The notes under the pieces are model-generated. The model searched no databases. It was not told the DNA's origin and was given only the letters and a program-made list of their open reading frames with translations. From an uncultured Candidatus Saccharibacteria bacterium (lineage in GTDB: Bacteria; Patescibacteriota; Minisyncoccia; Phycocordibacterales; Zambryskibacteraceae), in assembly GCA_964618905.1 (NCBI GenBank), contig CAZUDK010000001.1, positions 13,982-77,981 on the forward strand: a DNA stretch of 64,000 bases, written 5' to 3'. The position numbers and the translations under genes were made by a program. This document shows, one piece after another, positions 1-64,000 of the stretch (its first letter is position 1; the number at the start of each line of letters is the position of its first letter).

Positions 1-10
1 TTATGATCTT

Positions 11-1813
11 CTACTCAAGTACAGCCTTTATTCTTCTGACACCTGCCGAAACAGATTCTTCTTTGATGATTTTGAACTTGCCAAGAACAGATGTGTTTTC
101 AACATGCGGCCCGCCGCAGAATTCTTTTGAATAAGCACTTTCGAGTGAATCGCCGATATAGTAAACACTGACTTCATCGGGATATTTCTGGTCGAAGAAA
201 TGCCTTGCGCCAATTTTCAGAGCTTCCTCCTTCGGCATGATCTTGCTTTGTACAGGCAAAGCTTCAGCGATTTTTTCATTCACAATATCTTCCACCTTTT
301 GCTTCTCTTCATCTGTCAGTTTGCGCGGAAAAGAAAAGTCAAAACGCAGACGCTCCGGAGTAATGTTACTGCCTTTCTGCCCCACTTCATCTCCAAGAAC
401 ATCATGCAAAGCTTGATGCAAGAGATGTGTCGCTGTGTGATACTTCACGCTTTTTTCTGAAGTATCAGCCAAGCCTCCTTTAAACTTTTGCTCTGCTCCG
501 GCGCGGCTCTTTTCTTGATGCTCTGAAAGCAGCTTCTTGAATCCTTCTACATCGACTTTAATACCTCGCTCATCGGCAATTTCAACAGTAAGCTCAATAG
601 GAAAGCCAAATGTCTGGTAAAGATCAAAAGCTTTTTCTCCGGAAATGCTTTTTTCCTCCACAGAATTTTCCAAACCGTAATCTGAGCCGATTTCTTTTTC
701 AAGCTGGGAAAGACCTAGCCTTAAAGTCTTCCTAAATTTTTCTTCTTCGCCGCTAATGTTTTTATCAATATCTTCACTTGCCTTTGCAAGTTCAGGGTAT
801 ACATCTTCGTATTTCGAGATAACTTCATCTGCCACATTAAATAATCCGCCCGGAATAATACCGAGTACATCCGCATACCTTACGGCACGCCTCAAGAGTC
901 TGCGCAATACATAACCTCTGTCAGTATTGGAAGGCACTACTCCGTCTGCAATCATAAAGACTGATGTCCTGATGTGGTCTGCTACTATTCTCTCTGCCTT
1001 TTCATCCGAAGTCGATGAAAGATCTTTAATTTCCGACATGATGGAATCAAAAAGGTCAGTCTCGTAGGCAGTCTTCTTGCCCTGCATGACTGATGCCATC
1101 CTTTCAAGTCCGGCTCCGGTATCAACATTTTGCTGAGAGAGCTTGCCGGCAACCTGTCCATCTTTTTTAAGATATTCCATGAAAACGTTGTTCCATATCT
1201 CAACCAAGTCTTCCCTCTCTACAGCACTGATGAAGTCAGACTTTGATAGATCTCCCAAACCTTGACCTGTTAAGTCATAAAACATTTCCGTGTCAGGTCC
1301 GGACGGGCCATCATTACCTGCCGACCACCAGTTATCATCTGCACCAAGCGGGTAGATCCTGTCCTCCGGTATCCCAAGGCTCATCCATATATCTTTTGAA
1401 GTTTGATCAAAATCAGCATTATCATCTCCTTCAAAAATAGTCACATACAGTTTTTTAGGATCAAGACCGAGACCTTCTTCATCTGAAGTAAGAAACTCAT
1501 AACTCCATTTAATAGCATCTTCTTTGAAATAATCCCCAAGAGACCAGTTACCCATCATTTCAAAAAAAGTGAAATGCCTGTTGTCTCCGATATCGTCCAA
1601 ATCTCCAGTTCGGACGCACTTTTGAATATTGACCAGCCTCCTGCCTTTCGGATGTTCCTTACCTAAAAGAAAGGGTGCGAGCGGCTGCATGCCGGCAGTG
1701 GTGAACAGAACAGATGAATCATTCTCAGGCACCAAAGGCGCTGAAGGGATCACAGCATGTCCCCTCTTTTCAAAAAAATCCAAAAATCTCTGCCTTATAT
1801 CCTTTGATTCCAT
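11..1813 (-). CDS. alaS: Alanyl-tRNA synthetase, short 600-aa form with catalytic, tRNA-recognition and editing domains but no C-Ala domain
   Basis: The N-terminus MESKDIRQRFLDFFEKRGHAVIPSAPLVP...FTTAGMQ is the class II AlaRS core. The C-terminal ...CGGPHVENTS is the editing-domain zinc motif. The stop codon is TAG at 11-13. Confidence 0.9.
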   Translation of the reverse strand: MESKDIRQRFLDFFEKRGHAVIPSAPLVPENDSSVLFTTAGMQPLAPFLLGKEHPKGRRLVNIQKCVRTGDLDDIGDNRHFTFFEMMGNWSLGDYFKEDAIKWSYEFLTSDEEGLGLDPKKLYVTIFEGDDNADFDQTSKDIWMSLGIPEDRIYPLGADDNWWSAGNDGPSGPDTEMFYDLTGQGLGDLSKSDFISAVEREDLVEIWNNVFMEYLKKDGQVAGKLSQQNVDTGAGLERMASVMQGKKTAYETDLFDSIMSEIKDLSSTSDEKAERIVADHIRTSVFMIADGVVPSNTDRGYVLRRLLRRAVRYADVLGIIPGGLFNVADEVISKYEDVYPELAKASEDIDKNISGEEEKFRKTLRLGLSQLEKEIGSDYGLENSVEEKSISGEKAFDLYQTFGFPIELTVEIADERGIKVDVEGFKKLLSEHQEKSRAGAEQKFKGGLADTSEKSVKYHTATHLLHQALHDVLGDEVGQKGSNITPERLRFDFSFPRKLTDEEKQKVEDIVNEKIAEALPVQSKIMPKEEALKIGARHFFDQKYPDEVSVYYIGDSLESAYSKEFCGGPHVENTSVLGKFKIIKEESVSAGVRRIKAVLE

Positions 1814-1835
1814 GGGGCTAATATAGCATATCTAC

Positions 1836-2477
1836 TTACTTAGACTGTAATAGCTTCAAAATCTTAAAGTCTTCCATAAGGGTGGATTTGAGCTCTTGGT
1901 TGTATATGGCGGCGGCAGGATGATAGAGGGGTATGACCTTTACTTTTACATCATCTATCTGTGTTTCGAAAACCTTGCCGTGCAAAACACTTATAGGCCC
2001 AAGCTCCCATTCCAAGCCATATCTATTCATGACGTATTGCATGGAAAATCTTCCTAATGCTGCTATGACCTTCGGCTTGATGATTTCAATCTGCCTGTCT
2101 AAATACGGAGCATAAAGAGCGATTTCATCCGGCAGAGGATCACGATTCTTGGGAGGACGATCTTTGACTATATTTGTAACATAAGTGTCCTGCCGAGATA
2201 TGTCTGCAGACTCTAAGAGTTCATCCAGTATCTGGCCGGCCCTTCCGCAGAAGGGCCGGCCTGTCTTGGCCTCATTTTCTCCGGGAGCCTCGCCGACAAA
2301 CAATACTTCGGCAGTATGATTACCCTCTCCTATCACAGGAAAATACCCGTTGGCTCTGCGGAAATCTGCAAGTCCAGATCCAGACAAGGCCAGAACTTCG
2401 TCACGTATTTCTTTCAGTTTCTCACTTCGCTCTTCGCTCATGCTTAACTCCAGCTTTCTTTCTAAGTGCGTCACCAA
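1836..2477 (-). CDS. Family 4 uracil-DNA glycosylase
   Basis: The motif GEGNHTAEVLFVGEAPGENEAKTGRPFCGRAGQILDELL matches the family-4 UDG GE(A/G)PG...F.G.AG signature. The start may instead be the internal MSEERSEK. Confidence 0.8.
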   Translation of the reverse strand: MVTHLERKLELSMSEERSEKLKEIRDEVLALSGSGLADFRRANGYFPVIGEGNHTAEVLFVGEAPGENEAKTGRPFCGRAGQILDELLESADISRQDTYVTNIVKDRPPKNRDPLPDEIALYAPYLDRQIEIIKPKVIAALGRFSMQYVMNRYGLEWELGPISVLHGKVFETQIDDVKVKVIPLYHPAAAIYNQELKSTLMEDFKILKLLQSK

Positions 2478-3213
2478 GAGCTGCTACATACCGGCAATAA
2501 TCGCAGTCCTTGCCGGAAGACGGCAAGCGTTCATCTTCAAGACATTGGCGGATAGACAGAAGCACCCTAGGTATCCAATCTGTTTTGCCTTCATAAGGCA
2601 AAACAGTAACATCAAATTCCAATTTGCCGTCTAAAGCTTCTTTGTCTGTCTTGCCATTAACATAAACGAAGTAGCCTGTACTTGATACATCAAAACCGTT
2701 CTGACGGAAAAGCCATTGATAGACTTCCATCTGCCTTTTGTACTGAGTTTTCCATTCATCATCCAAAGTAATTTCTTCTTCTTTGCTGGTAGCTTTGTAA
2801 TCAACAATCAGAAGCTCACCTTTCGGATTTACCCAGACGTCATCTACTCCGCCTCTCAATAAAAGATTCGACTTCGGATCATGGTAAGAGATTCCCCTCT
2901 TGAGAGCATCGCGCCATTCCTCCAATCGCTCGTCAGCTAAAGGCACAGCATCAATACCATAAGTTTCCATCAAAGGATGCTTTGTCTTACTGACTCTATG
3001 AATATCAAACTCCTTCTTCAAGAGAGTGTCTACGGCATTGTTTAAAGTGAATGGGAAACTCGCAGGACGACCCACCCCCATACGCTGGTCAAGATAAAAG
3101 CAGCGAGGACACTGAACAAACAGATCCACCTTGCTTCTACTCAATCTGAAAGGCTCATTAGAGTTTGGGTCAAAGAGGCCTCTAGTTCTCCGAGGATTGT
3201 AGTATTTAGACAT
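2422..3213 (-). CDS. PD-(D/E)XK nuclease, Cas4/RecB-like with Fe-S-type cysteines
   Basis: LIVDYKATSK and QMEVYQW give the D...E.K and QxxxY motifs. An N-terminal CPRC plus a C-terminal C...CDYC give the Cas4-like four cysteines. The 3' end overlaps the UDG start by 56 nt. Confidence 0.6.
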   Translation of the reverse strand: MSKYYNPRRTRGLFDPNSNEPFRLSRSKVDLFVQCPRCFYLDQRMGVGRPASFPFTLNNAVDTLLKKEFDIHRVSKTKHPLMETYGIDAVPLADERLEEWRDALKRGISYHDPKSNLLLRGGVDDVWVNPKGELLIVDYKATSKEEEITLDDEWKTQYKRQMEVYQWLFRQNGFDVSSTGYFVYVNGKTDKEALDGKLEFDVTVLPYEGKTDWIPRVLLSIRQCLEDERLPSSGKDCDYCRYVAALGDALRKKAGVKHERRAK

Positions 3214-3674
3214 TAACTATTATTAAGACGTAAGATTTTGTGTTCTATGAACCAAAACAGCGTAAAAACTATTAGAGTTGCTATTGTAGCAAATATTGAC
3301 AGTGCCAGCAGGCCATACCCTACAGCCATTCCAATTCCCGCAGAAACCCACAGTCCTGCCGCCGTGGTAAGGCCGGATACATGTGAATTCTTAAATATAA
3401 TAACCCCTCCGCAAAGAAAGCCTATACCCATAATAATTCCAGCCGCTACTCTAAGAGGATCGAAACTGTAAGCCGTAATATTCGGTATAACTGAAGTAGC
3501 AATGAGTATAAAGAGGCATGATCCCATGGAAACAAGTCCAAATGTTCTAACTCCAGCCCTCTTGCCGGCAAAAGATCTTTCAAGTCCCACAGCCGAGCCA
3601 AGAAGCATAGCTATAATAAGATAAACAAAAGGTAAAAACTCAGGATCTATATTTGTTAGCATGTTAAAGTTCAT
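3213..3674 (-). CDS. MgtC/SapB family membrane protein
   Basis: GLERSFAGKRAGVRT is the MgtC signature. The protein is hydrophobic with multiple predicted TM segments. Confidence 0.7.
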   Translation of the reverse strand: MNFNMLTNIDPEFLPFVYLIIAMLLGSAVGLERSFAGKRAGVRTFGLVSMGSCLFILIATSVIPNITAYSFDPLRVAAGIIMGIGFLCGGVIIFKNSHVSGLTTAAGLWVSAGIGMAVGYGLLALSIFATIATLIVFTLFWFIEHKILRLNNS

Positions 3675-4605
3675 TAATTTCTTTAATTACTGGTCGGCTA
3701 TCGAAATTCGAGCCGAGCACTTTCTGTAATATGGAAGGGTTATCCTTCACATTCGAACACAGCACCGCGCCGGCTGCCGCCAGCGCTCTCTTCTCTTTAA
3801 TCGAAAGAGAAGTCAGGCAGGTAATAGGATGAAGTGTTCCCTCTTCTATCATATCCTGCAGATTGCCTTTCTCAGGATAATTCCAGCCCACCAGAGTGAG
3901 ATTCTTGCAGTTGGCATACTTGATAGCTGTTGAAGAAAATTTTGTATTGGTCAGAAGCCAGCCATCTGTCAGTTCCCTATCCTTGCCTCCATAATTGAAG
4001 ACATTGCCTTTAAGATCATCAAACCGTGCTTTCACATACAAAGCTACTTTCAAGTCTGATTTGGTTCCGGGTTCATTATGGAATTTTGCTTCCACCATCA
4101 CTAATTTCTTTTCATTCCATGCCACCACGTCGACTTCATGAGAAACACAGCCGCCGAGCACTGTCTGGCGAGTCATAGTCTCAAATCCTTTTTCTTTGAG
4201 GACATCTGCTACAAAATCCTCAAACGGAAATCCTGTCGGTCCAAGTTCCATGACAGCTCTGCGCAGAGAATATCTTCTGGCAGCCGGCTTCTGCAACTTC
4301 TTTAAGACGTCGAAAGCATGCTTGTATATCTCTGAAGTCGTAGTGTCGTTATGCAGATCTTCTTTAACACGAAGAAGAACTTCATCTACTATTTTTTTTG
4401 AAGCGCCGGAACGCAAGAGAGATGCACGCAATTTTTCTGGCTCGAATGCCTCACGCTTGCCGTTTGCCTTTATGACAACTATCTGGTTCGGCATTAAGGC
4501 ATCCGGTGCAACCTTCTTAATTGCTTCCTTAAGCACTGTGGACATACTTAAAGTATACCCCAGATTTACTCTACAGCACTGTCGATAATACCGCCGCCAA
4601 GGCAA
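3664..4605 (-). CDS. ATP-cone domain protein fused to a Mrr-like PD-(D/E)XK restriction-endonuclease fold
   Basis: The N-terminal VVIKANGKREAFEPEKLRASLLRSGAS resembles an ATP cone. The central HEVDVVAWNEKKLVMVEAKF is a D...E.K nuclease core. The likely start is the internal MSTVLKEA. Confidence 0.55.
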   Translation of the reverse strand: MPWRRYYRQCCRVNLGYTLSMSTVLKEAIKKVAPDALMPNQIVVIKANGKREAFEPEKLRASLLRSGASKKIVDEVLLRVKEDLHNDTTTSEIYKHAFDVLKKLQKPAARRYSLRRAVMELGPTGFPFEDFVADVLKEKGFETMTRQTVLGGCVSHEVDVVAWNEKKLVMVEAKFHNEPGTKSDLKVALYVKARFDDLKGNVFNYGGKDRELTDGWLLTNTKFSSTAIKYANCKNLTLVGWNYPEKGNLQDMIEEGTLHPITCLTSLSIKEKRALAAAGAVLCSNVKDNPSILQKVLGSNFDSRPVIKEINEL

Positions 4606-5651
4606 GTCTCTTCTTGGTACAAAACAGCAGACTGCCCGAAAGAAAGACCCCTCTGCGGCTTGTGGAATTTTAATACAAGTTTCTTACCCGCAAGTTTAAG
4701 CTGGGCCGGAAATTTCTCCTGTCTATATCTTATTCTGACCAAGACTTGGGCATCGTCCGGCTCTGTTATCCAATTTACGCGGCTTAGAGCTACTTTATCC
4801 GGAGAGAGCGACTCTGCTTCAGTGATAGAATCAGAGACTGTAATAGTATTAGCTTTCATGTCTTTGCTAACTACGTAAAAAGGCCCGTCTGAATCAGATT
4901 TCTTAGTTATATCAAAGCCATGCCTTTCACCGATGGTGTAATAGAGAACACCTTTGTGAGTGCCTATAACTTTGCCGTTAGTGTCGAGCACATCACCCGG
5001 CAGAGCTTCTATAAAATGCGACAGAAATTCTTCCATGCTGACATCACCAAGAAAACATATCCCCTGACTATCTTTCTTATCAGCCACAGGCAGATTAATT
5101 TCTTCAGCTATCCGGCGAACCTCTTTCTTTTGAAGATTGCCTATTGGAAATAGAATGTGCGGCAAGTCTTCTTGCGTCAGAGTCCACAAGAAATAGCTCT
5201 GGTCTTTTTCCTTGTCTTCTCCTTCACGAAGCATGCGCTGCGCTTTATCACCTTTTTTGCGTGCAACATTAGCATAGTGTCCCGTAGCAATATAATCAGC
5301 ACCCATCTCTTTTGCTTTCTTCCAAAAAGCACCAAACTTTATTTCTCTGTTGCATAAAACATCCGGATTCGGAGTCCTGCCGGCTCTATATTCTTTAAGC
5401 ATGTAATCCACCACACCTCTCTTGTATTCATCTTCAAAATCAAAAAAGAGAAAAGGTATATCAAGGGCGAGAGCGACCCGCATAGCATCTCTTCTTTCCT
5501 CTCTCCAATTGCAAGGCAAAAAATCAGGCTGCCAAACCTTGATGAATACTCCGGTTACATCGTAGCCTTGCTCCTTTAAGAGATGCGCAGAAACAGCAGA
5601 GTCTACGCCGCCAGAGAGCCCGACAAATACTTTTTTACCTTTATTATCCAT
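4566..5651 (-). CDS. mnmA: tRNA-specific 2-thiouridylase MnmA
   Basis: VFVGLSGGVDSAV is the PP-loop. The overall MnmA architecture and length (361 aa) fit. Confidence 0.9.
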   Translation of the reverse strand: MDNKGKKVFVGLSGGVDSAVSAHLLKEQGYDVTGVFIKVWQPDFLPCNWREERRDAMRVALALDIPFLFFDFEDEYKRGVVDYMLKEYRAGRTPNPDVLCNREIKFGAFWKKAKEMGADYIATGHYANVARKKGDKAQRMLREGEDKEKDQSYFLWTLTQEDLPHILFPIGNLQKKEVRRIAEEINLPVADKKDSQGICFLGDVSMEEFLSHFIEALPGDVLDTNGKVIGTHKGVLYYTIGERHGFDITKKSDSDGPFYVVSKDMKANTITVSDSITEAESLSPDKVALSRVNWITEPDDAQVLVRIRYRQEKFPAQLKLAGKKLVLKFHKPQRGLSFGQSAVLYQEETCLGGGIIDSAVE

Positions 5652-5750
5652 AATCTTCGAGAGTTTATCACATCAATATTAAACGCGAAAACTGATATAC
5701 AAGCTGTAGGTTACGCATATTTATTCGACATTGAATATTGAACAAACCTG

Positions 5751-6713
5751 CTAAGGATTCAAATATTTTTGTTTATTTTGAACATGCTTATCATGATTGG
5801 TTGCGTAATACATCATCCCGTCATCACCAGTTAAGAAATACAAATAAGGAGACACTGTTGGATTAAGAGCCGCCAAAATACTCTCTAGACCGGGATTAGA
5901 AATAGGTTTCGGAGGAAGGCCTTTATATAAATAAGTGTTATACGGAGAGTCTATCTTAAGATCGTCAGTCGTAAGGTCTTCAGTTGTTTTGCCGTTAACA
6001 TATACGAAGCTGGCATCTACTTGCAAAGGAATATCGAGCTCAATACGTCTCCATAAAATGCCGGATATCATTTCCCTGTCTTCTTTATTATTGGCTTCAG
6101 CCTCTATTATAGATGCCATAGTTATGATCTCTCCCAAGGAACGGCCGGAAAGCTCCACTTCTGGCATCAGAGGAAAGATTTTTCTGATGAAATTATCCCT
6201 TAGAAGTTTTATGGTGGATGTGGCTGTACTATTTACTGGCACGAAATACGTATCAGGGAAAAGATACCCTTCGGGCGCTAAAGACTCAAAAACTTCATGG
6301 TCAAAAAGAGGGAACCTGTCATCGAAAAGAGCAGAGATTTTAGCAACGGTAAAGCCCTCTGGTATTGTTATTCTGACTCTTTCTATCTGATAATCGCCAT
6401 CGACTATCCTCTTGGCTATAAAGAAAGCATTCTCAGGCTTCTCCATGTAATAATCCCCCGCTTTCATCGCTCTCTCTCCTCCCAAAGCTATAGCAGCTAC
6501 CCTGAACCAAAATGGCGAGCGAATAACCTGTTTTTTCTCCAGTTCGGAAGAGAGTTCAAACAGACCTGAACCTCTATTAACAGCTACAATAGTATCTTTT
6601 GGAAAAGCTCTTGGAGCAGATATGCTGAAAAAATACACGCAGACCAAAACTAGGCCTGCAAGAAATAGAGCAAAAAGAAAAACTAATTTCCCTTGTGTAA
6701 AAGGTGTACGCAT
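5751..6713 (-). CDS. mltG: Endolytic murein transglycosylase MltG (YceG family)
   Basis: An N-terminal TM segment is followed by the GLPPKPISNPGLESILAALNP YceG motif. Confidence 0.85.
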   Translation of the reverse strand: MRTPFTQGKLVFLFALFLAGLVLVCVYFFSISAPRAFPKDTIVAVNRGSGLFELSSELEKKQVIRSPFWFRVAAIALGGERAMKAGDYYMEKPENAFFIAKRIVDGDYQIERVRITIPEGFTVAKISALFDDRFPLFDHEVFESLAPEGYLFPDTYFVPVNSTATSTIKLLRDNFIRKIFPLMPEVELSGRSLGEIITMASIIEAEANNKEDREMISGILWRRIELDIPLQVDASFVYVNGKTTEDLTTDDLKIDSPYNTYLYKGLPPKPISNPGLESILAALNPTVSPYLYFLTGDDGMMYYATNHDKHVQNKQKYLNP

Positions 6714-6718
6714 GATGA

Positions 6719-7963
6719 TTAAATAGGCAGATTAGCTGGAGCCTCAGCTTTCTTAGAAGGTATCCTGGAAAGAGTTGGAGTAGCTGCCACTTCTGAGCTT
6801 GGGAAGTGGTATATAGTTGCAAGTTCTTCAGTTGTTAGAATAAATGGATTGCCATGAAAATTCTTAAAAGGAGCATTAAAGAATGATCGTCTCTTGTAAG
6901 CTTCCAAGAGTTTGCGCTGCTCATTCATCTTTCTTCTCTCTTTGAAGTCCTGCCAAGGATAGTCATAGCCGGCAGAGAAACCGGGCTTAAAGCCGTTTAA
7001 GTTGCTGGAATTGAATTGAGTTACAGAGCCTATTAAACCGCCTATATTTGCCGGATTAAATACATCTACCTCAGCGAAGTAAGTTGCCCTTATCATTGTG
7101 TCGAAAGCGCTCTTGCCAGACGTTCTCTCTATAGCTTTAACTACTTCTTTCTGCCCTTCGCTGAGATGCTTGCTCTCAGGAGTGCTCTTATCTTCCGGAT
7201 CTTTATATAAACCTTTTTTCATGAGATCTTTGATTTCCTTTTCTATGCCTCCTTTCCAGTCAGGCTTAGTGAAAACGCGGCCGTATTTGATGCCTTCTTT
7301 AGCATGAGCTTGGATCATTATTTGTATCCAAGCCTGCTCTCCTGTTTTGAGCGATCCAAGATATTCCAGAACGGTAGTTATCGGATCAACTTTGAACTCT
7401 TCTTCAATGTTTTCATCTAAGCCGTAATCAATATAGGTCTTTATCGGGTAAGCATCGGCCTTGGTAAGAGCAAACTGACCAAACCAACCAAACTTTATCT
7501 TGGAAGGATCATGATGTACGGCAAGAGCATAGTCTGCCACTTCTCGAACTTCAATATTCGGAAATTGGGCATACAACTGAGTCTCAATGCGGCTCTTAAA
7601 ATCTTCCATAGCCCATATAAAGAAATGTACCGTGCCGTCTATAGACACAAGCTCTAAAGAAAACCACGAACGTACGCGGCCTTTGAGATATACATCTATA
7701 AGCGAACCTACTCCGGGCTGATATAGAGTGTTTAGAAAGACTTCCATAGCAGCAGGAGTTTTAAGTATTTCTCGCGGTATCTTTATCTCCAAAAGCACAG
7801 AACCTTTGTTCTTTATCCACTCACGCCTTTTATATTCAAGCCAAATATCAAAAGAAACTGCCAAAAGAAGAGCAGGCAGCCAGATAGGAGCTGTTTTCCA
7901 AAGTGCGTTTAAGACGTCTAGGAATATATCTGTTTGGAAAAGAGAAGATAATTCTCCAAGCAT
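6719..7963 (-). CDS. Hypothetical membrane-anchored protein of 414 aa
   Basis: The ORF is long and clean, with an N-terminal TM segment (PIWLPALLLAVSFDIWL). It has no Walker motif. I do not recognise the family. Confidence 0.55.
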   Translation of the reverse strand: MLGELSSLFQTDIFLDVLNALWKTAPIWLPALLLAVSFDIWLEYKRREWIKNKGSVLLEIKIPREILKTPAAMEVFLNTLYQPGVGSLIDVYLKGRVRSWFSLELVSIDGTVHFFIWAMEDFKSRIETQLYAQFPNIEVREVADYALAVHHDPSKIKFGWFGQFALTKADAYPIKTYIDYGLDENIEEEFKVDPITTVLEYLGSLKTGEQAWIQIMIQAHAKEGIKYGRVFTKPDWKGGIEKEIKDLMKKGLYKDPEDKSTPESKHLSEGQKEVVKAIERTSGKSAFDTMIRATYFAEVDVFNPANIGGLIGSVTQFNSSNLNGFKPGFSAGYDYPWQDFKERRKMNEQRKLLEAYKRRSFFNAPFKNFHGNPFILTTEELATIYHFPSSEVAATPTLSRIPSKKAEAPANLPI

Positions 7964-7972
7964 TAATATATT

Positions 7973-9010
7973 TTACACATTATGATACAGATTGTCTTTA
8001 TCTTTTTTGAAGAACTTGGTGTTTTGTAAGTTTACTAGGATAGTGTTTTCTTTTACGTATCTTTCTTTCAAAACTCTCTTTACTATTTCTTCTTTGGTTA
8101 GAGGGCCTTCCTTTTCTATTATTTTTCTAATTACATCCTTAACAACTCCGGACATATATCCCCATTCTGAAAGCGCATATAATCCTCGTCCTACCAGTAC
8201 GAATCTATCGTCTTTTATAAGCTCGTTGTGAGTAGTGGCAACATGAGCCTTTTTATCGAAATATTGCGTGATAGCTTTGGCAACTTCTTTGAAGTGTATA
8301 GGTTCTCCGTGCTTTCTGATAACCAGAAAAGCATAATCCCTCATGCCTTTAGCCCGAACATTTGGAGAGCTTGCTTTACCCCATTCTCCCAAAGGGTTTC
8401 TGTCTATTTTATGCGAGAGCGCAAGCCATCTTTTTATTATTTCCTCGTTCTTATATTTTTCATTCAAATCTTTCATTTCATCAAGGAAAGATTCTATAAG
8501 ATCTCCTTCGGCAATTAAGTCGTCATCATCCAGTCTGGAATAAAGCCTCTTGAGAGCTTCCTCTATTTTCTTTGCAAGCTCAGGATCCACCTGCCATCGG
8601 TGCTTGAAATCCGAATCTTCTTTAAGGCGCTGGAATTCTTCGCCGACAACCAAGAGAAAATGGAAGTGGTTCTTGGTGCTCTCATCTTTAGCCAGATAAT
8701 CCAAAAGATCTTTTTCGGAAATAACTGCTCCAAGAGAGGCGATAAGATTCTTGAGCTCAATAAAGACTGGTGCCAAATCCTTGTACACAGAAGATTTCCT
8801 CATGGTCATCAAGGAATGGTTCTCTATCTGCCTTACACGCTCTCTGGTGATGCCATATTTCTTACCTATAGCATCGAGAGTAAGCTTCTGAGACTTTGCA
8901 CCGAGGCCGTAACGATTGATGATGACGTCCTGTGCGCGTTTGGACAGAACAGACAACAAGCGCTTCGTTGCATCCTTCGGTTTAAAAGTTAATGCTATCT
9001 TTTCAGTCAT
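7973..9010 (-). CDS. Sigma-70 region-4 HTH plus C-terminal HARE-HTH domain DNA-binding protein
   Basis: The N-terminal LTLDAIGKKYGITRERVRQIE is a region-4 type HTH. The C-terminal IHFKEVAKAITQYFDKKAHVATTHNELIKDDRFVLVGRGLYAL resembles a HARE-HTH. Confidence 0.55.
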   Translation of the reverse strand: MTEKIALTFKPKDATKRLLSVLSKRAQDVIINRYGLGAKSQKLTLDAIGKKYGITRERVRQIENHSLMTMRKSSVYKDLAPVFIELKNLIASLGAVISEKDLLDYLAKDESTKNHFHFLLVVGEEFQRLKEDSDFKHRWQVDPELAKKIEEALKRLYSRLDDDDLIAEGDLIESFLDEMKDLNEKYKNEEIIKRWLALSHKIDRNPLGEWGKASSPNVRAKGMRDYAFLVIRKHGEPIHFKEVAKAITQYFDKKAHVATTHNELIKDDRFVLVGRGLYALSEWGYMSGVVKDVIRKIIEKEGPLTKEEIVKRVLKERYVKENTILVNLQNTKFFKKDKDNLYHNV

Positions 9011-9056
9011 ATTTGACCTCTATTTTTATCATTGACTAATGTATATGTCAAGGATT

Positions 9057-11891
9057 CTACGAAAGTACGATATTTATTATCTTGCCGGGCACATAAATAA
9101 CTCTTTCAACATTCTTACCGGAAAGCCATTTGGAAATTTCTGGCAAAACTTTAGCCCTCTGAAACGCTTCTTCTTCGCTTATATCTATAGACGAGTTAAA
9201 CTGCCCGCGCTTTCTGCCATTGACCTGCACCACTATCATAGCCTCGCTTGAGACAAGTTTGGAGCTGTCATATTCAGGCCATTTTTCTTGGTGTATTGAG
9301 CTGTCGTGGCCGAGTTTATTCCAAAGCTCTTCAGCAATATAAGGAGCGAAAGGTGCAAGAAGTTTAAGCAGTATTTCAAACTCTTGGCTTGAGACTTCTT
9401 CCCTCTTATCCATATCATTAACCAAAATCATCAAAGCAGAAACAGCAGTATTAAATCCAAGAACTTCTATATCTTCTGATACTTTCTTTATTGTCTCGTG
9501 CAGAAGCGAAGATTCTTCATTTCCTTCGGAAATCTTCTCGCTGATGCGCCAAATTTTTTCAAGGAAGCGGCGCGGACCGACGAGCGAGTCTTCGCTCCAG
9601 GCGATCGCCTGCTCAAACGGCCCCATGAACATCTCGTACAGGCGAAGGGTGTCCGCGCCGAATCTCTCCACTATATTGTCCGGATTAACCACATTGCCTT
9701 TCGACTTTGACATCTTCTCTCCGCCTTCGGCGAGAATAAGGCCGTGGGAAGTGCGCTTTTTGTATGGCTCGCTTACCGGAACCAAGCCTGAATCAAACAA
9801 AAATTTATTCCAAAAACGCGAATACAAAAGATGCAGAGTAGTATGCTCCATGCCGCCGTTATACCAGTCTACCGGCATCCAATATTCGAGCGCCTTCTCG
9901 GAAGCGAACCTCTTATCATTCTCCGGATCCGTATATCTTAGGAAGTACCAAGAAGAGCCTGCCCATTGGGGCATTACGTCTGTCTCTCTCTTGGCTTCGC
10001 CTCCGCATTTAGGGCAGGTGGTATTCACCCATTCTGTAATATTGGCCAAAGGTGACTCTCCCGTATCTGTAGGCTGATAATTTTCAACCTCGGGCAGCTT
10101 CACTGGCAAATCCTTCTCCGGCACCGGCTGCCAGCCGCACTCAATGCAATGAATCATAGGTATCGGCTCACCCCAATATCTCTGCCTTGAGAATATCCAA
10201 TCTCGGAGTTTAAAGGTTGTCTTCTTCTCTCCACCCGCAAATTTTACGATCTCATCTTTTGCTTCTTCTGAATTCCTGCCATTAAACTTTCCGGAATTTA
10301 CCAGCACTCCCTCGCCTGTGTAAGGACTCTCTCCTTTCTCAAGCCTCTCCAGCCAAATATCCATCTCGGCATGAGTCATGAATTCCATCGTCAGGTCTTT
10401 AAGATCCATCCATATTACCTCGGCAGTAGCATCTTCTTCAGCTGAAAGTTCATCCCTTTCTTCATTCTCAAGATCAAAGCTTACCAGAGTCGTATATGAA
10501 ATCCTGTTTTCATCCTTGTGCGCGGCAAAGTATTCAGCCCTGACTTCTCCGCCTAATATTTTTCCGTTTATTAGATTCTTGTATCCTGTCTCCTCGGCAA
10601 CTTCCCTCCTGGCCGCTTCAAGTACATCTTCGCCCTCTTCAATGCCGCCCATAGGGAAAGTGGTCCAAGGATGTTTCTTCCATCTCAAGACAATAACTTT
10701 GCCATCTTTCGGATTCCGCACTATTACCTGTACATTCTTCCTCTCAACAGCCTTCTTTCCAGCAACAGGCGGATTCCTTTTGTCTACCCTTTCAGGAATC
10801 ACGACTTCTCTTATAGGCAAGCCAAACTTTTGAGCGAACTCATAATCTCTCTCGTCGTGTGCAGGCACGGCCATGATGGCACCAGTGCCGTAGTGTGGCA
10901 GGACATAGTCCGCAATGAATACCGGAATCTCTTCCTTATTCGCTGGGTTTATCGCAGTTACTCCCTCAAGCTTCACACCTGTCTTCTCCTTGGTTTCGCT
11001 TGTGCGCTCTATTTCGGTCTTATTTTTCGCTTCCTTTATGTAGCTCTCTACTTCTTCCTTATTCGTTATTGCCAATTCATCACTTGCAAGCAGCGGATGC
11101 TCCGGTGCAAGCACCACGTAAGTTGCACCGAAGATAGTGTCAGGCCGAGTAGTGAATACTTTTATTTTTTCTTCTGAATCCTTTATCTGGAAATCTATTT
11201 CCGCACCCTCTGACTTTCCTATCCAATTTCTCTGCTGGATTTTAACCCTCTCCGGATAATCTACTTCATCCAAATCTTTAGCTAGACGGTCAGCATACTT
11301 GGTAATTGCCAGCATCCACTGCTCCTTTTCTCTCTTCTCTACCAGTGTTCCGCATCTCTCGCACCTGCCATCTATGACCTCTTCATTGGCAAGAACAATT
11401 TTATCCTTCGGGCACCAGTTCACTAGGCTCTTAGCCTTATATGCCAGGTCTTTCTCAAAAAACTTAAGAAAAATCCACTGAGTCCACTTGTAGTACTTAG
11501 GGTCCGTAGTATTTATTTCTCTCGACCAGTCAAATGAAAGTCCAAGAGATTTAAGCTGGCGGCGGAAGTTGTCGGTATTCTCTTTTGTAACTACTCGCGG
11601 GTCTTTGCCTGTTTTAAGTGCATAATTTTCTGTCGGCAAACCGAAAGCATCCCAACCTATAGGATAAAGAACATTAAAACCTTCCATCCTTCGCTTGCGC
11701 GAGACAATATCTATAGCTGTATAGCTTCTCACGTGTCCGACATGAAGCCCGTCGCCAGACGGATATGGAAATTCTACAAGTGTGTAATACTTTGGCTTTT
11801 TGGAAATCTCTTCGGCTCTATAGATGCCAGTCTCTTCCCATTTTTGCTGCCACTTACTCTCTATTTCTTTCGGGTCGTACTCTTTTGACAT
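9057..11891 (-). CDS. leuS: Leucyl-tRNA synthetase carrying an inserted NUDIX domain
   Basis: HVGHVRSY is the HIGH motif and KMSKS is present. The CP1 editing-domain end AHDERDYEFAQKFGLPI is there. About 135 extra residues (aa 378-515) contain the canonical Nudix box GGIEEGEDVLEAARREVAEETG before the leucyl-specific GVLVNSGKFNG. Confidence 0.95.
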   Translation of the reverse strand: MSKEYDPKEIESKWQQKWEETGIYRAEEISKKPKYYTLVEFPYPSGDGLHVGHVRSYTAIDIVSRKRRMEGFNVLYPIGWDAFGLPTENYALKTGKDPRVVTKENTDNFRRQLKSLGLSFDWSREINTTDPKYYKWTQWIFLKFFEKDLAYKAKSLVNWCPKDKIVLANEEVIDGRCERCGTLVEKREKEQWMLAITKYADRLAKDLDEVDYPERVKIQQRNWIGKSEGAEIDFQIKDSEEKIKVFTTRPDTIFGATYVVLAPEHPLLASDELAITNKEEVESYIKEAKNKTEIERTSETKEKTGVKLEGVTAINPANKEEIPVFIADYVLPHYGTGAIMAVPAHDERDYEFAQKFGLPIREVVIPERVDKRNPPVAGKKAVERKNVQVIVRNPKDGKVIVLRWKKHPWTTFPMGGIEEGEDVLEAARREVAEETGYKNLINGKILGGEVRAEYFAAHKDENRISYTTLVSFDLENEERDELSAEEDATAEVIWMDLKDLTMEFMTHAEMDIWLERLEKGESPYTGEGVLVNSGKFNGRNSEEAKDEIVKFAGGEKKTTFKLRDWIFSRQRYWGEPIPMIHCIECGWQPVPEKDLPVKLPEVENYQPTDTGESPLANITEWVNTTCPKCGGEAKRETDVMPQWAGSSWYFLRYTDPENDKRFASEKALEYWMPVDWYNGGMEHTTLHLLYSRFWNKFLFDSGLVPVSEPYKKRTSHGLILAEGGEKMSKSKGNVVNPDNIVERFGADTLRLYEMFMGPFEQAIAWSEDSLVGPRRFLEKIWRISEKISEGNEESSLLHETIKKVSEDIEVLGFNTAVSALMILVNDMDKREEVSSQEFEILLKLLAPFAPYIAEELWNKLGHDSSIHQEKWPEYDSSKLVSSEAMIVVQVNGRKRGQFNSSIDISEEEAFQRAKVLPEISKWLSGKNVERVIYVPGKIINIVLS

Positions 11892-11946
11892 TACTCCAAT
11901 ATTATATCTTTACACTGCAAAAACAAAGCGAAGCAAAACTAGCTTA

Positions 11947-11977
11947 GAAAAAGGGTAACCCGTCTCGAAAAACCCTT
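11947..11977 (-). terminator. Hairpin followed by a U-run downstream of the 11976..12905 gene
   Basis: On the minus strand aagggt(n15)accctt is followed by tttt. It overlaps the stop codon. Confidence 0.45.
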
Positions 11978-12905
11978 ATTGAGTCCTCACAGGATAAAGC
12001 TGAGGATCGATGGCACGCTGGAAGCAGTAATGTCCGGCTGAGTGATTCCAATTTTCCATCTCTAGACCGCCAGGACCATAAGGCATTCGTGCAACAGGCA
12101 TCTCTCCTTGGCCGGGAGTCTCTCTATTGAAGATGGCGCAAAGCTCAAAAGCCTTTGCTGACTGACCTATAAGAGTATACTCGTAAGCCTCGCCGGTCTC
12201 TGGATCTACAGGAGGCGTAAAGCCGGATATGGAATCAGTCAGCTCACTAAGCTTGCCTGGTATATAACCTTTCTGCTGGTAGAAATTCACGATTTGCCAC
12301 TGAATGTTCTGGAGATCCGAAACGCGTTCCTGGTCATAGCGAATAGCGCGGGCAGTTGCCGGCGAACCAACTACTGCAAAGCCGCAGATAATAGCTGCAA
12401 GGATAAGAATCACAGAACCTATTCTCCACCAATTTCTTTCTTTTGGAGAAATAACATTTCTAACTTCGCGCAAGTAGTAAGCAAAAACTCCTCCTGCTAT
12501 GACGAGAAGTGCAAGAACTTTTAGAATAAAGCCCGTTGTAAACTCTTGCCCGTCGAGGAACATGTATATAACGGTTATCAAGTCGCCTGCGATTATGGCA
12601 CCAGCGATGAAGAGTGTGATATAGGAGAGAAATTTGCGTACTCCAGACTCGCGACGAGATGCATCTTCGGCATAACTTTTCTGCAAAAGCCAAGAAAGAA
12701 GAAGAAAGATAGGAAAAGCCACTATTAGAGTAGCTACCTGCAAGCTGATGGAACTGGAGCCGTAGTAGAGAGCAGTTCGCATTGCCGGAAATGCAACATT
12801 GATAACGCGGAAAACGAGAAAGATAAGCGCTGTGATGCTCGCATAAAAAGCAACTATAGCCCCCACCTGCAAAAAGAAATCCTTAACGGTTATTTTTGTA
12901 GTCAT
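11976..12905 (-). CDS. Multi-pass membrane protein, hypothetical
   Basis: A 309-aa ORF with 5 to 6 hydrophobic segments and no recognisable catalytic motif. Confidence 0.55.
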   Translation of the reverse strand: MTTKITVKDFFLQVGAIVAFYASITALIFLVFRVINVAFPAMRTALYYGSSSISLQVATLIVAFPIFLLLSWLLQKSYAEDASRRESGVRKFLSYITLFIAGAIIAGDLITVIYMFLDGQEFTTGFILKVLALLVIAGGVFAYYLREVRNVISPKERNWWRIGSVILILAAIICGFAVVGSPATARAIRYDQERVSDLQNIQWQIVNFYQQKGYIPGKLSELTDSISGFTPPVDPETGEAYEYTLIGQSAKAFELCAIFNRETPGQGEMPVARMPYGPGGLEMENWNHSAGHYCFQRAIDPQLYPVRTQ

Positions 12906-12912
12906 TCTTTTA

Positions 12913-13734
12913 TTATATTAGAAATTCGATAACATCTCCATCTTGAACAATGTATTCTTTGCCTTCAGTTCGTATCCAGCCTTTCTCGCGCGCGGCCGCG
13001 CGCGAGCCAGCTTCCAAAAACTTGTCGTAGTGAATTACCTCTGCCCGAATAAATTTATCCTGAAAGTCTGAGTGAATAGACTTACCTGCTTCTGGAGCAG
13101 TTGCGCCTCTCTTAGTAGTCCAAGCTCTGCTCTCTTTTTCTCCAGTAGTAAAGAAAGTTATAAGATCGAGAAGTTTATAGGATTCAAGAATCAACTTATC
13201 AAGACCTGTACCGAAAACCGGATCGACTTCTATAAAAGGTCCAGGAATCTTTTCTTTGAATTCCGGTGAAATCTGCCCTGACACTTCCGAGACATTCAGC
13301 ACGTAAAGAGTAGGTTTCTGTATGCCAGCTTTCTCAAGTTCGAGATTAATGATTTCTATGTCGAAGAGTGGATCAACTTTGTTATGTACATGGATGATGT
13401 CAGAGTCTTCAAACGTACGAACCATCATAATGATTGCATCCACCTCTCTTATATGCGAAAGGAATTTATTTCCGAGACCTTCGCCTTCTGCTGCGCCGCG
13501 CACCAAGCCGGCAATATCTACAAACTCAACAACAGCAGGAATTTTCTGCTTTGACTTACTCATGTCAGAGAGCTTATCGAGCCTCTCGTCTGGCACCGGC
13601 ACAATACCAACAGACGGATCTATGGTGCAGAACGGATAGTTCTCCGCCGGCACTTCTTTCTTTGTAAGTGCATTAAAAAGCGTGGACTTCCCCACATTCG
13701 GCAAACCGACGATTCCGACAGTCAATTTAGACAT
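12913..13734 (-). CDS. ychF: Ribosome-binding ATPase YchF, short 273-aa form
   Basis: GLPNVGKST is the G1 motif and DIAGLV is G3. The NVSE motif is present. A C-terminal TGS domain is present. The helical insert is shortened. Confidence 0.85.
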
Positions 13735-13815
13735 AGGAAATATCTTTACCTAGAAGCATGACAAAATCAATACTTCCGGTTAAAAAACTATTTATTTCAG
13801 AAAAACCTACCTAAG

Positions 13816-16800
13816 TTATCCCGACAATTCCTGCATTTCCAACTCTGAGATTTTTTGCTTCAATTCCACGATCTTCTGCTGTATTTGCAATATTAGCTGC
13901 TGTCTCAATATGTCTGTTGATGTTCCTGTATATACAGGAGATGCGATCGGATGAGTAAGAGAAACCATGTAAGTGGTTGCAGACCAACCAGCAAGACCAT
14001 TATCGAACTTAACTTCTACCCACTGGTAACCGTCTGCAGTTATAGGACCGGAGAGCACTGAACCTTGAACTCCATTTGGAACAACACTTAGCACCTGAGA
14101 TAGCAAGGATGGTCCTGATCTTATATTGAGACCGGAAGTACTTTGAATTCTATCTGAGGCTGAAATTATCGAAGAAGTTGGCGTTTGAGTAACTACTGGA
14201 GTTACAGAAACCGCAGTAGGAGTGTAAGAAGTAGCAGTAGTAGTAAGACCTGACAAGTAAGAAGTTGCAGACCATCCTGTATATCCGTTGCTGTACTGGA
14301 CTTTAACCCAAGTATATCCATCAGCCACAACCGGCTCGCTCGATACAACTGTACCTGTGGAATTTATTGGAGCTACAGCCAATACCGAGGCAGAGAGCGA
14401 AGGCTGAGATCTAACATTCAATGCCGCTAGAGTTTTTACAGTGCCTTGCATAGCTTCTACTGGAGTAAGTTCCTCGAAATCTGAATCATCCAACTTACTC
14501 AGATCAAAATCAGCACCATCTCCATAATCAATACCATAACCGATTCCACCGGAAGAATGAGTGGAAGGATTAGTATCTTCTGTAGGAGCTTCTACCACTT
14601 CGTAGACTGAGAAGCCTGGAACTGTAAATATGAGTGTACCTGAAGTCTTGCTGTAAGAATTTATGGTGCAGTTTGTGCAGAGCTGTCCATCCTTGTATAC
14701 CACCGGATTATCCATATCTATGTCATACATGGTTATAAGAGCCGGCTCATTGAGTTCAGGGAGTTTATCTGACTCAATCGTTATTCTGTTCTTTTCTATA
14801 TGTACATATGAATCAAGATTCAAGCGCTCCCCGTCTCTTACTAGGGATACAGATTCCAGGAATTTTATCTTTCCTTTATTGTTTACACCTAATTCGAAAT
14901 TAACAACATTTTTAAGATCTTTGTCTGAAAGATCAGACTTAATGTTGAATTCATTGGCGATAGGAGGAACACATCCGCTTTGATTTACAGTAGAAACGAG
15001 TGCAGCAGGAGTGCCCGGACATTTATCCTTACCATCATTAACACCGTCATTATCGCTATCACCTTGTGGGAACATAGAAGGCAAAACAACAGTTACAGCT
15101 CTATGGGATGATTTTCCTCCTGCTGATGCATATATCACGACCGTACCGACAGAATGCCCTGTTACCAAACCAGTAGAAGAGACGCTGGCTATAACGCCGT
15201 TAGTTGTAGTCCAATTAATAGGACTGCCTGTAAGGTTTCCAGATGAATCCTTAGCTACAGCACTGAGTTGTATTGTATCACCTGTCTCTACGGTCAGGAA
15301 AGCATCATTCGGCGACATGGATATAGAATCAACAGGACGAGCATTCGAAACATTGAATACCACAGGAGAGGATATCGTAACATTTCCGTATGCATCGCGA
15401 GCAACTGCAGTAATAGTGTGTTGGCCGTTCGTTAAATTGGCTGTGTCATACAAAATCTTGTATGGCGAATGTATTTCTTCGGATCCGGCATTGGAACCAT
15501 CTATCTTGAATCTAACTCCTGCTATTCCTTTATTGTCAGAGGCGGATGCTTTCAATTCTATTGTTCCTGAAACGAAATCGCCTGAAGATATAGATTCCAC
15601 TGATACCTCAGGATATTCATTATCTACTTCTACAGGAGGTGGCGTATTGTTATCTGAGCCTGTAGGTATATCTGTGCCGTAAGCTGCGGCAAGGGTAGCA
15701 GCATTTATATTTAATCTCTTATGAACATCGAAACAAGACTGACCAGGAATGTCGTTAACTCCAGGCACAATAGCTCCGCAAGGGAATGCTCCTGTGCGTA
15801 GGTCCCACAATGGCTGATTTGTCAGCTTTCCATCCACATATCTATATAAGATATTAGCACCTATATCTTCCCCATTCTTTCCTGCGCCTTTAAGCGGAGA
15901 ATCATCTGGTATGTATATAGGTGTAGCTGCAAGTTTAGGATTAACACTGATGTTTCTTCTATAGATTCCGGAAGTATCTGAGATATTCTCTGAAGGTTGT
16001 ACGGAATTATTGTATATATCAGAATTCTCCATCAATGCTTTGTATTTAGGAGTTGAAATAGAGAGAATATTTCCAGAGGTACCCAATACTAATGCGTTTG
16101 TCACCGTAAAGGCACATTCATATCCATCAGGAATGCCTGCACATATCTTGTCTGTACCTTTATCGCTAGGTGCTTCGTTTGCCAGGACAGCCTCAGGTGT
16201 ATTTATGATTGTTACATTTTCTATATGCGTACCGCCGGTTCCTGTAAAACCTGTACCGGCTCGAAGCATAAAAGGATGCTGTGTGCCTATAACCAGATAA
16301 TCCTTATATACGTTTCCATGAGGACATCGCAAACCAAGATCCTCCCCTGTTACATTCACAGGTCTGCAATCGACATAACCTGCAAATACTCCTCCGATAG
16401 ATATATTTCCTAACAGTCTATTGTTATGTCCTCCCGGAAGACCATTAAAGAGCAGATTTGGGCCGGCATGGATCTCTATTCCTCTGTGTTGCTCTCCATC
16501 GAGTATGGAGTTTTCAACTATTACGTTTGAGGCTGGGTAGAGTGCTATGGCCTCATCCGGCGCATTAGGCCTGCCGTTGTTGTACAATCTTCTTATTGTT
16601 ACATATTGTGAACGACTGACACTAAGTCCATGTCTTTGGTAATCATAAATTTCTGAATCTTCAAGGAGAACATACTCACTGTCCAGAATCTTTATAGGGT
16701 GGTCATTAAAGTATCTATTTGGATGAGTAGCTAGAAGTTTCTTAAGTGTAATGTTTGAGCTACGAACCACCTGGAATACGTCTCTCTGCTTACCTCCTGC

Positions 16801-18273
16801 TGCTTCTGTCCTATCAACACTTGAACCTCTCAGACCAATGATATCCCAGTAAGAACAGTGCGACATCTCAAAAGCTTGATGCTCACCTCCATCTGCCGAA
16901 AGAAATGCCCTTCTTTCGCTTTGGGCTATCATGGTGATATGAGCATTTTCAGTACCATTTCTAGCATTAGCAGTACAGTCAATATCCGGCATGCCTGTAG
17001 TTTGCGGAGTATAGATGCCGTTCATTAATACGAGGATATCTCCAGGCCTGAGCTTTGGTATTGCTTTGCTGAAGGTCTTAAGAGGAGACACATCAGTAAG
17101 TCCGGAGTTGGAATCCGAACCGGTTGGAGAAATATAGTAAGCAGACCCAGAAGCATCAGGAATCTGACCAGTTTGATTCTTTGTAGAAATATTTACCTGA
17201 ATGCTTTCTGTGTTGCTTGAAGCTTTCTTTATGTCAGCACTTAAAGTATGCTGCCCGTCAGAAACAGACAGAGAGTCCCAAGTTGCCGTATAAGGAGCGG
17301 ATGTATCAGCAGAGCCAATATTTTTTCCATCTACTTTAAATTGAACACTCTCTACACGATCATTATCTGAAGGATCAACCTCCATTACTATTATGCCGGA
17401 GACCACCTGCCCTGAAACTGGTGAAGAGAACAAACTTACAGAATTTTGTTCAGAAGAATTTCCTGTGTCTGTACCTGCATCTTCATCATTACCTGGAGCT
17501 CTCACAGCAACAGCAGATGCCACCCATGATTGAGTAGCGCTTGTATTTAAAAGTTTCCAAGAGAAAGAAGCGCTTTCTACATTAGAGAACTTTCCTGCAA
17601 GACCCATGATACGCCTGCCGCTGGCAGAGTCTCCATCACCATCTAGTGTCCACAACACATTTTGTTTTCCGGGATTTGAAATTCCTAGATCTCTCTGGAC
17701 TATAAAGTTGCCAATCAAAAGATCAGTGGTGGCAGATGAAAGAGAAAGATTCGCAGTAGAGGTGTTTTGATTTCCTGAAACAGTGTATACCTGTCCGAAA
17801 GAATTATTAAGATTAGCTCCACTGATACTTAACACACCTGCTACAAAAGTAGTGTCCTTAGACACTGCCACATCAACGTTAGCAGTTCCTGTTGGAGGAT
17901 TTTTCAGATACCAAATTTCATTTCCGACGATATTAGATGACTGATTAAGAGGGGTTAGATCAATGCCTGAGTACTTTACGGAATTAATAGTTCCGCTTCT
18001 GTTGCCTAAAAGAACTATTAGTAGTCGATTAGTATCATTATTAGGAACTGTGTGTGGGAAAGAAAACTTATTTCCTATTGTTGAATACCCAGATTCAAAA
18101 GAAGAAGTTGAAGTTATTACAGGTGCAGAAATTTCAGAAGACAGCACATCTAATGTTGCAGCTGTAGGCAGCGCTTCATCATTAAAATTAAAATCTTTGA
18201 TTGCAAAAGAAGCAGTAAATACAACAACCGATATTCCTAAAATTAGAAATAAATTTTTACTTAAGGTACTCAT
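13816..18273 (-). CDS. Giant secreted or cell-surface protein of 1485 aa: signal anchor, Ig-like domains, parallel beta-helix, Big_2, TSP3 calcium-binding motif, two SH3b domains and a C-terminal coiled coil
   Basis: The N-terminus MSTLSKNLFLILGISVVVFTASFA is a signal or anchor sequence. The repeated SPY...DT...NGQHT...A.D..GN pattern fits Ig-like domains. The NxxG-rich repeats (e.g. VTIRRLYNNG...SNVIVENSILDG) fit a beta-helix. DSDNDGVNDGKDKCP is a TSP3 motif. Two NVRSQPS / NIRSGPS ...GW.AT.Y segments are SH3b domains. Confidence 0.85.
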   Translation of the reverse strand: MSTLSKNLFLILGISVVVFTASFAIKDFNFNDEALPTAATLDVLSSEISAPVITSTSSFESGYSTIGNKFSFPHTVPNNDTNRLLIVLLGNRSGTINSVKYSGIDLTPLNQSSNIVGNEIWYLKNPPTGTANVDVAVSKDTTFVAGVLSISGANLNNSFGQVYTVSGNQNTSTANLSLSSATTDLLIGNFIVQRDLGISNPGKQNVLWTLDGDGDSASGRRIMGLAGKFSNVESASFSWKLLNTSATQSWVASAVAVRAPGNDEDAGTDTGNSSEQNSVSLFSSPVSGQVVSGIIVMEVDPSDNDRVESVQFKVDGKNIGSADTSAPYTATWDSLSVSDGQHTLSADIKKASSNTESIQVNISTKNQTGQIPDASGSAYYISPTGSDSNSGLTDVSPLKTFSKAIPKLRPGDILVLMNGIYTPQTTGMPDIDCTANARNGTENAHITMIAQSERRAFLSADGGEHQAFEMSHCSYWDIIGLRGSSVDRTEAAGGKQRDVFQVVRSSNITLKKLLATHPNRYFNDHPIKILDSEYVLLEDSEIYDYQRHGLSVSRSQYVTIRRLYNNGRPNAPDEAIALYPASNVIVENSILDGEQHRGIEIHAGPNLLFNGLPGGHNNRLLGNISIGGVFAGYVDCRPVNVTGEDLGLRCPHGNVYKDYLVIGTQHPFMLRAGTGFTGTGGTHIENVTIINTPEAVLANEAPSDKGTDKICAGIPDGYECAFTVTNALVLGTSGNILSISTPKYKALMENSDIYNNSVQPSENISDTSGIYRRNISVNPKLAATPIYIPDDSPLKGAGKNGEDIGANILYRYVDGKLTNQPLWDLRTGAFPCGAIVPGVNDIPGQSCFDVHKRLNINAATLAAAYGTDIPTGSDNNTPPPVEVDNEYPEVSVESISSGDFVSGTIELKASASDNKGIAGVRFKIDGSNAGSEEIHSPYKILYDTANLTNGQHTITAVARDAYGNVTISSPVVFNVSNARPVDSISMSPNDAFLTVETGDTIQLSAVAKDSSGNLTGSPINWTTTNGVIASVSSTGLVTGHSVGTVVIYASAGGKSSHRAVTVVLPSMFPQGDSDNDGVNDGKDKCPGTPAALVSTVNQSGCVPPIANEFNIKSDLSDKDLKNVVNFELGVNNKGKIKFLESVSLVRDGERLNLDSYVHIEKNRITIESDKLPELNEPALITMYDIDMDNPVVYKDGQLCTNCTINSYSKTSGTLIFTVPGFSVYEVVEAPTEDTNPSTHSSGGIGYGIDYGDGADFDLSKLDDSDFEELTPVEAMQGTVKTLAALNVRSQPSLSASVLAVAPINSTGTVVSSEPVVADGYTWVKVQYSNGYTGWSATSYLSGLTTTATSYTPTAVSVTPVVTQTPTSSIISASDRIQSTSGLNIRSGPSLLSQVLSVVPNGVQGSVLSGPITADGYQWVEVKFDNGLAGWSATTYMVSLTHPIASPVYTGTSTDILRQQLILQIQQKIVELKQKISELEMQELSG

Positions 18274-18405
18274 AATTATTTATTTATCTTCTCCTATATG
18301 GAAGTCTTTATACTGCTACTGCTGAGATCACTATTAAAATTGTACATCCAATTTTTTTTGTATATATAAGACTTTTAAGATAGTGTGGATAGCATTTAAA
18401 AATTA

Positions 18406-18438
18406 TGTGCACCCAAATAATTCATACTCGGGTGCACA
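18406..18438. promoter_or_regulatory. 9-bp perfect inverted repeat (tgtgcaccc / gggtgcaca) with a 15-nt loop, inside a 330-bp AT-rich leader
   Basis: Seen directly in the sequence. It lies in the 18274-18603 intergenic region upstream of the giant surface-protein gene. Confidence 0.3.
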
Positions 18439-18603
18439 CATTAAATCTTTCAAGATATTAATTTCATTTAATAAAAATAGAGATCCATTATTATGATTTA
18501 AAAATGACTAAATACTTTATAAAGATTAATAAAGATACATTAAATTTAGCCTTGATATATCAATGTTTATATATCTTTTGCTGATAGATTTATTTAATCT
18601 TAA

Positions 18604-19185
18604 TTACTTTGCTTTTCTTCCAAGTTTATAGACTTTTCGCTTGATTCTTTCGCGTCGAGAAACACTTCCCGCATGTTTAAGATATCCGAATTTTTGAACC
18701 ATTATAGGAGAGAATCCTCCAAACCATAATATCCCCCGCTTGAGTTCATTAGTCGTATCTCCAAAGATGATGCGCTGAGCTAAAGGTACAGTATCTGAAG
18801 TAACAAACATTCTTGCGCTTCTGCCTTTAAGAAGTTTCTTCCAACTAAATTCACTGGTGAAGTGGAAAGCAAATCCTGGTATCCAAGTTCTATCAAAAAG
18901 TCCTTTTAGCAAAGCTGGCATTGTCGACCACCAAGATGGATAAAAAATTACGAAGTGATCGCACCAACGTATATTTTCCTGAAAAGAAACCAGACTCGGC
19001 TCAAGTTCCTGCACAAGCCTGTACCCGTGATGAAGTACCGGATCAAAATCCATATCAGCAAGATTCATTCTGCGCACTTGATGACCGACTTCATTTGCAC
19101 CTCTTTCGTAATGGTCAGCTAAAGTATAGTTGAAACTGTCATTATCCGGATGCCCAAGAAGAATAAAAATTTTTTTCTTTTTCAT
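18604..19185 (-). CDS. Flavodoxin-like NAD(P)H-dependent oxidoreductase (MdaB / KefF-like)
   Basis: MKKKKIFILLGHPDNDSFNYTLA...HFVIFYPSWWSTMPALLKGLFDR is the flavodoxin_2 signature. Confidence 0.7.
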   Translation of the reverse strand: MKKKKIFILLGHPDNDSFNYTLADHYERGANEVGHQVRRMNLADMDFDPVLHHGYRLVQELEPSLVSFQENIRWCDHFVIFYPSWWSTMPALLKGLFDRTWIPGFAFHFTSEFSWKKLLKGRSARMFVTSDTVPLAQRIIFGDTTNELKRGILWFGGFSPIMVQKFGYLKHAGSVSRRERIKRKVYKLGRKAK

Positions 19186-19189
19186 GAAT

Positions 19190-19420
19190 TTATTTTCTCA
19201 TTAATTTCTGAAGCTCGGCCTGATGCTTGCGCATTACTTCCATAGTGGCAGCTGTCTCACCTTTACCTTCTTTCATCCTCTGCTTAACCTCCTCCCCTAT
19301 CTTCTGAAAGAAATCAGGATTCTTATCTATAAGTTCAAGCATCATATCTTGCTGTGCCTGAGGCATGCCTTTCATTTTGGACTTAAGCATCTGCTTAAGC
19401 ATAAAGTCTTTGATTCCCAT
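19190..19420 (-). CDS. Small hypothetical protein of 76 aa
   Basis: The ORF has a charged helical composition. There are no recognisable motifs. Confidence 0.4.
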   Translation of the reverse strand: MGIKDFMLKQMLKSKMKGMPQAQQDMMLELIDKNPDFFQKIGEEVKQRMKEGKGETAATMEVMRKHQAELQKLMRK

Positions 19421-19456
19421 AACTTGAAATTATACGCTATGAATAATATAAGGCAA

Positions 19457-19482
19457 AACCCCGCACATGCGTGCGGGGTTGT
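19457..19482 (-). terminator. Rho-independent terminator
   Basis: ccccgcac-atgc-gtgcgggg forms an 8-bp GC stem. On the minus strand it is followed by uuuugcc. It lies immediately downstream of the 19486..19992 gene. Confidence 0.6.
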
Positions 19483-19485
19483 TCA

Positions 19486-19992
19486 TTAATAAAGAAACAT
19501 CTCTTGGTTTCTCCGGCGATTTATCTCTTCGGCCCTCTCCCTGTTCTCGTGGGCGACCTGAATGTGGAAGATGGAATCAATGATCTCTTCCTGATTTTCA
19601 ACCAGTTCCTTCATCCGCTCTAGCCACCCACCTTTTTCCCTTACTACCTGGAAGTCGATTTCGTAACCCTCGCTATCCTTGGAATACGAGGCCTCAAATA
19701 CTAAAACTTTTTCCTTCCTCTTATCGGATGAAAAATGATCGAAGACTTTTGCCCGACAGTCCGTAACAAGATGCTCGCGCGTGGAGAGCCAGCTAAAGTG
19801 CATGGATAAGCCTTTTACAAGCTCAGGCTCGGAAAATTCAAACGAATTATAGACAACTTCCGAGCCTCTGTTCTCCTTCATGCTTGATTTGTCGAGCATC
19901 GAGGTTATGTGCTGTACGGCAACAAAAATTTCCATATCTGACATGCCGAATCTCCAAGATTCCGAGATAAAGTCTGACGAACATTTCCGCAA
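19486..19992 (-). CDS. Hypothetical protein
   Basis: A 168-aa ORF with its own terminator. The start is possibly the internal MSDMEIF. No motifs recognised. Confidence 0.45.
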   Translation of the reverse strand: MRKCSSDFISESWRFGMSDMEIFVAVQHITSMLDKSSMKENRGSEVVYNSFEFSEPELVKGLSMHFSWLSTREHLVTDCRAKVFDHFSSDKRKEKVLVFEASYSKDSEGYEIDFQVVREKGGWLERMKELVENQEEIIDSIFHIQVAHENRERAEEINRRRNQEMFLY

Positions 19993-20034
19993 GACATATT
20001 ATTTATCTGAAGTGAATTGTCAACTTAAGCAACA

Positions 20035-20058
20035 CAAAACCCCGCTTTCGCGGGGTTT
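20035..20058. terminator. Bidirectional rho-independent terminator
   Basis: aaaaccccgc-tttc-gcggggtttt is a perfect 10-bp stem flanked by A and T runs on both sides. Confidence 0.65.
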
Positions 20059-20080
20059 TGTGTTTGAGTCAAATGCTTTT

Positions 20081-20242
20081 TTATGCAGCTGACTTTGGCA
20101 GTATCTTGTACATGCCGGTACCGCATACAGAGCAAGTGCCTTTAGCGGCCGGACGGCCGGGCTTGATTTCAGTCTTTGTGACATCCTTCATCTCCCGCTT
20201 CTCCTTGCACTTTACGCAATATCCTATGATTTTGTCTTCCAT
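20081..20242 (-). CDS. Small CxxC...CxxC zinc-ribbon protein (DUF5679-like)
   Basis: MEDKIIGYCVKCKEKREMKDV...GTCSVCGTGMYK. The ORF track extends it to 20452 through a hydrophobic N-terminus, which is probably not translated. Confidence 0.45.
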   Translation of the reverse strand: MEDKIIGYCVKCKEKREMKDVTKTEIKPGRPAAKGTCSVCGTGMYKILPKSAA

Positions 20243-20342
20243 AACATTAATTATATATTGATATACAATCTGACTATACACATTATCCCCAGTCAAGGCA
20301 ATACCTTGGTGGACTACATCCGCGTGAATTGGAACCAAATCC

Positions 20343-21122
20343 TTGAAGGATTGCAGGAGTGGCAAGCCATCTTGCAGCCCCAATATGCGGTCGTATAAGC
20401 CCATTATAGCTATGACAGAGCCAAAAGCACAGCAGAATACCAAGACCACCAAGTTCTCGTTCTACGAGGATTTTGATGGCAAATACCACAAGGTTGGAGA
20501 GATTCGTGAGCTTATCCCACAGTTCAAGGCGTTCTACCTTGCCGAGCGCCGTCGAGAACCAGAGCGAAGCGCTATCAAGATAATCAACGACTTCAACAAG
20601 AGCATCGCCCCATTCACTTTCTTTCCTTGGGAAAAGCAATACCGTTTATGGCGCAAGAAATGGGATGCTCAACTTTTGGCAGAACAAGGTTATCGAGAAG
20701 AACAACGAGCCGTGCGACAAATCATCAAAATGCGCGATGAACAGCAGGTTGCAATTGTGCCTGACGAATATGCGCTCGGGGCTGGCGCACGAACTCTTGC
20801 TGGCGAGCTGCTCAACGACGCAATGGAGATTCTCAAACAAGACCAAGAATCAGCAGAATTGTATGAAGACGATATTATCGTCAAACGTCGCAACTACGTG
20901 CTCAATGTGTTCAACTATGTAATGAAAGCATCTCACACCAAGGAAGCATTGAATATCAAAACAAACGCAGAGAAACGTGAGACCGCAAACTTTATGATGA
21001 GTATCTTGAATCGTGCAACCGCTGGCAAACTAACAGATGACGAAATGAGCTTGCTGCGTGCCTCGGTCAACCCTGGTCTTCGGGATGAGACCACAGATGT
21101 TCCTGTAACCACTCCTTCTTGA
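20343..21122 (+). CDS. Hypothetical protein, first gene of the island
   Basis: A 259-aa ORF. The start is uncertain and may be MTEPKAQQ at 20412. No recognised domain. Confidence 0.45.
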   Translation: MKDCRSGKPSCSPNMRSYKPIIAMTEPKAQQNTKTTKFSFYEDFDGKYHKVGEIRELIPQFKAFYLAERRREPERSAIKIINDFNKSIAPFTFFPWEKQYRLWRKKWDAQLLAEQGYREEQRAVRQIIKMRDEQQVAIVPDEYALGAGARTLAGELLNDAMEILKQDQESAELYEDDIIVKRRNYVLNVFNYVMKASHTKEALNIKTNAEKRETANFMMSILNRATAGKLTDDEMSLLRASVNPGLRDETTDVPVTTPS

Positions 21123-21258
21123 TAGGGCGATACACTGCGTCGAAAAGTGTCAGCAAGCTGGCTGCTTCTTCCATAGCAAGTTCATCAGAGATGTCCTCTC
21201 CTTTTTCTTCTTTGTAGATTCTTTTGAACTCCTCTAATGCTTCTTTTGAAACCATATT
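21067..21258 (-). CDS. Small hypothetical protein, tail of the RM operon
   Basis: From the internal start MVSKEALEEFKR. It is co-directional with the RM genes and abuts them. The 3' end overlaps a convergent ORF. Confidence 0.3.
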   Translation of the reverse strand, partial: NMVSKEALEEFKRIYKEEKGEDISDELAMEEAASLLTLFDAVYRPIKKEWLQEHLWSHPEDQG

Positions 21259-22078
21259 AGTACCAACATAACTCAACTGGTTCACCGATTTGTTCAGCAA
21301 TGTATTCAGTAACAGTGGTAAGGTCTCCAACCTTATCAATCAGCCCGTGTTCGAGCGCATCCATGCCAAGGTAAGTAAGTCCGTTAGCAAGCCCCGCGAC
21401 TTTTTCTCTTTCAAGATTTCTGTTTGATGCAACTTCATCAACAAACACTTCGTGTATCTTCTTTATGTCAGAAAGTACGGCTGCACGTTCCGTTGCGTTT
21501 AGTGGACGTGATGGGTCTCCTGCATCCTTGTGTGGAGCTGATGACAGCTCAACATAGGTATAACCCTCCTGTGCATTTTTGCGGGTCTCATCGAGATACG
21601 ATGCGGTAACACCGATACTCCCTACATCAGAAATGCGAGAGGCAAAAACCGTGTCTGCACCCGTAGCTGCCCAATATGCAGCAGATGCTCCGACAGAACG
21701 GATAAGAGCCACGGATGGCTTATCAAGAGCTTTGAGAGCGTTGGCTACTTCTTCGCCAGTGGTAATATCTCCGCCAAAAGAATCAATAGAAAGCAGGAAC
21801 GCTTTGATTTGTGGGTTACCTTCTGCATAGTGAATAGCATCCACAATGTATTCCGATGAAGCTACATCAGATTCAAGCCCCTCGGCACTCGTCTCGGTAG
21901 TGTACGTTGCCAAGTAACCGTTCATATTAGAAACAAGTACATTACAGCTTGCAGGTATTTCTGCGTCTGCGTATTCATCCTCATACGAACCAGCCCACGC
22001 GCCCACAATAAGAGCAATGATTGCTGTAATGATTATGAGAATGATTGCTGTTTTCTTTTTCATGATGTTTTCTCCCAT
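21257..22078 (-). CDS. Membrane-anchored S49 family serine peptidase (SppA-like)
   Basis: The N-terminal TM segment is [23 protein letters not shown]. The S49 core is [15 protein letters not shown]...[11 protein letters not shown]. The MKKK start overlaps the hsdR stop as ATGA. Confidence 0.75.
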
Positions 22079-25000
22079 ACGTCAGCGAATAATTCCGCTT
22101 GCTTCAATACCGTTTCAGTAGCGATTGCTTGCTTGTCTGGCGGATAACCAAATTGTGCAAGGGTTCGCTTCACAAGCACGCGCAGACGTGCCTGTACGTT
22201 CTCACGGATAGTCCAGTCAATTGAGGTGTTCTTGCGAACCTTATCAACAAGCACTCGTGCAAGGTCTCGTAGATTTTCATCACCAAGCACCTCTCGTGCG
22301 CTGTCGTTGATTGCAAGTGCATCATAGAAAGCAATCTCGTCATCAGAAAGTCCCAAGTCCTTACCCCGCGCATCCTCCTCGCTGATTTTCTTTGCAAGTT
22401 CAATAAGTTCCTGGATGACTTCGGAAGCGGTCAATAGATTGTTCTGGTACTTCTTGATTGTCTTATCAAGTAGTTCAGATAACTTCTTTCCTTGGATAGC
22501 ATTGCGACGCAAACGCAGCTTGATTTCATCATTCAAAACTTTGCGCAACAGTTCCATTGCCAAGTTGCGATGCTTCATCCCTTGAACTTCGGCAAGGAAC
22601 TCGTCAGACAACACAGAAAGGTCTGGCTTTTGTACACCAGCCGCTGCGAAAATGTCCACGACACCTTCGGCAACAAGTGCCTGGTCAACAATCTGGCGAA
22701 TAGCCGAACCGATGTTTTCAGTTCCTGGCGTACCTTCTGGTTCAAACTTTACCAGGCGTGCCTTGATTGCCTGGAAGAAGCCGACTTCATCACGTATCTC
22801 CATTGACGCTTCGCTCGGCACTGCAAGTGCGAACGATTGAGAAAGCGCCATAGTTTCTTTTATGAACCGCTCTTTAGCACTCGGTGTTTTGCGTTCTTTG
22901 CCTGATACACCAACTTCTTCGCCTTTATCTTGTCCAAGAATATGCTCCTGCGCTTCAAGGATAATACCGAGCTTCTGGTGTGTGTCAGCAGCGAAGTATC
23001 GCTGGTAGTCAAAGTCATGGAACATTGCTTTTACTACTTCGTATTTCTCCATCATCACCTCAATAGCTTGCTCCTGTGTATTTGTCGGTTCACCCTTACC
23101 GCCACTTTGCGTGTACACAGCAAGTGCCTTCTGCAAGTCAGCAGCAAATCCAATGTAGTCAACAATAAGACCTCCTGGCTTGTCCTTATAGACACGATTC
23201 ACACGGGCGATAGCTTGCATCAAGTTGTGCCCACGCATGAGCTTATCAACGTACATCGTATGCAAACACGGCACATCAAATCCTGTTAGCCACATGTCCC
23301 GCACAATAACGAGCTGCAATGGATTCGCGGCATCCTTGAATCGTTCAGCAAGTTTTCGGCGATTTTCTTTATTTGTATGGTGTGGTTGAAACTCTCGCGG
23401 GTCGCTTGAGCTTGCCGTCATCACCACTTTGATTGTGCCTTTATCCAAATCGTTACTATGCCAATTAGGACGTAGTGCGACTATCTCCTCGTATAGCTCA
23501 ACAGCAATACGACGACTCATTGCTACTATCATGCCTTTGCCAGTAAATACTTCTTGGCGTGCTTCAAAGTGTTCAACAATATCCTTCGCTACTTGTTTTA
23601 TTCGTTCACGATTACCAACAATAGCTTCAAGCTGTGCCCACTTTGCTTTGGCTTTTTCTTTGGTGGTGAACTCAACACCTTCTGCTACTGCTTCAACGTC
23701 TTCATCCATCTCTGCTTTCTTGTCGTCAGGTAGGTGCACCTTCACAAGTCGGCTTTCATAGTAGATTGGCACCGTTGCCTTATCTTCAACAGCACGCTGG
23801 ATGTCATACACATCAAGATATTCACCGAATACAGCAGGGGTTGATTTGTCTTCTTTTTCAACAGGCGTACCAGTAAAACCAATGAATGAAGCGTTAGGAA
23901 GTGCGTCGCGTAGATACTTCGCATTACCATATCGAGTGATTGCTTCATCGTCTTTGAAAACTGTTCGAGCAGCAAACCCATATTGACTACGGTGCGCTTC
24001 ATCAGCCATCACAACGATATTCTTGCGGTCAGTGAGCATGTCGTACGTCTCACCTCCGTTTTCGGGAAAGAACTTCTGAATCGTAGTAAATACAATTCCT
24101 CCTCCCGCTGTTTGTAGCAATTTCTTCAAGTGTTCACGACTTTCTGCCTGCACTGGTTCTTGTCGTAGCAAACCACGACTTGCAGCAAAGGTATCAAAAA
24201 GTTGGTCATCCAAATCATTGCGGTCGGTAATAACAACAACGGTTGGGTTGTCGAGAGACAAAACCACCTTACCTGTATAGAACACCATAGAGAGCGACTT
24301 GCCCGAACCCTGCGTATGCCACACCACTCCAATTTTTCTTTCACCATGTTCAGCTGTTGCCTGTACTGTTGAGCCAATCGCTTTGTTCACCACGTAATAC
24401 TGGTGGTAAGCGGCAATTTTCTTGATAGTTTCGACGATGGTTTGTCCCGTTTTTGCATCTTCGCGTCGCGCTTTTTCAAAAACCGTGAAGCTGCGTACTA
24501 CATCAAGGAGCACCTCTGGTATGAGCATCTCTTGAACCAAAACCTGCATCTGCGGAGTGGTCTTTTCTTTCTCACGTTTTCCTTCTGGGGCACGCCATAC
24601 AGCGAAACGCTCCCAATTTGTAGTAAGAGCACCTGCTTTAGCGTCGATACCATCTGATGCGACAAGCACGCTGTTGTATGCAAAGAGCTGTGGTATTGCT
24701 CGCTTGTAGTTGTCGAGTTGTGTATATGCTTTATGTACTGTGGCATTTTCATCCACTGGATTTTTGAGTTCAATGACAACGAGCGGCAAGCCGTTCACGA
24801 TAAGTACCACGTCTGGGCGCTTGCTTGAATTATCAAAAGGAACTGTGAATTGGTTAGAAACAACCAAGTCATTGTTGCGTGCATTATCAAAATCTATGAG
24901 ATGAACAATCTCTCCACGTTGTTCTCCGTCGTTGTAGTCGTGTACGCTTACACCATCAGTAAGCATCCGTTGGAACTCCTCATTTGCTTCCGCAAGGAGT

Positions 25001-25227
25001 GGTTGTGACGCCACTTGCAGCACCTTCTTGATGGCGTCTTCTCTTGCATCTTCGGAAACATTTGGATTGAGGCGTTCTACGGCAGCACGTAAGCGTGATT
25101 GCAAAATAACCTCACGCAAATCACCGCGCTCTGCTTCTTGCTCGTCTGGGGCAAGGTAGGTGTAGCCCTGCTGTTCAAGCAGTTCGACAACCCATTTTTC
25201 TATATCGCTTTCGTAGATTCGGCTCAT
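22060..25227 (-). CDS. hsdR: Type I restriction enzyme R subunit
   Basis: 1055 aa. Helicase motifs include HTQGSGKS and MADEAHRSQ, with characteristic HsdR length and a C-terminal helical domain. Confidence 0.95.
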
Positions 25228-25229
25228 AA

Positions 25230-26036
25230 CTAAAATAATGTTTTTGATATCTTACGCACGCCAGTAATAAGGTCATCAATCTCTTGCTCCTTCGGCTCCC
25301 GACCTTTCTTGTGGTCACAGAGATTGCGAATATCAGCAAGAAACTGAACATTCCTCCACACAGGAACATCAATCACTGTGGCATTCTTGAGGGCGTCGTT
25401 ATAGTCAGCAATTGTCGGCTTCGCTTTCTTGATAGCTGTACTATGGTTGGCACAAACCTCTCTCAAGTGTGCCTCCAACACCACACCAGCCAAAGCACCA
25501 GCCGCTCGCAGAAAACCCTTTTTCTTGAGTTCTTCTGCTGCGTCCAATTCGTTATCAAACAAGTCTGCTTGAAGAAGTGCTCGTATATCAAACAACGAAC
25601 TCTCAAAGGTCTTTTTGAGTGCTTCTATAATGTTCACCTGCTGTTTGAACTTCGGAACAGCAGCATCCTGCCCAACAACCTTTGTTTTTTCATACCCACG
25701 AGTGACACTCATACCGTTCAGATAATCCTGTATGACATAGTTTTCATAGTTGATTGAGTCGGTTTTTCGATTCTTTGCTGGTCGGTAGTACGACACAAAA
25801 TCATCAACTCGTGACGGTAGAATCTGCTGCAAAACAGCAAGGGCTTCTGAATACCATGGCTGGTATTCTTCACTAAATTGCCCGACGGCTTTTTTGGTTT
25901 TTGCAACCGTGTCCTTGTCCAGCCCTGACCGCTCAAGTTCTTCCGCACTAAAACAATCAATAATCATCCTGTAATACAGGACATTGCCCTTGTCCACGAG
26001 TTTCTTTATGTCTTCTTTGTATTTTTCTGTTTTCAT
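25230..26036 (-). CDS. DUF4145/HEPN-like protein with an Rx4H motif, embedded between hsdS and hsdR
   Basis: The C-terminal [13 protein letters not shown] gives R-x4-[21 protein letters not shown] resembles the DUF4145 helical core. It is tightly coupled, with a 4-nt overlap to hsdS and a 2-nt gap to hsdR. Confidence 0.5.
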
Positions 26037-27259
26037 ACTTTTATTTCGCCACTTATTAGCCGAGGTAACAATGCGTCACGTGTAGAAGATAACGCTTTGA
26101 TACTTCGTATATTCAAAAGGATTTTGTCGAAAATCGGAGATGAGATTTTTGAAAATGATTCAAGTAATTTTGCAGGGGGTAAAGCGGTTTCAATACGACG
26201 AAACGAACTTTTACTAATTTCCATGAACGTAGAACCATTCGCTGCTGCAAGAATGAGGGGCATGTTTGCTTTCAACCAAAGAAAAGTAAAGAGGTTGTCC
26301 CAAGGACTGCGTGCATTGATAGCTATGTATCCTTGATTGATTGCAACTGGTATAGCAGAGATTGCGATGTATCCAATTGGGGCACGTGAAGAAAGAAGTA
26401 AAGTACCTACTGGCAGTAGTCCACTACTAATACGTGTCAATCCCTTATCTGTAATCCGACTGTTGGTATCGAGCAGGAAAGCGTCTGGTCTATCAGACAA
26501 ATCCTTTGGTGTCGTCCAGTGAATGTCTCCGTCCCAATACTCGGGATTTTTTGTTGAGGGCGTTGTGCCTCCTTTTACGTCGAGTATATCGTCGAGTGTG
26601 CCCATTTCCCAGTCATGAGGTAGTGCATCATCAATCGTTGGCTTCAAAAACCACTCATTGAAAATTGTTTGAGCAATTCGTTCTAACGTCTCGTTTTGCT
26701 TTTTGAGTAATTCAATTTTGTCATCCAAACATTGAAGAACATCTACGATTGATTGTTGTGTTGTTACTGGTGGTAAATCAATCACAGTTGATTTGAGATT
26801 GGTGACGGGTTGAGCAAGTGACGGGACGCCGACCTGATTGGCGTATGTCATGAGTTGATGCAGACCCTGTGGAGAGTGAAAGTAGTAAGTTAGAAACTCG
26901 GCAGAAAGTTTCTTATTTGGTCGTAAATAAAATTGTCGTTGGGAAAGAATGTATCGTTCGTATTTTGAGTTTTTAGGAATATAGGCGACTTGTCCAATGT
27001 TTCCAGCATGAGTAAAAACTACATCACCTCGTTGTACATTCGCGCTCGAAAGTCGGTCAGCATGTTCAGGAGTAATAAAATTGTACGCTACGTCAGCAAG
27101 ACGGATACCACGAAGGTGAGCACCGCTAATTACAGGCACCCCCTCTTCAACAAAAGTATCAACCTTGATATTAGACCCAAACGGACCCATCGCAATTTTC
27201 TCGGCAACTTCGCCGAGTGTTGTTTCCTGCCATTCTTTTTTAGTCGTTGTCTTCGTCAT
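26033..27259 (-). CDS. hsdS: Type I restriction-modification specificity subunit
   Basis: Two target-recognition half-domains are separated by the conserved helical spacer LKKQNETLERIAQTIFNEWF. Confidence 0.9.
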   Translation of the reverse strand: MTKTTTKKEWQETTLGEVAEKIAMGPFGSNIKVDTFVEEGVPVISGAHLRGIRLADVAYNFITPEHADRLSSANVQRGDVVFTHAGNIGQVAYIPKNSKYERYILSQRQFYLRPNKKLSAEFLTYYFHSPQGLHQLMTYANQVGVPSLAQPVTNLKSTVIDLPPVTTQQSIVDVLQCLDDKIELLKKQNETLERIAQTIFNEWFLKPTIDDALPHDWEMGTLDDILDVKGGTTPSTKNPEYWDGDIHWTTPKDLSDRPDAFLLDTNSRITDKGLTRISSGLLPVGTLLLSSRAPIGYIAISAIPVAINQGYIAINARSPWDNLFTFLWLKANMPLILAAANGSTFMEISKSSFRRIETALPPAKLLESFSKISSPIFDKILLNIRSIKALSSTRDALLPRLISGEIKV

Positions 27260-27263
27260 GGTT

Positions 27264-27896
27264 TTATTCTGTTTGCCCGTCGCGCTTGGCTATGTTTTCG
27301 CGGTCTTCTTCTGGCAAGCTGCCATACAAAGCATCAATCTCTTGTGGCTCGGTAATCATTTTTTCTGCAATGATATTCACCAAGCGAAAAAGTGCTTCGG
27401 CAGTTTGTGGCTGGTCATCAAGGTTTATCTGTCCAGGATGCACAGCATGGTTGCCGATAACTCGTACCGTATCGAGCATTTGCTGTACCTTCTTCGGTAG
27501 TCCGTTCTCAACAAGAGTTGCTATATCGGTATTGAGGTTTTTGCCTTCACCTCCAACAGATGCACAAAGCTTCTGAATAGCGAGACGTAAAAGAGCGGCT
27601 GCTGCTCGTGGTGACTTTTGTACAATTTGCGCGGCTTCCTCGTAGTCACGCTTCACTTCTGTCGGCAGGTCACTGCTTGGCTTCTCAACAGGAGTATTCG
27701 TTGGTCGTATCATTTCACCGTAATACCAAACAGAAAAATCCTTACACTGGCTACAAATCGCAATACTCAATCCTTGAATATGTGCGTTGCCTTGTGTCCA
27801 CGTACCACTCCATGTTTGGTGTGCATACGCAGTACAATGCGGGCAGTTGAACGCATTTCCATTTAGATATGGGACTGTGTAGGGTATGTCTGTCAT
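27264..27896 (-). CDS. DUF4145/HEPN-like protein with an N-terminal zinc ribbon, embedded between hsdM and hsdS
   Basis: CPHCTAY...CSQC forms the zinc ribbon. [15 protein letters not shown]...[14 protein letters not shown] gives the Rx4H motif. Confidence 0.55.
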
Positions 27897-29521
27897 AGGT
27901 TGAATCCAATTTTCTTTAGCTGCTTCTCAATCTCGACATTGAGTTTTTCCTCCTCCTTTATCTGCTCCTTCAAAGTAGAGGTGAGGCGTGCCATTTTTTC
28001 TTCAAACGGCTCACCATCATCTTCAATAACGGCTGCACCGACATAACGTCCAGGAGTAAGAACGTAATTATGCTTTTGAATATCGGGCAATGTGGCAGAC
28101 TTACAGAAACCTTTGATGTCTTTGTATTTGCTTTCTTTGCTGCGCCATTCGTGATACGTGCTGGTGATTTTCTTCACCACTTCGGGCGTGAACTCACGAT
28201 GCGTACGGTCTACAAGATGTCCCATCTCCGAAGCGTCAATAAAGAGCACTTCGCCTGTACGCTTGCGGTCTCCGTTTCCGAGACGCTTGCGTGATATGAA
28301 CCAAAGACATGCAGGAATACCAGTGTTATAGAAAAGTTGTTTTGGAAGGGAGACAATACAATCTACGAGGTCAGCATCAACAATGTTTTTACGAATCTCA
28401 CCCTCGCCACTTGATTGAGAAGAGAGGGAGCCATTCGCCAAGACCATTGCCATGACACCCTTCGGAGCAAGGTGATGAATCATGTGCTGCATCCATGCAA
28501 AGTTGGCATTGTTTGCAGGTGGTGTGCCGTACTGCCATCGTGGGTCATTTTTCACAATATCCCAACCCCAGTCACTTTGATTGAATGGTGGATTGGCGAT
28601 GATGTAGTCAGCTTTCAAGTCAGGATGTGCGTCTTTGAGGAAAGAACCTTCGCTATTCCATTGCACCTGCGAACTATCAATACCGCGAATGGCAAGGTTC
28701 ATGCGAGCCAAACGATAGGTGGTGTGATTGCTTTCTTGTCCGAAGATAGAAATGTCATCAATACGTCCACGATGTGAGAGTACAAACTTCTCACTCATCA
28801 CAAACATACCGCCAGAACCACAAGCGGGGTCATAAACGCGTCCTTTATGTGGCTCAATCATTTCAACCATCAGCTCAACAATACTGCGAGGTGTATAGAA
28901 CTGTCCGCCTTTCTTTCCTTCGGCTGCCGCAAACTCACCAAGGAAGTATTCATACACACGACCGAGGATGTCTTTTGATTTTGCAGCTTCATCGCCCAAC
29001 GCAATGTTCCCGATAAGGTCAATGAGGGCACCGAGCGCGAGTTTATCTATGTTTGGAGTGGCATACACCTTCGGCAAAATACCCTTGAGGGTAGGGTTCG
29101 CTTTCTCAATCGCATCCATTGCTGCATCCAAATCCTTACCGACGCTTGGTTGCTTTGCTCGTGAATGAAGAAATGACCATCGCGCCGTTGGTGGTACCCA
29201 AAAGACATTTTCTGCACGGTATTCATCTGCATCTTCGGGGTCTGCGCCCGCATATTCAGCATCACCAGATAAAAGTTTCTGATGCAGCACCTCGAAGCTA
29301 TCAGAAATGTATTTCAAAAAAATGAGACCGAGAACAATGTGTTTGTATTCCGCTGCGTCTATGTTTTTGCGGAGTTTATCAGCAGCCGAAAAAAGCTGGC
29401 TTTCAAAGCGTCCGTTTGTATTCTCTGTACCTGCGTCTTTTTTGCTTTTAGTTTTCATTTCTTTTTTGATGCCCGCTTCTTGGGTTGCACGTTCACGTTT
29501 GCTTCTATGAACTTCGCCCAA
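27893..29521 (-). CDS. hsdM: Type I restriction-modification N6-adenine DNA methyltransferase
   Basis: [10 protein letters not shown] is the SAM motif and IIANPPF is the catalytic NPPF. The probable true start is MKTKSKKD at 29458, which overlaps the upstream HTH gene stop as ATGA. Confidence 0.95.
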
Positions 29522-29661
29522 TCGTCTTTATGTATTCGCCAGGTACCCAGGCGTACCGCCTTTAGTTTTCCTTCCTTGATATAGCGATACAAAGTGCGTT
29601 CGCTGATACCGAAACGCTCCACTATATCCTTTACCCGCAATAACTCTTCTTTGTTTGGCAT
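29455..29661 (-). CDS. Excisionase/AlpA-family HTH protein at the head of the RM operon
   Basis: [53 protein letters not shown] is an Xis-type winged HTH. The ORF track extends it to 29745. The palindrome tgccatggca lies upstream. Confidence 0.55.
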
Positions 29662-29985
29662 AATGATGGCTCTTACGGGGAGTATTTTAGCACTTTTCTG
29701 CCATTTTTGCCATGGCAGCAGAGGCAGAGTTGGCAAATTATCCACAGAACATGTTCTTGCGTTCTACTTTCAAGAATAGATATAATCAGGATGTCGGTAG
29801 TTCATTGACTAAAAAGTTTGCAGACAATTAGCAAGGGTACGAGCATTAGCCAGGCATAACTAAAGCGCTCGCTTTAGTCGCAGAGGCAGCAGCATTACGC
29901 CCCGCATAAAAAGTAGCAAGTAACACGCAATCGCGTTGTTGTTTCCTTCTTTTTGCGCGGGGCTTTCTCTTTTGAGCAACCCCAC

Positions 29986-30010
29986 CAAAAAACGGGTTGC
30001 TTTTTAGTTT
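29986..30010 (+). terminator. Rho-independent terminator inside the island's noncoding stretch
   Basis: gcaaccc-caccaaaaaac-gggttgc is followed by tttttagttt. Confidence 0.45.
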
Positions 30011-30423
30011 GTGACACCGACGTTCGCCTATGTTGAGCGTCGAGACATGCAAAAAAATAATGGGCAAGGATGCCGATAATCTCACCGATGAAAACATCGA
30101 GCAGATTAGAGATGACTTGTACATTGTTGCAAATCTTGCGTTCTCACATTGGCAACAAAGCTACGTATCAACCGATACGCAGCAAGCACTTCCTGGAAAC
30201 AGTAAGTGAGTCATGAGTGATAGCCGCCAGCTGGCGGTAGCGGACGAGTGGAGCGGTAATCTCCACCTGCTGACCCCGAATCACCACGAACGCTGGACTT
30301 GGAACTGACGAGGACGAATCACCCCTTTATTGTTCCTTCTTCCGCTGCCCCGAAGGGGTACCGCCATGACAAACGCAATGCAGGTCGAGTATTGCTATTA
30401 GCAACAACAATCAGTGAAAGAGT

Positions 30424-30588
30424 ATGCGTGACAAACACTACCCAAATCGAACCGTACGCGTAGCCGATGACGTATGGGAAGCAATCAAGTCGGTAAGGAA
30501 AGAGTCGGGCTTGTCCTGGAATCTCTTTCTGAAATTGGTAACCACTAAATTGAAAAGCCATGAGCGAAACGAGAAAGAAACCGAGTGA
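30424..30588 (+). CDS. Small MobC-like ribbon-helix-helix protein of 54 aa
   Basis: NRTVRVADDVWEAIKSVRKESGLSWNLFLKL resembles the MobC/RHH R.V.E.E...A...G.S.S motif. It is below the ORF-track cutoff. The 3' end overlaps the next ORF. Confidence 0.4.
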   Translation: MRDKHYPNRTVRVADDVWEAIKSVRKESGLSWNLFLKLVTTKLKSHERNEKETE

Positions 30589-30760
30589 AGGTGAACCCTG
30601 TCCTTACTGTGGCGCAAAAGTCGTGAGAGCTGTACCGAGGCAAAAAGCACGAGGTCATCGTGCCTACTACTACGAATGGTATCTCCGATGCTCCAACGTG
30701 AGGTGTCCAAAGGGATACAAAGACATGCCCAATGAGGCACGTCGCAATTGGGACGAATAA
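30560..30760 (+). CDS. Small zinc-ribbon protein
   Basis: CPYCGAK...CSNVRCPKG. Confidence 0.4.
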   Translation: MSETRKKPSEGEPCPYCGAKVVRAVPRQKARGHRAYYYEWYLRCSNVRCPKGYKDMPNEARRNWDE

Positions 30761-31104
30761 CTTTCGGTGCGAATTATTCCTCATGGAGAGGGCATCCCCC
30801 GCCGAAGAAAAGGGTCGAAAACCAAAACTCCCACCACCAATTTCTACTTTCCACAAAAACTACACGACATAGACAAGGCAACACTCATTGAGTTCATTCT
30901 GCATAACGGAGCATAACCCAGGTATTACCTGTCGTAGTCGTGTGAGAGGAGAAAAGTACCGTCCACGTGGATACCGAGCAGGTTGAAGCGTGGAAATAAA
31001 AACAGCCCTCGTGGGGCAATTGCACTAAATGGTTCTTTGATGAAGTTCAAATGAATCAAACGAGAACTTCAACTAACAAATGAATCATAGCAAAGTGTCT
31101 CACT

Positions 31105-31377
31105 TTGGGTCAAGTGGATAAAACACACATATTCAAATCATTGTATTGCACTAAAGAACCAAAAGCAGATATGAACGACGAAATGAAAAACCAAAGCGGG
31201 CGGGCGGCAACGATAAGTGTAAGTGCTGTTGCTGCCGACCTCGGTGTATCACGCGCAACGGTGTTGCGTTGGATTCGTGCAGAAAAAATCCAGGGCTTCT
31301 TCCGAATAGGAACGAAGTGGCTCATCCGTCGAGAGGATTATGAGCATTTTATCAACCGTCAGATAGGCGAAAAGTAA
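31105..31377 (+). CDS. Excisionase/MerR-like HTH DNA-binding protein
   Basis: ISVSAVAADLGVSRATVLRWIRAEKIQGFFRIGTKWLIRREDYEHFI is an Xis-family HTH. Confidence 0.6.
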   Translation: MGQVDKTHIFKSLYCTKEPKADMNDEMKNQSGRAATISVSAVAADLGVSRATVLRWIRAEKIQGFFRIGTKWLIRREDYEHFINRQIGEK

Positions 31378-31379
31378 CT

Positions 31380-31607
31380 ATGAACAACAAACAAGACAAC
31401 AATGAAGATAAGAAGGATTGGTTAGGACAACTTGTCTTCTGGCTCACTATCGGTGTTCTCGTGTTTAGCATCACAACTTTGCTTGGCTATCTCAATGAGC
31501 ATGTTGATTTTGAGGTGACATCGAGCAATGTCGGCTTTGTGGAGTTTTCTATCTTGGTAGCATTGGTCGTTCTTTTGACTCTTGGCGGATTGTTCAGGAA
31601 AAAATAA
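31380..31607 (+). CDS. Small two-TM membrane protein
   Basis: Two hydrophobic segments. It is coupled to the flanking genes. Confidence 0.4.
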   Translation: MNNKQDNNEDKKDWLGQLVFWLTIGVLVFSITTLLGYLNEHVDFEVTSSNVGFVEFSILVALVVLLTLGGLFRKK

Positions 31608-31609
31608 CC

Positions 31610-32515
31610 ATGAATAAACTCATCACACAATTTGTACACTACCTTTCAGCCGAGCGTAACTTCTCGGAACGTACGGTTCGTGCGTATGAGTTAGATTTGC
31701 AGAAGTTTGTTGAGTTTTTGGAATCTCGCAACACTACAGACATTTCAGAAGTTGCTCGTGATGACATTCGCGCTTTTCTTTCAGAACTAACTAAAAACGG
31801 AATCAAGAAGCCAAACAGTGCCGTAACTCGTGCTCGCAAGCTCTCCTCAATCAAGTCCTTCTATAAGTATCTTGTTCGTTACGGAGTGCTCGAATCAAAC
31901 CCCGCCGCAGATGTTGAAACACCAAAGCTGCCTCATAAAGAACCGAATTATCTTACTCCCCAAGAATATGATGCGTTGCTTGTAGCAGTACGGCGTGCCG
32001 CAACACCTTTTTACCTTGCGCGTGACCTTGCTATCGTCACCACTTTCCTCAATACAGGTGTTCGTCTATCTGAACTTGTAGGGCTGTCTCTCAATAGCAT
32101 CAATCTCGAATCATCAAATGCTTTTATCAAGGTGCGCGGTAAGGGAGACAAAGAGCGCACCATCCCACTAAACGACAACGTTGCAGCAACACTGCGCAAG
32201 TATGTAGCGAAACGCCCAGAAGTTGATACTAACCAACTGTTCATCAGTAGATTGGGAAAGGGGCTTTGCGCAAGAAGCGTATATCACCTTATCAAGCGCT
32301 ACCTAAAAGAAGCAGGAATCAAGAAAGACCGTATTGGTGTTCACTCACTACGTCATACATTCGGCGCTTCACTCCTCGCAAAGAATGTGAACCTTGTCGT
32401 CATTCAAGAACTTCTGGGGCACAAAAAACTTGAAACAACCCGCAGATACCTTCACATCAACAGCGTTGACCTACGCAATGCGGTTGACCGTTTGGCATTA
32501 GACACACAACCATGA
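31610..32515 (+). CDS. Tyrosine site-specific recombinase (XerC/XerD-like integrase)
   Basis: An N-terminal SAM-like core-binding region is present. HSLRHTF and RRYLH carry the catalytic His and Tyr. It is 301 aa. Confidence 0.85.
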   Translation: MNKLITQFVHYLSAERNFSERTVRAYELDLQKFVEFLESRNTTDISEVARDDIRAFLSELTKNGIKKPNSAVTRARKLSSIKSFYKYLVRYGVLESNPAADVETPKLPHKEPNYLTPQEYDALLVAVRRAATPFYLARDLAIVTTFLNTGVRLSELVGLSLNSINLESSNAFIKVRGKGDKERTIPLNDNVAATLRKYVAKRPEVDTNQLFISRLGKGLCARSVYHLIKRYLKEAGIKKDRIGVHSLRHTFGASLLAKNVNLVVIQELLGHKKLETTRRYLHINSVDLRNAVDRLALDTQP

Positions 32516-34053
32516 ACACTCCTTCAACAAAACCAAAAGCAATAATCTATATTCGCGTCTCATCGGATGAGCAATATGAGGGCACGAGTCCAGGATTCCA
32601 ACGGAAAGAATGTTTGAGATACTGCGAGCAGAGAGGTTTTGATGTTGTTGCGGAGTTTGAAGAACCAGAATCAGCAAAGGATTTGTCTTTGAATAACCGA
32701 AAAGAATTGTTGCGTTCAATTGAGTTTTGTCGAAAACATAAAAATCAAATCCAAGCGTTTGTGGTATTACGCGTCAACCGCTTTGCTCGTAATACAGAAG
32801 ACCACTTTATTATCCGTAAAAAATTACTCTCTTACGGAACGACCTTGCACTCTGTTACAGAACCTATCGGAAATAAGCCGATTGAGAAACTCGTAGAAAC
32901 AGTTGCAGCTGCTTCTGCTGATTATGAGAATGCCATTCGAAAGCAACAATGCTCCGATGGTATGAGTGAAAAAATCAATCAAGGTATCTATCCTTGGAAA
33001 CCACCATTGGGTTATGCATGCGGTCAGTTCAAAAAACGTGGTCTGAAAAAGACAGAAGCCGATAAGCCAGACACTGTGCGTTTTCGCTTTATTCAACAGC
33101 TCTTGAAAAAATGTCTTGAGGAGAAAATCAAAAGTAATGTCGAACTCGCTAAACTGCAAAAAATTGATGAGATTTTTTCAAACAAGTTTTACGCAGGCAT
33201 TATCGTCAATCCGTTCACAGGTAAAGAGGTTGAGGGAAAACATGAACGAATGATTACGCCAGAAGAGTTCAACCAGATTCAACTTATCCGCAAAGGCAAG
33301 GCGCCAGTCATTATCAAGAAGAAACTAAAAAATCATCCTCATTTTCCACTAACACGGGATATGAAGTGCGTATGTAGTGTGGGCATGAGTGGCAGTCACC
33401 CCCGTGGAAATGGAGGTGTATATTCTTACTACCATTGCCACAACAGGGATTGTCCGCTTTATTGCAAGAACATACCTGCTGATAAAGTGCACTCTGATTT
33501 TCTGGCGTGGCTTGGAGGAGTAACACCAAAGCAAGAGTTTCTCGACCTATTCCGTGAGATTGTGATTGATGTCTGGCGCAACAATACTTCACTGCTTGAA
33601 GATGCTATCAAACAACAACAAAAGGAGCTTGAGGAGCTGCGACAAAAGAAGTTTGAATATGTTGAGCTAATTCGTAAGGGCACTATCAGTGAGGACTTTG
33701 GTAAAGAAGTTATTGAGCAGACAGATAACGAAATTGCAGCAAAACAAATCACTATCCGTGAGAATCACTTGGATAAGCTCGATATCGAAACCGCAGTATC
33801 CTACGCCACCAACTTTATTTCAGACCTTCCACGCACCTGGATGGATTTGGACATTGACGCAAAAAAGCGGTTCCAAAAACTCGTTCTTCCCGAAGGAATC
33901 GTGTACGATAAAAACAACGGATTTGGAACCGCCAAACTGGGCTTTATTTACGAGATGAATCAGCAACTTGTTGCTGAAAAATCAGATTTGGTGGACCCTA
34001 CCGGATTCGAACCGGTGACCTCCTCATTGCAAATGAGGCGCTCTACCAACTAA
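32512..34053 (+). CDS. Large serine recombinase (resolvase catalytic domain plus recombinase and zinc-ribbon domains)
   Basis: AIIYIRVSSDEQ carries the catalytic Ser. A Cys-rich ribbon (CVCSVG...YYHCHNRDCPLYC) is present. The start overlaps the tyrosine recombinase stop as ATGA. The last roughly 20 codons read through tRNA-Ala. Confidence 0.8.
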   Translation: MNTPSTKPKAIIYIRVSSDEQYEGTSPGFQRKECLRYCEQRGFDVVAEFEEPESAKDLSLNNRKELLRSIEFCRKHKNQIQAFVVLRVNRFARNTEDHFIIRKKLLSYGTTLHSVTEPIGNKPIEKLVETVAAASADYENAIRKQQCSDGMSEKINQGIYPWKPPLGYACGQFKKRGLKKTEADKPDTVRFRFIQQLLKKCLEEKIKSNVELAKLQKIDEIFSNKFYAGIIVNPFTGKEVEGKHERMITPEEFNQIQLIRKGKAPVIIKKKLKNHPHFPLTRDMKCVCSVGMSGSHPRGNGGVYSYYHCHNRDCPLYCKNIPADKVHSDFLAWLGGVTPKQEFLDLFREIVIDVWRNNTSLLEDAIKQQQKELEELRQKKFEYVELIRKGTISEDFGKEVIEQTDNEIAAKQITIRENHLDKLDIETAVSYATNFISDLPRTWMDLDIDAKKRFQKLVLPEGIVYDKNNGFGTAKLGFIYEMNQQLVAEKSDLVDPTGFEPVTSSLQMRRSTN

Positions 34054-34064
34054 GCTAAGGGCCC
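33989..34064 (-). tRNA. tRNA-Ala(UGC)
   Basis: Folded by hand. The acceptor is GGGCCCU/AGGGUCC with a G3:U70 pair. The anticodon loop is UUUGCAA. The T-loop is UUCGAAU. The discriminator is A and CCA is encoded. Confidence 0.85.
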
Positions 34065-34122
34065 AATAAAAGGAAAGTATAGTAGACAAGCAGGGAAAAA
34101 TCAATCAAAATATCGGCCAATA

Positions 34123-34196
34123 GGGCCTATAGTATAGTAGTAACACACGTCCATGGCATGGACGAGTCCGGGGTGCGATTCCCCGTAGGTCCACCA
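34123..34196 (+). tRNA. tRNA-Ala(GGC)
   Basis: The acceptor is GGGCCUA/UAGGUCC with G3:U70. The anticodon loop is AUGGCAU. The T-stem is CGGGG/CCCCG. CCA is encoded. It is divergent from tRNA-Ala(UGC) across a shared 58-bp region. Confidence 0.8.
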
Positions 34197-34230
34197 AACA
34201 ACAAATCCCGCATAAGCGGGATTTGTTGTT
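34197..34230. terminator. 15-bp perfect hairpin (aacaacaaatcccgc-ataa-gcgggatttgttgtt)
   Basis: It lies between the tRNA-Ala(GGC) 3' end and the convergent gene ending at 34238. Confidence 0.55.
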
Positions 34231-34237
34231 TACTCAC

Positions 34238-34684
34238 TTACTTCCTCTTGATCAGTCCGAAGGTGTAGGCAAAGAAGCGTTCGATTCCAGAGAGCGCCAA
34301 TAGGAAGAGGACTATCGAGGCTTGTGCGGGCCAGAAGATATAGGAATATGTTGCTGCCAGGGCAAGCCACACGCCAGTGCATGAAGGGCAGTAAAGAAGC
34401 GAACCGATAAAGCCGCGCAAGCCGTGCTCGTAAGGCTCTTCTATTTCCTTGCCATCGCGTTCAATTATTTTCACAAAAGGAGCTCTAACAGAAATCGTTA
34501 CAAATTCGTTAGAAACTATGTTTGCCGCTCTATATACAGCAAGGCCGAAGACTAAGAGCTTCAGAAAAGTCAGACTTTCGAAGACTTCATTAATAGAATC
34601 AACTTTGCCCAACAGATAAACGTTGAGTAAAACAAATACCACCATATCAAGAATCATCCACAGGAACATGCTTTTGTACTTCAT
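34238..34684 (-). CDS. DUF1360-like small membrane protein
   Basis: Hydrophobic segments plus the conserved CPSCTGVW motif. Confidence 0.5.
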   Translation of the reverse strand: MKYKSMFLWMILDMVVFVLLNVYLLGKVDSINEVFESLTFLKLLVFGLAVYRAANIVSNEFVTISVRAPFVKIIERDGKEIEEPYEHGLRGFIGSLLYCPSCTGVWLALAATYSYIFWPAQASIVLFLLALSGIERFFAYTFGLIKRK

Positions 34685-34689
34685 CTATT

Positions 34690-35343
34690 TTGGTTATTAG
34701 CTATGATCTTAGATTCTACATGTTCGCTATTTATGCTGCAATAAGTAGAATTATGATCATGTTCGACTTAGTCTCTTTAATACAGATTGGCGGGTATCTT
34801 GGCCTCTTTATTATTATCTTCGCGGAATCCGGACTTTTCTTTGGCTTCTTTCTGCCGGGCGATAGCCTATTGTTTACGGCCGGATTCCTGGCATCTCAAG
34901 GATACCTCTATATCCCACTGCTTGTTGCTCTGCTTTTTTCAGCGGCTGCTCTTGGCGACACCGCCGGCTATGCCTTCGGCAAATATTACGGACCAAAAAT
35001 ATTTTCCAAAGAAAAATCAACCTTTTTTAATCCTTCGCATATAAAGAAAACCTCCGAGTTCTTTCGCAAATATGGAGTCAAAACCATAATGCTGGCAAGA
35101 TTCATACCTGTCATAAGGACCTTCGCCCCTATTATGGCCGGTGTTGGAGAAATGCCTTACAAGACTTTCATCAAATATAATTTAATTGGGGCCGCTCTTT
35201 GGACTGGCGGTATGACTCTGGCCGGATACTACTTCGGCCAAACGGTTCCCAATGCAGACCAGTACATATGGCTCATCGTTGGAATTATTATTGCAATCTC
35301 TTTTATTCCGCCGATTCGAGAGTATTTAAAAGTGCGAAAATAA
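34690..35343 (+). CDS. DedA/SNARE-associated (VTT domain) membrane protein
   Basis: FAESGLFFGFFLPGDSLLFTAGFLA...ARFIPVIRTFAPIMAGVG is the DedA signature. Confidence 0.8.
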   Translation: MVISYDLRFYMFAIYAAISRIMIMFDLVSLIQIGGYLGLFIIIFAESGLFFGFFLPGDSLLFTAGFLASQGYLYIPLLVALLFSAAALGDTAGYAFGKYYGPKIFSKEKSTFFNPSHIKKTSEFFRKYGVKTIMLARFIPVIRTFAPIMAGVGEMPYKTFIKYNLIGAALWTGGMTLAGYYFGQTVPNADQYIWLIVGIIIAISFIPPIREYLKVRK

Positions 35344-35362
35344 GACAGTACGCAACCGAGTT

Positions 35363-36331
35363 TTACTGTCGTGCAATTTCTATAACATGATCCACAAAAT
35401 CCCGAGCCTGCCAGCCGGCAGCATCGAAAGATTTTTGCATGAGCGAATCTTCAGCAAGGCGCGGCGAAGAAGTGGTATTCAAAAGATAAGTCTTGCCGTT
35501 TGGAGTTACCACAAAATCTGAAACAGAATAATGTCTCATGCCGAGAGCTTGGTGAGCCGACCGAGTGACATCTTCTATCTTCTTTATTGTTTCCTGATTT
35601 AAATTAGAAGAATATTCATAGTTGGCCGCCTTCTTTTCTATAGGCATGAAAGCATATAGATCTTGATCGCGAGCTCTGTCCAGAGCGGCGCATGACACTT
35701 CCCTGCCGCGGATCATCTCTTCCACGACAGCTCTGGAAGAATGTAAAAAAATTTCTTTGAGGATTTTCTCAAATTCCCCATAAGAGCTTGCTTTGCGAGC
35801 TCTTATGGGGCTGTAAAAATCAGCTGGCTTGATTATCACAGGCATCATGTAATTCCTGAATATTTCAATCAGCTTGCCGCTGTCAAAAGACTCTTTAGAA
35901 AGAATCTTATAATTTGGTATGGATATGCCGTTTAGAAAATATGTCTTTCCGGATTCATGCCTATCCGAAGACAAAGCACTGGCGCTTTTATCTGCTCCGG
36001 TGAATGGCACGCCAAGCCCTTCAAGAATTTCTTGAATCTGACCGTCTTCTCCATACGGTCCATGCAAAGCATTCCAAACAATATCAACATGCTTAAGAGA
36101 CTGCGCTGGAGTTCTGACAAGTCCCCAATAGTGCCAATCACCTGACCTTGAAATAAAAATATCAACCGGCTCATATTTCTCCGGCATTTCACTCAAGAGA
36201 GAGAGAACACGACCGCCGGTTGCCAGCGAAGCATCATACTCATGCGAAGGACCGCCGCGTAATACTGCTACTCTTATACGAGAAGATGACATGCATAAAT
36301 TATACACCAGCGAAGCAAAAGTGACTGCCAA
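35363..36331 (-). CDS. ddl: D-alanine--D-alanine ligase
   Basis: RVAVLRGGPSHEYDASL is the N-terminal domain. An ATP-grasp core is present. The start is likely MSSSRIRV. Confidence 0.85.
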   Translation of the reverse strand: MAVTFASLVYNLCMSSSRIRVAVLRGGPSHEYDASLATGGRVLSLLSEMPEKYEPVDIFISRSGDWHYWGLVRTPAQSLKHVDIVWNALHGPYGEDGQIQEILEGLGVPFTGADKSASALSSDRHESGKTYFLNGISIPNYKILSKESFDSGKLIEIFRNYMMPVIIKPADFYSPIRARKASSYGEFEKILKEIFLHSSRAVVEEMIRGREVSCAALDRARDQDLYAFMPIEKKAANYEYSSNLNQETIKKIEDVTRSAHQALGMRHYSVSDFVVTPNGKTYLLNTTSSPRLAEDSLMQKSFDAAGWQARDFVDHVIEIARQ

Positions 36332-36422
36332 AAAGCGTCTCGGAGCGCGACGGCGCGAGAGTCAGGCAGATTTCTAGCAAGAAATACTGCCGTGGTTTTT
36401 GGCGGTCAGCTTTTGCGAAGCG

Positions 36423-37643
36423 TTATATCCGAAATCCTTTCCCGCGCAACCGTCTGTGGTACCCAATAGCAAAGCGATGCGCCTCGGCATTGGCAAGAAG
36501 TATTGCTCTGACATGATTCTTAATATGCATTTTAGAACCGACAACTTCACGAGCTTTATGTCTCTGGTCTTTAACCACTGCAGCAATCCCTATATGGAAA
36601 CCTTCTTTATCTAAAACTTCTTTGGCTGCCGCCATCTGAGCTTTGCCGCCATCTACTACGATAAGATTCGGCATAGGCCATTCTGGATGCGTAAGTCTGC
36701 GGCTTATGACTTCTTTAAGATTGGCTATATCATTGTTCTTATCTGTTTTTATTTTAAATTTTCTGTACTGACTTTTGGCAAGTTCTCCATCTTCCACCAC
36801 AGTCATCACTCCAACTGCGTTCGAGCCGGAAAGATGCGCAATGTCATAAGCTTCAATCCGAAAAGTTATTTCTCCTGCATCTTTTTCTATGTCTTTTTTC
36901 AAGAGAGCAATATCTTGTATATGATCAAGAGAAAATATCTGTCTCTTCACTTTCTCTGCTTCCTCAAATTTTTGTTCTTTAGCCAAAGACTTCATTTCTT
37001 TTTCCAGAGAAGTTATAAGTTTGGTTTTCTTGCCTTCGAAAAATAAGACGAGGTGACGAATAATCTTGTTGTAATCTTTCTTTGATATCCAGCCAGCGCA
37101 CGGACCGGGACAGAGCCCTATCTGAGCATTAAAGCAAGGCCTGCCGGTGAGCTTGCATTTCTCATCTCTGAAAGGAAAGATCTTGCGGATTATCTTGAGA
37201 GCCTCGCGCAACTCGGTACCTTTAGGGAACGGTCCAAATACCCTGCGAGGTTCAACCTTGTAGCCTTTTTCTAATTCCCTGCCCCGCACTAAAAGAACCC
37301 GTGGAAAATCCTCTCGGGTTATAACCACATAGTTGTAGCTCCTGTCATCTTTTTCCTTGGTATTGCCTCGCGGTTTGTACTTGCGAATCTCGTTAGCTTC
37401 AAGAATAAGCGCTTCCAAGACTGAATCTGTTTTTTTATATGCAACCTTCTCTGTTTCGAGGATAACCTTCTCTATGATAGGACCTCTGGTGCGAAAAATA
37501 TTGCCATTAAAATAGCTTCTGACTCTATCTTTGAGGCTTGTAGCCTTGCCTATATAGAGAATCTTGCCTTTTTTATCCAGGAAGTAATACACTCCCGGAG
37601 AATCAGGAATATTAAATTTCTTTAAATCTGTCGAATTCATCAA
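36423..37643 (-). CDS. uvrC: Excinuclease ABC subunit C, lacking the C-terminal (HhH)2 domain
   Basis: GVYYFLDKKGKILYIGKA is the GIY-YIG motif. A UvrBC-interaction helix is present. The RNase H-like domain IEAYDIAHLSG is present. It ends at 406 aa. Confidence 0.85.
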   Translation of the reverse strand: MMNSTDLKKFNIPDSPGVYYFLDKKGKILYIGKATSLKDRVRSYFNGNIFRTRGPIIEKVILETEKVAYKKTDSVLEALILEANEIRKYKPRGNTKEKDDRSYNYVVITREDFPRVLLVRGRELEKGYKVEPRRVFGPFPKGTELREALKIIRKIFPFRDEKCKLTGRPCFNAQIGLCPGPCAGWISKKDYNKIIRHLVLFFEGKKTKLITSLEKEMKSLAKEQKFEEAEKVKRQIFSLDHIQDIALLKKDIEKDAGEITFRIEAYDIAHLSGSNAVGVMTVVEDGELAKSQYRKFKIKTDKNNDIANLKEVISRRLTHPEWPMPNLIVVDGGKAQMAAAKEVLDKEGFHIGIAAVVKDQRHKAREVVGSKMHIKNHVRAILLANAEAHRFAIGYHRRLRGKGFRI

Positions 37644-37650
37644 TTTCTAA

Positions 37651-40380
37651 TTACCTCTTCTTTAAAACTCTGCGAAGATAAGTGCCGGTATGAGTATCCG
37701 TATTCGCAACTTCTTCCGGCGTACCTTTAGCCACCAACTTACCGCCTCCGACACCGCCTTCAGGACCAATATCAAGAATATAATCAGCACTTTTTACCAA
37801 GTCGAGATTATGCTCTATTACCAGAACTGTATTACCCTTATCCACGAGCTTCTGCAATATCTCTATAAGCTTTTTTACATCCTCATAATGCAGACCAATA
37901 GTAGGCTCATCGAGAAGATAAATAGTTTTCTGCAAATGCGGACGGTACAATTCCGATGCAATCTTTACGCGCTGAGCTTCCCCACCGGAAAGAGTTGTTG
38001 CAGACTGACCAAGCTTCAAGTAACCGAGCCCGACGTCACTGAGTGTTCTAAGCCTGTCATATATAGCAGGTATGTCTTCAAAAAATCCGAGAGCGTCTTC
38101 TACTGTCATCTCCAAGACATCATATATGGACTTTTGTTTGTATTTGACTTCAAGAGTATCTTTCATGAATCTCTTACCACCACAGACGTCACAAGGCACA
38201 TAAACTGTCGGCAAAAAGTGCATCTCCACAGCAATCTGTCCTGCTCCCTGGCAAGTCTCACATCTTCCACCTTTAACATTGAAAGAAAATCTAGAAGGCT
38301 TCCAGCCGCGAGCTCGAGCTTCTGAAGTTTCGGCAAACAATTCCCTGATGAAAGTGAAGGCTCCGGTATACGTTGCCGGGTTTGATCGAGGTGTCCTGCC
38401 TATCGGCGACTGATCTATCAAGATGGTCCGGCCTAGATACTCAGAACCGTCAAAACTCTGAGCGTTAAAAGTCTGAGCGCTCCTATGCTTCCTATCAAGC
38501 CGCGCCTGAAGATTCTTGTAGAGAATTTCATAGACAAATGACGATTTGCCGGAACCTGATACGCCTGTGACAACCACGAACTTGCCGAGCGGAATATCAA
38601 CATTGAACTTGTCTATATTGAATATCTTACCTCCCCTGATCTTAATACTTCCTTTATCTGATGTTCTTCTTGTCTCTGGTACATCAATCTTCTCTTCACC
38701 GCGCAAGTAAGAGAGGGTCAGCGAATTACTTTTGTTTTCTTTGGCTGTCAGAAGTGGCTCCAGAAAATCTGCCACCACCACTTCTCCGCCGTGACGACCT
38801 GCGCCTGGACCGATATCTACGATGTAGTCCGCAGAATAGATAGTGTCTTCATCGTGTTCTACCACTATGATGGTATTGCCAAGATCACGGAGATTTAAAA
38901 GAGTCTTTATAAGCCGGTCATTGTCTCTCTGATGCAAGCCGATGGTAGGCTCATCGAGCACATACAGCGCTCCGACAAGTCCGGAACCGAGCTGGCTGGC
39001 TAATCGTATGCGCTGAGCTTCACCACCGGAGAGAGTATGAGCGCGCCTGTCGAGCGACAAATATTCTATGCCGACATTGAGCATAAACTTTAGCCTCGAT
39101 TCTATTTCTTTGACAACCACTTTAGAAATATTCTTTTCTCTGTCTGAGAGTTTCAGCTTCTTTAGAAATTGATCTGCATCTTTTATAGAAAGCGCCGTGA
39201 ACTGGACTATGTTTTTACCACCGATTAGGACATTGAGTGCTTCTTCTCTCAAACGATCTCCGTTGCATTTCGGGCAAGGCTCTGTACCAAAAAGATACTT
39301 GGTGCCAAGGCCGTTACATTCCGGACAGGCTCCATACGGCGAGTTGAAAGAGAAGAGTCTTGGCTCTATGTCTGGAAATGAAAAGCCGTCCCGCGGGCAT
39401 GACCACTTTGCCGAAAGCAAGTGCTCTTGTTCATCTTCAGCATCCTTCTTCGCCTTTTTTCCGTCTGAGGTATCCCTAAAGCGAAGCACAAGCAATCCTT
39501 CAGATTCTTCAATGGCTTTTTCTATAGATTCGGATAATCTCTCGTCTGCGGTCTTCGGGTCTGTTTTGAATTCATCAATGCTTATAGCATCCACCAGCAC
39601 GGAGATTTCATGTTTCTTTGTCTTTGTCAGAGCTATTCTCTCTCGCAAAGACTTGCGCTGACCATCCACTAAAACTTCGCTGTATCCTTTGCCTAATAAA
39701 TCATAAAGAAGCTGGTAATACTCACCCTTCCTGCCGCGCACTATCGGCGAAAATATTTCGGCATATACCGGCAGAGGCAAATCTTTCTTTGGCAGTGATG
39801 CAGCTTTTTCGTTTATTTTTTCTAAGACGAAATTTTTTATTTCTTCGTTTGAGAGCTTTTGGATTTCATTGCCGCAAACCAGACAATGCGGGCGACCAAT
39901 GCGTGCAAACAAGATACGAAGATAATCATTTATCTCTGTGATAGTAGCCACGGTGGAACGCGGATTGTTGGAACGAGATTTTTGATCTATTGAAATAGCC
40001 GGAGAGAGGCCGATGATTTCATCGACATCAGGCTTTTGCATCTGGTTTAAAAATTGACGCGCATAAGAAGAGAGAGATTCTACATACCTCCTCTGCCCTT
40101 CTGCGAAAATCGTATCGAATGCCAGAGATGATTTGCCAGAACCTGATAAGCCGGTAATGGCTATCATTTTGTCGCGCGGCATCCGCACAGTGATATTTTT
40201 CAAATTATGCGTTCTTGCCCCACGCACTTCAATATACTCACCTTCCTTAAGGTTGCTTGCCCCGTAGGGAGCTTGCTCTCCTTTGGGGTGAGTGCGGGCA
40301 CCTTTAACAATTATCTTGCCTGCGCCGCTATCCTTCTGCGGTTTTTCGCTCTGTTTGTTTTCTTCTTTTTTCTTTGCCAT
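37651..40380 (-). CDS. uvrA: Excinuclease ABC subunit A
   Basis: Two ABC ATPase modules (GLSGSGKSSLAF and GVSGSGKSS), zinc-finger cysteines and LSGGEAQR signatures. Confidence 0.95.
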   Translation of the reverse strand: MAKKKEENKQSEKPQKDSGAGKIIVKGARTHPKGEQAPYGASNLKEGEYIEVRGARTHNLKNITVRMPRDKMIAITGLSGSGKSSLAFDTIFAEGQRRYVESLSSYARQFLNQMQKPDVDEIIGLSPAISIDQKSRSNNPRSTVATITEINDYLRILFARIGRPHCLVCGNEIQKLSNEEIKNFVLEKINEKAASLPKKDLPLPVYAEIFSPIVRGRKGEYYQLLYDLLGKGYSEVLVDGQRKSLRERIALTKTKKHEISVLVDAISIDEFKTDPKTADERLSESIEKAIEESEGLLVLRFRDTSDGKKAKKDAEDEQEHLLSAKWSCPRDGFSFPDIEPRLFSFNSPYGACPECNGLGTKYLFGTEPCPKCNGDRLREEALNVLIGGKNIVQFTALSIKDADQFLKKLKLSDREKNISKVVVKEIESRLKFMLNVGIEYLSLDRRAHTLSGGEAQRIRLASQLGSGLVGALYVLDEPTIGLHQRDNDRLIKTLLNLRDLGNTIIVVEHDEDTIYSADYIVDIGPGAGRHGGEVVVADFLEPLLTAKENKSNSLTLSYLRGEEKIDVPETRRTSDKGSIKIRGGKIFNIDKFNVDIPLGKFVVVTGVSGSGKSSFVYEILYKNLQARLDRKHRSAQTFNAQSFDGSEYLGRTILIDQSPIGRTPRSNPATYTGAFTFIRELFAETSEARARGWKPSRFSFNVKGGRCETCQGAGQIAVEMHFLPTVYVPCDVCGGKRFMKDTLEVKYKQKSIYDVLEMTVEDALGFFEDIPAIYDRLRTLSDVGLGYLKLGQSATTLSGGEAQRVKIASELYRPHLQKTIYLLDEPTIGLHYEDVKKLIEILQKLVDKGNTVLVIEHNLDLVKSADYILDIGPEGGVGGGKLVAKGTPEEVANTDTHTGTYLRRVLKKR

Positions 40381-40520
40381 AGCAGTTTGCCCCAGGGCTT
40401 GCCCTAGGGTTAGACGTGGACACTATAGCATACTCTTAAATTATCCACATTGACCTAAAAAATAGGTAGAGTATTGTTGAGTTTAGAAGCACATCTCACC
40501 ACACTCGTCGTAGGAGAAAC

Positions 40521-40781
40521 ATGATTCGACCTGGTGAAGGCGGCACTCTCAAACGGTCTGCACAGAAGTACGTACCCAAAAACAGGAGGAAACGACTTCG
40601 TAGATGTGAGACATGCAACAAGCTTTGTTACTCCACCATGAAAGAAGCAGATAATGCTGCTTCTAGGTGGAATAAAAGAAATCCTTGGGAGAAAGAGAGG
40701 AAAGTATACCCTTGCGGAGAATTCTTCCATGTCGGCCGTCCGCCGGACACTGAGACACCTTCAACCGCAGAAAAATCATGA
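40521..40781 (+). CDS. Small basic Cys-containing hypothetical protein
   Basis: RCETCNKLCYS...YPCGEFFHVG. Confidence 0.35.
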   Translation: MIRPGEGGTLKRSAQKYVPKNRRKRLRRCETCNKLCYSTMKEADNAASRWNKRNPWEKERKVYPCGEFFHVGRPPDTETPSTAEKS

Positions 40782-40935
40782 ACTTCATCCCCTGCCTCCT
40801 GTTGCTGTAAGTTAGCCTCTACGACACTTCGTCAAAGAGGTAAACCTATACTGCAACAGGAGGTGATCCATCAGGGCTGCGGGAAAGTTGCCCATACCCG
40901 CTGTATGCACAGCAAATAACAGAACCATTCACAAA

Positions 40936-40975
40936 CCCCGGCAGAAGCCGGGGTGCTATTTTTATTTATTTTTTA
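40936..40975 (+). terminator. Rho-independent terminator
   Basis: ccccggc-agaa-gccgggg is followed by a long T-rich tract. It overlaps the uvrB stop. Confidence 0.6.
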
Positions 40976-43053
40976 TCCAATCTGCTCTCAAGTACCTGTA
41001 TCTCATCCCGCAAAATGGCAGCAGTTTCAAAATCCAGCAATTTAACTGCTGCTTCCATTTCTTTTGTTTTTTGCTTTATCAGTTTCTTTGGATTCTTTTC
41101 GAGCATTTTCTTATCTGCTTCAAGCAAAACACCGACAGCTTGCCTATGCTCTCTCTCCAGAGTATCTGTAATATCCTTAACCTTCTTCATGATCGTCTTC
41201 GGAGTAATGCCATGCTCCTTGTTATATTCAATCTGTATTTTTCGGCGCCTTTCGGTTTCGCTTATAGCCCTCTCCATTGAACCTGTTATATTGTCTGCAT
41301 ACAAAATCACTTTGCCTTCAACATTTCTGGCTGCTCGGCCGATAATCTGAATAAGAGATGTTTCAGAACGCAGGAAGCCTTCTTTGTCGGCATCTAAAAT
41401 TCCTATAAACGTAACCTCAGGCAAGTCTAAACCTTCACGCAGAAGATTGACGCCCACTAAAACATCAAACTCACCCTTCCTGAACTTGGTAAGGATTTCT
41501 ATGCGCTCGATAGTTTTTATTTCGCTATGAAGATATTCAGCCTTTATTTTTTTCTCCTTGAGGAATTCACTCAAGTCTTCCGCCATTTTTTTGGTCAAAG
41601 TCGTAGCTATCACTCGCCCGCCTTTCTTCACAGCCTTACCAGCTTCAGCAATAAAGTCATAAACCTGACCTTTATAAGATCCTTTCTGCTGAATCGGTCT
41701 GACAGAAATTTCCGGATCGATAAGTCCTGTAGGGCGAATGACCTGCTCCACCACTTGCTCGGATTTTTCTTTCTCAAACTTTCCCGGAGTGGCGCTTGTA
41801 AATATGACTGGTCCAATTCTCTCCTCGAACTCTTCAAACTTGAGCGGCCTGTTGTCTTTTGCTGAAGGTAGGCGGAAGCCGTGCTCTACGAGTGTGTCCT
41901 TGCGCGCCTTATCGCCAGCATACATTGCCCCTATCTGCGGCACGGTTACGTGTGATTCGTCGATGATGGTTAGAAAATCCGGAGTACCATCTGTCTTGTG
42001 TGGAAAGTAGGAAAGCAAAGTATCCGGAGCTTCACCCGGCTTCTTGCCAGAAAAATGCCTTGAATAATTTTCTATACCATTGGTATAGCCAACCTCACGG
42101 ATCATGGCTAGGTCGTATGAAGTTCTGCGTTTGAGCCTTTCAACTTCCAAAATTTTACCCTCGGCTTTCATTTCCTCCAGACGCTCTTCCAGTTCCTGTT
42201 TGATGCTCGCCAGTGCTCTCTTCATCTGATCCTCGGCAGTTATAAAGTGCTTGGCCGGAAACAAAAAGAATGCTTCCGGTTCGGAAATTATTGAATGCGA
42301 CACTGCATCTATTTTCTTTATTGTATTTATCCTGCCTGCTTCTATTTCTATTCTGTAAAGATTTCTCTCCGAGACCGGCATTATTTCCACAGCATTGCCC
42401 AAGGCTCGAAAAGTGCCGGGCTTTAAATCTGCATTAGTTCGAGTGTAGTGAATATCTATAAGCTCGCGGATAAAATCAGCTCGCGAGATCGCCTGGCCTT
42501 TCTCTATCTTCATATTGACCTTCTCATACTCGGCCGGAGAACCAAGACCATAGATGCATGAGACGGAAGCTACGATGATCACATCTTTTCTTGTCAGGAG
42601 CGCCTGGGTGGAAGCATGGCGAAGGCGGTCTATCTCTTCGTTTATCATCGCTTCCTTTTCTATATATGTATCTGTTACCGGCATGTACGCTTCAGGCTGG
42701 TAAAAGTCGTAATAGGAGACGAAGTAATGCACAGCATTGTCCGGAAAAAATTCTCTGTACTCCTGGGCGAGCTGGGCAGCCAGAGTTTTGTTATGGGCAA
42801 TAACGAGAGTTGGTTTGCCGTAATTAGCTATGACATTGGCCGCTGTAAAGGTTTTGCCCGATCCAGTAACACCAAGAAGGGTTTGGTAATCAAAACCCTT
42901 TTCAAGACCTTCCGTTAGCTCCTTGATAGCCTTAGGCTGATCCCCTGCCGGCGGAAATTCGCTTTTGAGATTAAAAACTGACATGTGACGTATCTTACAC
43001 CTCTTTAACGTATTTCGACAAAAACTCTTTTTTGAATTCGTGGAAGTTTCCAT
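40966..43053 (-). CDS. uvrB: Excinuclease ABC subunit B
   Basis: GVTGSGKT is Walker A. The DESH box is IIDESHVT. A C-terminal UVR coiled coil is present. The probable start is MSVFNLKSEF. Confidence 0.95.
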   Translation of the reverse strand: METSTNSKKSFCRNTLKRCKIRHMSVFNLKSEFPPAGDQPKAIKELTEGLEKGFDYQTLLGVTGSGKTFTAANVIANYGKPTLVIAHNKTLAAQLAQEYREFFPDNAVHYFVSYYDFYQPEAYMPVTDTYIEKEAMINEEIDRLRHASTQALLTRKDVIIVASVSCIYGLGSPAEYEKVNMKIEKGQAISRADFIRELIDIHYTRTNADLKPGTFRALGNAVEIMPVSERNLYRIEIEAGRINTIKKIDAVSHSIISEPEAFFLFPAKHFITAEDQMKRALASIKQELEERLEEMKAEGKILEVERLKRRTSYDLAMIREVGYTNGIENYSRHFSGKKPGEAPDTLLSYFPHKTDGTPDFLTIIDESHVTVPQIGAMYAGDKARKDTLVEHGFRLPSAKDNRPLKFEEFEERIGPVIFTSATPGKFEKEKSEQVVEQVIRPTGLIDPEISVRPIQQKGSYKGQVYDFIAEAGKAVKKGGRVIATTLTKKMAEDLSEFLKEKKIKAEYLHSEIKTIERIEILTKFRKGEFDVLVGVNLLREGLDLPEVTFIGILDADKEGFLRSETSLIQIIGRAARNVEGKVILYADNITGSMERAISETERRRKIQIEYNKEHGITPKTIMKKVKDITDTLEREHRQAVGVLLEADKKMLEKNPKKLIKQKTKEMEAAVKLLDFETAAILRDEIQVLESRLDKK

Positions 43054-44206
43054 CCAAAATGCTCTGGCGCATTCTTTTTACTAAATTGATGATGAAGTAA
43101 AGGTTGTGCATAGAGCCCAGTGTGCCGCCGAGCATCTCATGCGCACGGTAAAGATGACAGATATAAGCACGGGAATAATTTTGACACACTTCACATCCGC
43201 ACTCGGCATCTATAGGTCCAGAGTCTTCTCTGTATTCTGCATTTCTGATATTAATCTTTCCTCTTGATGTATAAAGAGTGCCTCCTCTGCCGTTTCTTGT
43301 TGGGGCCACACAGTCAAAGAGGTCCACTCCATTTTCCACACCCATAAAGAGGTCTTCCGGCTCGCCGATTCCAAGAAGATGCACTGGCTTTTCTCTCGGC
43401 AATATTTCATTAACCCATTTGACCGCCGTTTCCATATCCTCTTTGGCGAACGAGCCTCCGATGCCAAAGCCATCAAAGTCCAAGCCGCCAATAAATTCCG
43501 CAGACCTTTTGCGCAAAACCTCTTCCCTGCCTCCTTGAACAATTCCAAACAAAGCCTGATCTTCTGAATTAGACTTTGACTTATGATAATCGAGAGATTT
43601 CTTTGCCCATCTATGCGTCCTCTCAAGAGCTTCTTCCTGATATCTGAAATCCTCGGCCGGAGAAGTGCATTCATCAAAAGCAAATACCATGTCCGCGCCG
43701 ATATTGTGCTGTATCTCTATCGACTTCTCCGGTGTTATGTAGTGAAGAGAACCATCCAAATGCGATCGGAAAGACACGCCTTCGGAGCCGATTTCCGCAA
43801 GACGGGGTATCTCACCTTCACTGGAACGCTCGCGGAGCATTTGCGATGGCTCTGTTATTTTTACAACCTTGGAAAGCTCTTTTCCATAAGCAGCACCTAA
43901 AGAGAAAACCTGGAATCCTCCCGAATCGGTCATGGTTGGACCATCCCAATTCATAAATTTATTCAATCCACCAAGATTTTTAATTCTTTCAGCTCCCGGC
44001 TCTAAATAAAGGTGATAAGTATTAGCCAGTACAACTTCTGCGCCGACTGACTTAACTTGCTCTGGCGTCAAAGCCTTGACTGCCGCCTTAGTACCAACGG
44101 TAACGAAAGCCGGCGTATTGATCACTCCATGCTTAGTCTCCAGAGTACCAGCCCTGGCCAGCGATCCGGTCAATTTCTTTTGGATGTTGAATTTTATAGC
44201 ACTCAT
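42995..44206 (-). CDS. tgt: Queuine tRNA-ribosyltransferase
   Basis: TPAFVTVGTKAAVKALTPEQVKSVGAEVVLANTYHLYL and the C-terminal zinc site CxCxxC...H. Confidence 0.9.
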   Translation of the reverse strand: MSAIKFNIQKKLTGSLARAGTLETKHGVINTPAFVTVGTKAAVKALTPEQVKSVGAEVVLANTYHLYLEPGAERIKNLGGLNKFMNWDGPTMTDSGGFQVFSLGAAYGKELSKVVKITEPSQMLRERSSEGEIPRLAEIGSEGVSFRSHLDGSLHYITPEKSIEIQHNIGADMVFAFDECTSPAEDFRYQEEALERTHRWAKKSLDYHKSKSNSEDQALFGIVQGGREEVLRKRSAEFIGGLDFDGFGIGGSFAKEDMETAVKWVNEILPREKPVHLLGIGEPEDLFMGVENGVDLFDCVAPTRNGRGGTLYTSRGKINIRNAEYREDSGPIDAECGCEVCQNYSRAYICHLYRAHEMLGGTLGSMHNLYFIINLVKRMRQSILDGNFHEFKKEFLSKYVKEV

Positions 44207-44296
44207 TTGCCTCTACATTATCAAACTGTGTAATAAACACCTAGTTCAAACGTCGAAAGCCATCGGAAAGCACATACCAAACTTCAGGAGGCGCTG

Positions 44297-45031
44297 ATGC
44301 ACTGCTTGAAGAACCAAAACTCCAGAGAAGACAGAAGGAGAAGCAACGTCAGACTTCCCGGGCTAAGGATATATAGCTTGGGAATAGTAAGAGAGTCCAG
44401 AGTTGCTGAAGATGTATACATCAAGCACGATGAAGCCTTCAGCCACTATGACTCGGAAAAGTGGCAAACTGCTTACAGTCTGCACGAGCACTGCATCATC
44501 GTCTCAAGAGTTTCGGCAACTACAACTGCAGAAAGAGGTGGAGATGAAAAAGAGGTCTCGCTATCAAGAATAGCAGGACTCTTACATGATATAGGCAAGC
44601 TCAGTGAAGCCTGCCATATCTACCGCCTCAATCGCAAACTGAGCTTGGAGGAGAAGAGGAGGGTGAGCAAGCATGCACGGCTATCCTCTATCTATATTCT
44701 ATCAAGGCTGAGAAAGGTCAGACCGCAGGACAGGAAGTTTCTTAAAAGAGCCTGCGTGCCGATCAAGTGGCATCACAAGCCGTGGCGAGTGATTCGGCCG
44801 AGACTGCGAATGATTGCCTGGGACATAATGCTCTCAGACATCTTCACCGCCTTGATGGAGACAAGACACAGGCCGGGGCTCTCGCAGTTTGAAGCTATCG
44901 AAGCCTTGCCTGAAGTTGTTGCCAAGAAGGTCCCTCGACTTTTTCAATTCATCTTTGGCAGAGAGATCAAGTTGAGCATAGACGCTCTTACCAGACTTTA
45001 CGGAAAGGAGAGCATAGCACTTCTGCCATAA
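44297..45031 (+). CDS. HD-domain phosphohydrolase
   Basis: The LLHDIGK HD motif. An SD sequence aggagg precedes the ATG. Confidence 0.6.
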   Translation: MHCLKNQNSREDRRRSNVRLPGLRIYSLGIVRESRVAEDVYIKHDEAFSHYDSEKWQTAYSLHEHCIIVSRVSATTTAERGGDEKEVSLSRIAGLLHDIGKLSEACHIYRLNRKLSLEEKRRVSKHARLSSIYILSRLRKVRPQDRKFLKRACVPIKWHHKPWRVIRPRLRMIAWDIMLSDIFTALMETRHRPGLSQFEAIEALPEVVAKKVPRLFQFIFGREIKLSIDALTRLYGKESIALLP

Positions 45032-45044
45032 TTCGAGGGAGCGG

Positions 45045-45074
45045 GCCGGGCCACATTGTGGCCCGGCTTTTTGC
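45045..45074 (+). terminator. Rho-independent terminator
   Basis: gccgggccac-att-gtggcccggc is followed by tttttgc. Confidence 0.6.
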
Positions 45075-45098
45075 AACTGTCATACACTGATTATAAAT

Positions 45099-46103
45099 TT
45101 ACCTCTTCGTAATAATACTCTTCTTGTATACATCCAAATGTTCAAGGGCAACTCCCGTACCTTTTGCCACGCAATAGTAAGCATCATCAGCAAGCACTGC
45201 TTTTACTCCTGTCCTTCTGAGTACCAATTCCGGCAAATGCCTGAGCTGGGAAGAACCACCTGTCATAATGATGCCTCTGTCTATAATATCTGCCGAAAGT
45301 TCAGGCGGCGTCTCCTGCAAGACATCCTTAATAGCCTTAACCATTCCTCGAAGTTCCTTGGAAATAGCTTTGACTATTTCATTGGTCTTAAGCTCAATAG
45401 TCCGAGGCAAACCTAATATTGAATCCCGACCTTTTATCGGCATCACCAGCTCCTCATCCAAAGAAACTGCCGAACCTATTCGTATCTTGATATCCTCAGC
45501 CATCTTGTCTCCTATGGCTAAGTTGTAAACTTTTTTGATGTAATCTGCGATTGCCGCATCTATTTTATTTCCAGCAACCTTTACGGAAGTTGAAGACACT
45601 ATTCCTCCGAGAGAAATAACAGCCACGTCAGTAGTTCCCCCACCAATGTCCACTATCATGTGTCCCGCTGCTTCTTGAATTGGAATGCCTGCGCCTATAG
45701 CAGCCAGAATAGGTTCTTTAACAACATATGCATTTTTAGCTCCGGCTTTAATTGCCGCTTCGATAACCGCTCGGCGCTCTGTAGATGTGACACCCGCCGG
45801 CACAGATACAAGCACATCCGGCTTCCAGATATTCCATTTACCCAAAGCTTTATCTATATAATGCCTAAGCATCGCTTCAGTAACTCTATAGTCCGCTATC
45901 ACTCCGTCCTTCATCGGGCGATAAGCCACAATCTCATCAGGAGTTCTACCTACCATGGTCTTAGCTTCTGCTCCGACAGCTAAAATCCTATTATCATCTT
46001 CAGATACTGCCACTACAGAGGGCTCATTGAGGACGATTCCTTTACATGGAACGAACACCAGAATGTTAGTCGTACCGAGATCTATACCGAGTTTCTTTGC
46101 CAT
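45099..46103 (-). CDS. mreB: Rod shape-determining protein MreB
   Basis: LGIDLGTTNILVFV and DIGGGTTDVAVIS are the actin-fold phosphate motifs. Confidence 0.95.
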   Translation of the reverse strand: MAKKLGIDLGTTNILVFVPCKGIVLNEPSVVAVSEDDNRILAVGAEAKTMVGRTPDEIVAYRPMKDGVIADYRVTEAMLRHYIDKALGKWNIWKPDVLVSVPAGVTSTERRAVIEAAIKAGAKNAYVVKEPILAAIGAGIPIQEAAGHMIVDIGGGTTDVAVISLGGIVSSTSVKVAGNKIDAAIADYIKKVYNLAIGDKMAEDIKIRIGSAVSLDEELVMPIKGRDSILGLPRTIELKTNEIVKAISKELRGMVKAIKDVLQETPPELSADIIDRGIIMTGGSSQLRHLPELVLRRTGVKAVLADDAYYCVAKGTGVALEHLDVYKKSIITKR

Positions 46104-46140
46104 AAATAAGTGGATTACTTCACTATGATACTATAGCTCT

Positions 46141-48129
46141 ATGAAATCTGGAAAAGAACCCGTCTCGCGTCGACGAGATTCCGCGAGTCGAGACGGGAAG
46201 ATAAGAAGAGTGGCAATGAGGGCAAGTTCACCTTCTGTAGTAGAAGTCATCCCAATTGTTAAAGGCTCTATGAAGCCTTCTCTTTCCTATTTCACAAGCA
46301 AAGTAGTAGAGGTGGGTGAATTTGTAAAAGTGCCTCTCAGAAAAGGAGAAGCTGTTGCCATAGTTACTGCTGTGCATGACGCAGAGAAAGCTAAGACTCA
46401 TCTTAAGAGCTCGCCTTTTGCCCTTAAAAAACTTTCAAGCCTCGGCTTGCAAAAAAAATCCGGTAAAGGGAGCACCAAAGAACCGGAGAAAGCCCGCATA
46501 GGAAAAGCTTTCATGGCGGCGGCGGAGAAATGCGCCAAATATTATTCTTCAACTACCGGCAGCGTCCTCGATGCTCTCATACCGAAAATAATCCTCGACG
46601 AGCCGCAGCTCGTATTTACAAAAAAACAAGAAGATCAGAAGCTAGATAAATCAGGTCCCAAAAATGAACCACTATTGATCCAGCTCGATGAGAACGAACG
46701 CTTCGGACAATACAAGAGCATTATCCGCGAGAGCTTAGCTAAAAAGTCTTCGGTTATGTTTATTACTCCTACCGAAGAGGAAGCTCTGCGTGCCTTTGAA
46801 TTCCTCTCTCATGGCATAAGTGAATATGCTTACCTCTTTACTCTTAGCCAAAGCACTAAATCCTTAAAAAAGGTCTTGAATGAGGCAGCTGATTCAGAGC
46901 GGCCAGTGCTATTTGTCACCACTCCTTCTGGGGTATCTTTCAACAGACCGGACCTCGACACCATCATCCTAGAGAAAGAAAATTCCAGAGCATACAGGAC
47001 TATGACTCGTCCATACATGCACCTTAAAGTTTTCTTGGAATATCTGGTGCAGCAATCTGCAAAGAGACTGATCTTTGGAGATTCAGTGCTTTCTTTGGAA
47101 TCTCTATGGAAGGAAAAAGAAGGCGAATACAAGGATTTCTTCCCTCTTAAATGGAGGCTTCCTTCAGATAGCCATGTCAGGCTCATAGACATGAAAGCAG
47201 AGCAGAGAGAAACTAAGAAATTCGATATCTTCTCCCAAGAGCTTAAAGAGATGATACAGAAAGCATTGGAAGAAAAAGAGAAAGTATTCCTCTTCGGTGC
47301 TCGCAAAGGTCTTTCCCCCACCACCATTTGTGGTGACTGCGGCTCCATTCTTACCTGCAAAAACTGTGGCGGCCCAGTGGTCTTACACCGCAAGGAAGAG
47401 AATTCGGGAGAGAACATATATATCTGTCATGCCTGCAGAGCACGCAGACCGGCCGAAACTGCATGCGACACCTGCGGCAGCTGGAAACTTTCTGCCATCG
47501 GCATTGGAACAGACCTCATAAAAGAAGAAGTGAAAAATATTTTCCCGAAGGCAAGAGTGATGTCTCTCGACAAAACTCATGCCAACACCAATGCTAAGAT
47601 CCAGAAAATAGTCCAAGACTTTGAAAGCGGCGGTGAAATATTAGTAGGCACTGAACTGGCTCTTCTATATATGAAAAGAGTGCCTTATGTAGGATTGGTG
47701 TCAGTCGATGCGCTCTTCTCTATACCAGACTTCTGCATAAACGAAAGAATATTTTATCTTGTAAGCAAGCTCAGAGAAATTTCTTATAAAGAAACTGTTA
47801 TTCAAACTCGCAACATTGGTAAGATGGTTCTGACCCAGGCTGCTGCCGGAAATATTCTTGATTTCTACAAGGATGAAATATCAGAACGGGAAGAGATAAA
47901 ATACCCACCTTTCTCATTATTTATTAAAATTACTCCAGTCTCCAAAGAAGCAGCCAAGATTGTGCCGAATCTCAAAGAGACCTTGATGAAGTGGAGACCG
48001 GATGTGGTAAAGGATTCCTTGGTCATCCGCCTGCCGAGAGAAAAATGGCCGGATCAAGAACTCAGAGAAGAACTGTCTTTGCTTACTCCAGACTTTTCAA
48101 TTAAAGTAGACCCCGAAAGCATACTATAA
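46141..48129 (+). CDS. priA: Primosomal protein N' (PriA) homolog with degenerate Walker A and Walker B motifs
   Basis: An N-terminal 3'-DNA-binding-like domain is present. The PriA Cys-rich zinc region is CGDCGSILTCKNCGG...CHACRAR...CDTCGS. A C-terminal domain is present. GxTGSGKT is replaced by LDENERFGQYKS and DEEH by LEKEN. Confidence 0.75.
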   Translation: MKSGKEPVSRRRDSASRDGKIRRVAMRASSPSVVEVIPIVKGSMKPSLSYFTSKVVEVGEFVKVPLRKGEAVAIVTAVHDAEKAKTHLKSSPFALKKLSSLGLQKKSGKGSTKEPEKARIGKAFMAAAEKCAKYYSSTTGSVLDALIPKIILDEPQLVFTKKQEDQKLDKSGPKNEPLLIQLDENERFGQYKSIIRESLAKKSSVMFITPTEEEALRAFEFLSHGISEYAYLFTLSQSTKSLKKVLNEAADSERPVLFVTTPSGVSFNRPDLDTIILEKENSRAYRTMTRPYMHLKVFLEYLVQQSAKRLIFGDSVLSLESLWKEKEGEYKDFFPLKWRLPSDSHVRLIDMKAEQRETKKFDIFSQELKEMIQKALEEKEKVFLFGARKGLSPTTICGDCGSILTCKNCGGPVVLHRKEENSGENIYICHACRARRPAETACDTCGSWKLSAIGIGTDLIKEEVKNIFPKARVMSLDKTHANTNAKIQKIVQDFESGGEILVGTELALLYMKRVPYVGLVSVDALFSIPDFCINERIFYLVSKLREISYKETVIQTRNIGKMVLTQAAAGNILDFYKDEISEREEIKYPPFSLFIKITPVSKEAAKIVPNLKETLMKWRPDVVKDSLVIRLPREKWPDQELREELSLLTPDFSIKVDPESIL

Positions 48130-48695
48130 TGCCTGAGACTAAAAAAACTGTGGCTAAAAAGCCAGCTAAGACCATAAGAACAAAGGATGATCCCATCTTG
48201 CGGGAGAAGGCGGAGCCTGTGCCTGTAAAAGAAATAACATCCGAAAAAATCCAAAAAGTTTTGATAGAGATGAGTAAGGCTCTTCATGGAGAAGATGACG
48301 GCGTGGCGATAGCCGCGCCGCAAATCGGAGAAAAGCTTAGAATTTTTGTTGTGAATACAGAAGCTCTCAGCGAGCTTACAGGCGACCCGAATTCGGATGC
48401 AAAAAAGAATGTCGAAGACATGGTTTTCATAAATCCTGAGATAAAGAAGCTGTCTCGCAAAAAAGTATGGATGGAAGAAGGATGCCTTTCGGTAAGATGG
48501 CTATACGGCAAAGTCAAAAGAAGCGAGAAAGCAACGGTGACAGCCTACGATAGAGACGGTAAAAAATTCGAGAAAGGCGCTTCAGGCATACTGGCCCAAA
48601 TATTCCAGCACGAAACAGATCACTTGAATGGCATTTTATTCATAGACAAGGCTAAAGACCTTGAAGATTTGCCTCCCGATAATGAAAACAGCTAA
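48129..48695 (+). CDS. def: Peptide deformylase
   Basis: The GVAIAAPQIG, EGCLSV and QHETDHLNG motifs. Confidence 0.95.
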   Translation: MPETKKTVAKKPAKTIRTKDDPILREKAEPVPVKEITSEKIQKVLIEMSKALHGEDDGVAIAAPQIGEKLRIFVVNTEALSELTGDPNSDAKKNVEDMVFINPEIKKLSRKKVWMEEGCLSVRWLYGKVKRSEKATVTAYDRDGKKFEKGASGILAQIFQHETDHLNGILFIDKAKDLEDLPPDNENS

Positions 48696-49569
48696 AGAAC
48701 AAGAAATAAAATTTGTATTCTTCGGCACTTCAGAATTTGCTGTCGGCGTACTTGAAGTTTTAAAGAAAGAAGGCATGATGCCTTCTCTTGTTGTTACTAC
48801 GGAAGACAAGCCGAAAGATAGAGGTCTTGGCCTACAGCCCACTCCGGTAAAACAGTGGGCAGAAATACATGGAATTACGGTGTTCCAGCCGAGTGATTTG
48901 AAGTCGGATGATGTTTATAAAAGACTTGAAGAAGAGCAAGCAGAGTTATTTATAGTCGCCTCTTATGGCAAGCTTCTGCCGGAGAGAATATTTGAATTGC
49001 CACCTCACAAAACTTTAAACGTACACCCTTCCCTGCTTCCAAAATTAAGAGGTCCCGCTCCTATAGTAAGCGCCATACTCGAAGGCCAAGAGACAGGAGT
49101 AACCATCATGCTTATGAGTAAAGAAATGGACGCCGGACCGATATTATCCCAAAAGCAAGCTGTGATTCCTGATATGCAGAATGACCCTCCAAGAAGAGAC
49201 TCTTTGGAAGAACTTTTGGCCAGAGAAGGCGGTGAACTTTTAGTGGAAACTATCCCAGCATGGATCAGTGGAAACATAAAACCAAGAGAGCAAGATCAGA
49301 ACGAAGTCACTTATACCAAAAAAATCGAGAAGCAGGACGGGCTTCTTAATATCTTTTCAGATCCCTTGGAAAATTTGCGCAAAGTGAGAGGTTATTGGGG
49401 CTGGCCCGGAGCTTTTATGTTTTTCAAAGATAAGAATGGAAATAAAGTGAGAGTAGTGGTGAAAGAGGCAGAAATTTCAAATGGAATATTCACCCCCATA
49501 TCAGTCGTACCTGAAGGCAAAAAAGAAATGCCTTGGAAAGATTTTTTAAGAGGGCGAAGAGAGTTATAG
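48661..49569 (+). CDS. fmt: Methionyl-tRNA formyltransferase
   Basis: The N-terminal formyltransferase core (NVHPSLLPKLRG) and a C-terminal tRNA-binding domain. Confidence 0.9.
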   Translation: MKICLPIMKTAKEQEIKFVFFGTSEFAVGVLEVLKKEGMMPSLVVTTEDKPKDRGLGLQPTPVKQWAEIHGITVFQPSDLKSDDVYKRLEEEQAELFIVASYGKLLPERIFELPPHKTLNVHPSLLPKLRGPAPIVSAILEGQETGVTIMLMSKEMDAGPILSQKQAVIPDMQNDPPRRDSLEELLAREGGELLVETIPAWISGNIKPREQDQNEVTYTKKIEKQDGLLNIFSDPLENLRKVRGYWGWPGAFMFFKDKNGNKVRVVVKEAEISNGIFTPISVVPEGKKEMPWKDFLRGRREL

Positions 49570-49737
49570 ATCCTCAAGCTGTGAGGTAAATTCATCTCCG
49601 TAAACACTAGGACTGAGCACCCCTCCTGCGCTTTTTTCAACTCTTACTAGAAAAAACAGTATCACTGCCGTAAGTAAGCCGCCGGCAAGCACGGTAAACG
49701 ACACCCACGGAGAAGCTTTTTGATTTAAATAATTCAT
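49564..49737 (-). CDS. Small TM protein of 57 aa, unannotated in the ORF track
   Basis: MNYLNQKASPWVSFTVLAGGLLTAVILFFLV... Its ATG overlaps the hpf stop as ATGA. Confidence 0.3.
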   Translation of the reverse strand: MNYLNQKASPWVSFTVLAGGLLTAVILFFLVRVEKSAGGVLSPSVYGDEFTSQLEDL

Positions 49738-50141
49738 TTTCTTTTCTTTAAACCTTTAATCTTGAGCTTGCCGGCGGTCCAAGAGAATCCCTTCATCATA
49801 TTTTTTATCGCCTCCCCACCCTTGCGCGACAGTGTATTGTTTCTGCCTTTAGCTCTCTTTATCTCTCTCTTGATTTCATCCTTTACTGCGTCTATGGCAG
49901 ACAATATATTGTCATTCTCCGATACTGCATATAGATCTAATCCATCTCCGCTTATATGCACCTCGGCGCGGAAAATATCTCCGCTTTGATGGTGGTTCGT
50001 AACCTTGCCTACTTCTACCCTAACTATTATGTCCGGACTCTTGTTCTTGAAATATTTATCAAGAGAGCCGATCTTCTTGTTGACATAATCTGATATCTCA
50101 GACGTGAGTTCAATATCAGAAGCTTTGATGCTGATGTTCAT
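49734..50141 (-). CDS. hpf: Ribosome hibernation promoting factor with a basic C-terminal tail
   Basis: MNISIKASDIELTSEISDYVNKKIGSLDKYF is the HPF/RaiA fold signature. Confidence 0.85.
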   Translation of the reverse strand: MNISIKASDIELTSEISDYVNKKIGSLDKYFKNKSPDIIVRVEVGKVTNHHQSGDIFRAEVHISGDGLDLYAVSENDNILSAIDAVKDEIKREIKRAKGRNNTLSRKGGEAIKNMMKGFSWTAGKLKIKGLKKRK

Positions 50142-50246
50142 GACATTGAAAAATTATCGTTTATTAATTTCTAATGTAATTATACCCTGCTAGATATCAA
50201 ATAGGCAAAACCTAATAAATCTAAGATTTTGATCCGGTAAATTAGT

Positions 50247-50837
50247 CTAAAAGTACGTGAATATAATCGCTGTCAGGTTAAGTATGGCATGACTAGCTGA
50301 GATGGCTATAAGATTAGGATACTTGTGATACATCCATGCAAAACCTATACCGGAAGCAAAAACAAGCGGAAGAACAATAGCCTTTTGAGCATAGATGGTA
50401 TGTAAAAAGGTGAAGAGAATGGTATTAACAGCTATCACTGAAAATATAGAGAGCTTTAATCTTGATAATTCCTCCATTAGAAAGCCTCTATAAAGAAACT
50501 CTTGAGTTATGCTGGACGGCAGAAAAAGGAAAAGCAGATGCGTATGAGTATACCAAGCATCAATAGGTTTCTTGTTTAAAAGATATGCCACTCCAACCAA
50601 AATCAGAATACTGAAAATTGTAAAAATAGTATAAGGAATGATTACTTTATCCAAGTTGTCGGTTCGGATGCCAAGCGACTTCGGCGACCAGCGTTGGAAG
50701 ACAACCAAGAGCACCGCAAAAATACTGTATGTTCCTATTATGATTATCCTGTGCTGAAATGGCAGAACGCCGAAATATATAAGAGCGACTGGAACTACAA
50801 ACACAAAAGCTACTTGCAAGATGATGAACCACTTCAT
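50247..50837 (-). CDS. CPBP family intramembrane metalloprotease (CAAX protease/Abi-like)
   Basis: The QEFLYRGF (EExxxR-type), FLH and HAILN motifs in a polytopic protein. Confidence 0.7.
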   Translation of the reverse strand: MKWFIILQVAFVFVVPVALIYFGVLPFQHRIIIIGTYSIFAVLLVVFQRWSPKSLGIRTDNLDKVIIPYTIFTIFSILILVGVAYLLNKKPIDAWYTHTHLLFLFLPSSITQEFLYRGFLMEELSRLKLSIFSVIAVNTILFTFLHTIYAQKAIVLPLVFASGIGFAWMYHKYPNLIAISASHAILNLTAIIFTYF

Positions 50838-50869
50838 ATGTTTGTCATATTAATATATTATACCCTTTC

Positions 50870-51286
50870 ATGAGCTTACCTAAAAAATATAAAGGCACCA
50901 AAAGAAAACTAAAGGTTAAGAAATCCCACGCCGGCCTCGGCTTGTTCACAGAAGAGCCTATAGAGAAAGGCGGATTTATCATAGAATACACAGGAACAAT
51001 ATTGAACGAAAAGCAGGCAAACGAAAAAGGCGGCAAATATCTTTTCGAAACCAGTTCAAACAGATTTATCGATGGCTCCGGCAGAAAAAATACCGCCAGA
51101 TATATCAATCACTCTTGCCGGCCGAATTGTGAAATAGATATACGAAGAGGTCATATACTTGTATTTGCAAAGCGTGCAATTAAGGCTGGAGAAGAGCTCG
51201 GCTATGATTATGAAAAAGAATATTTTGATGAATACATCAAACCTTATGGCTGCAAGTGCATAAAATGCAGAGAAGAGGCTAAATAG
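50870..51286 (+). CDS. SET-domain protein (putative lysine methyltransferase) with post-SET cysteines
   Basis: GLGLFTEEPIEKGGFIIEYTG...NHSCRPNC...ELGYDY...CKCIKC. Confidence 0.8.
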   Translation: MSLPKKYKGTKRKLKVKKSHAGLGLFTEEPIEKGGFIIEYTGTILNEKQANEKGGKYLFETSSNRFIDGSGRKNTARYINHSCRPNCEIDIRRGHILVFAKRAIKAGEELGYDYEKEYFDEYIKPYGCKCIKCREEAK

Positions 51287-51297
51287 GATATGAACAG

Positions 51298-51318
51298 CCC
51301 CGCGCCGTAGGCGCGGGG
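51298..51318. terminator. GC hairpin ccccgcgcc-gta-ggcgcgggg
   Basis: It lies between the convergent SET gene and the 51327..51572 ORF. The U-run is weak. Confidence 0.4.
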
Positions 51319-51326
51319 CATTCTGT

Positions 51327-51572
51327 CTACGCAGGCAAGAGCGACAGCAAACAACTTTCACAACAACCGTTCTCTCCGGCAGTGTGCCCTTCGATTCCGC
51401 ACTCCTCTTGAATCCTCGCAAGTTCACTTTCAGCGGCTTCGAGCAAGTTCCGAGCTATCTTCACTCGCTCGATGATAAGCCCCGCGTACCTTTGAGTTTC
51501 AAAGGATGTCCTCAGTAAGGCGCTCATCTTGCCTCCTTTTCTAAAGGTCTTTCTTAATTTTAGATAACTCAA
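51327..51572 (-). CDS. Small hypothetical protein with a Cys-rich C-terminus
   Basis: ...ECGIEGHTAGENGCCESC. The start is uncertain and may be MSALLRT. Confidence 0.3.
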   Translation of the reverse strand: MSYLKLRKTFRKGGKMSALLRTSFETQRYAGLIIERVKIARNLLEAAESELARIQEECGIEGHTAGENGCCESCLLSLLPA

Positions 51573-51665
51573 AAAGAATTGTTAAGACCGTTATTCACTG
51601 CTTTTCTACTCTTTCGTTATTTGTTATAAAATTAATAAATAAGTACTTAAGACGTCTAACTGAAA

Positions 51666-52232
51666 ATGAGCAGGCCATATCTTTTAACTGGTGCAATATT
51701 AATAATTCTGGCCATTGCTCTTGTAGTGCTTGGTTCCAAATACCGTGACGGCAGCATAACCAACCGTGACCAAACAACTGAGTATAAAACCTACTCAAAC
51801 GAAGAGCTCGGATTCGAACTAGAAAGACCTGGTAATTCGAGCGTAAGCAGAGAAGGAGAAAATAGGGTTAAGTTCACAGTGCTTGGAGACCTTAATTCTC
51901 CTAATACTGAAATCACAGACGGGCTAACACTCACTGTAACAGCCAATCTGAATGTTGTTTACAACAGCTTGGAAGATTATGTAGATGCCAGAGTGGAATC
52001 AAACAGCTCAAACGGCGGCTTAATACTCACCAGTCCTGAGGCAACCGTCGTAGGTGGAATGCGTGCTATCAAATATTCATTCCAAAATCTTCTTGGCCGA
52101 ACTAGTTGGGAATACGTATTCTTGCCGCAGCCCGGCCGAGGATACGTCGTTACTTACTCAGTTATTGACCCAGAAAATATCGGCTACGAAGAGATCGCAT
52201 TAAAAATGCTTAATAGTTTAACCTTCAAATAA
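51666..52232 (+). CDS. Membrane-anchored hypothetical protein
   Basis: An N-terminal TM segment followed by a Ser/Thr/Asn-rich ectodomain. Confidence 0.5.
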   Translation: MSRPYLLTGAILIILAIALVVLGSKYRDGSITNRDQTTEYKTYSNEELGFELERPGNSSVSREGENRVKFTVLGDLNSPNTEITDGLTLTVTANLNVVYNSLEDYVDARVESNSSNGGLILTSPEATVVGGMRAIKYSFQNLLGRTSWEYVFLPQPGRGYVVTYSVIDPENIGYEEIALKMLNSLTFK

Positions 52233-52235
52233 ACA

Positions 52236-52424
52236 ATGCCAGCACGATCTAAAAAACAGCAGATGGCTGCCGGAGCAGCTCTCTCAGCTAAGCGAGGAGA
52301 AATAAAAGAAAGCGAACTTCAGGGTGCATCTAAAGAGATGTACGAATCCATGACGGAAGAAGAACTTGAGGAACTTGCCAGCACGAAACGTGAAGACTTG
52401 CCGGACGAAGTGGAAGGAGATTAA
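52236..52424 (+). CDS. Small acidic hypothetical protein
   Basis: A 62-aa ORF directly followed by a terminator. Confidence 0.4.
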   Translation: MPARSKKQQMAAGAALSAKRGEIKESELQGASKEMYESMTEEELEELASTKREDLPDEVEGD

Positions 52425-52431
52425 AAAGAAA

Positions 52432-52464
52432 CAGCGGCTCTGCTCTAGCAGGGCCGCTGTTTTA
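52432..52464. terminator. Bidirectional terminator hairpin
   Basis: cagcggc...gccgctg is followed by tttt on the plus strand, with an A-run upstream. Confidence 0.55.
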
Positions 52465-52474
52465 ACATCCAGCA

Positions 52475-52723
52475 CTACAATAAATGAAAGTGTAGATACT
52501 GCAAGAACATCTGGTTGAAAGACCAGTAAGCGAGGGCGGTAAAAATATCCTCCTCTGTTAGGAACAGAGTTGCCTTGAATGCGTTGTAGCAGTAAGGACA
52601 CTGAATTACCACGATCCTTCCGACATCCTCTATTCCATGGATGACTCTCAGATTTTTGTGGCAGTGCGTACATCTGAAGGCTTGTAAACGTTCCACTTTT
52701 TTCCTCCTTGCTTGAGTGAACAC
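52475..52723 (-). CDS. Zinc-ribbon protein
   Basis: CTHCHKN...CPYCYN. Confidence 0.4.
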   Translation of the reverse strand: MFTQARRKKVERLQAFRCTHCHKNLRVIHGIEDVGRIVVIQCPYCYNAFKATLFLTEEDIFTALAYWSFNQMFLQYLHFHLL

Positions 52724-52781
52724 CTCTGTCGCCTAAAATACCATAATTTTCAAGAAAAGGAAGATCTTTCTATGGAGCCAC

Positions 52782-53075
52782 TTACCAAGCTTTGTATATC
52801 TCACGAGAGCCGGAAACATACATCTCGTTAATGTCTTTGAACTGCTCGGCCATTTCCCTATTCTCCTTTGTATCCTTCATCTCTTCTTCCCTGTTTTTCT
52901 CATAAGCAATCAAATCATCATATTGGCTCACTATAATTACCCGATGCCACTGGCCGGTTATATCTGTCATGATGTTGAGAACTCCAGGTTTATCACCCAT
53001 GGCTTCCTTGAAACGCTTGGCCAATTTACCGGCATTGCCCGGCTTACAAACAAAAGTGTCGTGAACTATTATCAT
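52782..53075 (-). CDS. Hypothetical protein
   Basis: A 97-aa ORF with no recognised motifs. Confidence 0.35.
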   Translation of the reverse strand: MIIVHDTFVCKPGNAGKLAKRFKEAMGDKPGVLNIMTDITGQWHRVIIVSQYDDLIAYEKNREEEMKDTKENREMAEQFKDINEMYVSGSREIYKAW

Positions 53076-53152
53076 GTGATTTTAAAATTAGCTAATCATC
53101 ATATTGTAGACGAAAAAAACAAGTTAACCATACTCTGATTAATTAATGAGTA

Positions 53153-53185
53153 AGTAAAAATCCCAATGCTTGCGCATCGGGATTT
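53153..53185 (-). terminator. Terminator downstream of tRNA-Asn
   Basis: aaatcccaatgc-ttgc-gcatcgggattt with one mismatch, followed by a U-run on the minus strand. Confidence 0.55.
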
Positions 53186-53194
53186 AACTTTCTC

Positions 53195-53270
53195 TGGCTC
53201 CGCGACCAGGGCTCGAACCTGGGACATCCTCGTTAACAGCGAGGCGCTCTACCGACTGAGCTATCGCGGA
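53195..53270 (-). tRNA. tRNA-Asn(GUU)
   Basis: The acceptor is UCCGCGA/UCGCGGA. The anticodon loop is CUGUUAA. The T-loop is UUCGAGC. The discriminator is G and CCA is encoded. It closely resembles canonical bacterial tRNA-Asn. Confidence 0.85.
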
Positions 53271-53515
53271 ATATTATTTTTCAGAATCTCTCCTCTAAGC
53301 TCCCTCCCTTCTCCGGTTTTGAAAAACTTTTCCCTACATCGTGCTTCACCTAAAGTAGAGAACTTCTCTGTATAAACCAACGTGAGAGGTCTACGGCCTT
53401 TAGTTGGTTTAACATGACCAGAATTATGTTCTCGTAATCTTCGAGACACATCTTTCGCAAGACCAACATAGAAACCGTTATCTTTTTTGCTTTGCAGTAT
53501 GTAAACAAAGTACAT
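53261..53515 (-). CDS. Stand-alone GIY-YIG nuclease domain protein
   Basis: MYFVYILQSKKDNGFYVGLAKDVSRRLREHN is the GIY-YIG motif. Its last three codons and the TAG stop are supplied by the 5' end of tRNA-Asn. Confidence 0.7.
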   Translation of the reverse strand: MYFVYILQSKKDNGFYVGLAKDVSRRLREHNSGHVKPTKGRRPLTLVYTEKFSTLGEARCREKFFKTGEGRELRGEILKNNIPR

Positions 53516-53529
53516 ACTATTATTCTACA

Positions 53530-53575
53530 CTCTACCGACTGAGCCCTGCCTGCCGGCAGGCGGGTATCGCGGAAT
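53530..53575 (-). pseudogene. Duplicated 5' half of tRNA-Asn (acceptor 5' strand plus D-arm) interrupted by a 20-nt palindromic insertion
   Basis: ctctaccgactgagc + [cctgcctgccggcaggcggg] + tatcgcggaat are identical to tRNA-Asn positions at 53247-53272 apart from the insertion. There is no anticodon, T-arm or 3' half. Confidence 0.6.
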
Positions 53576-53645
53576 GAAAAAATAATAACAGAAAAAAGCT
53601 CAAAATCAACCGCATGAATATGAAGTCACCTGTTATAATACTGAT

Positions 53646-54194
53646 ATGAAAAAAGCTGTTGTAGTAATAATAGTTCTAGCTGCTCTGGGTCTGGTCTATT
53701 CTCTAAGCAATAATCCGTCAAAAGTAACCAATGTTTCCAACAATAATGAAAGTTCTTCCGTAAAACCCGACCCTTCAAACGCGACCTTTATTTTTGAAGA
53801 TGGTCCGATAACCTTGTCTGGCGGCAAGACAACAATAGACATAGAAGGTTCTTCTGTTCTAAAAGAAGATGTGAGCCTTTGGGGTAACTTTATCGCTTAC
53901 GGAGATATAAATAGTGACAAAAAAGAAGATGCAGCGGTCATCATCACCCGTACAGGCGGCGGATCAGGCTTCTTCATATATGTAGCTCCTTTCTACTCCA
54001 AAGCAGGTTCATACAAAGGCGGTAATGCTGTATTTCTAGGTGATAGAGTGGCTCCAAAGGATATTTCAATAGCTGATGGCATTTTAACAGTGGAATACAT
54101 GGACAGAGCTGAAGGAGAACCTATGGCCGCCGAACCCACAGTGCTAAAGTCAGAACAATTTAAAATCAAAAACGGAATACTGGAGAAATTATAA
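53646..54194 (+). CDS. Secreted or lipoprotein-like hypothetical protein
   Basis: The signal peptide is MKKAVVVIIVLAALGLVYS. Confidence 0.5.
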   Translation: MKKAVVVIIVLAALGLVYSLSNNPSKVTNVSNNNESSSVKPDPSNATFIFEDGPITLSGGKTTIDIEGSSVLKEDVSLWGNFIAYGDINSDKKEDAAVIITRTGGGSGFFIYVAPFYSKAGSYKGGNAVFLGDRVAPKDISIADGILTVEYMDRAEGEPMAAEPTVLKSEQFKIKNGILEKL

Positions 54195-54270
54195 TCTTTT
54201 GAGAATAGTTTATATTCTTTAAATCAGTATTTATTGCCTGATTATGCATTTTATGCTTTAATTTCCGCTT

Positions 54271-56079
<1,809 letters not shown>

Positions 56080-56189
56080 TTATTAACATTCTACGATTGA
56101 CTTTTGTCAATACTTGTGCCAAGATTAAGTTTGGCACTATCGATAATTTCGCTAGTTGAACATTAACTTCGGCAGGAAGAGAGGCCAGC

Positions 56190-56672
56190 ATGAAAAGCAA
56201 TCTTGCTTCAGCAGGTATTGCTTGGCGGTTAAATAACGGCGAGCTTGAAGTCCTGGTTTTGGACTCATACACTACCATCGAATCGTGGGAGAAAAGGAGC
56301 CACCCAAGAACCAAGTTCCCAGGAGGAGGAAACCGAGAATATGCCAACGAAACCGCGAGACATACTCTCAATAGAGAGTATGTCCACGAGACAGGACTGA
56401 CATTCCCCGAGAATGCAATCCTGATCTGGAGAAATAGGAAGCCTAGTACATACCCGAAAGGAGAGACTCATATCCAATATTTCTATGCCGCTCCCGAAAA
56501 GGAAGTTACAGGTCCCATGCGGACTGATGTGATCCAGGACGGCAATGAATGGCTATCCCCTCCTTACTGGATGTCTGCTTCTGTGCTCTCGAAGAGCAAG
56601 CAGCTTCTATACTGGCATAGGCGTCCTCTGATCGAGCTTATGAAGTTAATTGACAGAGGATTACTCCTCTAA
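56190..56672 (+). CDS. NUDIX-like hydrolase with a partly degenerate Nudix box
   Basis: GGGNREYANETARHTLNREYVHETG matches Gx5Ex7REUxEExGU, except that the second catalytic E is H. Confidence 0.45.
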   Translation: MKSNLASAGIAWRLNNGELEVLVLDSYTTIESWEKRSHPRTKFPGGGNREYANETARHTLNREYVHETGLTFPENAILIWRNRKPSTYPKGETHIQYFYAAPEKEVTGPMRTDVIQDGNEWLSPPYWMSASVLSKSKQLLYWHRRPLIELMKLIDRGLLL

Positions 56673-56739
56673 CAGGTCCCACTACTATTTAGAATTAACA
56701 TTCTAGAGACGTGGTGGGACTTTTTGCTATACTATTGCC

Positions 56740-57504
56740 ATGTCCAAACTAGATACAGCGCCATACAAGGGAGTCAGGGATTTTTATCCTGAAGATATGG
56801 TTATCCAGAACTATATTTTTGATACCTGGAAAAAGGTTTCTAAAGATTTTAATTATCAAGAATATTCTGCTTCGCCTCTCGAACCGACTGAGATTTATAC
56901 TGAAAAATCAGGATCGGAGATAGTTAACGAACAGACTTTCACCTTTATCGACAGAGGGGGGCGCTCTGTCACCCTGCGGCCGGAGATGACCCCGACGCTT
57001 GCCCGAATGATCGCCGCCAAGAGACGCAATCTCAAATACCCCCTACGCTGGTTCTCCATTCCAAACCTGTTCAGATACGAGAGGCCGCAGAGAGGGCGCA
57101 AGCGCGAACACTGGCAACTTAACTGCGACCTAGTAGGTGTTGCCGGCCTTGATGGTGACAGAGAAGTCATGTCCCTCGCTTATGCAATTATGAAAGAGTT
57201 TGGAGCAAAAGATGAAGACTTCGAAATAAGAGTGAACAACTGCAATCCGGAAGATTTCAAAGACATAGCTCCAAATATCGTATTCGATGAATCTCTTGCC
57301 AGAGGCCAAGCTTATTACACTGGACCGGTTTTTGAATTCTTTGATACTAATCCTGAGAACAGCCGCTCAATATGCGGTGGAGGAAGGTACGATAAACTTT
57401 TGGAGATTTTTGATGTTGAGCCTCTGCCTATTGCTGGCTTTGGCATGGGAGATATCACTCTGCGAGATTTCCTTGAGACTCATAAGCTAGGACCGTATGC
57501 GTAA
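56740..57504 (+). CDS. HisRS-like class II aaRS catalytic core lacking the anticodon-binding domain
   Basis: Motif 1/2-like TLRPEMT and WFSIPNLFRYERPQRGRKREHWQ are present. Motif 3 is GGGRYD and GFGMG follows. It ends about 15 aa after that, at 254 aa. Confidence 0.65.
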   Translation: MSKLDTAPYKGVRDFYPEDMVIQNYIFDTWKKVSKDFNYQEYSASPLEPTEIYTEKSGSEIVNEQTFTFIDRGGRSVTLRPEMTPTLARMIAAKRRNLKYPLRWFSIPNLFRYERPQRGRKREHWQLNCDLVGVAGLDGDREVMSLAYAIMKEFGAKDEDFEIRVNNCNPEDFKDIAPNIVFDESLARGQAYYTGPVFEFFDTNPENSRSICGGGRYDKLLEIFDVEPLPIAGFGMGDITLRDFLETHKLGPYA

Positions 57505-58072
57505 AATAGTTTTCGACATTGAGACTCGTAACGTCTTTGCAGACGTTGGAAAAAACGACCCTGCTCTTTTGGATATATCACTCGTAGCTATTCATGACTC
57601 CGAGACCGGAGAGTACTCTTCTTATCTTCAAGAAGAACTGTCAAAGCTGTGGCCCATCATAGAACGAGCAGACATGCTCATAGGCTTCAACTCGGACCAT
57701 TTCGACATTCCCCTGCTAAACAAATACTATCCTGGCGACCTCAAAGAGATCAGATCCCTTGATATTCTAAAGGAGATAAAGAATTCATATGGAAGAAGAA
57801 TGCGCCTCGATCAGCTTGCCGAAGGAACTCTTGGCTTGAACAAATCAGGGCACGGGCTTGATGCTATAGACTGGTGGAAGAAAGGTGAAATAGAAAAAAT
57901 CCGCAAATATTGCATTGATGATGTTAAGCTGACAAAAGACATCTATGACTATGCAATGAAAAACAACAAGCTGTTCTTTAAGGAAGGTAAAGACTTGCAT
58001 GAGATAACTCTCGACACCTCAGACTGGGAAAGCGAAGGTGACCATAAACTGACTTTCACTCTGCCATTTTAA
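57497..58072 (+). CDS. DEDDh 3'-5' exonuclease (DnaQ / oligoribonuclease-like)
   Basis: FDIET is Exo I. GFNSDHFDIPLL is Exo II. GHGLDAIDW...YCIDDV is Exo III. The start overlaps the upstream HisRS-like stop by 8 nt. Confidence 0.75.
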   Translation: MRKIVFDIETRNVFADVGKNDPALLDISLVAIHDSETGEYSSYLQEELSKLWPIIERADMLIGFNSDHFDIPLLNKYYPGDLKEIRSLDILKEIKNSYGRRMRLDQLAEGTLGLNKSGHGLDAIDWWKKGEIEKIRKYCIDDVKLTKDIYDYAMKNNKLFFKEGKDLHEITLDTSDWESEGDHKLTFTLPF

Positions 58073-58077
58073 ACATC

Positions 58078-58557
58078 ATGGATACACTCTTTATTTTTGG
58101 CGCTAAGTACTTGTTTGTCTTACCAATTCTTATTGCCATTGTATCAATAGCAAAGATGCCGCAAGACAAACGGAAAGATGCTCTTTTATTCTTCTGTCTG
58201 TCCTTGCCGCTTACATTTTTAATCTCCATTATTGCCAGAAAAATGTACTTCAATCCCCGTCCGTTTACTATAGAAAATTTTACTCCGCTAATACCGCATT
58301 TGCCTGACAATGGATTCCCTTCAGACCATACCTTATTGGTGTCAGCTATTGCATCAGGATTGATGTATTTCAGCAAAAGAAAAGTGGCTGTAGGTTTGTG
58401 GCTGATTGCCATTCTTGTAGGAATATCCAGAGTCTATGTAGGGGTGCATCATCTGCTTGACGTCTTGGCAGCGGCAGTTATTGCCTTGCTTGGCGCGGTT
58501 CTCGTCCATGTTTTCCTAGAGAGGCGGCAAGATGGTATAATGGACAAAATAAAATAA
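58078..58557 (+). CDS. PAP2 family phosphatase (undecaprenyl-diphosphatase-like)
   Basis: The PSDH and SRVYVGVHH phosphatase motifs in a polytopic protein. Confidence 0.75.
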   Translation: MDTLFIFGAKYLFVLPILIAIVSIAKMPQDKRKDALLFFCLSLPLTFLISIIARKMYFNPRPFTIENFTPLIPHLPDNGFPSDHTLLVSAIASGLMYFSKRKVAVGLWLIAILVGISRVYVGVHHLLDVLAAAVIALLGAVLVHVFLERRQDGIMDKIK

Positions 58558-58558
58558 T

Positions 58559-59242
58559 ATGGAAACCAATACCAACAAATACATCGTGCCTTTAGCCATT
58601 GTTATCGCAGGAGCAATGATATCCGGAGCCATTTATTTCGGAGGTTCTGGAGGAAGCGTGGCAAGCAATTCCGAAGCCAATGCCGTAGAATCCACAAACA
58701 TCGCCCCCGTTAGCGCCGAAGACCACATTAGAGGCAACCCTGATGCGGCTTTGGTCATTGTCGAATATTCAGACCTTGAATGCCCATTCTGCAAAGTTTT
58801 CCATAATACAATGAGGCAGATAATGAGTGAATATGACGGAAAGGTTGCCTGGGTTTACAGACACTTCCCTATTCCCCAACTTCACCACAAAGCACCTCAT
58901 GAAGCTGAAGCATCTGAATGTGCAGCCGAGCTTGGCGGCAATATAGCTTTCTGGCAATTTGTTGATGAAGTGTTTAAGAGGACTAATTCCAACGACTCTC
59001 TAGATCCTGCAGAATTGCCGAAAATCGCCGGAGATATCGGACTTGATACAGTTAAGTTCAACTCCTGCTTATCATCAGGAAAATACACTGAAGCAATACA
59101 GAAGAGCGCTGAAGCAGCCGTAGAAGCAGGTGCGAGAGGCACTCCTTACTCCGTGATTATCTCAGGCGACCAGAAAGTTGTCATAAACGGTGCAGAACCT
59201 ATCGAGAGTGTCCGAGCAAAAATTGATTCGCTGTTAAAGTAA
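58559..59242 (+). CDS. DsbA-family thiol:disulfide oxidoreductase
   Basis: An N-terminal TM segment and the CPFC active site within a thioredoxin fold. Confidence 0.8.
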   Translation: METNTNKYIVPLAIVIAGAMISGAIYFGGSGGSVASNSEANAVESTNIAPVSAEDHIRGNPDAALVIVEYSDLECPFCKVFHNTMRQIMSEYDGKVAWVYRHFPIPQLHHKAPHEAEASECAAELGGNIAFWQFVDEVFKRTNSNDSLDPAELPKIAGDIGLDTVKFNSCLSSGKYTEAIQKSAEAAVEAGARGTPYSVIISGDQKVVINGAEPIESVRAKIDSLLK

Positions 59243-59252
59243 GATAAACTAC

Positions 59253-59375
59253 CTGACTGGAGTTATGGTTAAGAAAAACCTCGCGGAGCGCGTCGTCTGC
59301 CTTAGGCAGACCCCCGCGGAGCGTACATCGCCAGCAGGCGATATAGCGTGTTTTTCGTACCATAACTCCAGTCAG
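59253..59375. repeat. 123-nt structured element bounded by 17-bp perfect inverted repeats (ctgactggagttatggt / accataactccagtcag) enclosing internal hairpins
   Basis: Seen directly. The inner hairpins are gtctgcc-ttag-ggcagac and atcgcc-agca-ggcgat. cgcggagcg is a direct repeat. There is an internal T-run. The element fills the dsbA to DUF2779 intergenic region. Confidence 0.5.
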
Positions 59376-59402
59376 TAATTACGTAATCATTCTAAGCATT
59401 CT

Positions 59403-60923
59403 ATGCTAACGAAAACTAACTACATCCTCTGGAGAGATTGCCCCAAAAACACATGGCTTAAAGTGCATAGGCCCGATGTGTATTTCGACCATGAATTATC
59501 TGACTTCGAAAAACAGATCATAGAAACCGGAAACGAAGTAGAGCTTGAGGCTCGGAAACTTTTCCCTACTGGAGTGCTGGTAGAAGGGCGCGAAGAGAAG
59601 GCTATAGAGGAAACGAAAAAGCTTCTTGAATCTGGCGAGAGGACTTTATTCCAAGCTGCTTTTGAAAAGCCCGCCTCGACTCGCGCAGACTCTTCGACGC
59701 GAGGCGGAGATGGATATTTTGCGGCCCTGGATGTTTTAAAAAAGGAAGAAAATGGAAAATTTTCTATTTATGAAATCAAAGCAACAAACAGCATAGACAA
59801 AAATACTCACTATCATGACCTAACTTTCCAGACCAATCTTTTGCGCCGGTGCGGACTAGAGATAGAAAAAACCTACCTCATACATCTTAATCCTAAATAT
59901 GTAAGGGAAGGAGAACTTGATCTCACCCAGCTCTTTGCTGTGGAAGACGTTACTGAAAAAGTAGAAGAATTAAAAGATGAAGTTGAAGAAGAAATGGCTC
60001 TTGCTCTCCAGTACATACAGCAAGAGAAAGAACCGCCGGGATACTGCTCCTGCATATACAAAGGACGCTCTAGCCACTGCACGACATTTCATTATTCAAA
60101 TCCCAATATTCCAAAATACGGAGTGCACGACCTTGCCAGAATAGGCCTTAGCAAGAACAAGCTCAAATCTCTTATTGATGATAATATTTTCGAGATTGGT
60201 GATATTCCGGAGAGCGTAGAACTCTCTGATAACCAAAAGAATCAAATTCTTACTTACCTCGATGACATTGAGATAATTTCAAAAGAAGAAATTTCCCAAG
60301 AGCTTGATAGTCTTGTATTCCCTCTTTATTTCCTTGATTACGAAACCTTCCCTTCGGCTCTGCCGCGCTTTGACCAATATTCGCCATATCAGCAGATCCC
60401 TTTTCAATATTCACTGCATGTACTCGACAATCCCGAAGCCGAACCAGTGCATAAGGATTTTCTTTATACCAAGAGTGATGATCCATCCGTAAGCTTCTAT
60501 AGATCGCTTGCCGATCATATCGGCAATAAAGGAAATGTCATAGTCTGGCATAAAAGTTTTGAATGCGGAAGAAATCGCGAAATTGCAAACCGAGTACCGG
60601 AGTCTGCTGAATTTTTCAAACAGCTAGATGAGAGAGTTTATGATTTGGAAGATATTTTCAAGAAACAGCACTATGTGCACAAGGACTTCAAAGGCAGTTC
60701 GAGCATCAAGAAGGTCCTGCCGGTTTTAGCACCCGAACTTTCATACAAGGACCTTGAAATACGCGAAGGCGGCTCCGCCGCCGAAGCCTGGGACAGATCA
60801 GTCAGGGGAGGAATTGGAGAGAAAGAGAGAGAAGAGATATTCCACAACTTGCGCGAATACTGCAAGCTCGACACTTACGCCATGTATGCTATCTGGAACG
60901 AGTTGTATAAACTGGTTTACTGA
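59403..60923 (+). CDS. PD-(D/E)XK nuclease-like N-terminal domain fused to a DUF2779/RNase H-like C-terminal domain
   Basis: IYEIKAT is the E.K core. YHDLTF is Cas4-like. The C-terminal YFLDYETF and WHKSFE are DEDD-like motifs. Confidence 0.5.
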
Positions 60924-62176
60924 TACCCTCTTAGTCTATTGATCTTTTCGTGCTGTCTTATTTTTTCGTGGGCTTTAGCTTCAATCTGCCTGATGCGCTC
61001 TCGCGTAACGCCGAATACCTTGCCTACTTCTTCCAAAGTATGGGTGTAGCCATCCAGAAGACCATGTCTCATTTCCAGAATCTTTCTTTCCTTGGGAGGC
61101 AGGTCATCGAGGATTTCGCGCACCTGGTCGGAGATAATTCTGCGGGAAGACTCCTGGTCCGGAGAGAGGATTTTATCGTCTGCCAGGAAGTCTCCTAGCT
61201 TTGACTTACCTTCATCACCTTCATCCCCTACCGGAGATTCAAGAGATACAGTAGACTGATCTATCTTCTCTATCTGGTAAATCTTTTCTACGTCCAGATT
61301 CATTTCCATAGCTACTTCTTCTTGCAAAGGTTCTCTGCCAAGGTCTTGAGTCAGTCTGCGTACTACCTGTTTGTATTTAGCAATGGTTTCCACCATGTGC
61401 ACCGGCACGCGGATGGTTCGCGACTGGTCAGCTAAGGCACGAGTTATGGCTTGCCGTATCCACCATGTTGCATAAGTTGAAAACTTAAATCCTTTAGTCC
61501 AATCAAACTTTTCTACAGCCTTAAAGAGACCAAGATTTCCCTCCTGAATCAAGTCGAGCAGCGTCAAATCCGGACTTCTATTAGCATATTTCTTGGCAAT
61601 AGAGACAACCAGACGCAAGTTTGCTTTTGCTAGAAGATTTTTTGCTTCAAGATCTCCTGCCACTATGCGCTTAGCCAGCTCTTTCTCCATTGATCCTGAT
61701 ATAAGCGGATACTGACCTATCTCTTTCAGATACATCTGTATTGAGTCATAAGTAGAATCACTCTTTGAATATGAGTATCTCTTACCTCCTTCTTCAGATG
61801 GAATCTCAAGAAGTCCTCCTCCTTCAAGTACGTCAATTCCGACAGTATTAAACCTGTCGTAAAGCTCATCCAAAAATAGAATATCGGATTCTATATTAGG
61901 GAACTCTTTTATTATTTCATCGTAAGTTACAAATCCTTTTTCCTTACCGCGAGAAATAAGCCTTTCCATTTTAAGGACGGTATCCAGCTTTTTCGCTCTT
62001 TTCTTTTGCGGGCTTTTAGTATTGGTCTTTTTTACCGTCTTTTTGGTTTTCTTTGCAAAGACTTTTTTAACAGAAGTTTTCTTTGCTGTGCTCTTTTTTG
62101 AAACAGCTTTTTTACTAACCTGCTTTTTGACAGGCTTTTTTGTTCCCTTATTTTTTTGTTTAGAAGTTTTTTTCAT
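60917..62176 (-). CDS. rpoD: RNA polymerase sigma-70 factor with a Lys-rich N-terminal extension
   Basis: Regions 1.2 to 4 are present. [10 protein letters not shown] is region 2. The region 4 HTH is [20 protein letters not shown]. Confidence 0.9.
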
Positions 62177-62193
62177 GCAAACACTTTTTTATG

Positions 62194-64000
<1,807 letters not shown>

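What the first reader, a model, noticed from the sequence alone, without database searches (positions are those of the whole stretch)
46672..46986. PriA homolog with ablated Walker A and Walker B motifs
The ORF has PriA's N-terminal DNA-binding region, the Cys-rich zinc-binding insertion and the C-terminal domain. Where GxTGSGKT is expected it reads LIQLDENERFGQYKS. Where DEEH is expected it reads ILEKEN. The protein is therefore very likely ATPase- and helicase-dead. Precedent has been reported for Deinococcus PriA, and helicase-dead E. coli PriA still loads the primosome. This therefore probably marks a replication-restart pathway that relies only on PriA's scaffolding function.
Basis: partly seen in the sequence, partly recalled or inferred. 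Interest (0 to 1): 0.55.

Follow-up and report, generated by a model that had tools for sequence, protein, structure and literature searches.

The report
Motor-dead PriA across Parcubacteria
This ultra-small (Parcubacteria) bacterium, like every relative examined, carries a replication-restart protein PriA whose ATP-burning motor site has been rewritten and then kept under selection, so it most likely recognises stalled forks without unwinding DNA; this had been shown only for Deinococcus.

Summary
ORF 46141..48129 (+) is the priA orthologue, in mreB<-|priA-def-fmt synteny. AlphaFold2 gives a confident PriA fold and Foldseek's best matches are PriA structures.

All ATP-handling motifs are gone:
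- Motif I GVTGSGKT reads QLDENERF, with Arg in place of the Walker A lysine.
- Motif II DEEHD reads EKENS.
- Motif III SAT reads DSV.
- The motif VI arginine-finger segment GRAGR is deleted.
- The winged-helix domain and the stretch where a Q motif would lie are missing.

No Walker A string occurs anywhere in the ORF, whereas UvrB in the same window has GVTGSGKT.

It is not decay or error. 384 full-length relatives (33-76% identical; Zambryski-, Taylor-, Nomura-, Vogelbacteria, Paceibacterota) share the replacement signature. Lobe 1 is almost as conserved as lobe 2.

DNA-contact motifs Ia, Ic, IV and V, the 3'-end pocket Tyr and Lys, and all eight zinc cysteines are retained.

Best reading: a lineage-wide PriA pseudohelicase that works as an ATP-independent fork-recognition and loading scaffold. 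The only described precedent is Deinococcus-Thermus PriA, which also has Lys->Arg. No biochemistry was done, the edge of the clade was not reached, and a second priA per genome was not excluded.

The parts
46141..48129 (+). priA ORF as the longest reading frame (662 aa). The probable true start is ATG 46216 (Met26), giving about 637 aa.
   Evidence: ORF listing. NCBIfam TIGR00595 E 2.1e-57 at 194.9 bits, below the 230.35 cutoff. Residues 1-27 have pLDDT <50. Homologues begin at query residues about 24-33.
46159..46197 (+). GC-rich 9-bp hairpin (CCCGTCTCG...CGAGACGGG) inside the first 25 codons. Probably a 5'-UTR element rather than coding sequence.
   Evidence: RNA fold of 46104-46230: -37.9 kcal/mol, z = -3.14. 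Sequence.
46237..46494 (+). 3'-end-binding domain (3'BD), aa 33-118. Y50 (=Ec Y18) and K96 (=Ec K61) of the 3'-end pocket are kept. Ec D17 is replaced by Ser/Thr.
   Evidence: Pfam PF17764 at 25.4 bits, above the 22.7 cutoff. Column counts. Pocket residues from PMC5778457.
46495..46671 (+). Helices 122-153 (pLDDT about 92-94) that align with the end of the E. coli 3'BD region, followed by a short low-confidence linker (aa 154-177). This stands where canonical PriAs carry the winged-helix domain and the N-terminal extension of lobe 1.
   Evidence: 26-40 residues here in 18 family members against 113-201 in 7 canonical PriAs. pLDDT 55-75 for aa about 160-180.
46672..47175 (+). RecA-like helicase lobe 1 (aa 178-345). 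Confidently folded but with degenerate ATP motifs.
   Evidence: pLDDT 93-97. Identity to canonical PriAs is 18%, against 45% among canonical PriAs. Identity within the family is 36%.
46681..46704 (+). Former motif I (Walker A). QLDENERF replaces GVTGSGKT. Family signature is Q-x-x-[DE]-[DE]-[DE]-R. R187 occupies the position of catalytic K230.
   Evidence: R187 is present in 80/80, 99% of 145 and 120/120 sequences. Strand 178-181 runs almost directly into helix 184-200, so there is no P-loop.
46972..46986 (+). Former motif II (Walker B). EKENS replaces DEEHD. Family pattern is [ED]-[RKH]-E-[NS]-S.
46990..47022 (+). Aromatic and basic loop (the motif IIa/ARL equivalent), AYRTMTRPYMH. Y285, R/K286, R290 and P291 are conserved.
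   Evidence: Role of this loop at the fork junction from PMC5778457 and PMC10175261.
47077..47088 (+). Former motif III. GDSV replaces GSAT. D314 is conserved in all 80 genome-locus sequences and all 120 sequences of the second sub-family.
47176..47325 (+). Helicase lobe 2, first part (aa 346-395). Includes motif IV R388-K389-G390 (=Ec R427-R428-G429, ssDNA contacts in the PriA pore).
   Evidence: Role of R427/R428 from PMC13594977.
47326..47487 (+). Cysteine-rich region (aa 396-449) with all eight zinc cysteines. D399 (=Ec D438) is conserved, H416 (=Ec H455) is H or Y, and W448 (=Ec T482) is a family-specific tryptophan.
   Evidence: PriB docking residues from PMC10175261.
47488..47928 (+). 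Helicase lobe 2, second part (aa 450-596). Motif V G503-T504 is kept (GTEL against GTQM). The motif VI remnant K543-L-R-E546 (47767..47778) carries the five-residue deletion of GRAGR.
47929..48126 (+). Shortened C-terminal domain (aa 597-662; 66 aa against about 93 in E. coli).
48129..48695 (+). def (peptide deformylase), immediately downstream.
   Evidence: Pfam PF01327 E 6e-46. Downstream of the priA homologue in 77 of 80 related loci.
48661..49569 (+). fmt (methionyl-tRNA formyltransferase).
   Evidence: Pfam PF00551. Present in 72 of 80 loci. The same priA-def-fmt order occurs with a canonical priA in Pusillibacter.
45099..46103 (-). mreB, divergently transcribed upstream neighbour.
   Evidence: Pfam PF06723 E 3e-129. 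Upstream within 3 kb in 59 of 80 loci.

Best explanation
The gene is the chromosomal priA orthologue of a Parcubacteria (class Paceibacteria, Patescibacteria/CPR) bacterium. It belongs to a very large clade in which PriA has become a pseudohelicase.

Shown from sequence:
- The two RecA-like lobes, the zinc-binding cysteine-rich region, the 3'-end-binding domain and a short C-terminal domain are kept and under purifying selection.
- Every element that binds or hydrolyses ATP has been replaced or deleted: the P-loop, the Walker B acid pair, motif III and the motif VI arginine-finger segment.
- The stretch upstream of motif I, where a Q motif would lie, is missing, and so is the winged-helix domain.
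- The replacement residues are themselves conserved. An acidic run [DE][DE][DE] followed by an invariant Arg sits at the N-terminus of helix alpha-1, next to [ED]-[RK]-E-[NS]-S and G-D.

Inferred:
- The former nucleotide cleft is filled by a fixed charged network rather than being empty or drifting.
- The protein binds abandoned forks through the 3'BD pocket, the aromatic/basic loop and motifs Ia, Ic, IV and V.
- It closes its cysteine-rich region around single-stranded lagging-strand template, as E. coli PriA does.
- It then presents a docking surface for the next loading factor: DnaB directly, as reported for D. radiodurans, or an unknown adaptor.
- All of this happens without ATP hydrolysis or unwinding. 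It would therefore act only on forks that already carry a lagging-strand ssDNA gap, or depend on another helicase to clear that arm.
For: Identity as PriA:
- Searches give family, profile and PDB sequence matches.
- The AlphaFold2 model has pLDDT 86.7 and pTM 0.87.
- Foldseek's top nine hits are all PriA structures, TM 0.61-0.70 normalised to the query.

Orthology:
- priA-def-fmt synteny holds in 77 and 72 of 80 related genomes and in more divergent members.
- The same gene order occurs with a canonical priA in a Clostridium-class genome.

Motif loss:
- Searches agree on the motif states.
- Seven canonical PriAs from four phyla keep GVT[GS]SGKT, DEE[HQ], SATP and QVxGRAGR. None of 18 family members in the same alignment does.
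- None of 384 full-length relatives has a Walker A at the motif I position.
- No Walker A string occurs anywhere in the window ORF, while UvrB 3 kb away has one.
- The model shows strand 178-181 followed by a helix from residue 184, so there is no glycine-rich loop.

Purifying selection rather than decay:
- R187, R196, D314 and E280 are about 96-100% conserved at 33-54% overall identity.
- Lobe 1 entropy is 2.14 bits, against 2.00 for lobe 2 and 2.06 for the cysteine-rich region.
- Within the family, lobe 1 identity is 36% against 43% for lobe 2.

Retained DNA and switch elements:
- Y50, K96, P210, T261, R388/G390, G503/T504.
- Eight cysteines, H416 and D399.

Functional plausibility from the literature:
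- K230R alone abolishes E. coli PriA ATPase, yet the protein still supports primosome assembly and the PriA-PriB pathway.
- D. radiodurans PriA, also Lys->Arg, has no ATPase or helicase activity but binds forks and DnaB.
- CRR pore formation requires ssDNA on the lagging arm.
Against: - No biochemistry exists for any member. Loss of ATP binding is inferred from sequence and a predicted structure whose coordinates could not be inspected.
- Arg at the Lys position and Glu at two Walker B positions leave a formal possibility of a non-canonical nucleotide site.
- The window contains no DnaB, DciA/DnaC, SSB, PriB or DnaT, so no partner can be named.
- Absence of a second, canonical priA elsewhere in these genomes was not tested.
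- The role of the conserved replacement residues as a salt-bridge network is conjecture.
Confidence: 0.72

Rival explanations
1. The protein is a PriA-derived DNA-binding protein that has taken on a role other than classical replication restart. Examples would be a general helicase-loading adaptor at the origin in organisms lacking a recognisable loader, or a fork-protection or occlusion factor. In this reading the remodelled cleft and the family-specific Trp on the cysteine-rich region serve a new partner.
For: - The replaced active-site residues and W448, at the position of the E. coli PriB-docking Thr482, are conserved beyond what mere loss of activity would require.
- The winged-helix domain, which binds parental duplex in E. 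coli, is gone.
- NCBIfam scores fall below every PriA equivalog cutoff.
Against: - priA-def-fmt synteny is that of the canonical orthologue.
- The 3'-end pocket Tyr and Lys, motif IV arginines and the CRR switch residues that define fork recognition in E. coli are all retained.
- Nothing in the data points to a different substrate.
Confidence: 0.15
2. The protein is still an NTPase or translocase using a non-canonical site. Arg187 would substitute for the Walker lysine, Glu278/Glu280 would act as the metal-binding or catalytic acids, or a second site would be used.
For: - A basic residue and two acidic residues persist at Walker positions and are highly conserved.
- A second nucleotide site has been proposed for E. 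coli PriA.
Against: - K230R alone kills E. coli PriA ATPase.
- The glycine-rich loop is replaced by acidic residues and predicted to be helical.
- The motif VI arginine-finger segment is deleted and motif III is changed.
- The stretch where a Q motif would lie is absent.
- D. radiodurans PriA with the same Lys->Arg has no measurable ATPase.
Confidence: 0.06
3. This is a divergent paralogue kept alongside a canonical priA located elsewhere in the genome. Helicase-dependent restart would then be intact and this copy would be an accessory.
For: Only 64 kb of the genome was available. No whole-genome check could be done.
Against: - The gene occupies the orthologous priA-def-fmt slot in 77 of 80 genomes.
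- These organisms have genomes of roughly 0.5-1 Mb, judged from contigs of 0.46-1.0 Mb, where duplicate priA genes would be unusual.
- Neither word-indexed search listed a canonical-looking Patescibacteria PriA. This is weak evidence, because only the best 120 hits are shown.
Confidence: 0.05
4. The divergence is a sequencing or assembly error, a frameshift, or a decaying pseudogene.
For: None found.
Against: - The ORF is uninterrupted.
- An identical protein is on record from a 198,886-bp contig.
- The same motif states occur in 384 independent full-length relatives from many studies.
- The fold is predicted confidently.
- Conservation of lobe 1 is comparable to the rest of the protein.
Confidence: 0.01

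Closest known systems
Deinococcus-Thermus PriA pseudohelicase (D. radiodurans PriA; Lopper, Boone & Morrow 2015, PMC4504706)
   Same: - Both are PriA orthologues with poor matches to helicase motifs I and II.
- In both, the Walker A lysine is replaced by arginine.
- Neither organism has a recognisable PriB or DnaT. This is reported for Deinococcus. None is in this window, and PriB is poorly conserved across bacteria.
- The expected outcome is the same: fork binding is retained, with no ATPase or helicase activity.
   Different: - The host lineage is different (Patescibacteria).
- Common descent against convergence was not tested, because no Deinococcus-Thermus sequence could be obtained with these tools.
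- Here motifs III and VI and the winged-helix domain are also lost, and the replacement residues form a sharply conserved signature. The state of those features in Deinococcus is not known to me.
- Deinococcus PriA has been assayed biochemically. This family has not.
Canonical PriA / primosomal protein N' (E. coli and K. pneumoniae; PDB 4NL4, 6DGD, 8FAK; TIGR00595)
   Same: - Domain order is 3'BD, lobe 1, lobe 2 with an inserted 8-Cys zinc region, then the CTD.
- The overall fold matches (TM about 0.70).
- The 3'-end pocket Tyr and Lys, the aromatic/basic loop, the motif IV Arg pair, motif V Gly-Thr and the CRR switch His are all present.
- The priA-def-fmt gene order is the same as in Firmicutes.
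   Different: - There is no Walker A, Walker B, motif III or motif VI, and no winged-helix domain.
- The CTD is shorter.
- Scores fall below the NCBIfam equivalog cutoffs.
- Lobe 1 is only 18% identical to canonical PriAs, against 45% among canonical PriAs from four phyla.
E. coli priA300 (PriA K230R) and PriA delta-WH (PDB 6DCR), engineered variants
   Same: - K230R is the laboratory equivalent of R187. It is ATPase-, helicase- and translocase-dead, yet competent for primosome assembly and the PriA-PriB pathway.
- The WH-deleted E. coli protein is among the best structural matches, with the lowest rmsd of the top hits (5.9 A; TM normalised to target 0.71).
   Different: - Those are single engineered changes in an otherwise intact motor that works with PriB, DnaT and DnaC.
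- Here the changes are natural, multiple, fixed across a clade, and occur in organisms in which no PriB or DnaT has been identified.

Membership tests
PriA (primosomal protein N', replication restart helicase; TIGR00595 / PRK05580) | N-terminal 3'-end-binding domain (3'BD) | tested here: met
   Pfam PF17764 at 25.4 bits, above the 22.7 cutoff. Y50 (=Ec Y18) is 99-100% conserved and K96 (=Ec K61) is K or R in nearly all members.
PriA (primosomal protein N', replication restart helicase; TIGR00595 / PRK05580) | Winged-helix DNA-binding domain between the 3'BD and the helicase core | tested here: not met
   Only 26-40 residues occupy this interval in 18 family members, against 113-201 in seven canonical PriAs. 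The model has no folded domain there.
PriA (primosomal protein N', replication restart helicase; TIGR00595 / PRK05580) | Two RecA-like SF2 lobes with the overall PriA fold | tested here: met
   AlphaFold2 pLDDT 86.7 and pTM 0.87. Foldseek ranks 8fak_H, 4nl4 and 6dcr first, E 1e-34 to 1e-31, TM about 0.70.
PriA (primosomal protein N', replication restart helicase; TIGR00595 / PRK05580) | Walker A (motif I) GxTGSGKT with a catalytic Lys | tested here: not met
   The position reads QLDENERF, with Lys replaced by Arg187. No [AG]x4GK[ST] string occurs anywhere in the ORF.
PriA (primosomal protein N', replication restart helicase; TIGR00595 / PRK05580) | Walker B (motif II) DEEH | tested here: not met
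   The position reads EKEN.
PriA (primosomal protein N', replication restart helicase; TIGR00595 / PRK05580) | Motif III SAT and motif VI QxxGRxGR (arginine fingers) | tested here: not met
   Motif III reads GDSV. Motif VI has a five-residue deletion that removes GRAGR.
PriA (primosomal protein N', replication restart helicase; TIGR00595 / PRK05580) | Cysteine-rich region with eight Zn-binding Cys inserted in lobe 2 | tested here: met
   C397, C400, C406, C409, C429, C432, C442 and C445 are invariant in alignment A1 and 94-100% conserved in 145 cluster representatives.
PriA (primosomal protein N', replication restart helicase; TIGR00595 / PRK05580) | Score above the curated equivalog cutoff | tested here: not met
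   TIGR00595 scores 194.9 bits against a cutoff of 230.35. All PRK05580 and PRK14873 models score far below their cutoffs. NCBI accordingly names most members 'hypothetical protein'.
PriA (primosomal protein N', replication restart helicase; TIGR00595 / PRK05580) | Orthologous genomic position (priA-def-fmt) | tested here: met
   def is downstream in 77 of 80 loci and fmt in 72 of 80. The same order occurs with a canonical priA in Pusillibacter.
PriA pseudohelicase (as defined for Deinococcus-Thermus, PMC4504706) | PriA orthologue with Walker A Lys->Arg and degenerate motifs I and II | tested here: met
   R187 is aligned to K230 by MAFFT, and by extension of the hhalign register. It is conserved in about 99-100% of relatives. 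The definition is given.
PriA pseudohelicase (as defined for Deinococcus-Thermus, PMC4504706) | No ATP hydrolysis and no duplex unwinding in vitro | not testable with these tools
   This needs purified protein. The sequence evidence predicts neither activity.
PriA pseudohelicase (as defined for Deinococcus-Thermus, PMC4504706) | Retained ssDNA and fork binding, and interaction with the cognate DnaB | not testable with these tools
   Only proxies are available: conserved DNA-contact motifs and 3'BD pocket residues. No dnaB lies in the window.
PriA pseudohelicase (as defined for Deinococcus-Thermus, PMC4504706) | Common descent with the Deinococcus-Thermus proteins (same loss event) | not tested
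   No Deinococcus or Thermus PriA sequence could be retrieved. None was among those listed from the plasmid collection. The paper has no supplement held as text.

The most novel reading that the evidence does not exclude
Across the class Paceibacteria, and possibly more of the CPR, PriA has been converted from a motor into a fixed-state sensor and adaptor.
- The acidic triplet plus invariant Arg at the start of helix alpha-1, with the [ED]-[RK]-E and G-D replacements, would form an intramolecular charge network. It would occupy the former ATP cleft and lock the two lobes in one conformation.
- The invariant Trp on the cysteine-rich region lies at the position of the E. coli PriB-docking residue Thr482. 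It would be the docking point for a lineage-specific partner, either DnaB itself or an undescribed loader.
- Replication restart in these minimal-genome bacteria would then run entirely without PriA helicase activity and without a winged-helix contact to parental DNA. It would be gated only by the presence of a lagging-strand ssDNA gap.
- If the loss is independent of the one in Deinococcus-Thermus, the same Lys->Arg solution would have been reached twice.
Probability: 0.3. Interest if true: 0.6.

Novelty: new member of a known kind. Interest (0 to 1): 0.45.

Why it matters
[quoted passage not shown] Why the motor is kept, when E. coli can live without it, is unresolved.

This finding adds a second and much larger natural experiment.
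- At least 384 distinct full-length proteins carry the dead site.
- About 1,900 50%-identity clusters score E<=1e-30 against the window protein. That number is a ceiling, not a count, because it may include some canonical PriAs.
- Members come from Zambryski-, Taylor-, Nomura- and Vogelbacteria and other Paceibacteria.
- The motor site is not merely lost but rebuilt and conserved, together with loss of the winged-helix domain.

The family offers a naturally minimal PriA of about 630 aa. It could be used to separate fork recognition and loader recruitment from unwinding.

It also bears on how ultra-small, probably symbiotic bacteria with few repair functions complete replication.

There is a practical point too. 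These proteins fall below the NCBIfam cutoffs and show no helicase domain in Pfam, so many are deposited as 'hypothetical protein'. Gene-content surveys may therefore wrongly score PriA as absent from these genomes.

Tried and rejected
1. 'GQYKS' as a shifted GxGK[ST]. Rejected. Spacing to the flanking strands, the hhalign register (Y191 = Y234) and the predicted helix place it inside alpha-1. The Lys is K or R and the Ser is not invariant.

2. A Walker-A-like string A[FT]xTSGK[TS] about 30 residues downstream in five relatives. Rejected as chance. It lies in the conserved L-S-x-G-I loop, and the Lys is absent from the other roughly 380 sequences, including the window protein.

3. Finding the phylogenetic edge of the degenerate clade.
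- The representative search showed only family members in its best 150 hits.
- A 'walk' from the most canonical-like member, P0199, gave 118 further proteins, all degenerate.
- There was no trend toward canonical scores: the maximum was 283 bits against a canonical-PriA HMM on which canonical proteins score 965-1256.
- The edge was not reached.

4. Obtaining a Deinococcus or Thermus PriA to test common origin.
- The paper's supplement is not held as text.
- tblastn of the plasmid collection with E. coli PriA and with the window PriA listed only canonical PriAs from other phyla.

5. Looking for partners in the window. There is no DnaB, DnaC/DciA, SSB, PriB or DnaT. DnaG primase is present at 62194..63867 (-).

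6. Inspecting the predicted ATP cleft for salt bridges. Model coordinates are not exposed by the tools.

7. The antisense ORF 46830..47417 (-) under the finding is a mechanical ORF inside priA with no support.

8. Literature search for prior description in CPR or Parcubacteria. Nothing relevant was found in the held library.
Full report
**What is at the coordinates**

The finding (46672..46986) lies inside a 662-codon ORF, 46141..48129 on the + strand. It covers residues 178-282, running from the strand that precedes helicase motif I to the motif II position.

The ORF is followed directly by peptide deformylase (48129..48695) and methionyl-tRNA formyltransferase (48661..49569). It is preceded by a divergent mreB at 45099..46103 on the - strand.

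The rest of the window is ordinary chromosome of a small-genome bacterium. It holds:
- alaS, mnmA, leuS and ychF;
- a type I restriction-modification system and two recombinases;
- ddl, uvrC, uvrA, uvrB and tgt;
- hpf, typA, rpoD, dnaG and three tRNAs.

An identical protein is on record from a 198,886-bp contig. The closest named relatives are from Parcubacteria-group and Zambryskibacteria metagenome-assembled genomes.

**Is it PriA?**

- Pfam finds the PriA 3'-end-binding domain above threshold (25.4 against 22.7 bits). It gives only faint hits to the PriA zinc ribbon and to Helicase_C, and no DEAD/ResIII domain.
- NCBIfam's PriA equivalog TIGR00595 matches at E 2e-57, but at 194.9 bits, below its 230.35 cutoff. 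All other PriA models are far below theirs.
- phmmer against PDB sequences finds only K. pneumoniae and E. coli PriA, E about 1e-27 to 1e-24, and the alignment starts at residue 257.
- An AlphaFold2 model built on 56 relatives is confident: pLDDT 86.7, pTM 0.87, and lobe 1 at 93-97.
- Foldseek's first nine PDB matches are all PriA structures with TM 0.61-0.70 normalised to the query. They include the E. coli winged-helix-deletion protein 6DCR. Mfd and DEAD-box proteins follow far behind.

Orthology is supported by gene order. In 80 related genomes fetched from the species-representative collection, def lies just downstream in 77 and fmt in 72. The same holds for two more-divergent members. A canonical priA in Pusillibacter (Clostridia) sits in the same priA-def-fmt arrangement.

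**The motifs**

Three methods were used: MAFFT with E. coli PriA, hhalign profile-to-sequence, and phmmer against K. pneumoniae PriA. phmmer covers only residues 257 onward. Where they overlap, all three agree.

| Motif | Canonical PriA | This ORF | Note |
|---|---|---|---|
| I (Walker A) | GVTGSGKT | QLDENERF | Arg187 at the position of catalytic Lys230 |
| II (Walker B) | DEEHD | EKENS | |
| III | GSAT | GDSV | |
| VI | QVAGRAGR | K-L-R-E remnant | five-residue gap removes GRAGR |

- The model shows strand 178-181 passing almost directly into a helix that starts at residue 184. There is no glycine-rich phosphate-binding loop.
- The 'GQYKS' that follows is not a displaced GK[ST]. It lies within that helix, in register with E. 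coli E232-S236.
- The regular expression [AG]x4GK[ST] finds nothing anywhere in the ORF. UvrB in the same window reads GVTGSGKT, and UvrA, TypA and YchF have normal P-loops.
There is no intact motif elsewhere, and no frameshift or error.

- The winged-helix domain is absent, along with the stretch before motif I that would hold a Q motif. Between the end of the 3'BD and the motif I strand, seven canonical PriAs from four phyla have 113-201 residues. Eighteen family members have 26-40.
- The first 25 codons are unlikely to be translated. They are predicted to be disordered and are absent from homologues. They contain a 9-bp GC-rich hairpin at 46159..46197. The likely start is ATG 46216.

**Not an accident of one genome**

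| Search | Result | Motif state |
|---|---|---|
| Word-indexed search with the window protein | 120 relatives, 44-76% identical | all share the replaced motifs |
| Exhaustive search of 1.84 billion cluster representatives | 11,709 hits at E<=1e-3, 8,707 at <=1e-10, 1,900 at <=1e-30 | best 150 (33-55% identical, E<=1e-101) all degenerate |
| Second search from the most canonical-like member, P0199 | 118 further proteins labelled Paceibacterota, Vogelbacteria, Paceibacter | same signature |

In total, 384 full-length proteins were examined. None has a Walker A at the motif I position.

The replacement residues are themselves conserved:
- Gln181, Arg187, Arg196 and Asp314 are essentially invariant.
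- Positions 184-186 are nearly always Asp or Glu.
- Motif II is [ED]-[RKH]-E-[NS]-S.

Lobe 1 is not drifting. Column entropy is 2.14 bits, against 2.00 for lobe 2 and 2.06 for the cysteine-rich region. The domain identities show the same thing:

| Comparison | Lobe 1 | Lobe 2 |
|---|---|---|
| Within the family | 36% | 43% |
| Family against canonical PriAs | 18% | 27% |
| Canonical against canonical | 45% | 44% |

The ATP-binding lobe has changed disproportionately and was then fixed.

In a side-by-side panel, E. coli, Rhizobium, S. aureus, Bacillus, Pusillibacter, Acaryochloris and Bacteroides PriAs all keep GVT[GS]SGKT, DEE[HQ], SATP and QVxGRAGR. No family member does.

**What is retained**

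The residues that contact nucleic acid or operate the structural switch in E. coli PriA are kept:
- The 3'-end pocket Tyr (Y50 = Y18) and Lys (K96 = K61) are conserved. Asp17 is replaced by Ser/Thr (roles from PMC5778457).
- The aromatic/basic loop that wedges into the fork junction persists as [AS]-Y-[KR]-x3-R-P-[FY].
- Motif Ia Pro-Thr, motif Ic Thr261, motif IV Arg388-[KR]-Gly390 (= R427, R428, G429) and motif V Gly-Thr are conserved at about 91-100%.
- All eight zinc cysteines are conserved.
- His416 (= H455, needed for the rotated 'CRR-up' state) is His or Tyr. Position 458 (= E492; Asp in this protein) is Glu or Asp in most members (roles from PMC13594977).
- Asp399 (= D438, part of the E. 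coli PriB-docking surface) is 98% conserved.
- The neighbouring docking residue Thr482 is replaced by a family-specific tryptophan. It is present in 142 of 145 cluster representatives and 95 of 120 sequences of the second sub-family.

**Mechanism**

Shown:
- This is a PriA orthologue with a PriA fold.
- It lacks every ATP-handling motif.
- It is under purifying selection across a large clade.
- It retains the DNA-contact and zinc-region elements.

From established knowledge:
- K230R alone abolishes E. coli PriA ATPase, helicase and translocase activity, but leaves primosome assembly and the PriA-PriB pathway intact.
- D. radiodurans PriA has the same Lys->Arg. It has no measurable ATPase or unwinding, yet binds ssDNA and forks with near-normal affinity and binds DnaB.
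- In E. coli, fork binding rotates the cysteine-rich region to form a pore around at least 9 nt of lagging-strand ssDNA. That rotation exposes the docking surface. A duplex lagging arm prevents it unless PriA unwinds the arm.

Inferred:
- The Parcubacterial protein binds forks or D-loops through the 3'BD, the loop and the retained lobe motifs.
- It encircles lagging-strand ssDNA with its cysteine-rich region.
- It recruits the next factor without using ATP.
- It should therefore be limited to forks that already have a lagging-strand gap, or rely on another helicase.
- The conserved acidic triplet plus Arg at the helix N-terminus probably occupies and neutralises the former phosphate site.

**Limits**

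- No biochemistry exists for any member.
- No partner gene lies in the window.
- The absence of a second canonical priA per genome was not tested.
- The outer boundary of the degenerate clade was not reached.
- No Deinococcus-Thermus sequence could be obtained to decide between convergence and shared origin.

**Comparison and novelty**

The kind of thing, a PriA pseudohelicase, is known from one phylum (PMC4504706). The 2018 review still lists Deinococcus as the sole exception to conservation of PriA helicase activity. Searches of the held literature for PriA with Patescibacteria, candidate phyla radiation or Parcubacteria, and for 'pseudohelicase', found no description of this family.

I therefore file it as a new member of a known kind, with three distinguishing features: its scale, the loss of the winged-helix domain, and the conserved rewriting of the cleft.

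It fails several defining tests for 'PriA helicase': the motifs, the winged-helix domain and the equivalog cutoffs. It passes the tests for PriA orthology: fold, 3'BD, cysteine-rich region and synteny. It should be named a PriA-family pseudohelicase, not a helicase.

Interest is moderate. It would surprise a replication-restart specialist somewhat, and it offers a natural minimal system. The principle, however, is already established.

Noticed in passing
window 46159..46197: A GC-rich 9-bp hairpin (CCCGTCTCG...CGAGACGGG) lies between mreB and the probable priA start, inside the annotated first 25 codons. The region folds at z = -3.1. It could be a 5'-UTR regulatory element.
   Followed up: partly
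window 9057..11891 (-): The leucyl-tRNA synthetase (944 aa) carries a NUDIX hydrolase domain (aa 384-514, Pfam E 4.7e-17) inserted just after the editing domain. This is an unusual domain fusion.
   Followed up: no
window 56740..58072 (+): A histidyl-tRNA-synthetase-like ORF is only 254 aa, covering part of the catalytic core. It is followed immediately by an RNase_H-fold exonuclease-like ORF. It may be a truncated, split or HisZ-like gene.
   Followed up: no
window about 18000..34200: This looks like a possible genomic island.
- GC dips to 0.37 at 18-20 kb.
- A type I restriction-modification system is present: hsdR 22060..25227, hsdS 26033..27259, a DUF4145 gene, and hsdM 27893..29521.
- A tyrosine recombinase lies at 31610..32515.
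- A serine recombinase lies at 32512..34053. Its 3' end overlaps tRNA-Ala(tgc) at 33989..34064 (-).
- A second tRNA-Ala(ggc) lies at 34123..34196.
   Followed up: no
window 13816..18273 (-): A 1,485-aa protein has Big_7, Big_2 and SH3_3 domains. It also has a just-sub-threshold match to the Nup98-type S59 autopeptidase (27.7 against 28.4 bits). It is probably a large surface protein.
   Followed up: no
window 50870..51286 (+); L082 15705..16178: A small SET-domain protein (Pfam E 2e-23) lies near the priA-def-fmt-hpf cluster in the window. One also occurs in a relative only about 34% identical in PriA. It may be a conserved neighbour.
   Followed up: no
proteins P0014, P0027, P0038, P0043, P0058 (relatives), about 30 residues after the motif I position: Five relatives read A[FT]xTSGK[TS], a Walker-A-like string, in the loop that is L-S-x-G-I in the rest of the family. 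The Lys is not conserved, so this is judged to be chance.
   Followed up: partly
plasmid-collection hit H40 (CP144833.1, Candidatus Stammera capleta): In this extremely reduced insect symbiont, only residues 232-364 of E. coli PriA find a match (18% coverage, 29% identity). It may be another eroded priA.
   Followed up: no

Follow-up and report, generated by a model that had tools for sequence, protein, structure and literature searches.

Organization of the tRNA-Asn locus

On the minus strand of the window (i.e., the whole 64,000-nt stretch of DNA analysed here, from an uncultured Candidatus Saccharibacteria bacterium), a sigma-70-like promoter is followed by positions -2 to 9 of tRNA-Asn, a 20-nt near-palindrome, tRNA positions 10 to 24, a further 14 nt, an ORF encoding a GIY-YIG nuclease and an intact tRNA-Asn gene. 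All elements that an earlier reading of these letters (the original prediction) had placed at 53195-53575 on the minus strand are present there. The features of the locus are:

53582..53609, minus strand: sigma-70-like promoter (TTGATT, 16 nt, TG-n-TATTAT)
53575..53565, minus strand: left arm of the pseudo-tRNA, ATTCCGCGATA, equal to tRNA-Asn positions -2 to 9 (5' acceptor strand, U8, A9)
53564..53545, minus strand: 20-nt GC-rich near-palindrome, CCCGCCTGCCGGCAGGCAGG, located exactly between tRNA positions 9 and 10
53544..53530, minus strand: right arm of the pseudo-tRNA, GCTCAGTCGGTAGAG, equal to tRNA-Asn positions 10-24 (D-arm)
53516..53529, minus strand: 14-nt AT-rich spacer, tgtagaataatagt, preceding the start codon
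53515..53261, minus strand: GIY-YIG nuclease gene, 84 aa (Pfam PF01541, E 2.3e-14)
53270..53195, minus strand: intact tRNA-Asn(GTT) with encoded CCA, the functional copy (ARAGORN; Rfam 69.7 bits)
53153..53185, minus strand: terminator-like hairpin, inverted repeat AAATCCCGATGC/GCATTGGGATTT and a T run, at the end of the transcription unit

The left arm repeats 53272..53262 directly and without mismatch over 11 nt, and the right arm does the same with 53247-53261 over 15 nt. Both repeats run in the order of the tRNA, with spacings of 303 and 283 nt and hence an offset of exactly 20 nt. The duplication had been described as the 5' half of the tRNA, and the repeats are indeed exact copies of the 5' part of the tRNA, but they also take in 2 nt upstream of it. 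Similarly, the 20-nt palindrome is present and exactly inserted but is imperfect (9 of 10 pairs as a 20-mer), and 14 nt rather than 15 nt separate the partial copy from the ATG. The stop codon TAG of the ORF (53263..53261) does consist of tRNA-Asn U8-A9-G10, as had been proposed for positions 8-10, and the last 10 nt of the ORF are tRNA positions 1-10.

The resulting cassette of about 305 bp separates the promoter of the tRNA-Asn gene from its body and has sequence of the same tRNA on either side, as an intact copy and as a 5' fragment split by the GC-rich palindrome; the redundant tRNA copy is thus broken, yet an intact tRNA-Asn remains 250 nt away. The cassette shares its strand with the tRNA, directly behind the tRNA promoter, and has neither a promoter nor a stop codon of its own. 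The GIY-YIG gene is the sole ORF in the inserted DNA, and no tyrosine or serine recombinase or integrase is encoded in or adjoining the cassette, whose neighbours encode a NIPSNAP-like protein and a 182-aa protein without a Pfam family match. The promoter motif (ttctgttattat) directly abuts intact tRNA-Asn in the empty sites L093/L096 and L136 (L numbers denote compared loci). Judged from sequence, 53582..53609 is the native tRNA-Asn promoter, which would now drive the pseudo-fragment, the ORF and the tRNA together.

Rfam searches of the whole window at gathering thresholds returned three tRNAs only, with no family over the leader or the palindrome and no intron family; the tRNA-Asn has no intron, and the ORF is located upstream of this uninterrupted tRNA and not inside a group I or group II intron. 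Folding of the leader RNA (53575..53500) yielded only a local hairpin (z -0.69), and the hairpin at 53153..53185 was not called by a terminator scan with stricter criteria. A second tblastn match within the window, at about 37.4 kb, was considered as another cassette copy and rejected, as it represents the N-terminal GIY-YIG domain of an unrelated UvrC-like gene beside uvrA. A sequencing chimera, raised with the original prediction, is contradicted by an independent Logan assembly of the same genome (L133), which is identical base-for-base over all 424 nt shared with the window (53222-53645, covering the whole cassette).

Presence and absence of the cassette at tRNA-Asn

Comparison of the tRNA-Asn locus among relatives, which had been suggested as a check, revealed both empty and cassette-bearing sites. 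Empty sites were found in L085, L090, L093/L096, L095 and L136, the last of which is probably syntenic with the window, with synteny visible only to tRNA position 28 (contig end). The site is filled with a cassette of the window type in the window, L001 and L002 and with GIY-YIG cassettes of an unrelated clade, with the hairpin at position 7/8, in L086, L088 and L089; in addition, two cassettes are stacked in L001, and L092 carries an ORF-less remnant. The tRNA-Asn locus hence shows the presence/absence polymorphism that is used to recognize free-standing homing endonuclease genes.

The working tRNA carries the D-loop allele GGCA in 9/9 type-B-derived loci and 0/6 other loci, these loci not being phylogenetically independent; L088 and L001 have the downstream flank in common and differ in the D-loop allele. 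At the sequence level, this linkage looks like co-conversion or a carried 5' part. Overall, the loci with and without the cassette, as well as its recurrence elsewhere, support the proposal that a cassette inserted at tRNA-Asn and that the tRNA was kept through a duplicated or carried 5' fragment; as cassette type and D-loop allele of the real tRNA go together, the carried fragment is the favoured variant of this proposal.

A large family of small GIY-YIG genes nested at tRNA genes

Beyond what the original prediction could see, the locus belongs to a very large family (714 clusters at 50% identity with E <= 1e-10), which is found at tRNAs of many isotypes and in many phyla. We assembled a sample of 103 related small GIY-YIG genes from about 100 loci, which span at least 14 tRNA isotypes and many phyla. 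A tRNA on the same strand was located within 120 nt in 68 of the 103 genes, and a hairpin-interrupted pseudo-copy of the same tRNA was found in 55 (43 upstream and 12 downstream, the latter representing a mirror-image version); about 15-20 members showed no tRNA link. Further copies of the palindrome and the GIY-YIG gene, for which a search had been suggested, accompany each other in other genomes, in every case at a tRNA gene. In >30 loci, the hairpin is purely inserted and the two arms join up in tRNA numbering; at every isotype, arms and local tRNA match. In the tRNA-Cys clade the arms are not contiguous and positions 37-55 are replaced.

Protein clades, as grouped by identity clustering and not by a full phylogeny, follow the tRNA isotype, the hairpin family and the hairpin position, not the host phylum. 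For example, the tRNA-Cys clade spans Ignavibacteriota, Bacteroidota, Calditrichota and a CPR lineage. Such isotype-linked clades that cross phyla represent, within the limits of identity clustering, the gene-host incongruence expected for horizontal spread. Tandem arrays of ORF plus tRNA-like units were observed in L008, L016, L072 and L078. Carriers of a cassette include Melioribacter and Flavobacterium tiangeerense (L016, L020, L046). A group I intron is located inside the cassette-adjoining tRNA in L006, L007 and L024; it does not surround the ORF and is absent from most family loci. Contig ends were frequent at the cassette locus. The literature searched, which was incomplete, held no description of a GIY-YIG gene with a palindrome-split pseudo-tRNA, and the only related papers concerned the phage endonuclease SegB.

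Conservation of the palindrome

The palindrome contains a perfect core, CCTGCC-N4-GGCAGG (CCTGCC-GGCA-GGCAGG in the window), which occurs once in the window as compared to 0.04 expected occurrences. The window palindrome is identical at 19 of 20 positions to the perfect palindrome (CCTGCCTGCCGGCAGGCAGG) in L001, L002, L006, L007 and L129; the perfect form recurs with the same architecture in independent assemblies. When cassettes were aligned, the palindrome was the most conserved block (19-20 of 20 bases, same position), while the arms still matched the local tRNA and the 14-nt spacer had diverged. As the palindrome is conserved although synonymous sites are saturated (see below), it is a conserved and selected part of the unit and not a product of decay, a role that the original prediction had not recognized. 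Stem changes are compensatory (CCTGCC/GGCAGG to CCTGTC/GACAGG and CCCGCC/GGCGGG to CCCGTC/GACGGG), and CCYGCC together with GGCRGG is found in 32/61 inserts as compared to 0.18 expected. Asymmetric hairpins occur in both orientations relative to the ORF (window as compared to L029; L092 as compared to L086); as its action would thus be independent of orientation, the palindrome most likely acts at the DNA level.

While the AT-rich window genome has one copy of the palindrome, found strictly with the cassette, the exact palindrome is also found as a solo repeat in unrelated GC-rich contigs without a nearby GIY-YIG gene, sometimes flanked by short direct repeats and once inside the variable loop of tRNA-Met. 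Given these solo copies, the palindrome could be an independent element. The exact palindrome was also present in 35 viral-contig stretches, among which only L129 is a canonical cassette. Two other explanations for the palindrome were rejected. A terminator or translational operator is not consistent with an element that has no T run and is located 5' of the ORF in one architecture and 3' in the mirror version, always inside the pseudo-tRNA. An adapter or linker artefact is contradicted by natural variants and compensatory changes across independent assemblies; to our knowledge, the palindrome matches no known adapter or linker.

The 84-aa nuclease

The match to Pfam PF01541 (53.9 bits as compared to a cutoff of 22.6) covers residues 1-67 of the protein. 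All members of the conserved motif set tested (i.e., the GIY Tyr, the YIG Tyr-x-Gly, Arg, His and the metal-binding Glu) are present, and Y5, Y16, G18, R26, H30 and E62 are invariant in 23 relatives; their catalytic roles are presumed here by analogy with I-TevI and UvrC. An AlphaFold2 model (pLDDT 92.7) shows the order beta-beta-alpha-alpha-beta-alpha-alpha and was matched by Foldseek to 1zg2, Slx1 (TM 0.64-0.69) and the I-TevI catalytic domain. Profile, motif residues and predicted fold thus agree in placing the protein in the GIY-YIG superfamily.

The best sequence matches are the UPF0213 proteins 1zg2 (E 1.3e-18) and 1ywl (E 2.8e-18), followed by SLX1 (E 1e-6). With a single domain, a length in the family range of about 80-110 aa, UPF0213 as the best profile match and relatives that are almost all 80-140 aa in length, the protein falls within the UPF0213/YhbQ family; the model for group I intron endonucleases (TIGR01453) yielded 21.9 bits as compared to a cutoff of 56. 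The catalytic domain fills residues 1 to about 81 of the 84 and is not linked to a C-terminal DNA-binding domain. The nuclease, which had been discussed alongside homing endonucleases, is therefore a catalytic-domain-only member of the UPF0213/SLX1 branch and not a classical two-domain homing endonuclease.

Among orthologous cassettes, pS ranged from 0.68 to 0.86 (i.e., synonymous sites are saturated) while pN was about 0.17; the protein is evidently under strong purifying selection. The nearest cassette shows 78% protein identity to that of the window, so there is no sign of very recent movement of the window copy, and an exact-protein lookup of the window ORF found nothing on record. A role as a defence system was rejected, as PADLOC gave only marginal matches to PDC-S14 (E 0.0025-0.004, 14-15 bits), and so was a phage origin, as neither protein relatives in IMG/VR (2.9 million viral contigs) nor a PHROG match were found.

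Comparison with known systems

SegB of phages T4 and T6 is a free-standing GIY-YIG homing endonuclease in tRNA gene clusters, which recognizes tRNA genes and cuts inside them, its site including the T-psi-C motif; its homing co-converts the adjoining tRNA region, it shows a statistical association with tRNAs of many isotypes, and it gives rise to recombination-dependent duplications of segments containing tRNAs and segB (PMC2330249; PMC13096335). In both SegB and the cassette, a GIY-YIG gene is embedded among tRNA genes. However, SegB has about 220 aa with C-terminal DNA-binding modules, whereas the cassette protein has 84 aa, consists of the catalytic domain only and belongs to the UPF0213/SLX1 branch (note its low TIGR01453 score). 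SegB is also a phage gene with its own expression signals, whereas the cassette, which lacks a promoter and a stop codon, is chromosomal in cellular bacteria, and relatives of its protein were not found in viral contigs. A palindrome-split pseudo-tRNA has not been described for SegB. On our best reading of these comparisons, the cassette would nevertheless be functionally closest to SegB.

The UPF0213/YhbQ proteins (PDB 1zg2, BH0048; 1ywl, EF2693) share single-domain size and fold with the cassette protein and represent its best sequence and structural match; both solved proteins are named only "Hypothetical UPF0213 protein" in PDB, and no link of this family to tRNA genes or mobility was described in the literature searched. 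The closest characterized relative is the nuclease domain of SLX1 (TM 0.69, rmsd 1.5 Å, 32% identity over 74 columns). SLX1 is not sequence-specific but cleaves branched and flap DNA (titles of PDB entries 6seh and 7cq4), which fits a cassette with a conserved site that can form a hairpin or cruciform. Unlike the cassette protein, SLX1 has a RING/PHD domain, needs SLX4 and is a eukaryotic repair enzyme and not a mobile element.

Islands and prophages that integrate into tRNA genes (attL/attR) likewise lie between an intact tRNA and a partial direct copy, with preservation of tRNA function. Such islands, however, extend over kilobases and carry an integrase gene, and the duplicated part is usually the 3' end, whereas the cassette has about 300 bp and no recombinase, usually duplicates the 5' end and leaves a copy with a conserved hairpin. 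In collaborative homing, free-standing endonuclease genes of T4-like phages act with group I introns, and in L006, L007 and L024 the nuclease gene is indeed located beside an intron-interrupted tRNA; the tRNA-Asn of the window, like most family loci, has no intron. Short GC-rich palindromic mobile repeats include the GC clusters of yeast mitochondria and REP-like elements. These resemble the solo copies of the 20-nt palindrome in GC-rich contigs, which at times carry short direct repeats, but differ from the single, cassette-tied copy of the window genome, and the cassette is not accompanied by a RAYT-type transposase.

Possible mode of action and alternative explanations

We consider it reasonably probable that the locus represents a selfish, minimal tRNA-gene-targeting cassette of homing type, about 305 bp in length and related to UPF0213/SLX1, within a large family of tRNA-nested mini GIY-YIG genes. 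The whole unit would be transcribed as part of the pre-tRNA, and the nuclease would be made only from the unprocessed precursor, since RNase P cleavage would leave a non-stop mRNA; expression would thus be kept low. The SLX1/UPF0213-like domain would start a break or nick in an unoccupied cognate tRNA gene, and recombinational repair from the occupied allele would copy the cassette. The two tRNA-derived flanks would serve as portable homology arms, so that conservation outside the tRNA is not needed, and the 5' part of the working tRNA would arrive with the cassette while the resident 5' part stays behind as the pseudo-fragment. The palindrome would be a selected cis element, which may protect the redundant copy from nuclease or recombination events that would delete the ORF, or may be the structure recognized by a nuclease of the structure-specific type. 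Several observations count against homing, i.e., an 84-aa catalytic domain without a DNA-binding domain has no known way to recognize a specific tRNA gene, the occupied chromosome keeps an intact presumed target, for which self-immunity would be needed, some family members have no tRNA link, a search of 2.9 million viral contigs yielded no relatives and hence no vehicle for cross-phylum transfer, and the palindrome also occurs without a GIY-YIG gene.

Strong purifying selection on the protein would also fit a domesticated module that benefits the host, in which the nuclease serves the tRNA locus (e.g., through tRNA gene repair or amplification, by countering tRNA-targeting toxins or phage, or by regulating pre-tRNA output) and the pseudo-fragment is a regulatory leader. 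Carriers of SegB-type nucleases can profit from the tRNA gene amplification that these cause (PMC13096335), and tandem arrays of ORF and tRNA-like units exist in four family loci. We regard this explanation as unlikely, as occupancy of the same tRNA is patchy (empty, replaced by unrelated clades, stacked or ORF-less), clades cross phyla and known defence families are not matched, a pattern of selfish elements rather than of housekeeping. It is quite improbable, though attractive for a nuclease that has no DNA-binding domain and resembles SLX1, that the palindrome-split pseudo-tRNA is a cis-encoded guide, with target specificity residing in nucleic acid and not in protein. The hairpin (as DNA or RNA) would be a handle that recruits the domain-minimal nuclease, and the arms would pair with the complementary strand of the cognate tRNA gene, forming a three-way junction at which the SLX1-like nuclease cuts the arm junction. 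Arms that are contiguous in tRNA coordinates in >30 loci, match the local tRNA at every isotype and are conserved with the hairpin despite saturated synonymous sites would be expected of such a guide, but homing or gene conversion explains arm identity equally well. Moreover, asymmetric hairpins in both orientations are awkward for a sequence-specific RNA handle, the arms of the tRNA-Cys clade are interrupted by the replaced segment, and the leader RNA has no structure beyond the local hairpin. We know of no precedent for a guided GIY-YIG enzyme.

Partial tRNA direct repeats around inserted DNA are a hallmark of tRNA-integrating islands, and a circle in which palindrome, positions 10-24, ORF and positions -2 to 9 follow one another would, after recombining with tRNA positions 1-9, yield precisely the arrangement seen here. 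Host recombination, homologous or site-specific, could thus have integrated a small DNA, circular or linear, with ORF, palindrome and tRNA segment into the 5' region of the tRNA, without a direct role of the GIY-YIG protein in insertion. This is very unlikely, as no integrase or recombinase is encoded in or adjoining the cassette and RecA recombination is not efficient with repeats as short as 9-25 nt; nor does it account for a passenger that is in every case a GIY-YIG nuclease under purifying selection. Chance or decay has hardly any probability left. Tandem tRNA genes are common, and a tandem tRNA-Asn pair with the upstream copy overwritten by an unrelated ORF and a random palindromic insertion had been offered as the alternative in the original prediction; an assembly chimera could be suspected, as contigs often end at this locus. 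However, overwriting does not account for a conserved palindrome at a conserved position amid saturated synonymous sites, nor is a core expected 0.04 times in the window readily random, and the independent assembly of the same genome is identical. Recurrence of the same architecture, palindrome and position across loci in independent assemblies effectively refutes this explanation.

Implications

If the homing-type cassette is autonomous, its roughly 300 bp with a nuclease of 80-90 aa would put it far below all insertion sequences and classical homing endonuclease genes in size; its compactness would reflect a selfish gene that borrows promoter, stop codon and homology arms from an essential tRNA gene. 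If targeting were in fact guided, no known autonomous mobile element would be smaller than these cassettes, and their GIY-YIG nucleases would be the first with a guide. The conserved palindrome and the target-matching arms are the obvious candidate for the basis of isotype-specific targeting, with possible value as a small programmable nuclease. As members of this family are annotated as "GIY-YIG nuclease family protein" or "putative endonuclease" without an assigned role, the tight link to specific tRNA isotypes provides a testable function for UPF0213/YhbQ-type proteins. The cassettes also affect annotation, as they leave fragments of tRNA genes, cause ORFs to be called with an over-extended N terminus and interrupt contigs at tRNA loci of metagenome-assembled genomes.

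Organization of the tRNA-Asn locus

On its minus strand, the window carries a tRNA-Asn gene that is preceded by a cassette of approximately 305 bp, consisting of a hairpin-split pseudo-copy of the tRNA 5' part and an 84-codon GIY-YIG ORF.

Table. Features of the tRNA-Asn locus (window positions)
53609..53153, minus: whole locus, promoter to terminator-like hairpin
ends 53582, minus: sigma-70-like promoter TTGATT-16-TG-n-TATTAT
53575..53565, minus: left arm ATTCCGCGATA, exact copy of tRNA positions -2..9 (11-mer)
53564..53545, minus: 20-nt GC-rich near-palindrome CCCGCCTGCCGGCAGGCAGG
53544..53530, minus: right arm GCTCAGTCGGTAGAG, exact copy of tRNA positions 10..24 (15-mer)
between right arm and ORF, minus: AT-rich spacer, 14 nt
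53515..53261, minus: 84-codon GIY-YIG ORF (Pfam E 2.3e-14)
53270..53195, minus: tRNA-Asn(GTT) (ARAGORN; Rfam 69.7 bits)
3' of tRNA-Asn, minus: terminator-like hairpin and T run

The 11-mer and 15-mer repeats are collinear, and their mutual offset is exactly the 20 inserted bases. As the final ORF codons are ATT CCG CGA TAG, the reading frame crosses tRNA positions 1-10. The cassette has neither a promoter nor a stop codon of its own; it is nested between the tRNA promoter and the tRNA, and both of its flanks are sequence of that tRNA. All elements of the original prediction, including the GIY-YIG domain by Pfam, were found, and its description of the locus was correct except in two details, i.e., the spacer has 14 rather than 15 nt, and the 20-nt insertion, while palindromic, is not an exact palindrome (9 of 10 pairs match, and only the core hairpin CCTGCC-N4-GGCAGG is perfect). 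The core palindrome is single-copy in the window (0.04 expected). Over all 424 shared nt (53222-53645), which include the whole cassette, the window was identical to a second, independent assembly of its genome from Logan (L133; L-numbers designate loci fetched from other assemblies); chimerism is thus unlikely.

Elsewhere in the window, a divergent tRNA-Ala pair (33989-34196; TGC on the minus and GGC on the plus strand, 58 nt apart) has a GIY-YIG cassette or pseudo-fragment at neither gene. The sole other GIY-YIG match in the window, unrelated to the cassette, is the N-terminal domain encoded by a short UvrC-like gene (406 aa) that immediately follows uvrA (909 aa; 36423-40380, minus).

Recurrence across tRNA genes and phyla

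The nearest homologues of the protein (71-78% identical), from Patescibacteria MAGs, show the identical layout at their own tRNA-Asn genes, with a perfect palindrome, CCTGCCTGCCGGCAGGCAGG, between tRNA positions 9 and 10 and arms that fit the respective tRNA, including tRNAs that depart from the one in the window. With each GTDB species represented by one genome, a scan yielded at least 550 relatives; the loci of the best 80 of these, together with other fetched loci, provided 103 small GIY-YIG genes for analysis. A same-strand tRNA was called within 120 nt of 68 of these genes, and for 55 of the 103 a recognizable pseudo-copy of the same tRNA was located across the ORF from it, either upstream (43/55) or, in a mirror architecture, downstream (12/55). 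A GC-rich hairpin-forming insert breaks nearly all of these pseudo-copies. Palindrome and GIY-YIG gene, whose further copies had been proposed as a check, thus recur together at tRNA genes of other genomes. The partner tRNAs represent at least 14 isotypes, and the hosts include Patescibacteria, Bacteroidota, Ignavibacteriota, Chlorobiota, Calditrichota, Omnitrophota, Planctomycetota and others. At more than 20 loci the ORF takes its stop codon from the tRNA, ending at U8-A9-G10 or in the D-loop.

Several loci without a called tRNA were nonetheless tRNA-linked, some by tRNA fragments in their flanks. In three further loci (L006, L007 and L024) ARAGORN missed the tRNA on account of a group I intron within it; this interrupted tRNA lies directly downstream of the cassette (L006:2713-3046, L007:3199-3448 and L024:2647-2883; Rfam RF00028, 74-90 bits), an arrangement that may be likened to collaborative homing in that a nuclease gene adjoins an intron-interrupted target. 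No tRNA link was seen for approximately 15-20 of the 103 genes.

Gene callers often place the start codon too far upstream in many relatives (100-140 aa, with the match beginning at residue 20-55), including protein entry P0010. The pseudo-tRNA and palindrome are consequently translated (P0010: '...CLPAGRAG...'), giving spurious N-terminal extensions in databases.

Empty, filled and remnant sites

Metagenomes were scanned with the 55 nt at the 3' end of the window's tRNA-Asn that are not duplicated, and 13 loci were retrieved; the comparison of related tRNA-Asn loci for cassette presence or absence, as had been suggested, revealed empty, filled, otherwise filled, stacked and remnant states. 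Four distinct sites are empty (L085, L090, L093/L096 and L095). Some loci are filled by cassettes of another GIY-YIG clade (type B), with the hairpin at tRNA position 7/8 and the ATG abutting the D-arm copy. In L001 (2620-3324), two different GIY-YIG cassettes are stacked before a single tRNA-Asn, and a separate hairpin-split fragment accompanies each; the fragment of the upstream cassette is split at approximately position 3/4 by a longer, imperfect hairpin. An ORF-less remnant (L092) keeps a hairpin-split fragment approximately 100 nt upstream of its tRNA-Asn, in the order tRNA positions 1-7, hairpin, positions 8-23, 32 nt, intact tRNA. The type B locus L088 and L001, which holds the window's type, have the downstream flank in common but not the cassette or the upstream flank.

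In the empty site L093/L096, the promoter-like motif ttctgttattat directly abuts an uninterrupted tRNA. The same motif abuts the tRNA in L136, where a neighboring gene matches that of the window and the tRNA is visible only to position 28, at the contig end. In L136 and the context of the relative P0024, the tRNA-Asn promoter and the homologue of the 182-aa gene are separated by a gene for a 61-aa membrane protein; this gene is missing from the window (52236-53646), which carries a NIPSNAP-like gene beyond the tRNA. Loci that otherwise resemble one another have very different flanks at this tRNA-Asn, so that the locus resembles a rearrangement hot spot.

Protein clustering showed that clades track tRNA isotype, hairpin family and hairpin position, and not host phylum. 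Moreover, the working tRNA had the D-loop allele GGCA in 9/9 type-B-derived loci and in 0/6 others, which suggests that the cassette brings the 5' part of the working tRNA with it.

Conservation of the palindrome

Synonymous divergence among the window, L001 and L002 has reached saturation (pS 0.68-0.86) and pN is approximately 0.17, indicating that the protein is under purifying selection and that the lineages are old. Over the same divergence the palindrome remains 19-20/20 identical and unchanged in position, with arms that still fit the local tRNA, unlike the 14-nt spacer, which has diverged. Judged from these sequence comparisons, the palindrome is under selection and part of the cassette. 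Nearly all of the 61 inserts across the family fold as hairpins; CCYGCC and GGCRGG are both present in 32 of them (0.18 expected), and stems show compensatory changes (CCTGCC/GGCAGG to CCTGTC/GACAGG; CCCGCC/GGCGGG to CCCGTC/GACGGG).

Asymmetric hairpin variants are found pointing in either direction with respect to the ORF (e.g., window vs. L029), and the inner part of the L092 hairpin, its loop, is the reverse complement of that in L086, L088 and L089. Depending on the architecture, the hairpin precedes the ORF (5') or, in the mirror form, follows it (3'), and it always lies inside the pseudo-tRNA; a role at the DNA level, symmetric or purely structural, is thus favored. Both orientations and both sides of the ORF oppose a translational or terminator role. 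Folding of the leader RNA found no structure besides the local hairpin.

The nuclease and a proposed mechanism

The 84-aa protein is a single GIY-YIG domain. Among proteins of solved structure, its best matches are 1zg2 and 1ywl of UPF0213 (E about 1e-18), both named in the PDB only as hypothetical proteins, followed by the nuclease domain of the structure-specific endonuclease SLX1. The AlphaFold2 model, of high confidence (pLDDT 92.7), superimposes on Slx1 (TM 0.69, rmsd 1.5 Å); it matches the I-TevI catalytic domain less well. The motif residues Y5, Y16, G18, R26, H30 and E62 are invariant among 23 relatives. The protein contains no DNA-binding domain, did not match a group I intron endonuclease model above cutoff, and had no match in PADLOC or PHROGs. 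At 50% identity, its wider family forms 6,891 clusters with E <= 1e-3 (714 of them with E <= 1e-10), with members almost all of 80-140 aa.

The arrangement of these loci is most likely explained by a homing-type mechanism, i.e., a nuclease break followed by repair from an occupied allele. Cassette and tRNA would be transcribed together, and RNase P processing would take the stop codon off the ORF, so that protein could be made only from unprocessed precursor and the nuclease would be scarce. The nuclease would initiate breakage of a cognate tRNA gene that carries no cassette; repair would then copy the cassette, with the two tRNA-derived flanks serving as homology arms usable in any genome. 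The resident 5' end would stay as the pseudo-fragment, and the working tRNA would get the cassette-borne 5' part. The palindrome would stop the redundant copy from serving as a substrate for cleavage or recombination, which would delete the ORF, and may also be a binding structure for this SLX1-like enzyme. Most of these steps have a precedent in phage SegB, a nuclease that recognizes tRNA genes, is associated with tRNAs and homes with co-conversion, and that causes tRNA and nuclease segments to be duplicated in a nuclease- and recombination-dependent manner (PMC2330249; PMC13096335).

Chance, decay or a chimera is excluded by the recurrence of the layout across loci. Integration by host recombination is improbable, as there is no recombinase and the constant nuclease passenger would be left without explanation. 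Hardly more probable is a guided or structure-guided nuclease, for which the hairpin would serve as handle and the arms as guide; such a mechanism would be in keeping with a protein that has no DNA-binding domain and with arms that are contiguous, but it is weakened by the hairpin being orientation-independent and by the tRNA-Cys clade, whose arms are not contiguous. A host-beneficial role of the cassette is possible, although it fits poorly with a patchy, replaceable and stackable distribution.

While GIY-YIG homing endonucleases that associate with and cut tRNA genes are already known (phage SegB), several features of the homing-type system proposed here appear to be new, i.e., a chromosomal, cross-phylum family of approximately 300-bp cassettes, a nuclease of the UPF0213/SLX1 branch with a catalytic domain only, seamless nesting within a pre-tRNA transcription unit, and a conserved, selected palindrome that splits the pseudo-copy of the target. 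No description of such tRNA-nested GIY-YIG cassettes was found in the full-text literature searched, the partial coverage of which leaves their absence unproven.

Palindromes outside the cassette

The exact 20-mer CCTGCCTGCCGGCAGGCAGG was also found in 35 viral or proviral, mostly GC-rich contig stretches (IMG/VR, L098-L132). Most have no GIY-YIG gene nearby and carry solo copies (e.g., L106:8396, L100:1660, L116:3391, and four copies in L118). Some of these are abutted by direct repeats of 7, 8 or 14 nt, suggesting an independent short palindromic mobile repeat. In L122 (2239-2330; IMG/VR), the exact palindrome is inserted in the variable loop of a tRNA-Met (AGG|PAL|TC) that still scores 50 bits; L099 (8616-8635) shows the same insertion with the T-arm deleted, and no GIY-YIG gene was detected within the fetched flanks of either. 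Given the solo and tRNA-Met copies, the palindrome may also exist as a free short repeat. The window itself (GC 43.5%) contains several other long, GC-rich, perfect or near-perfect palindromes (12985-13006, 2234-2261, 45045-45067 and 51297-51319), one of them the 22-nt CTCGCGCGCGGCCGCGCGCGAG; none of these contains the motif CCYGCC, and they may represent terminators or a different class of repeat.
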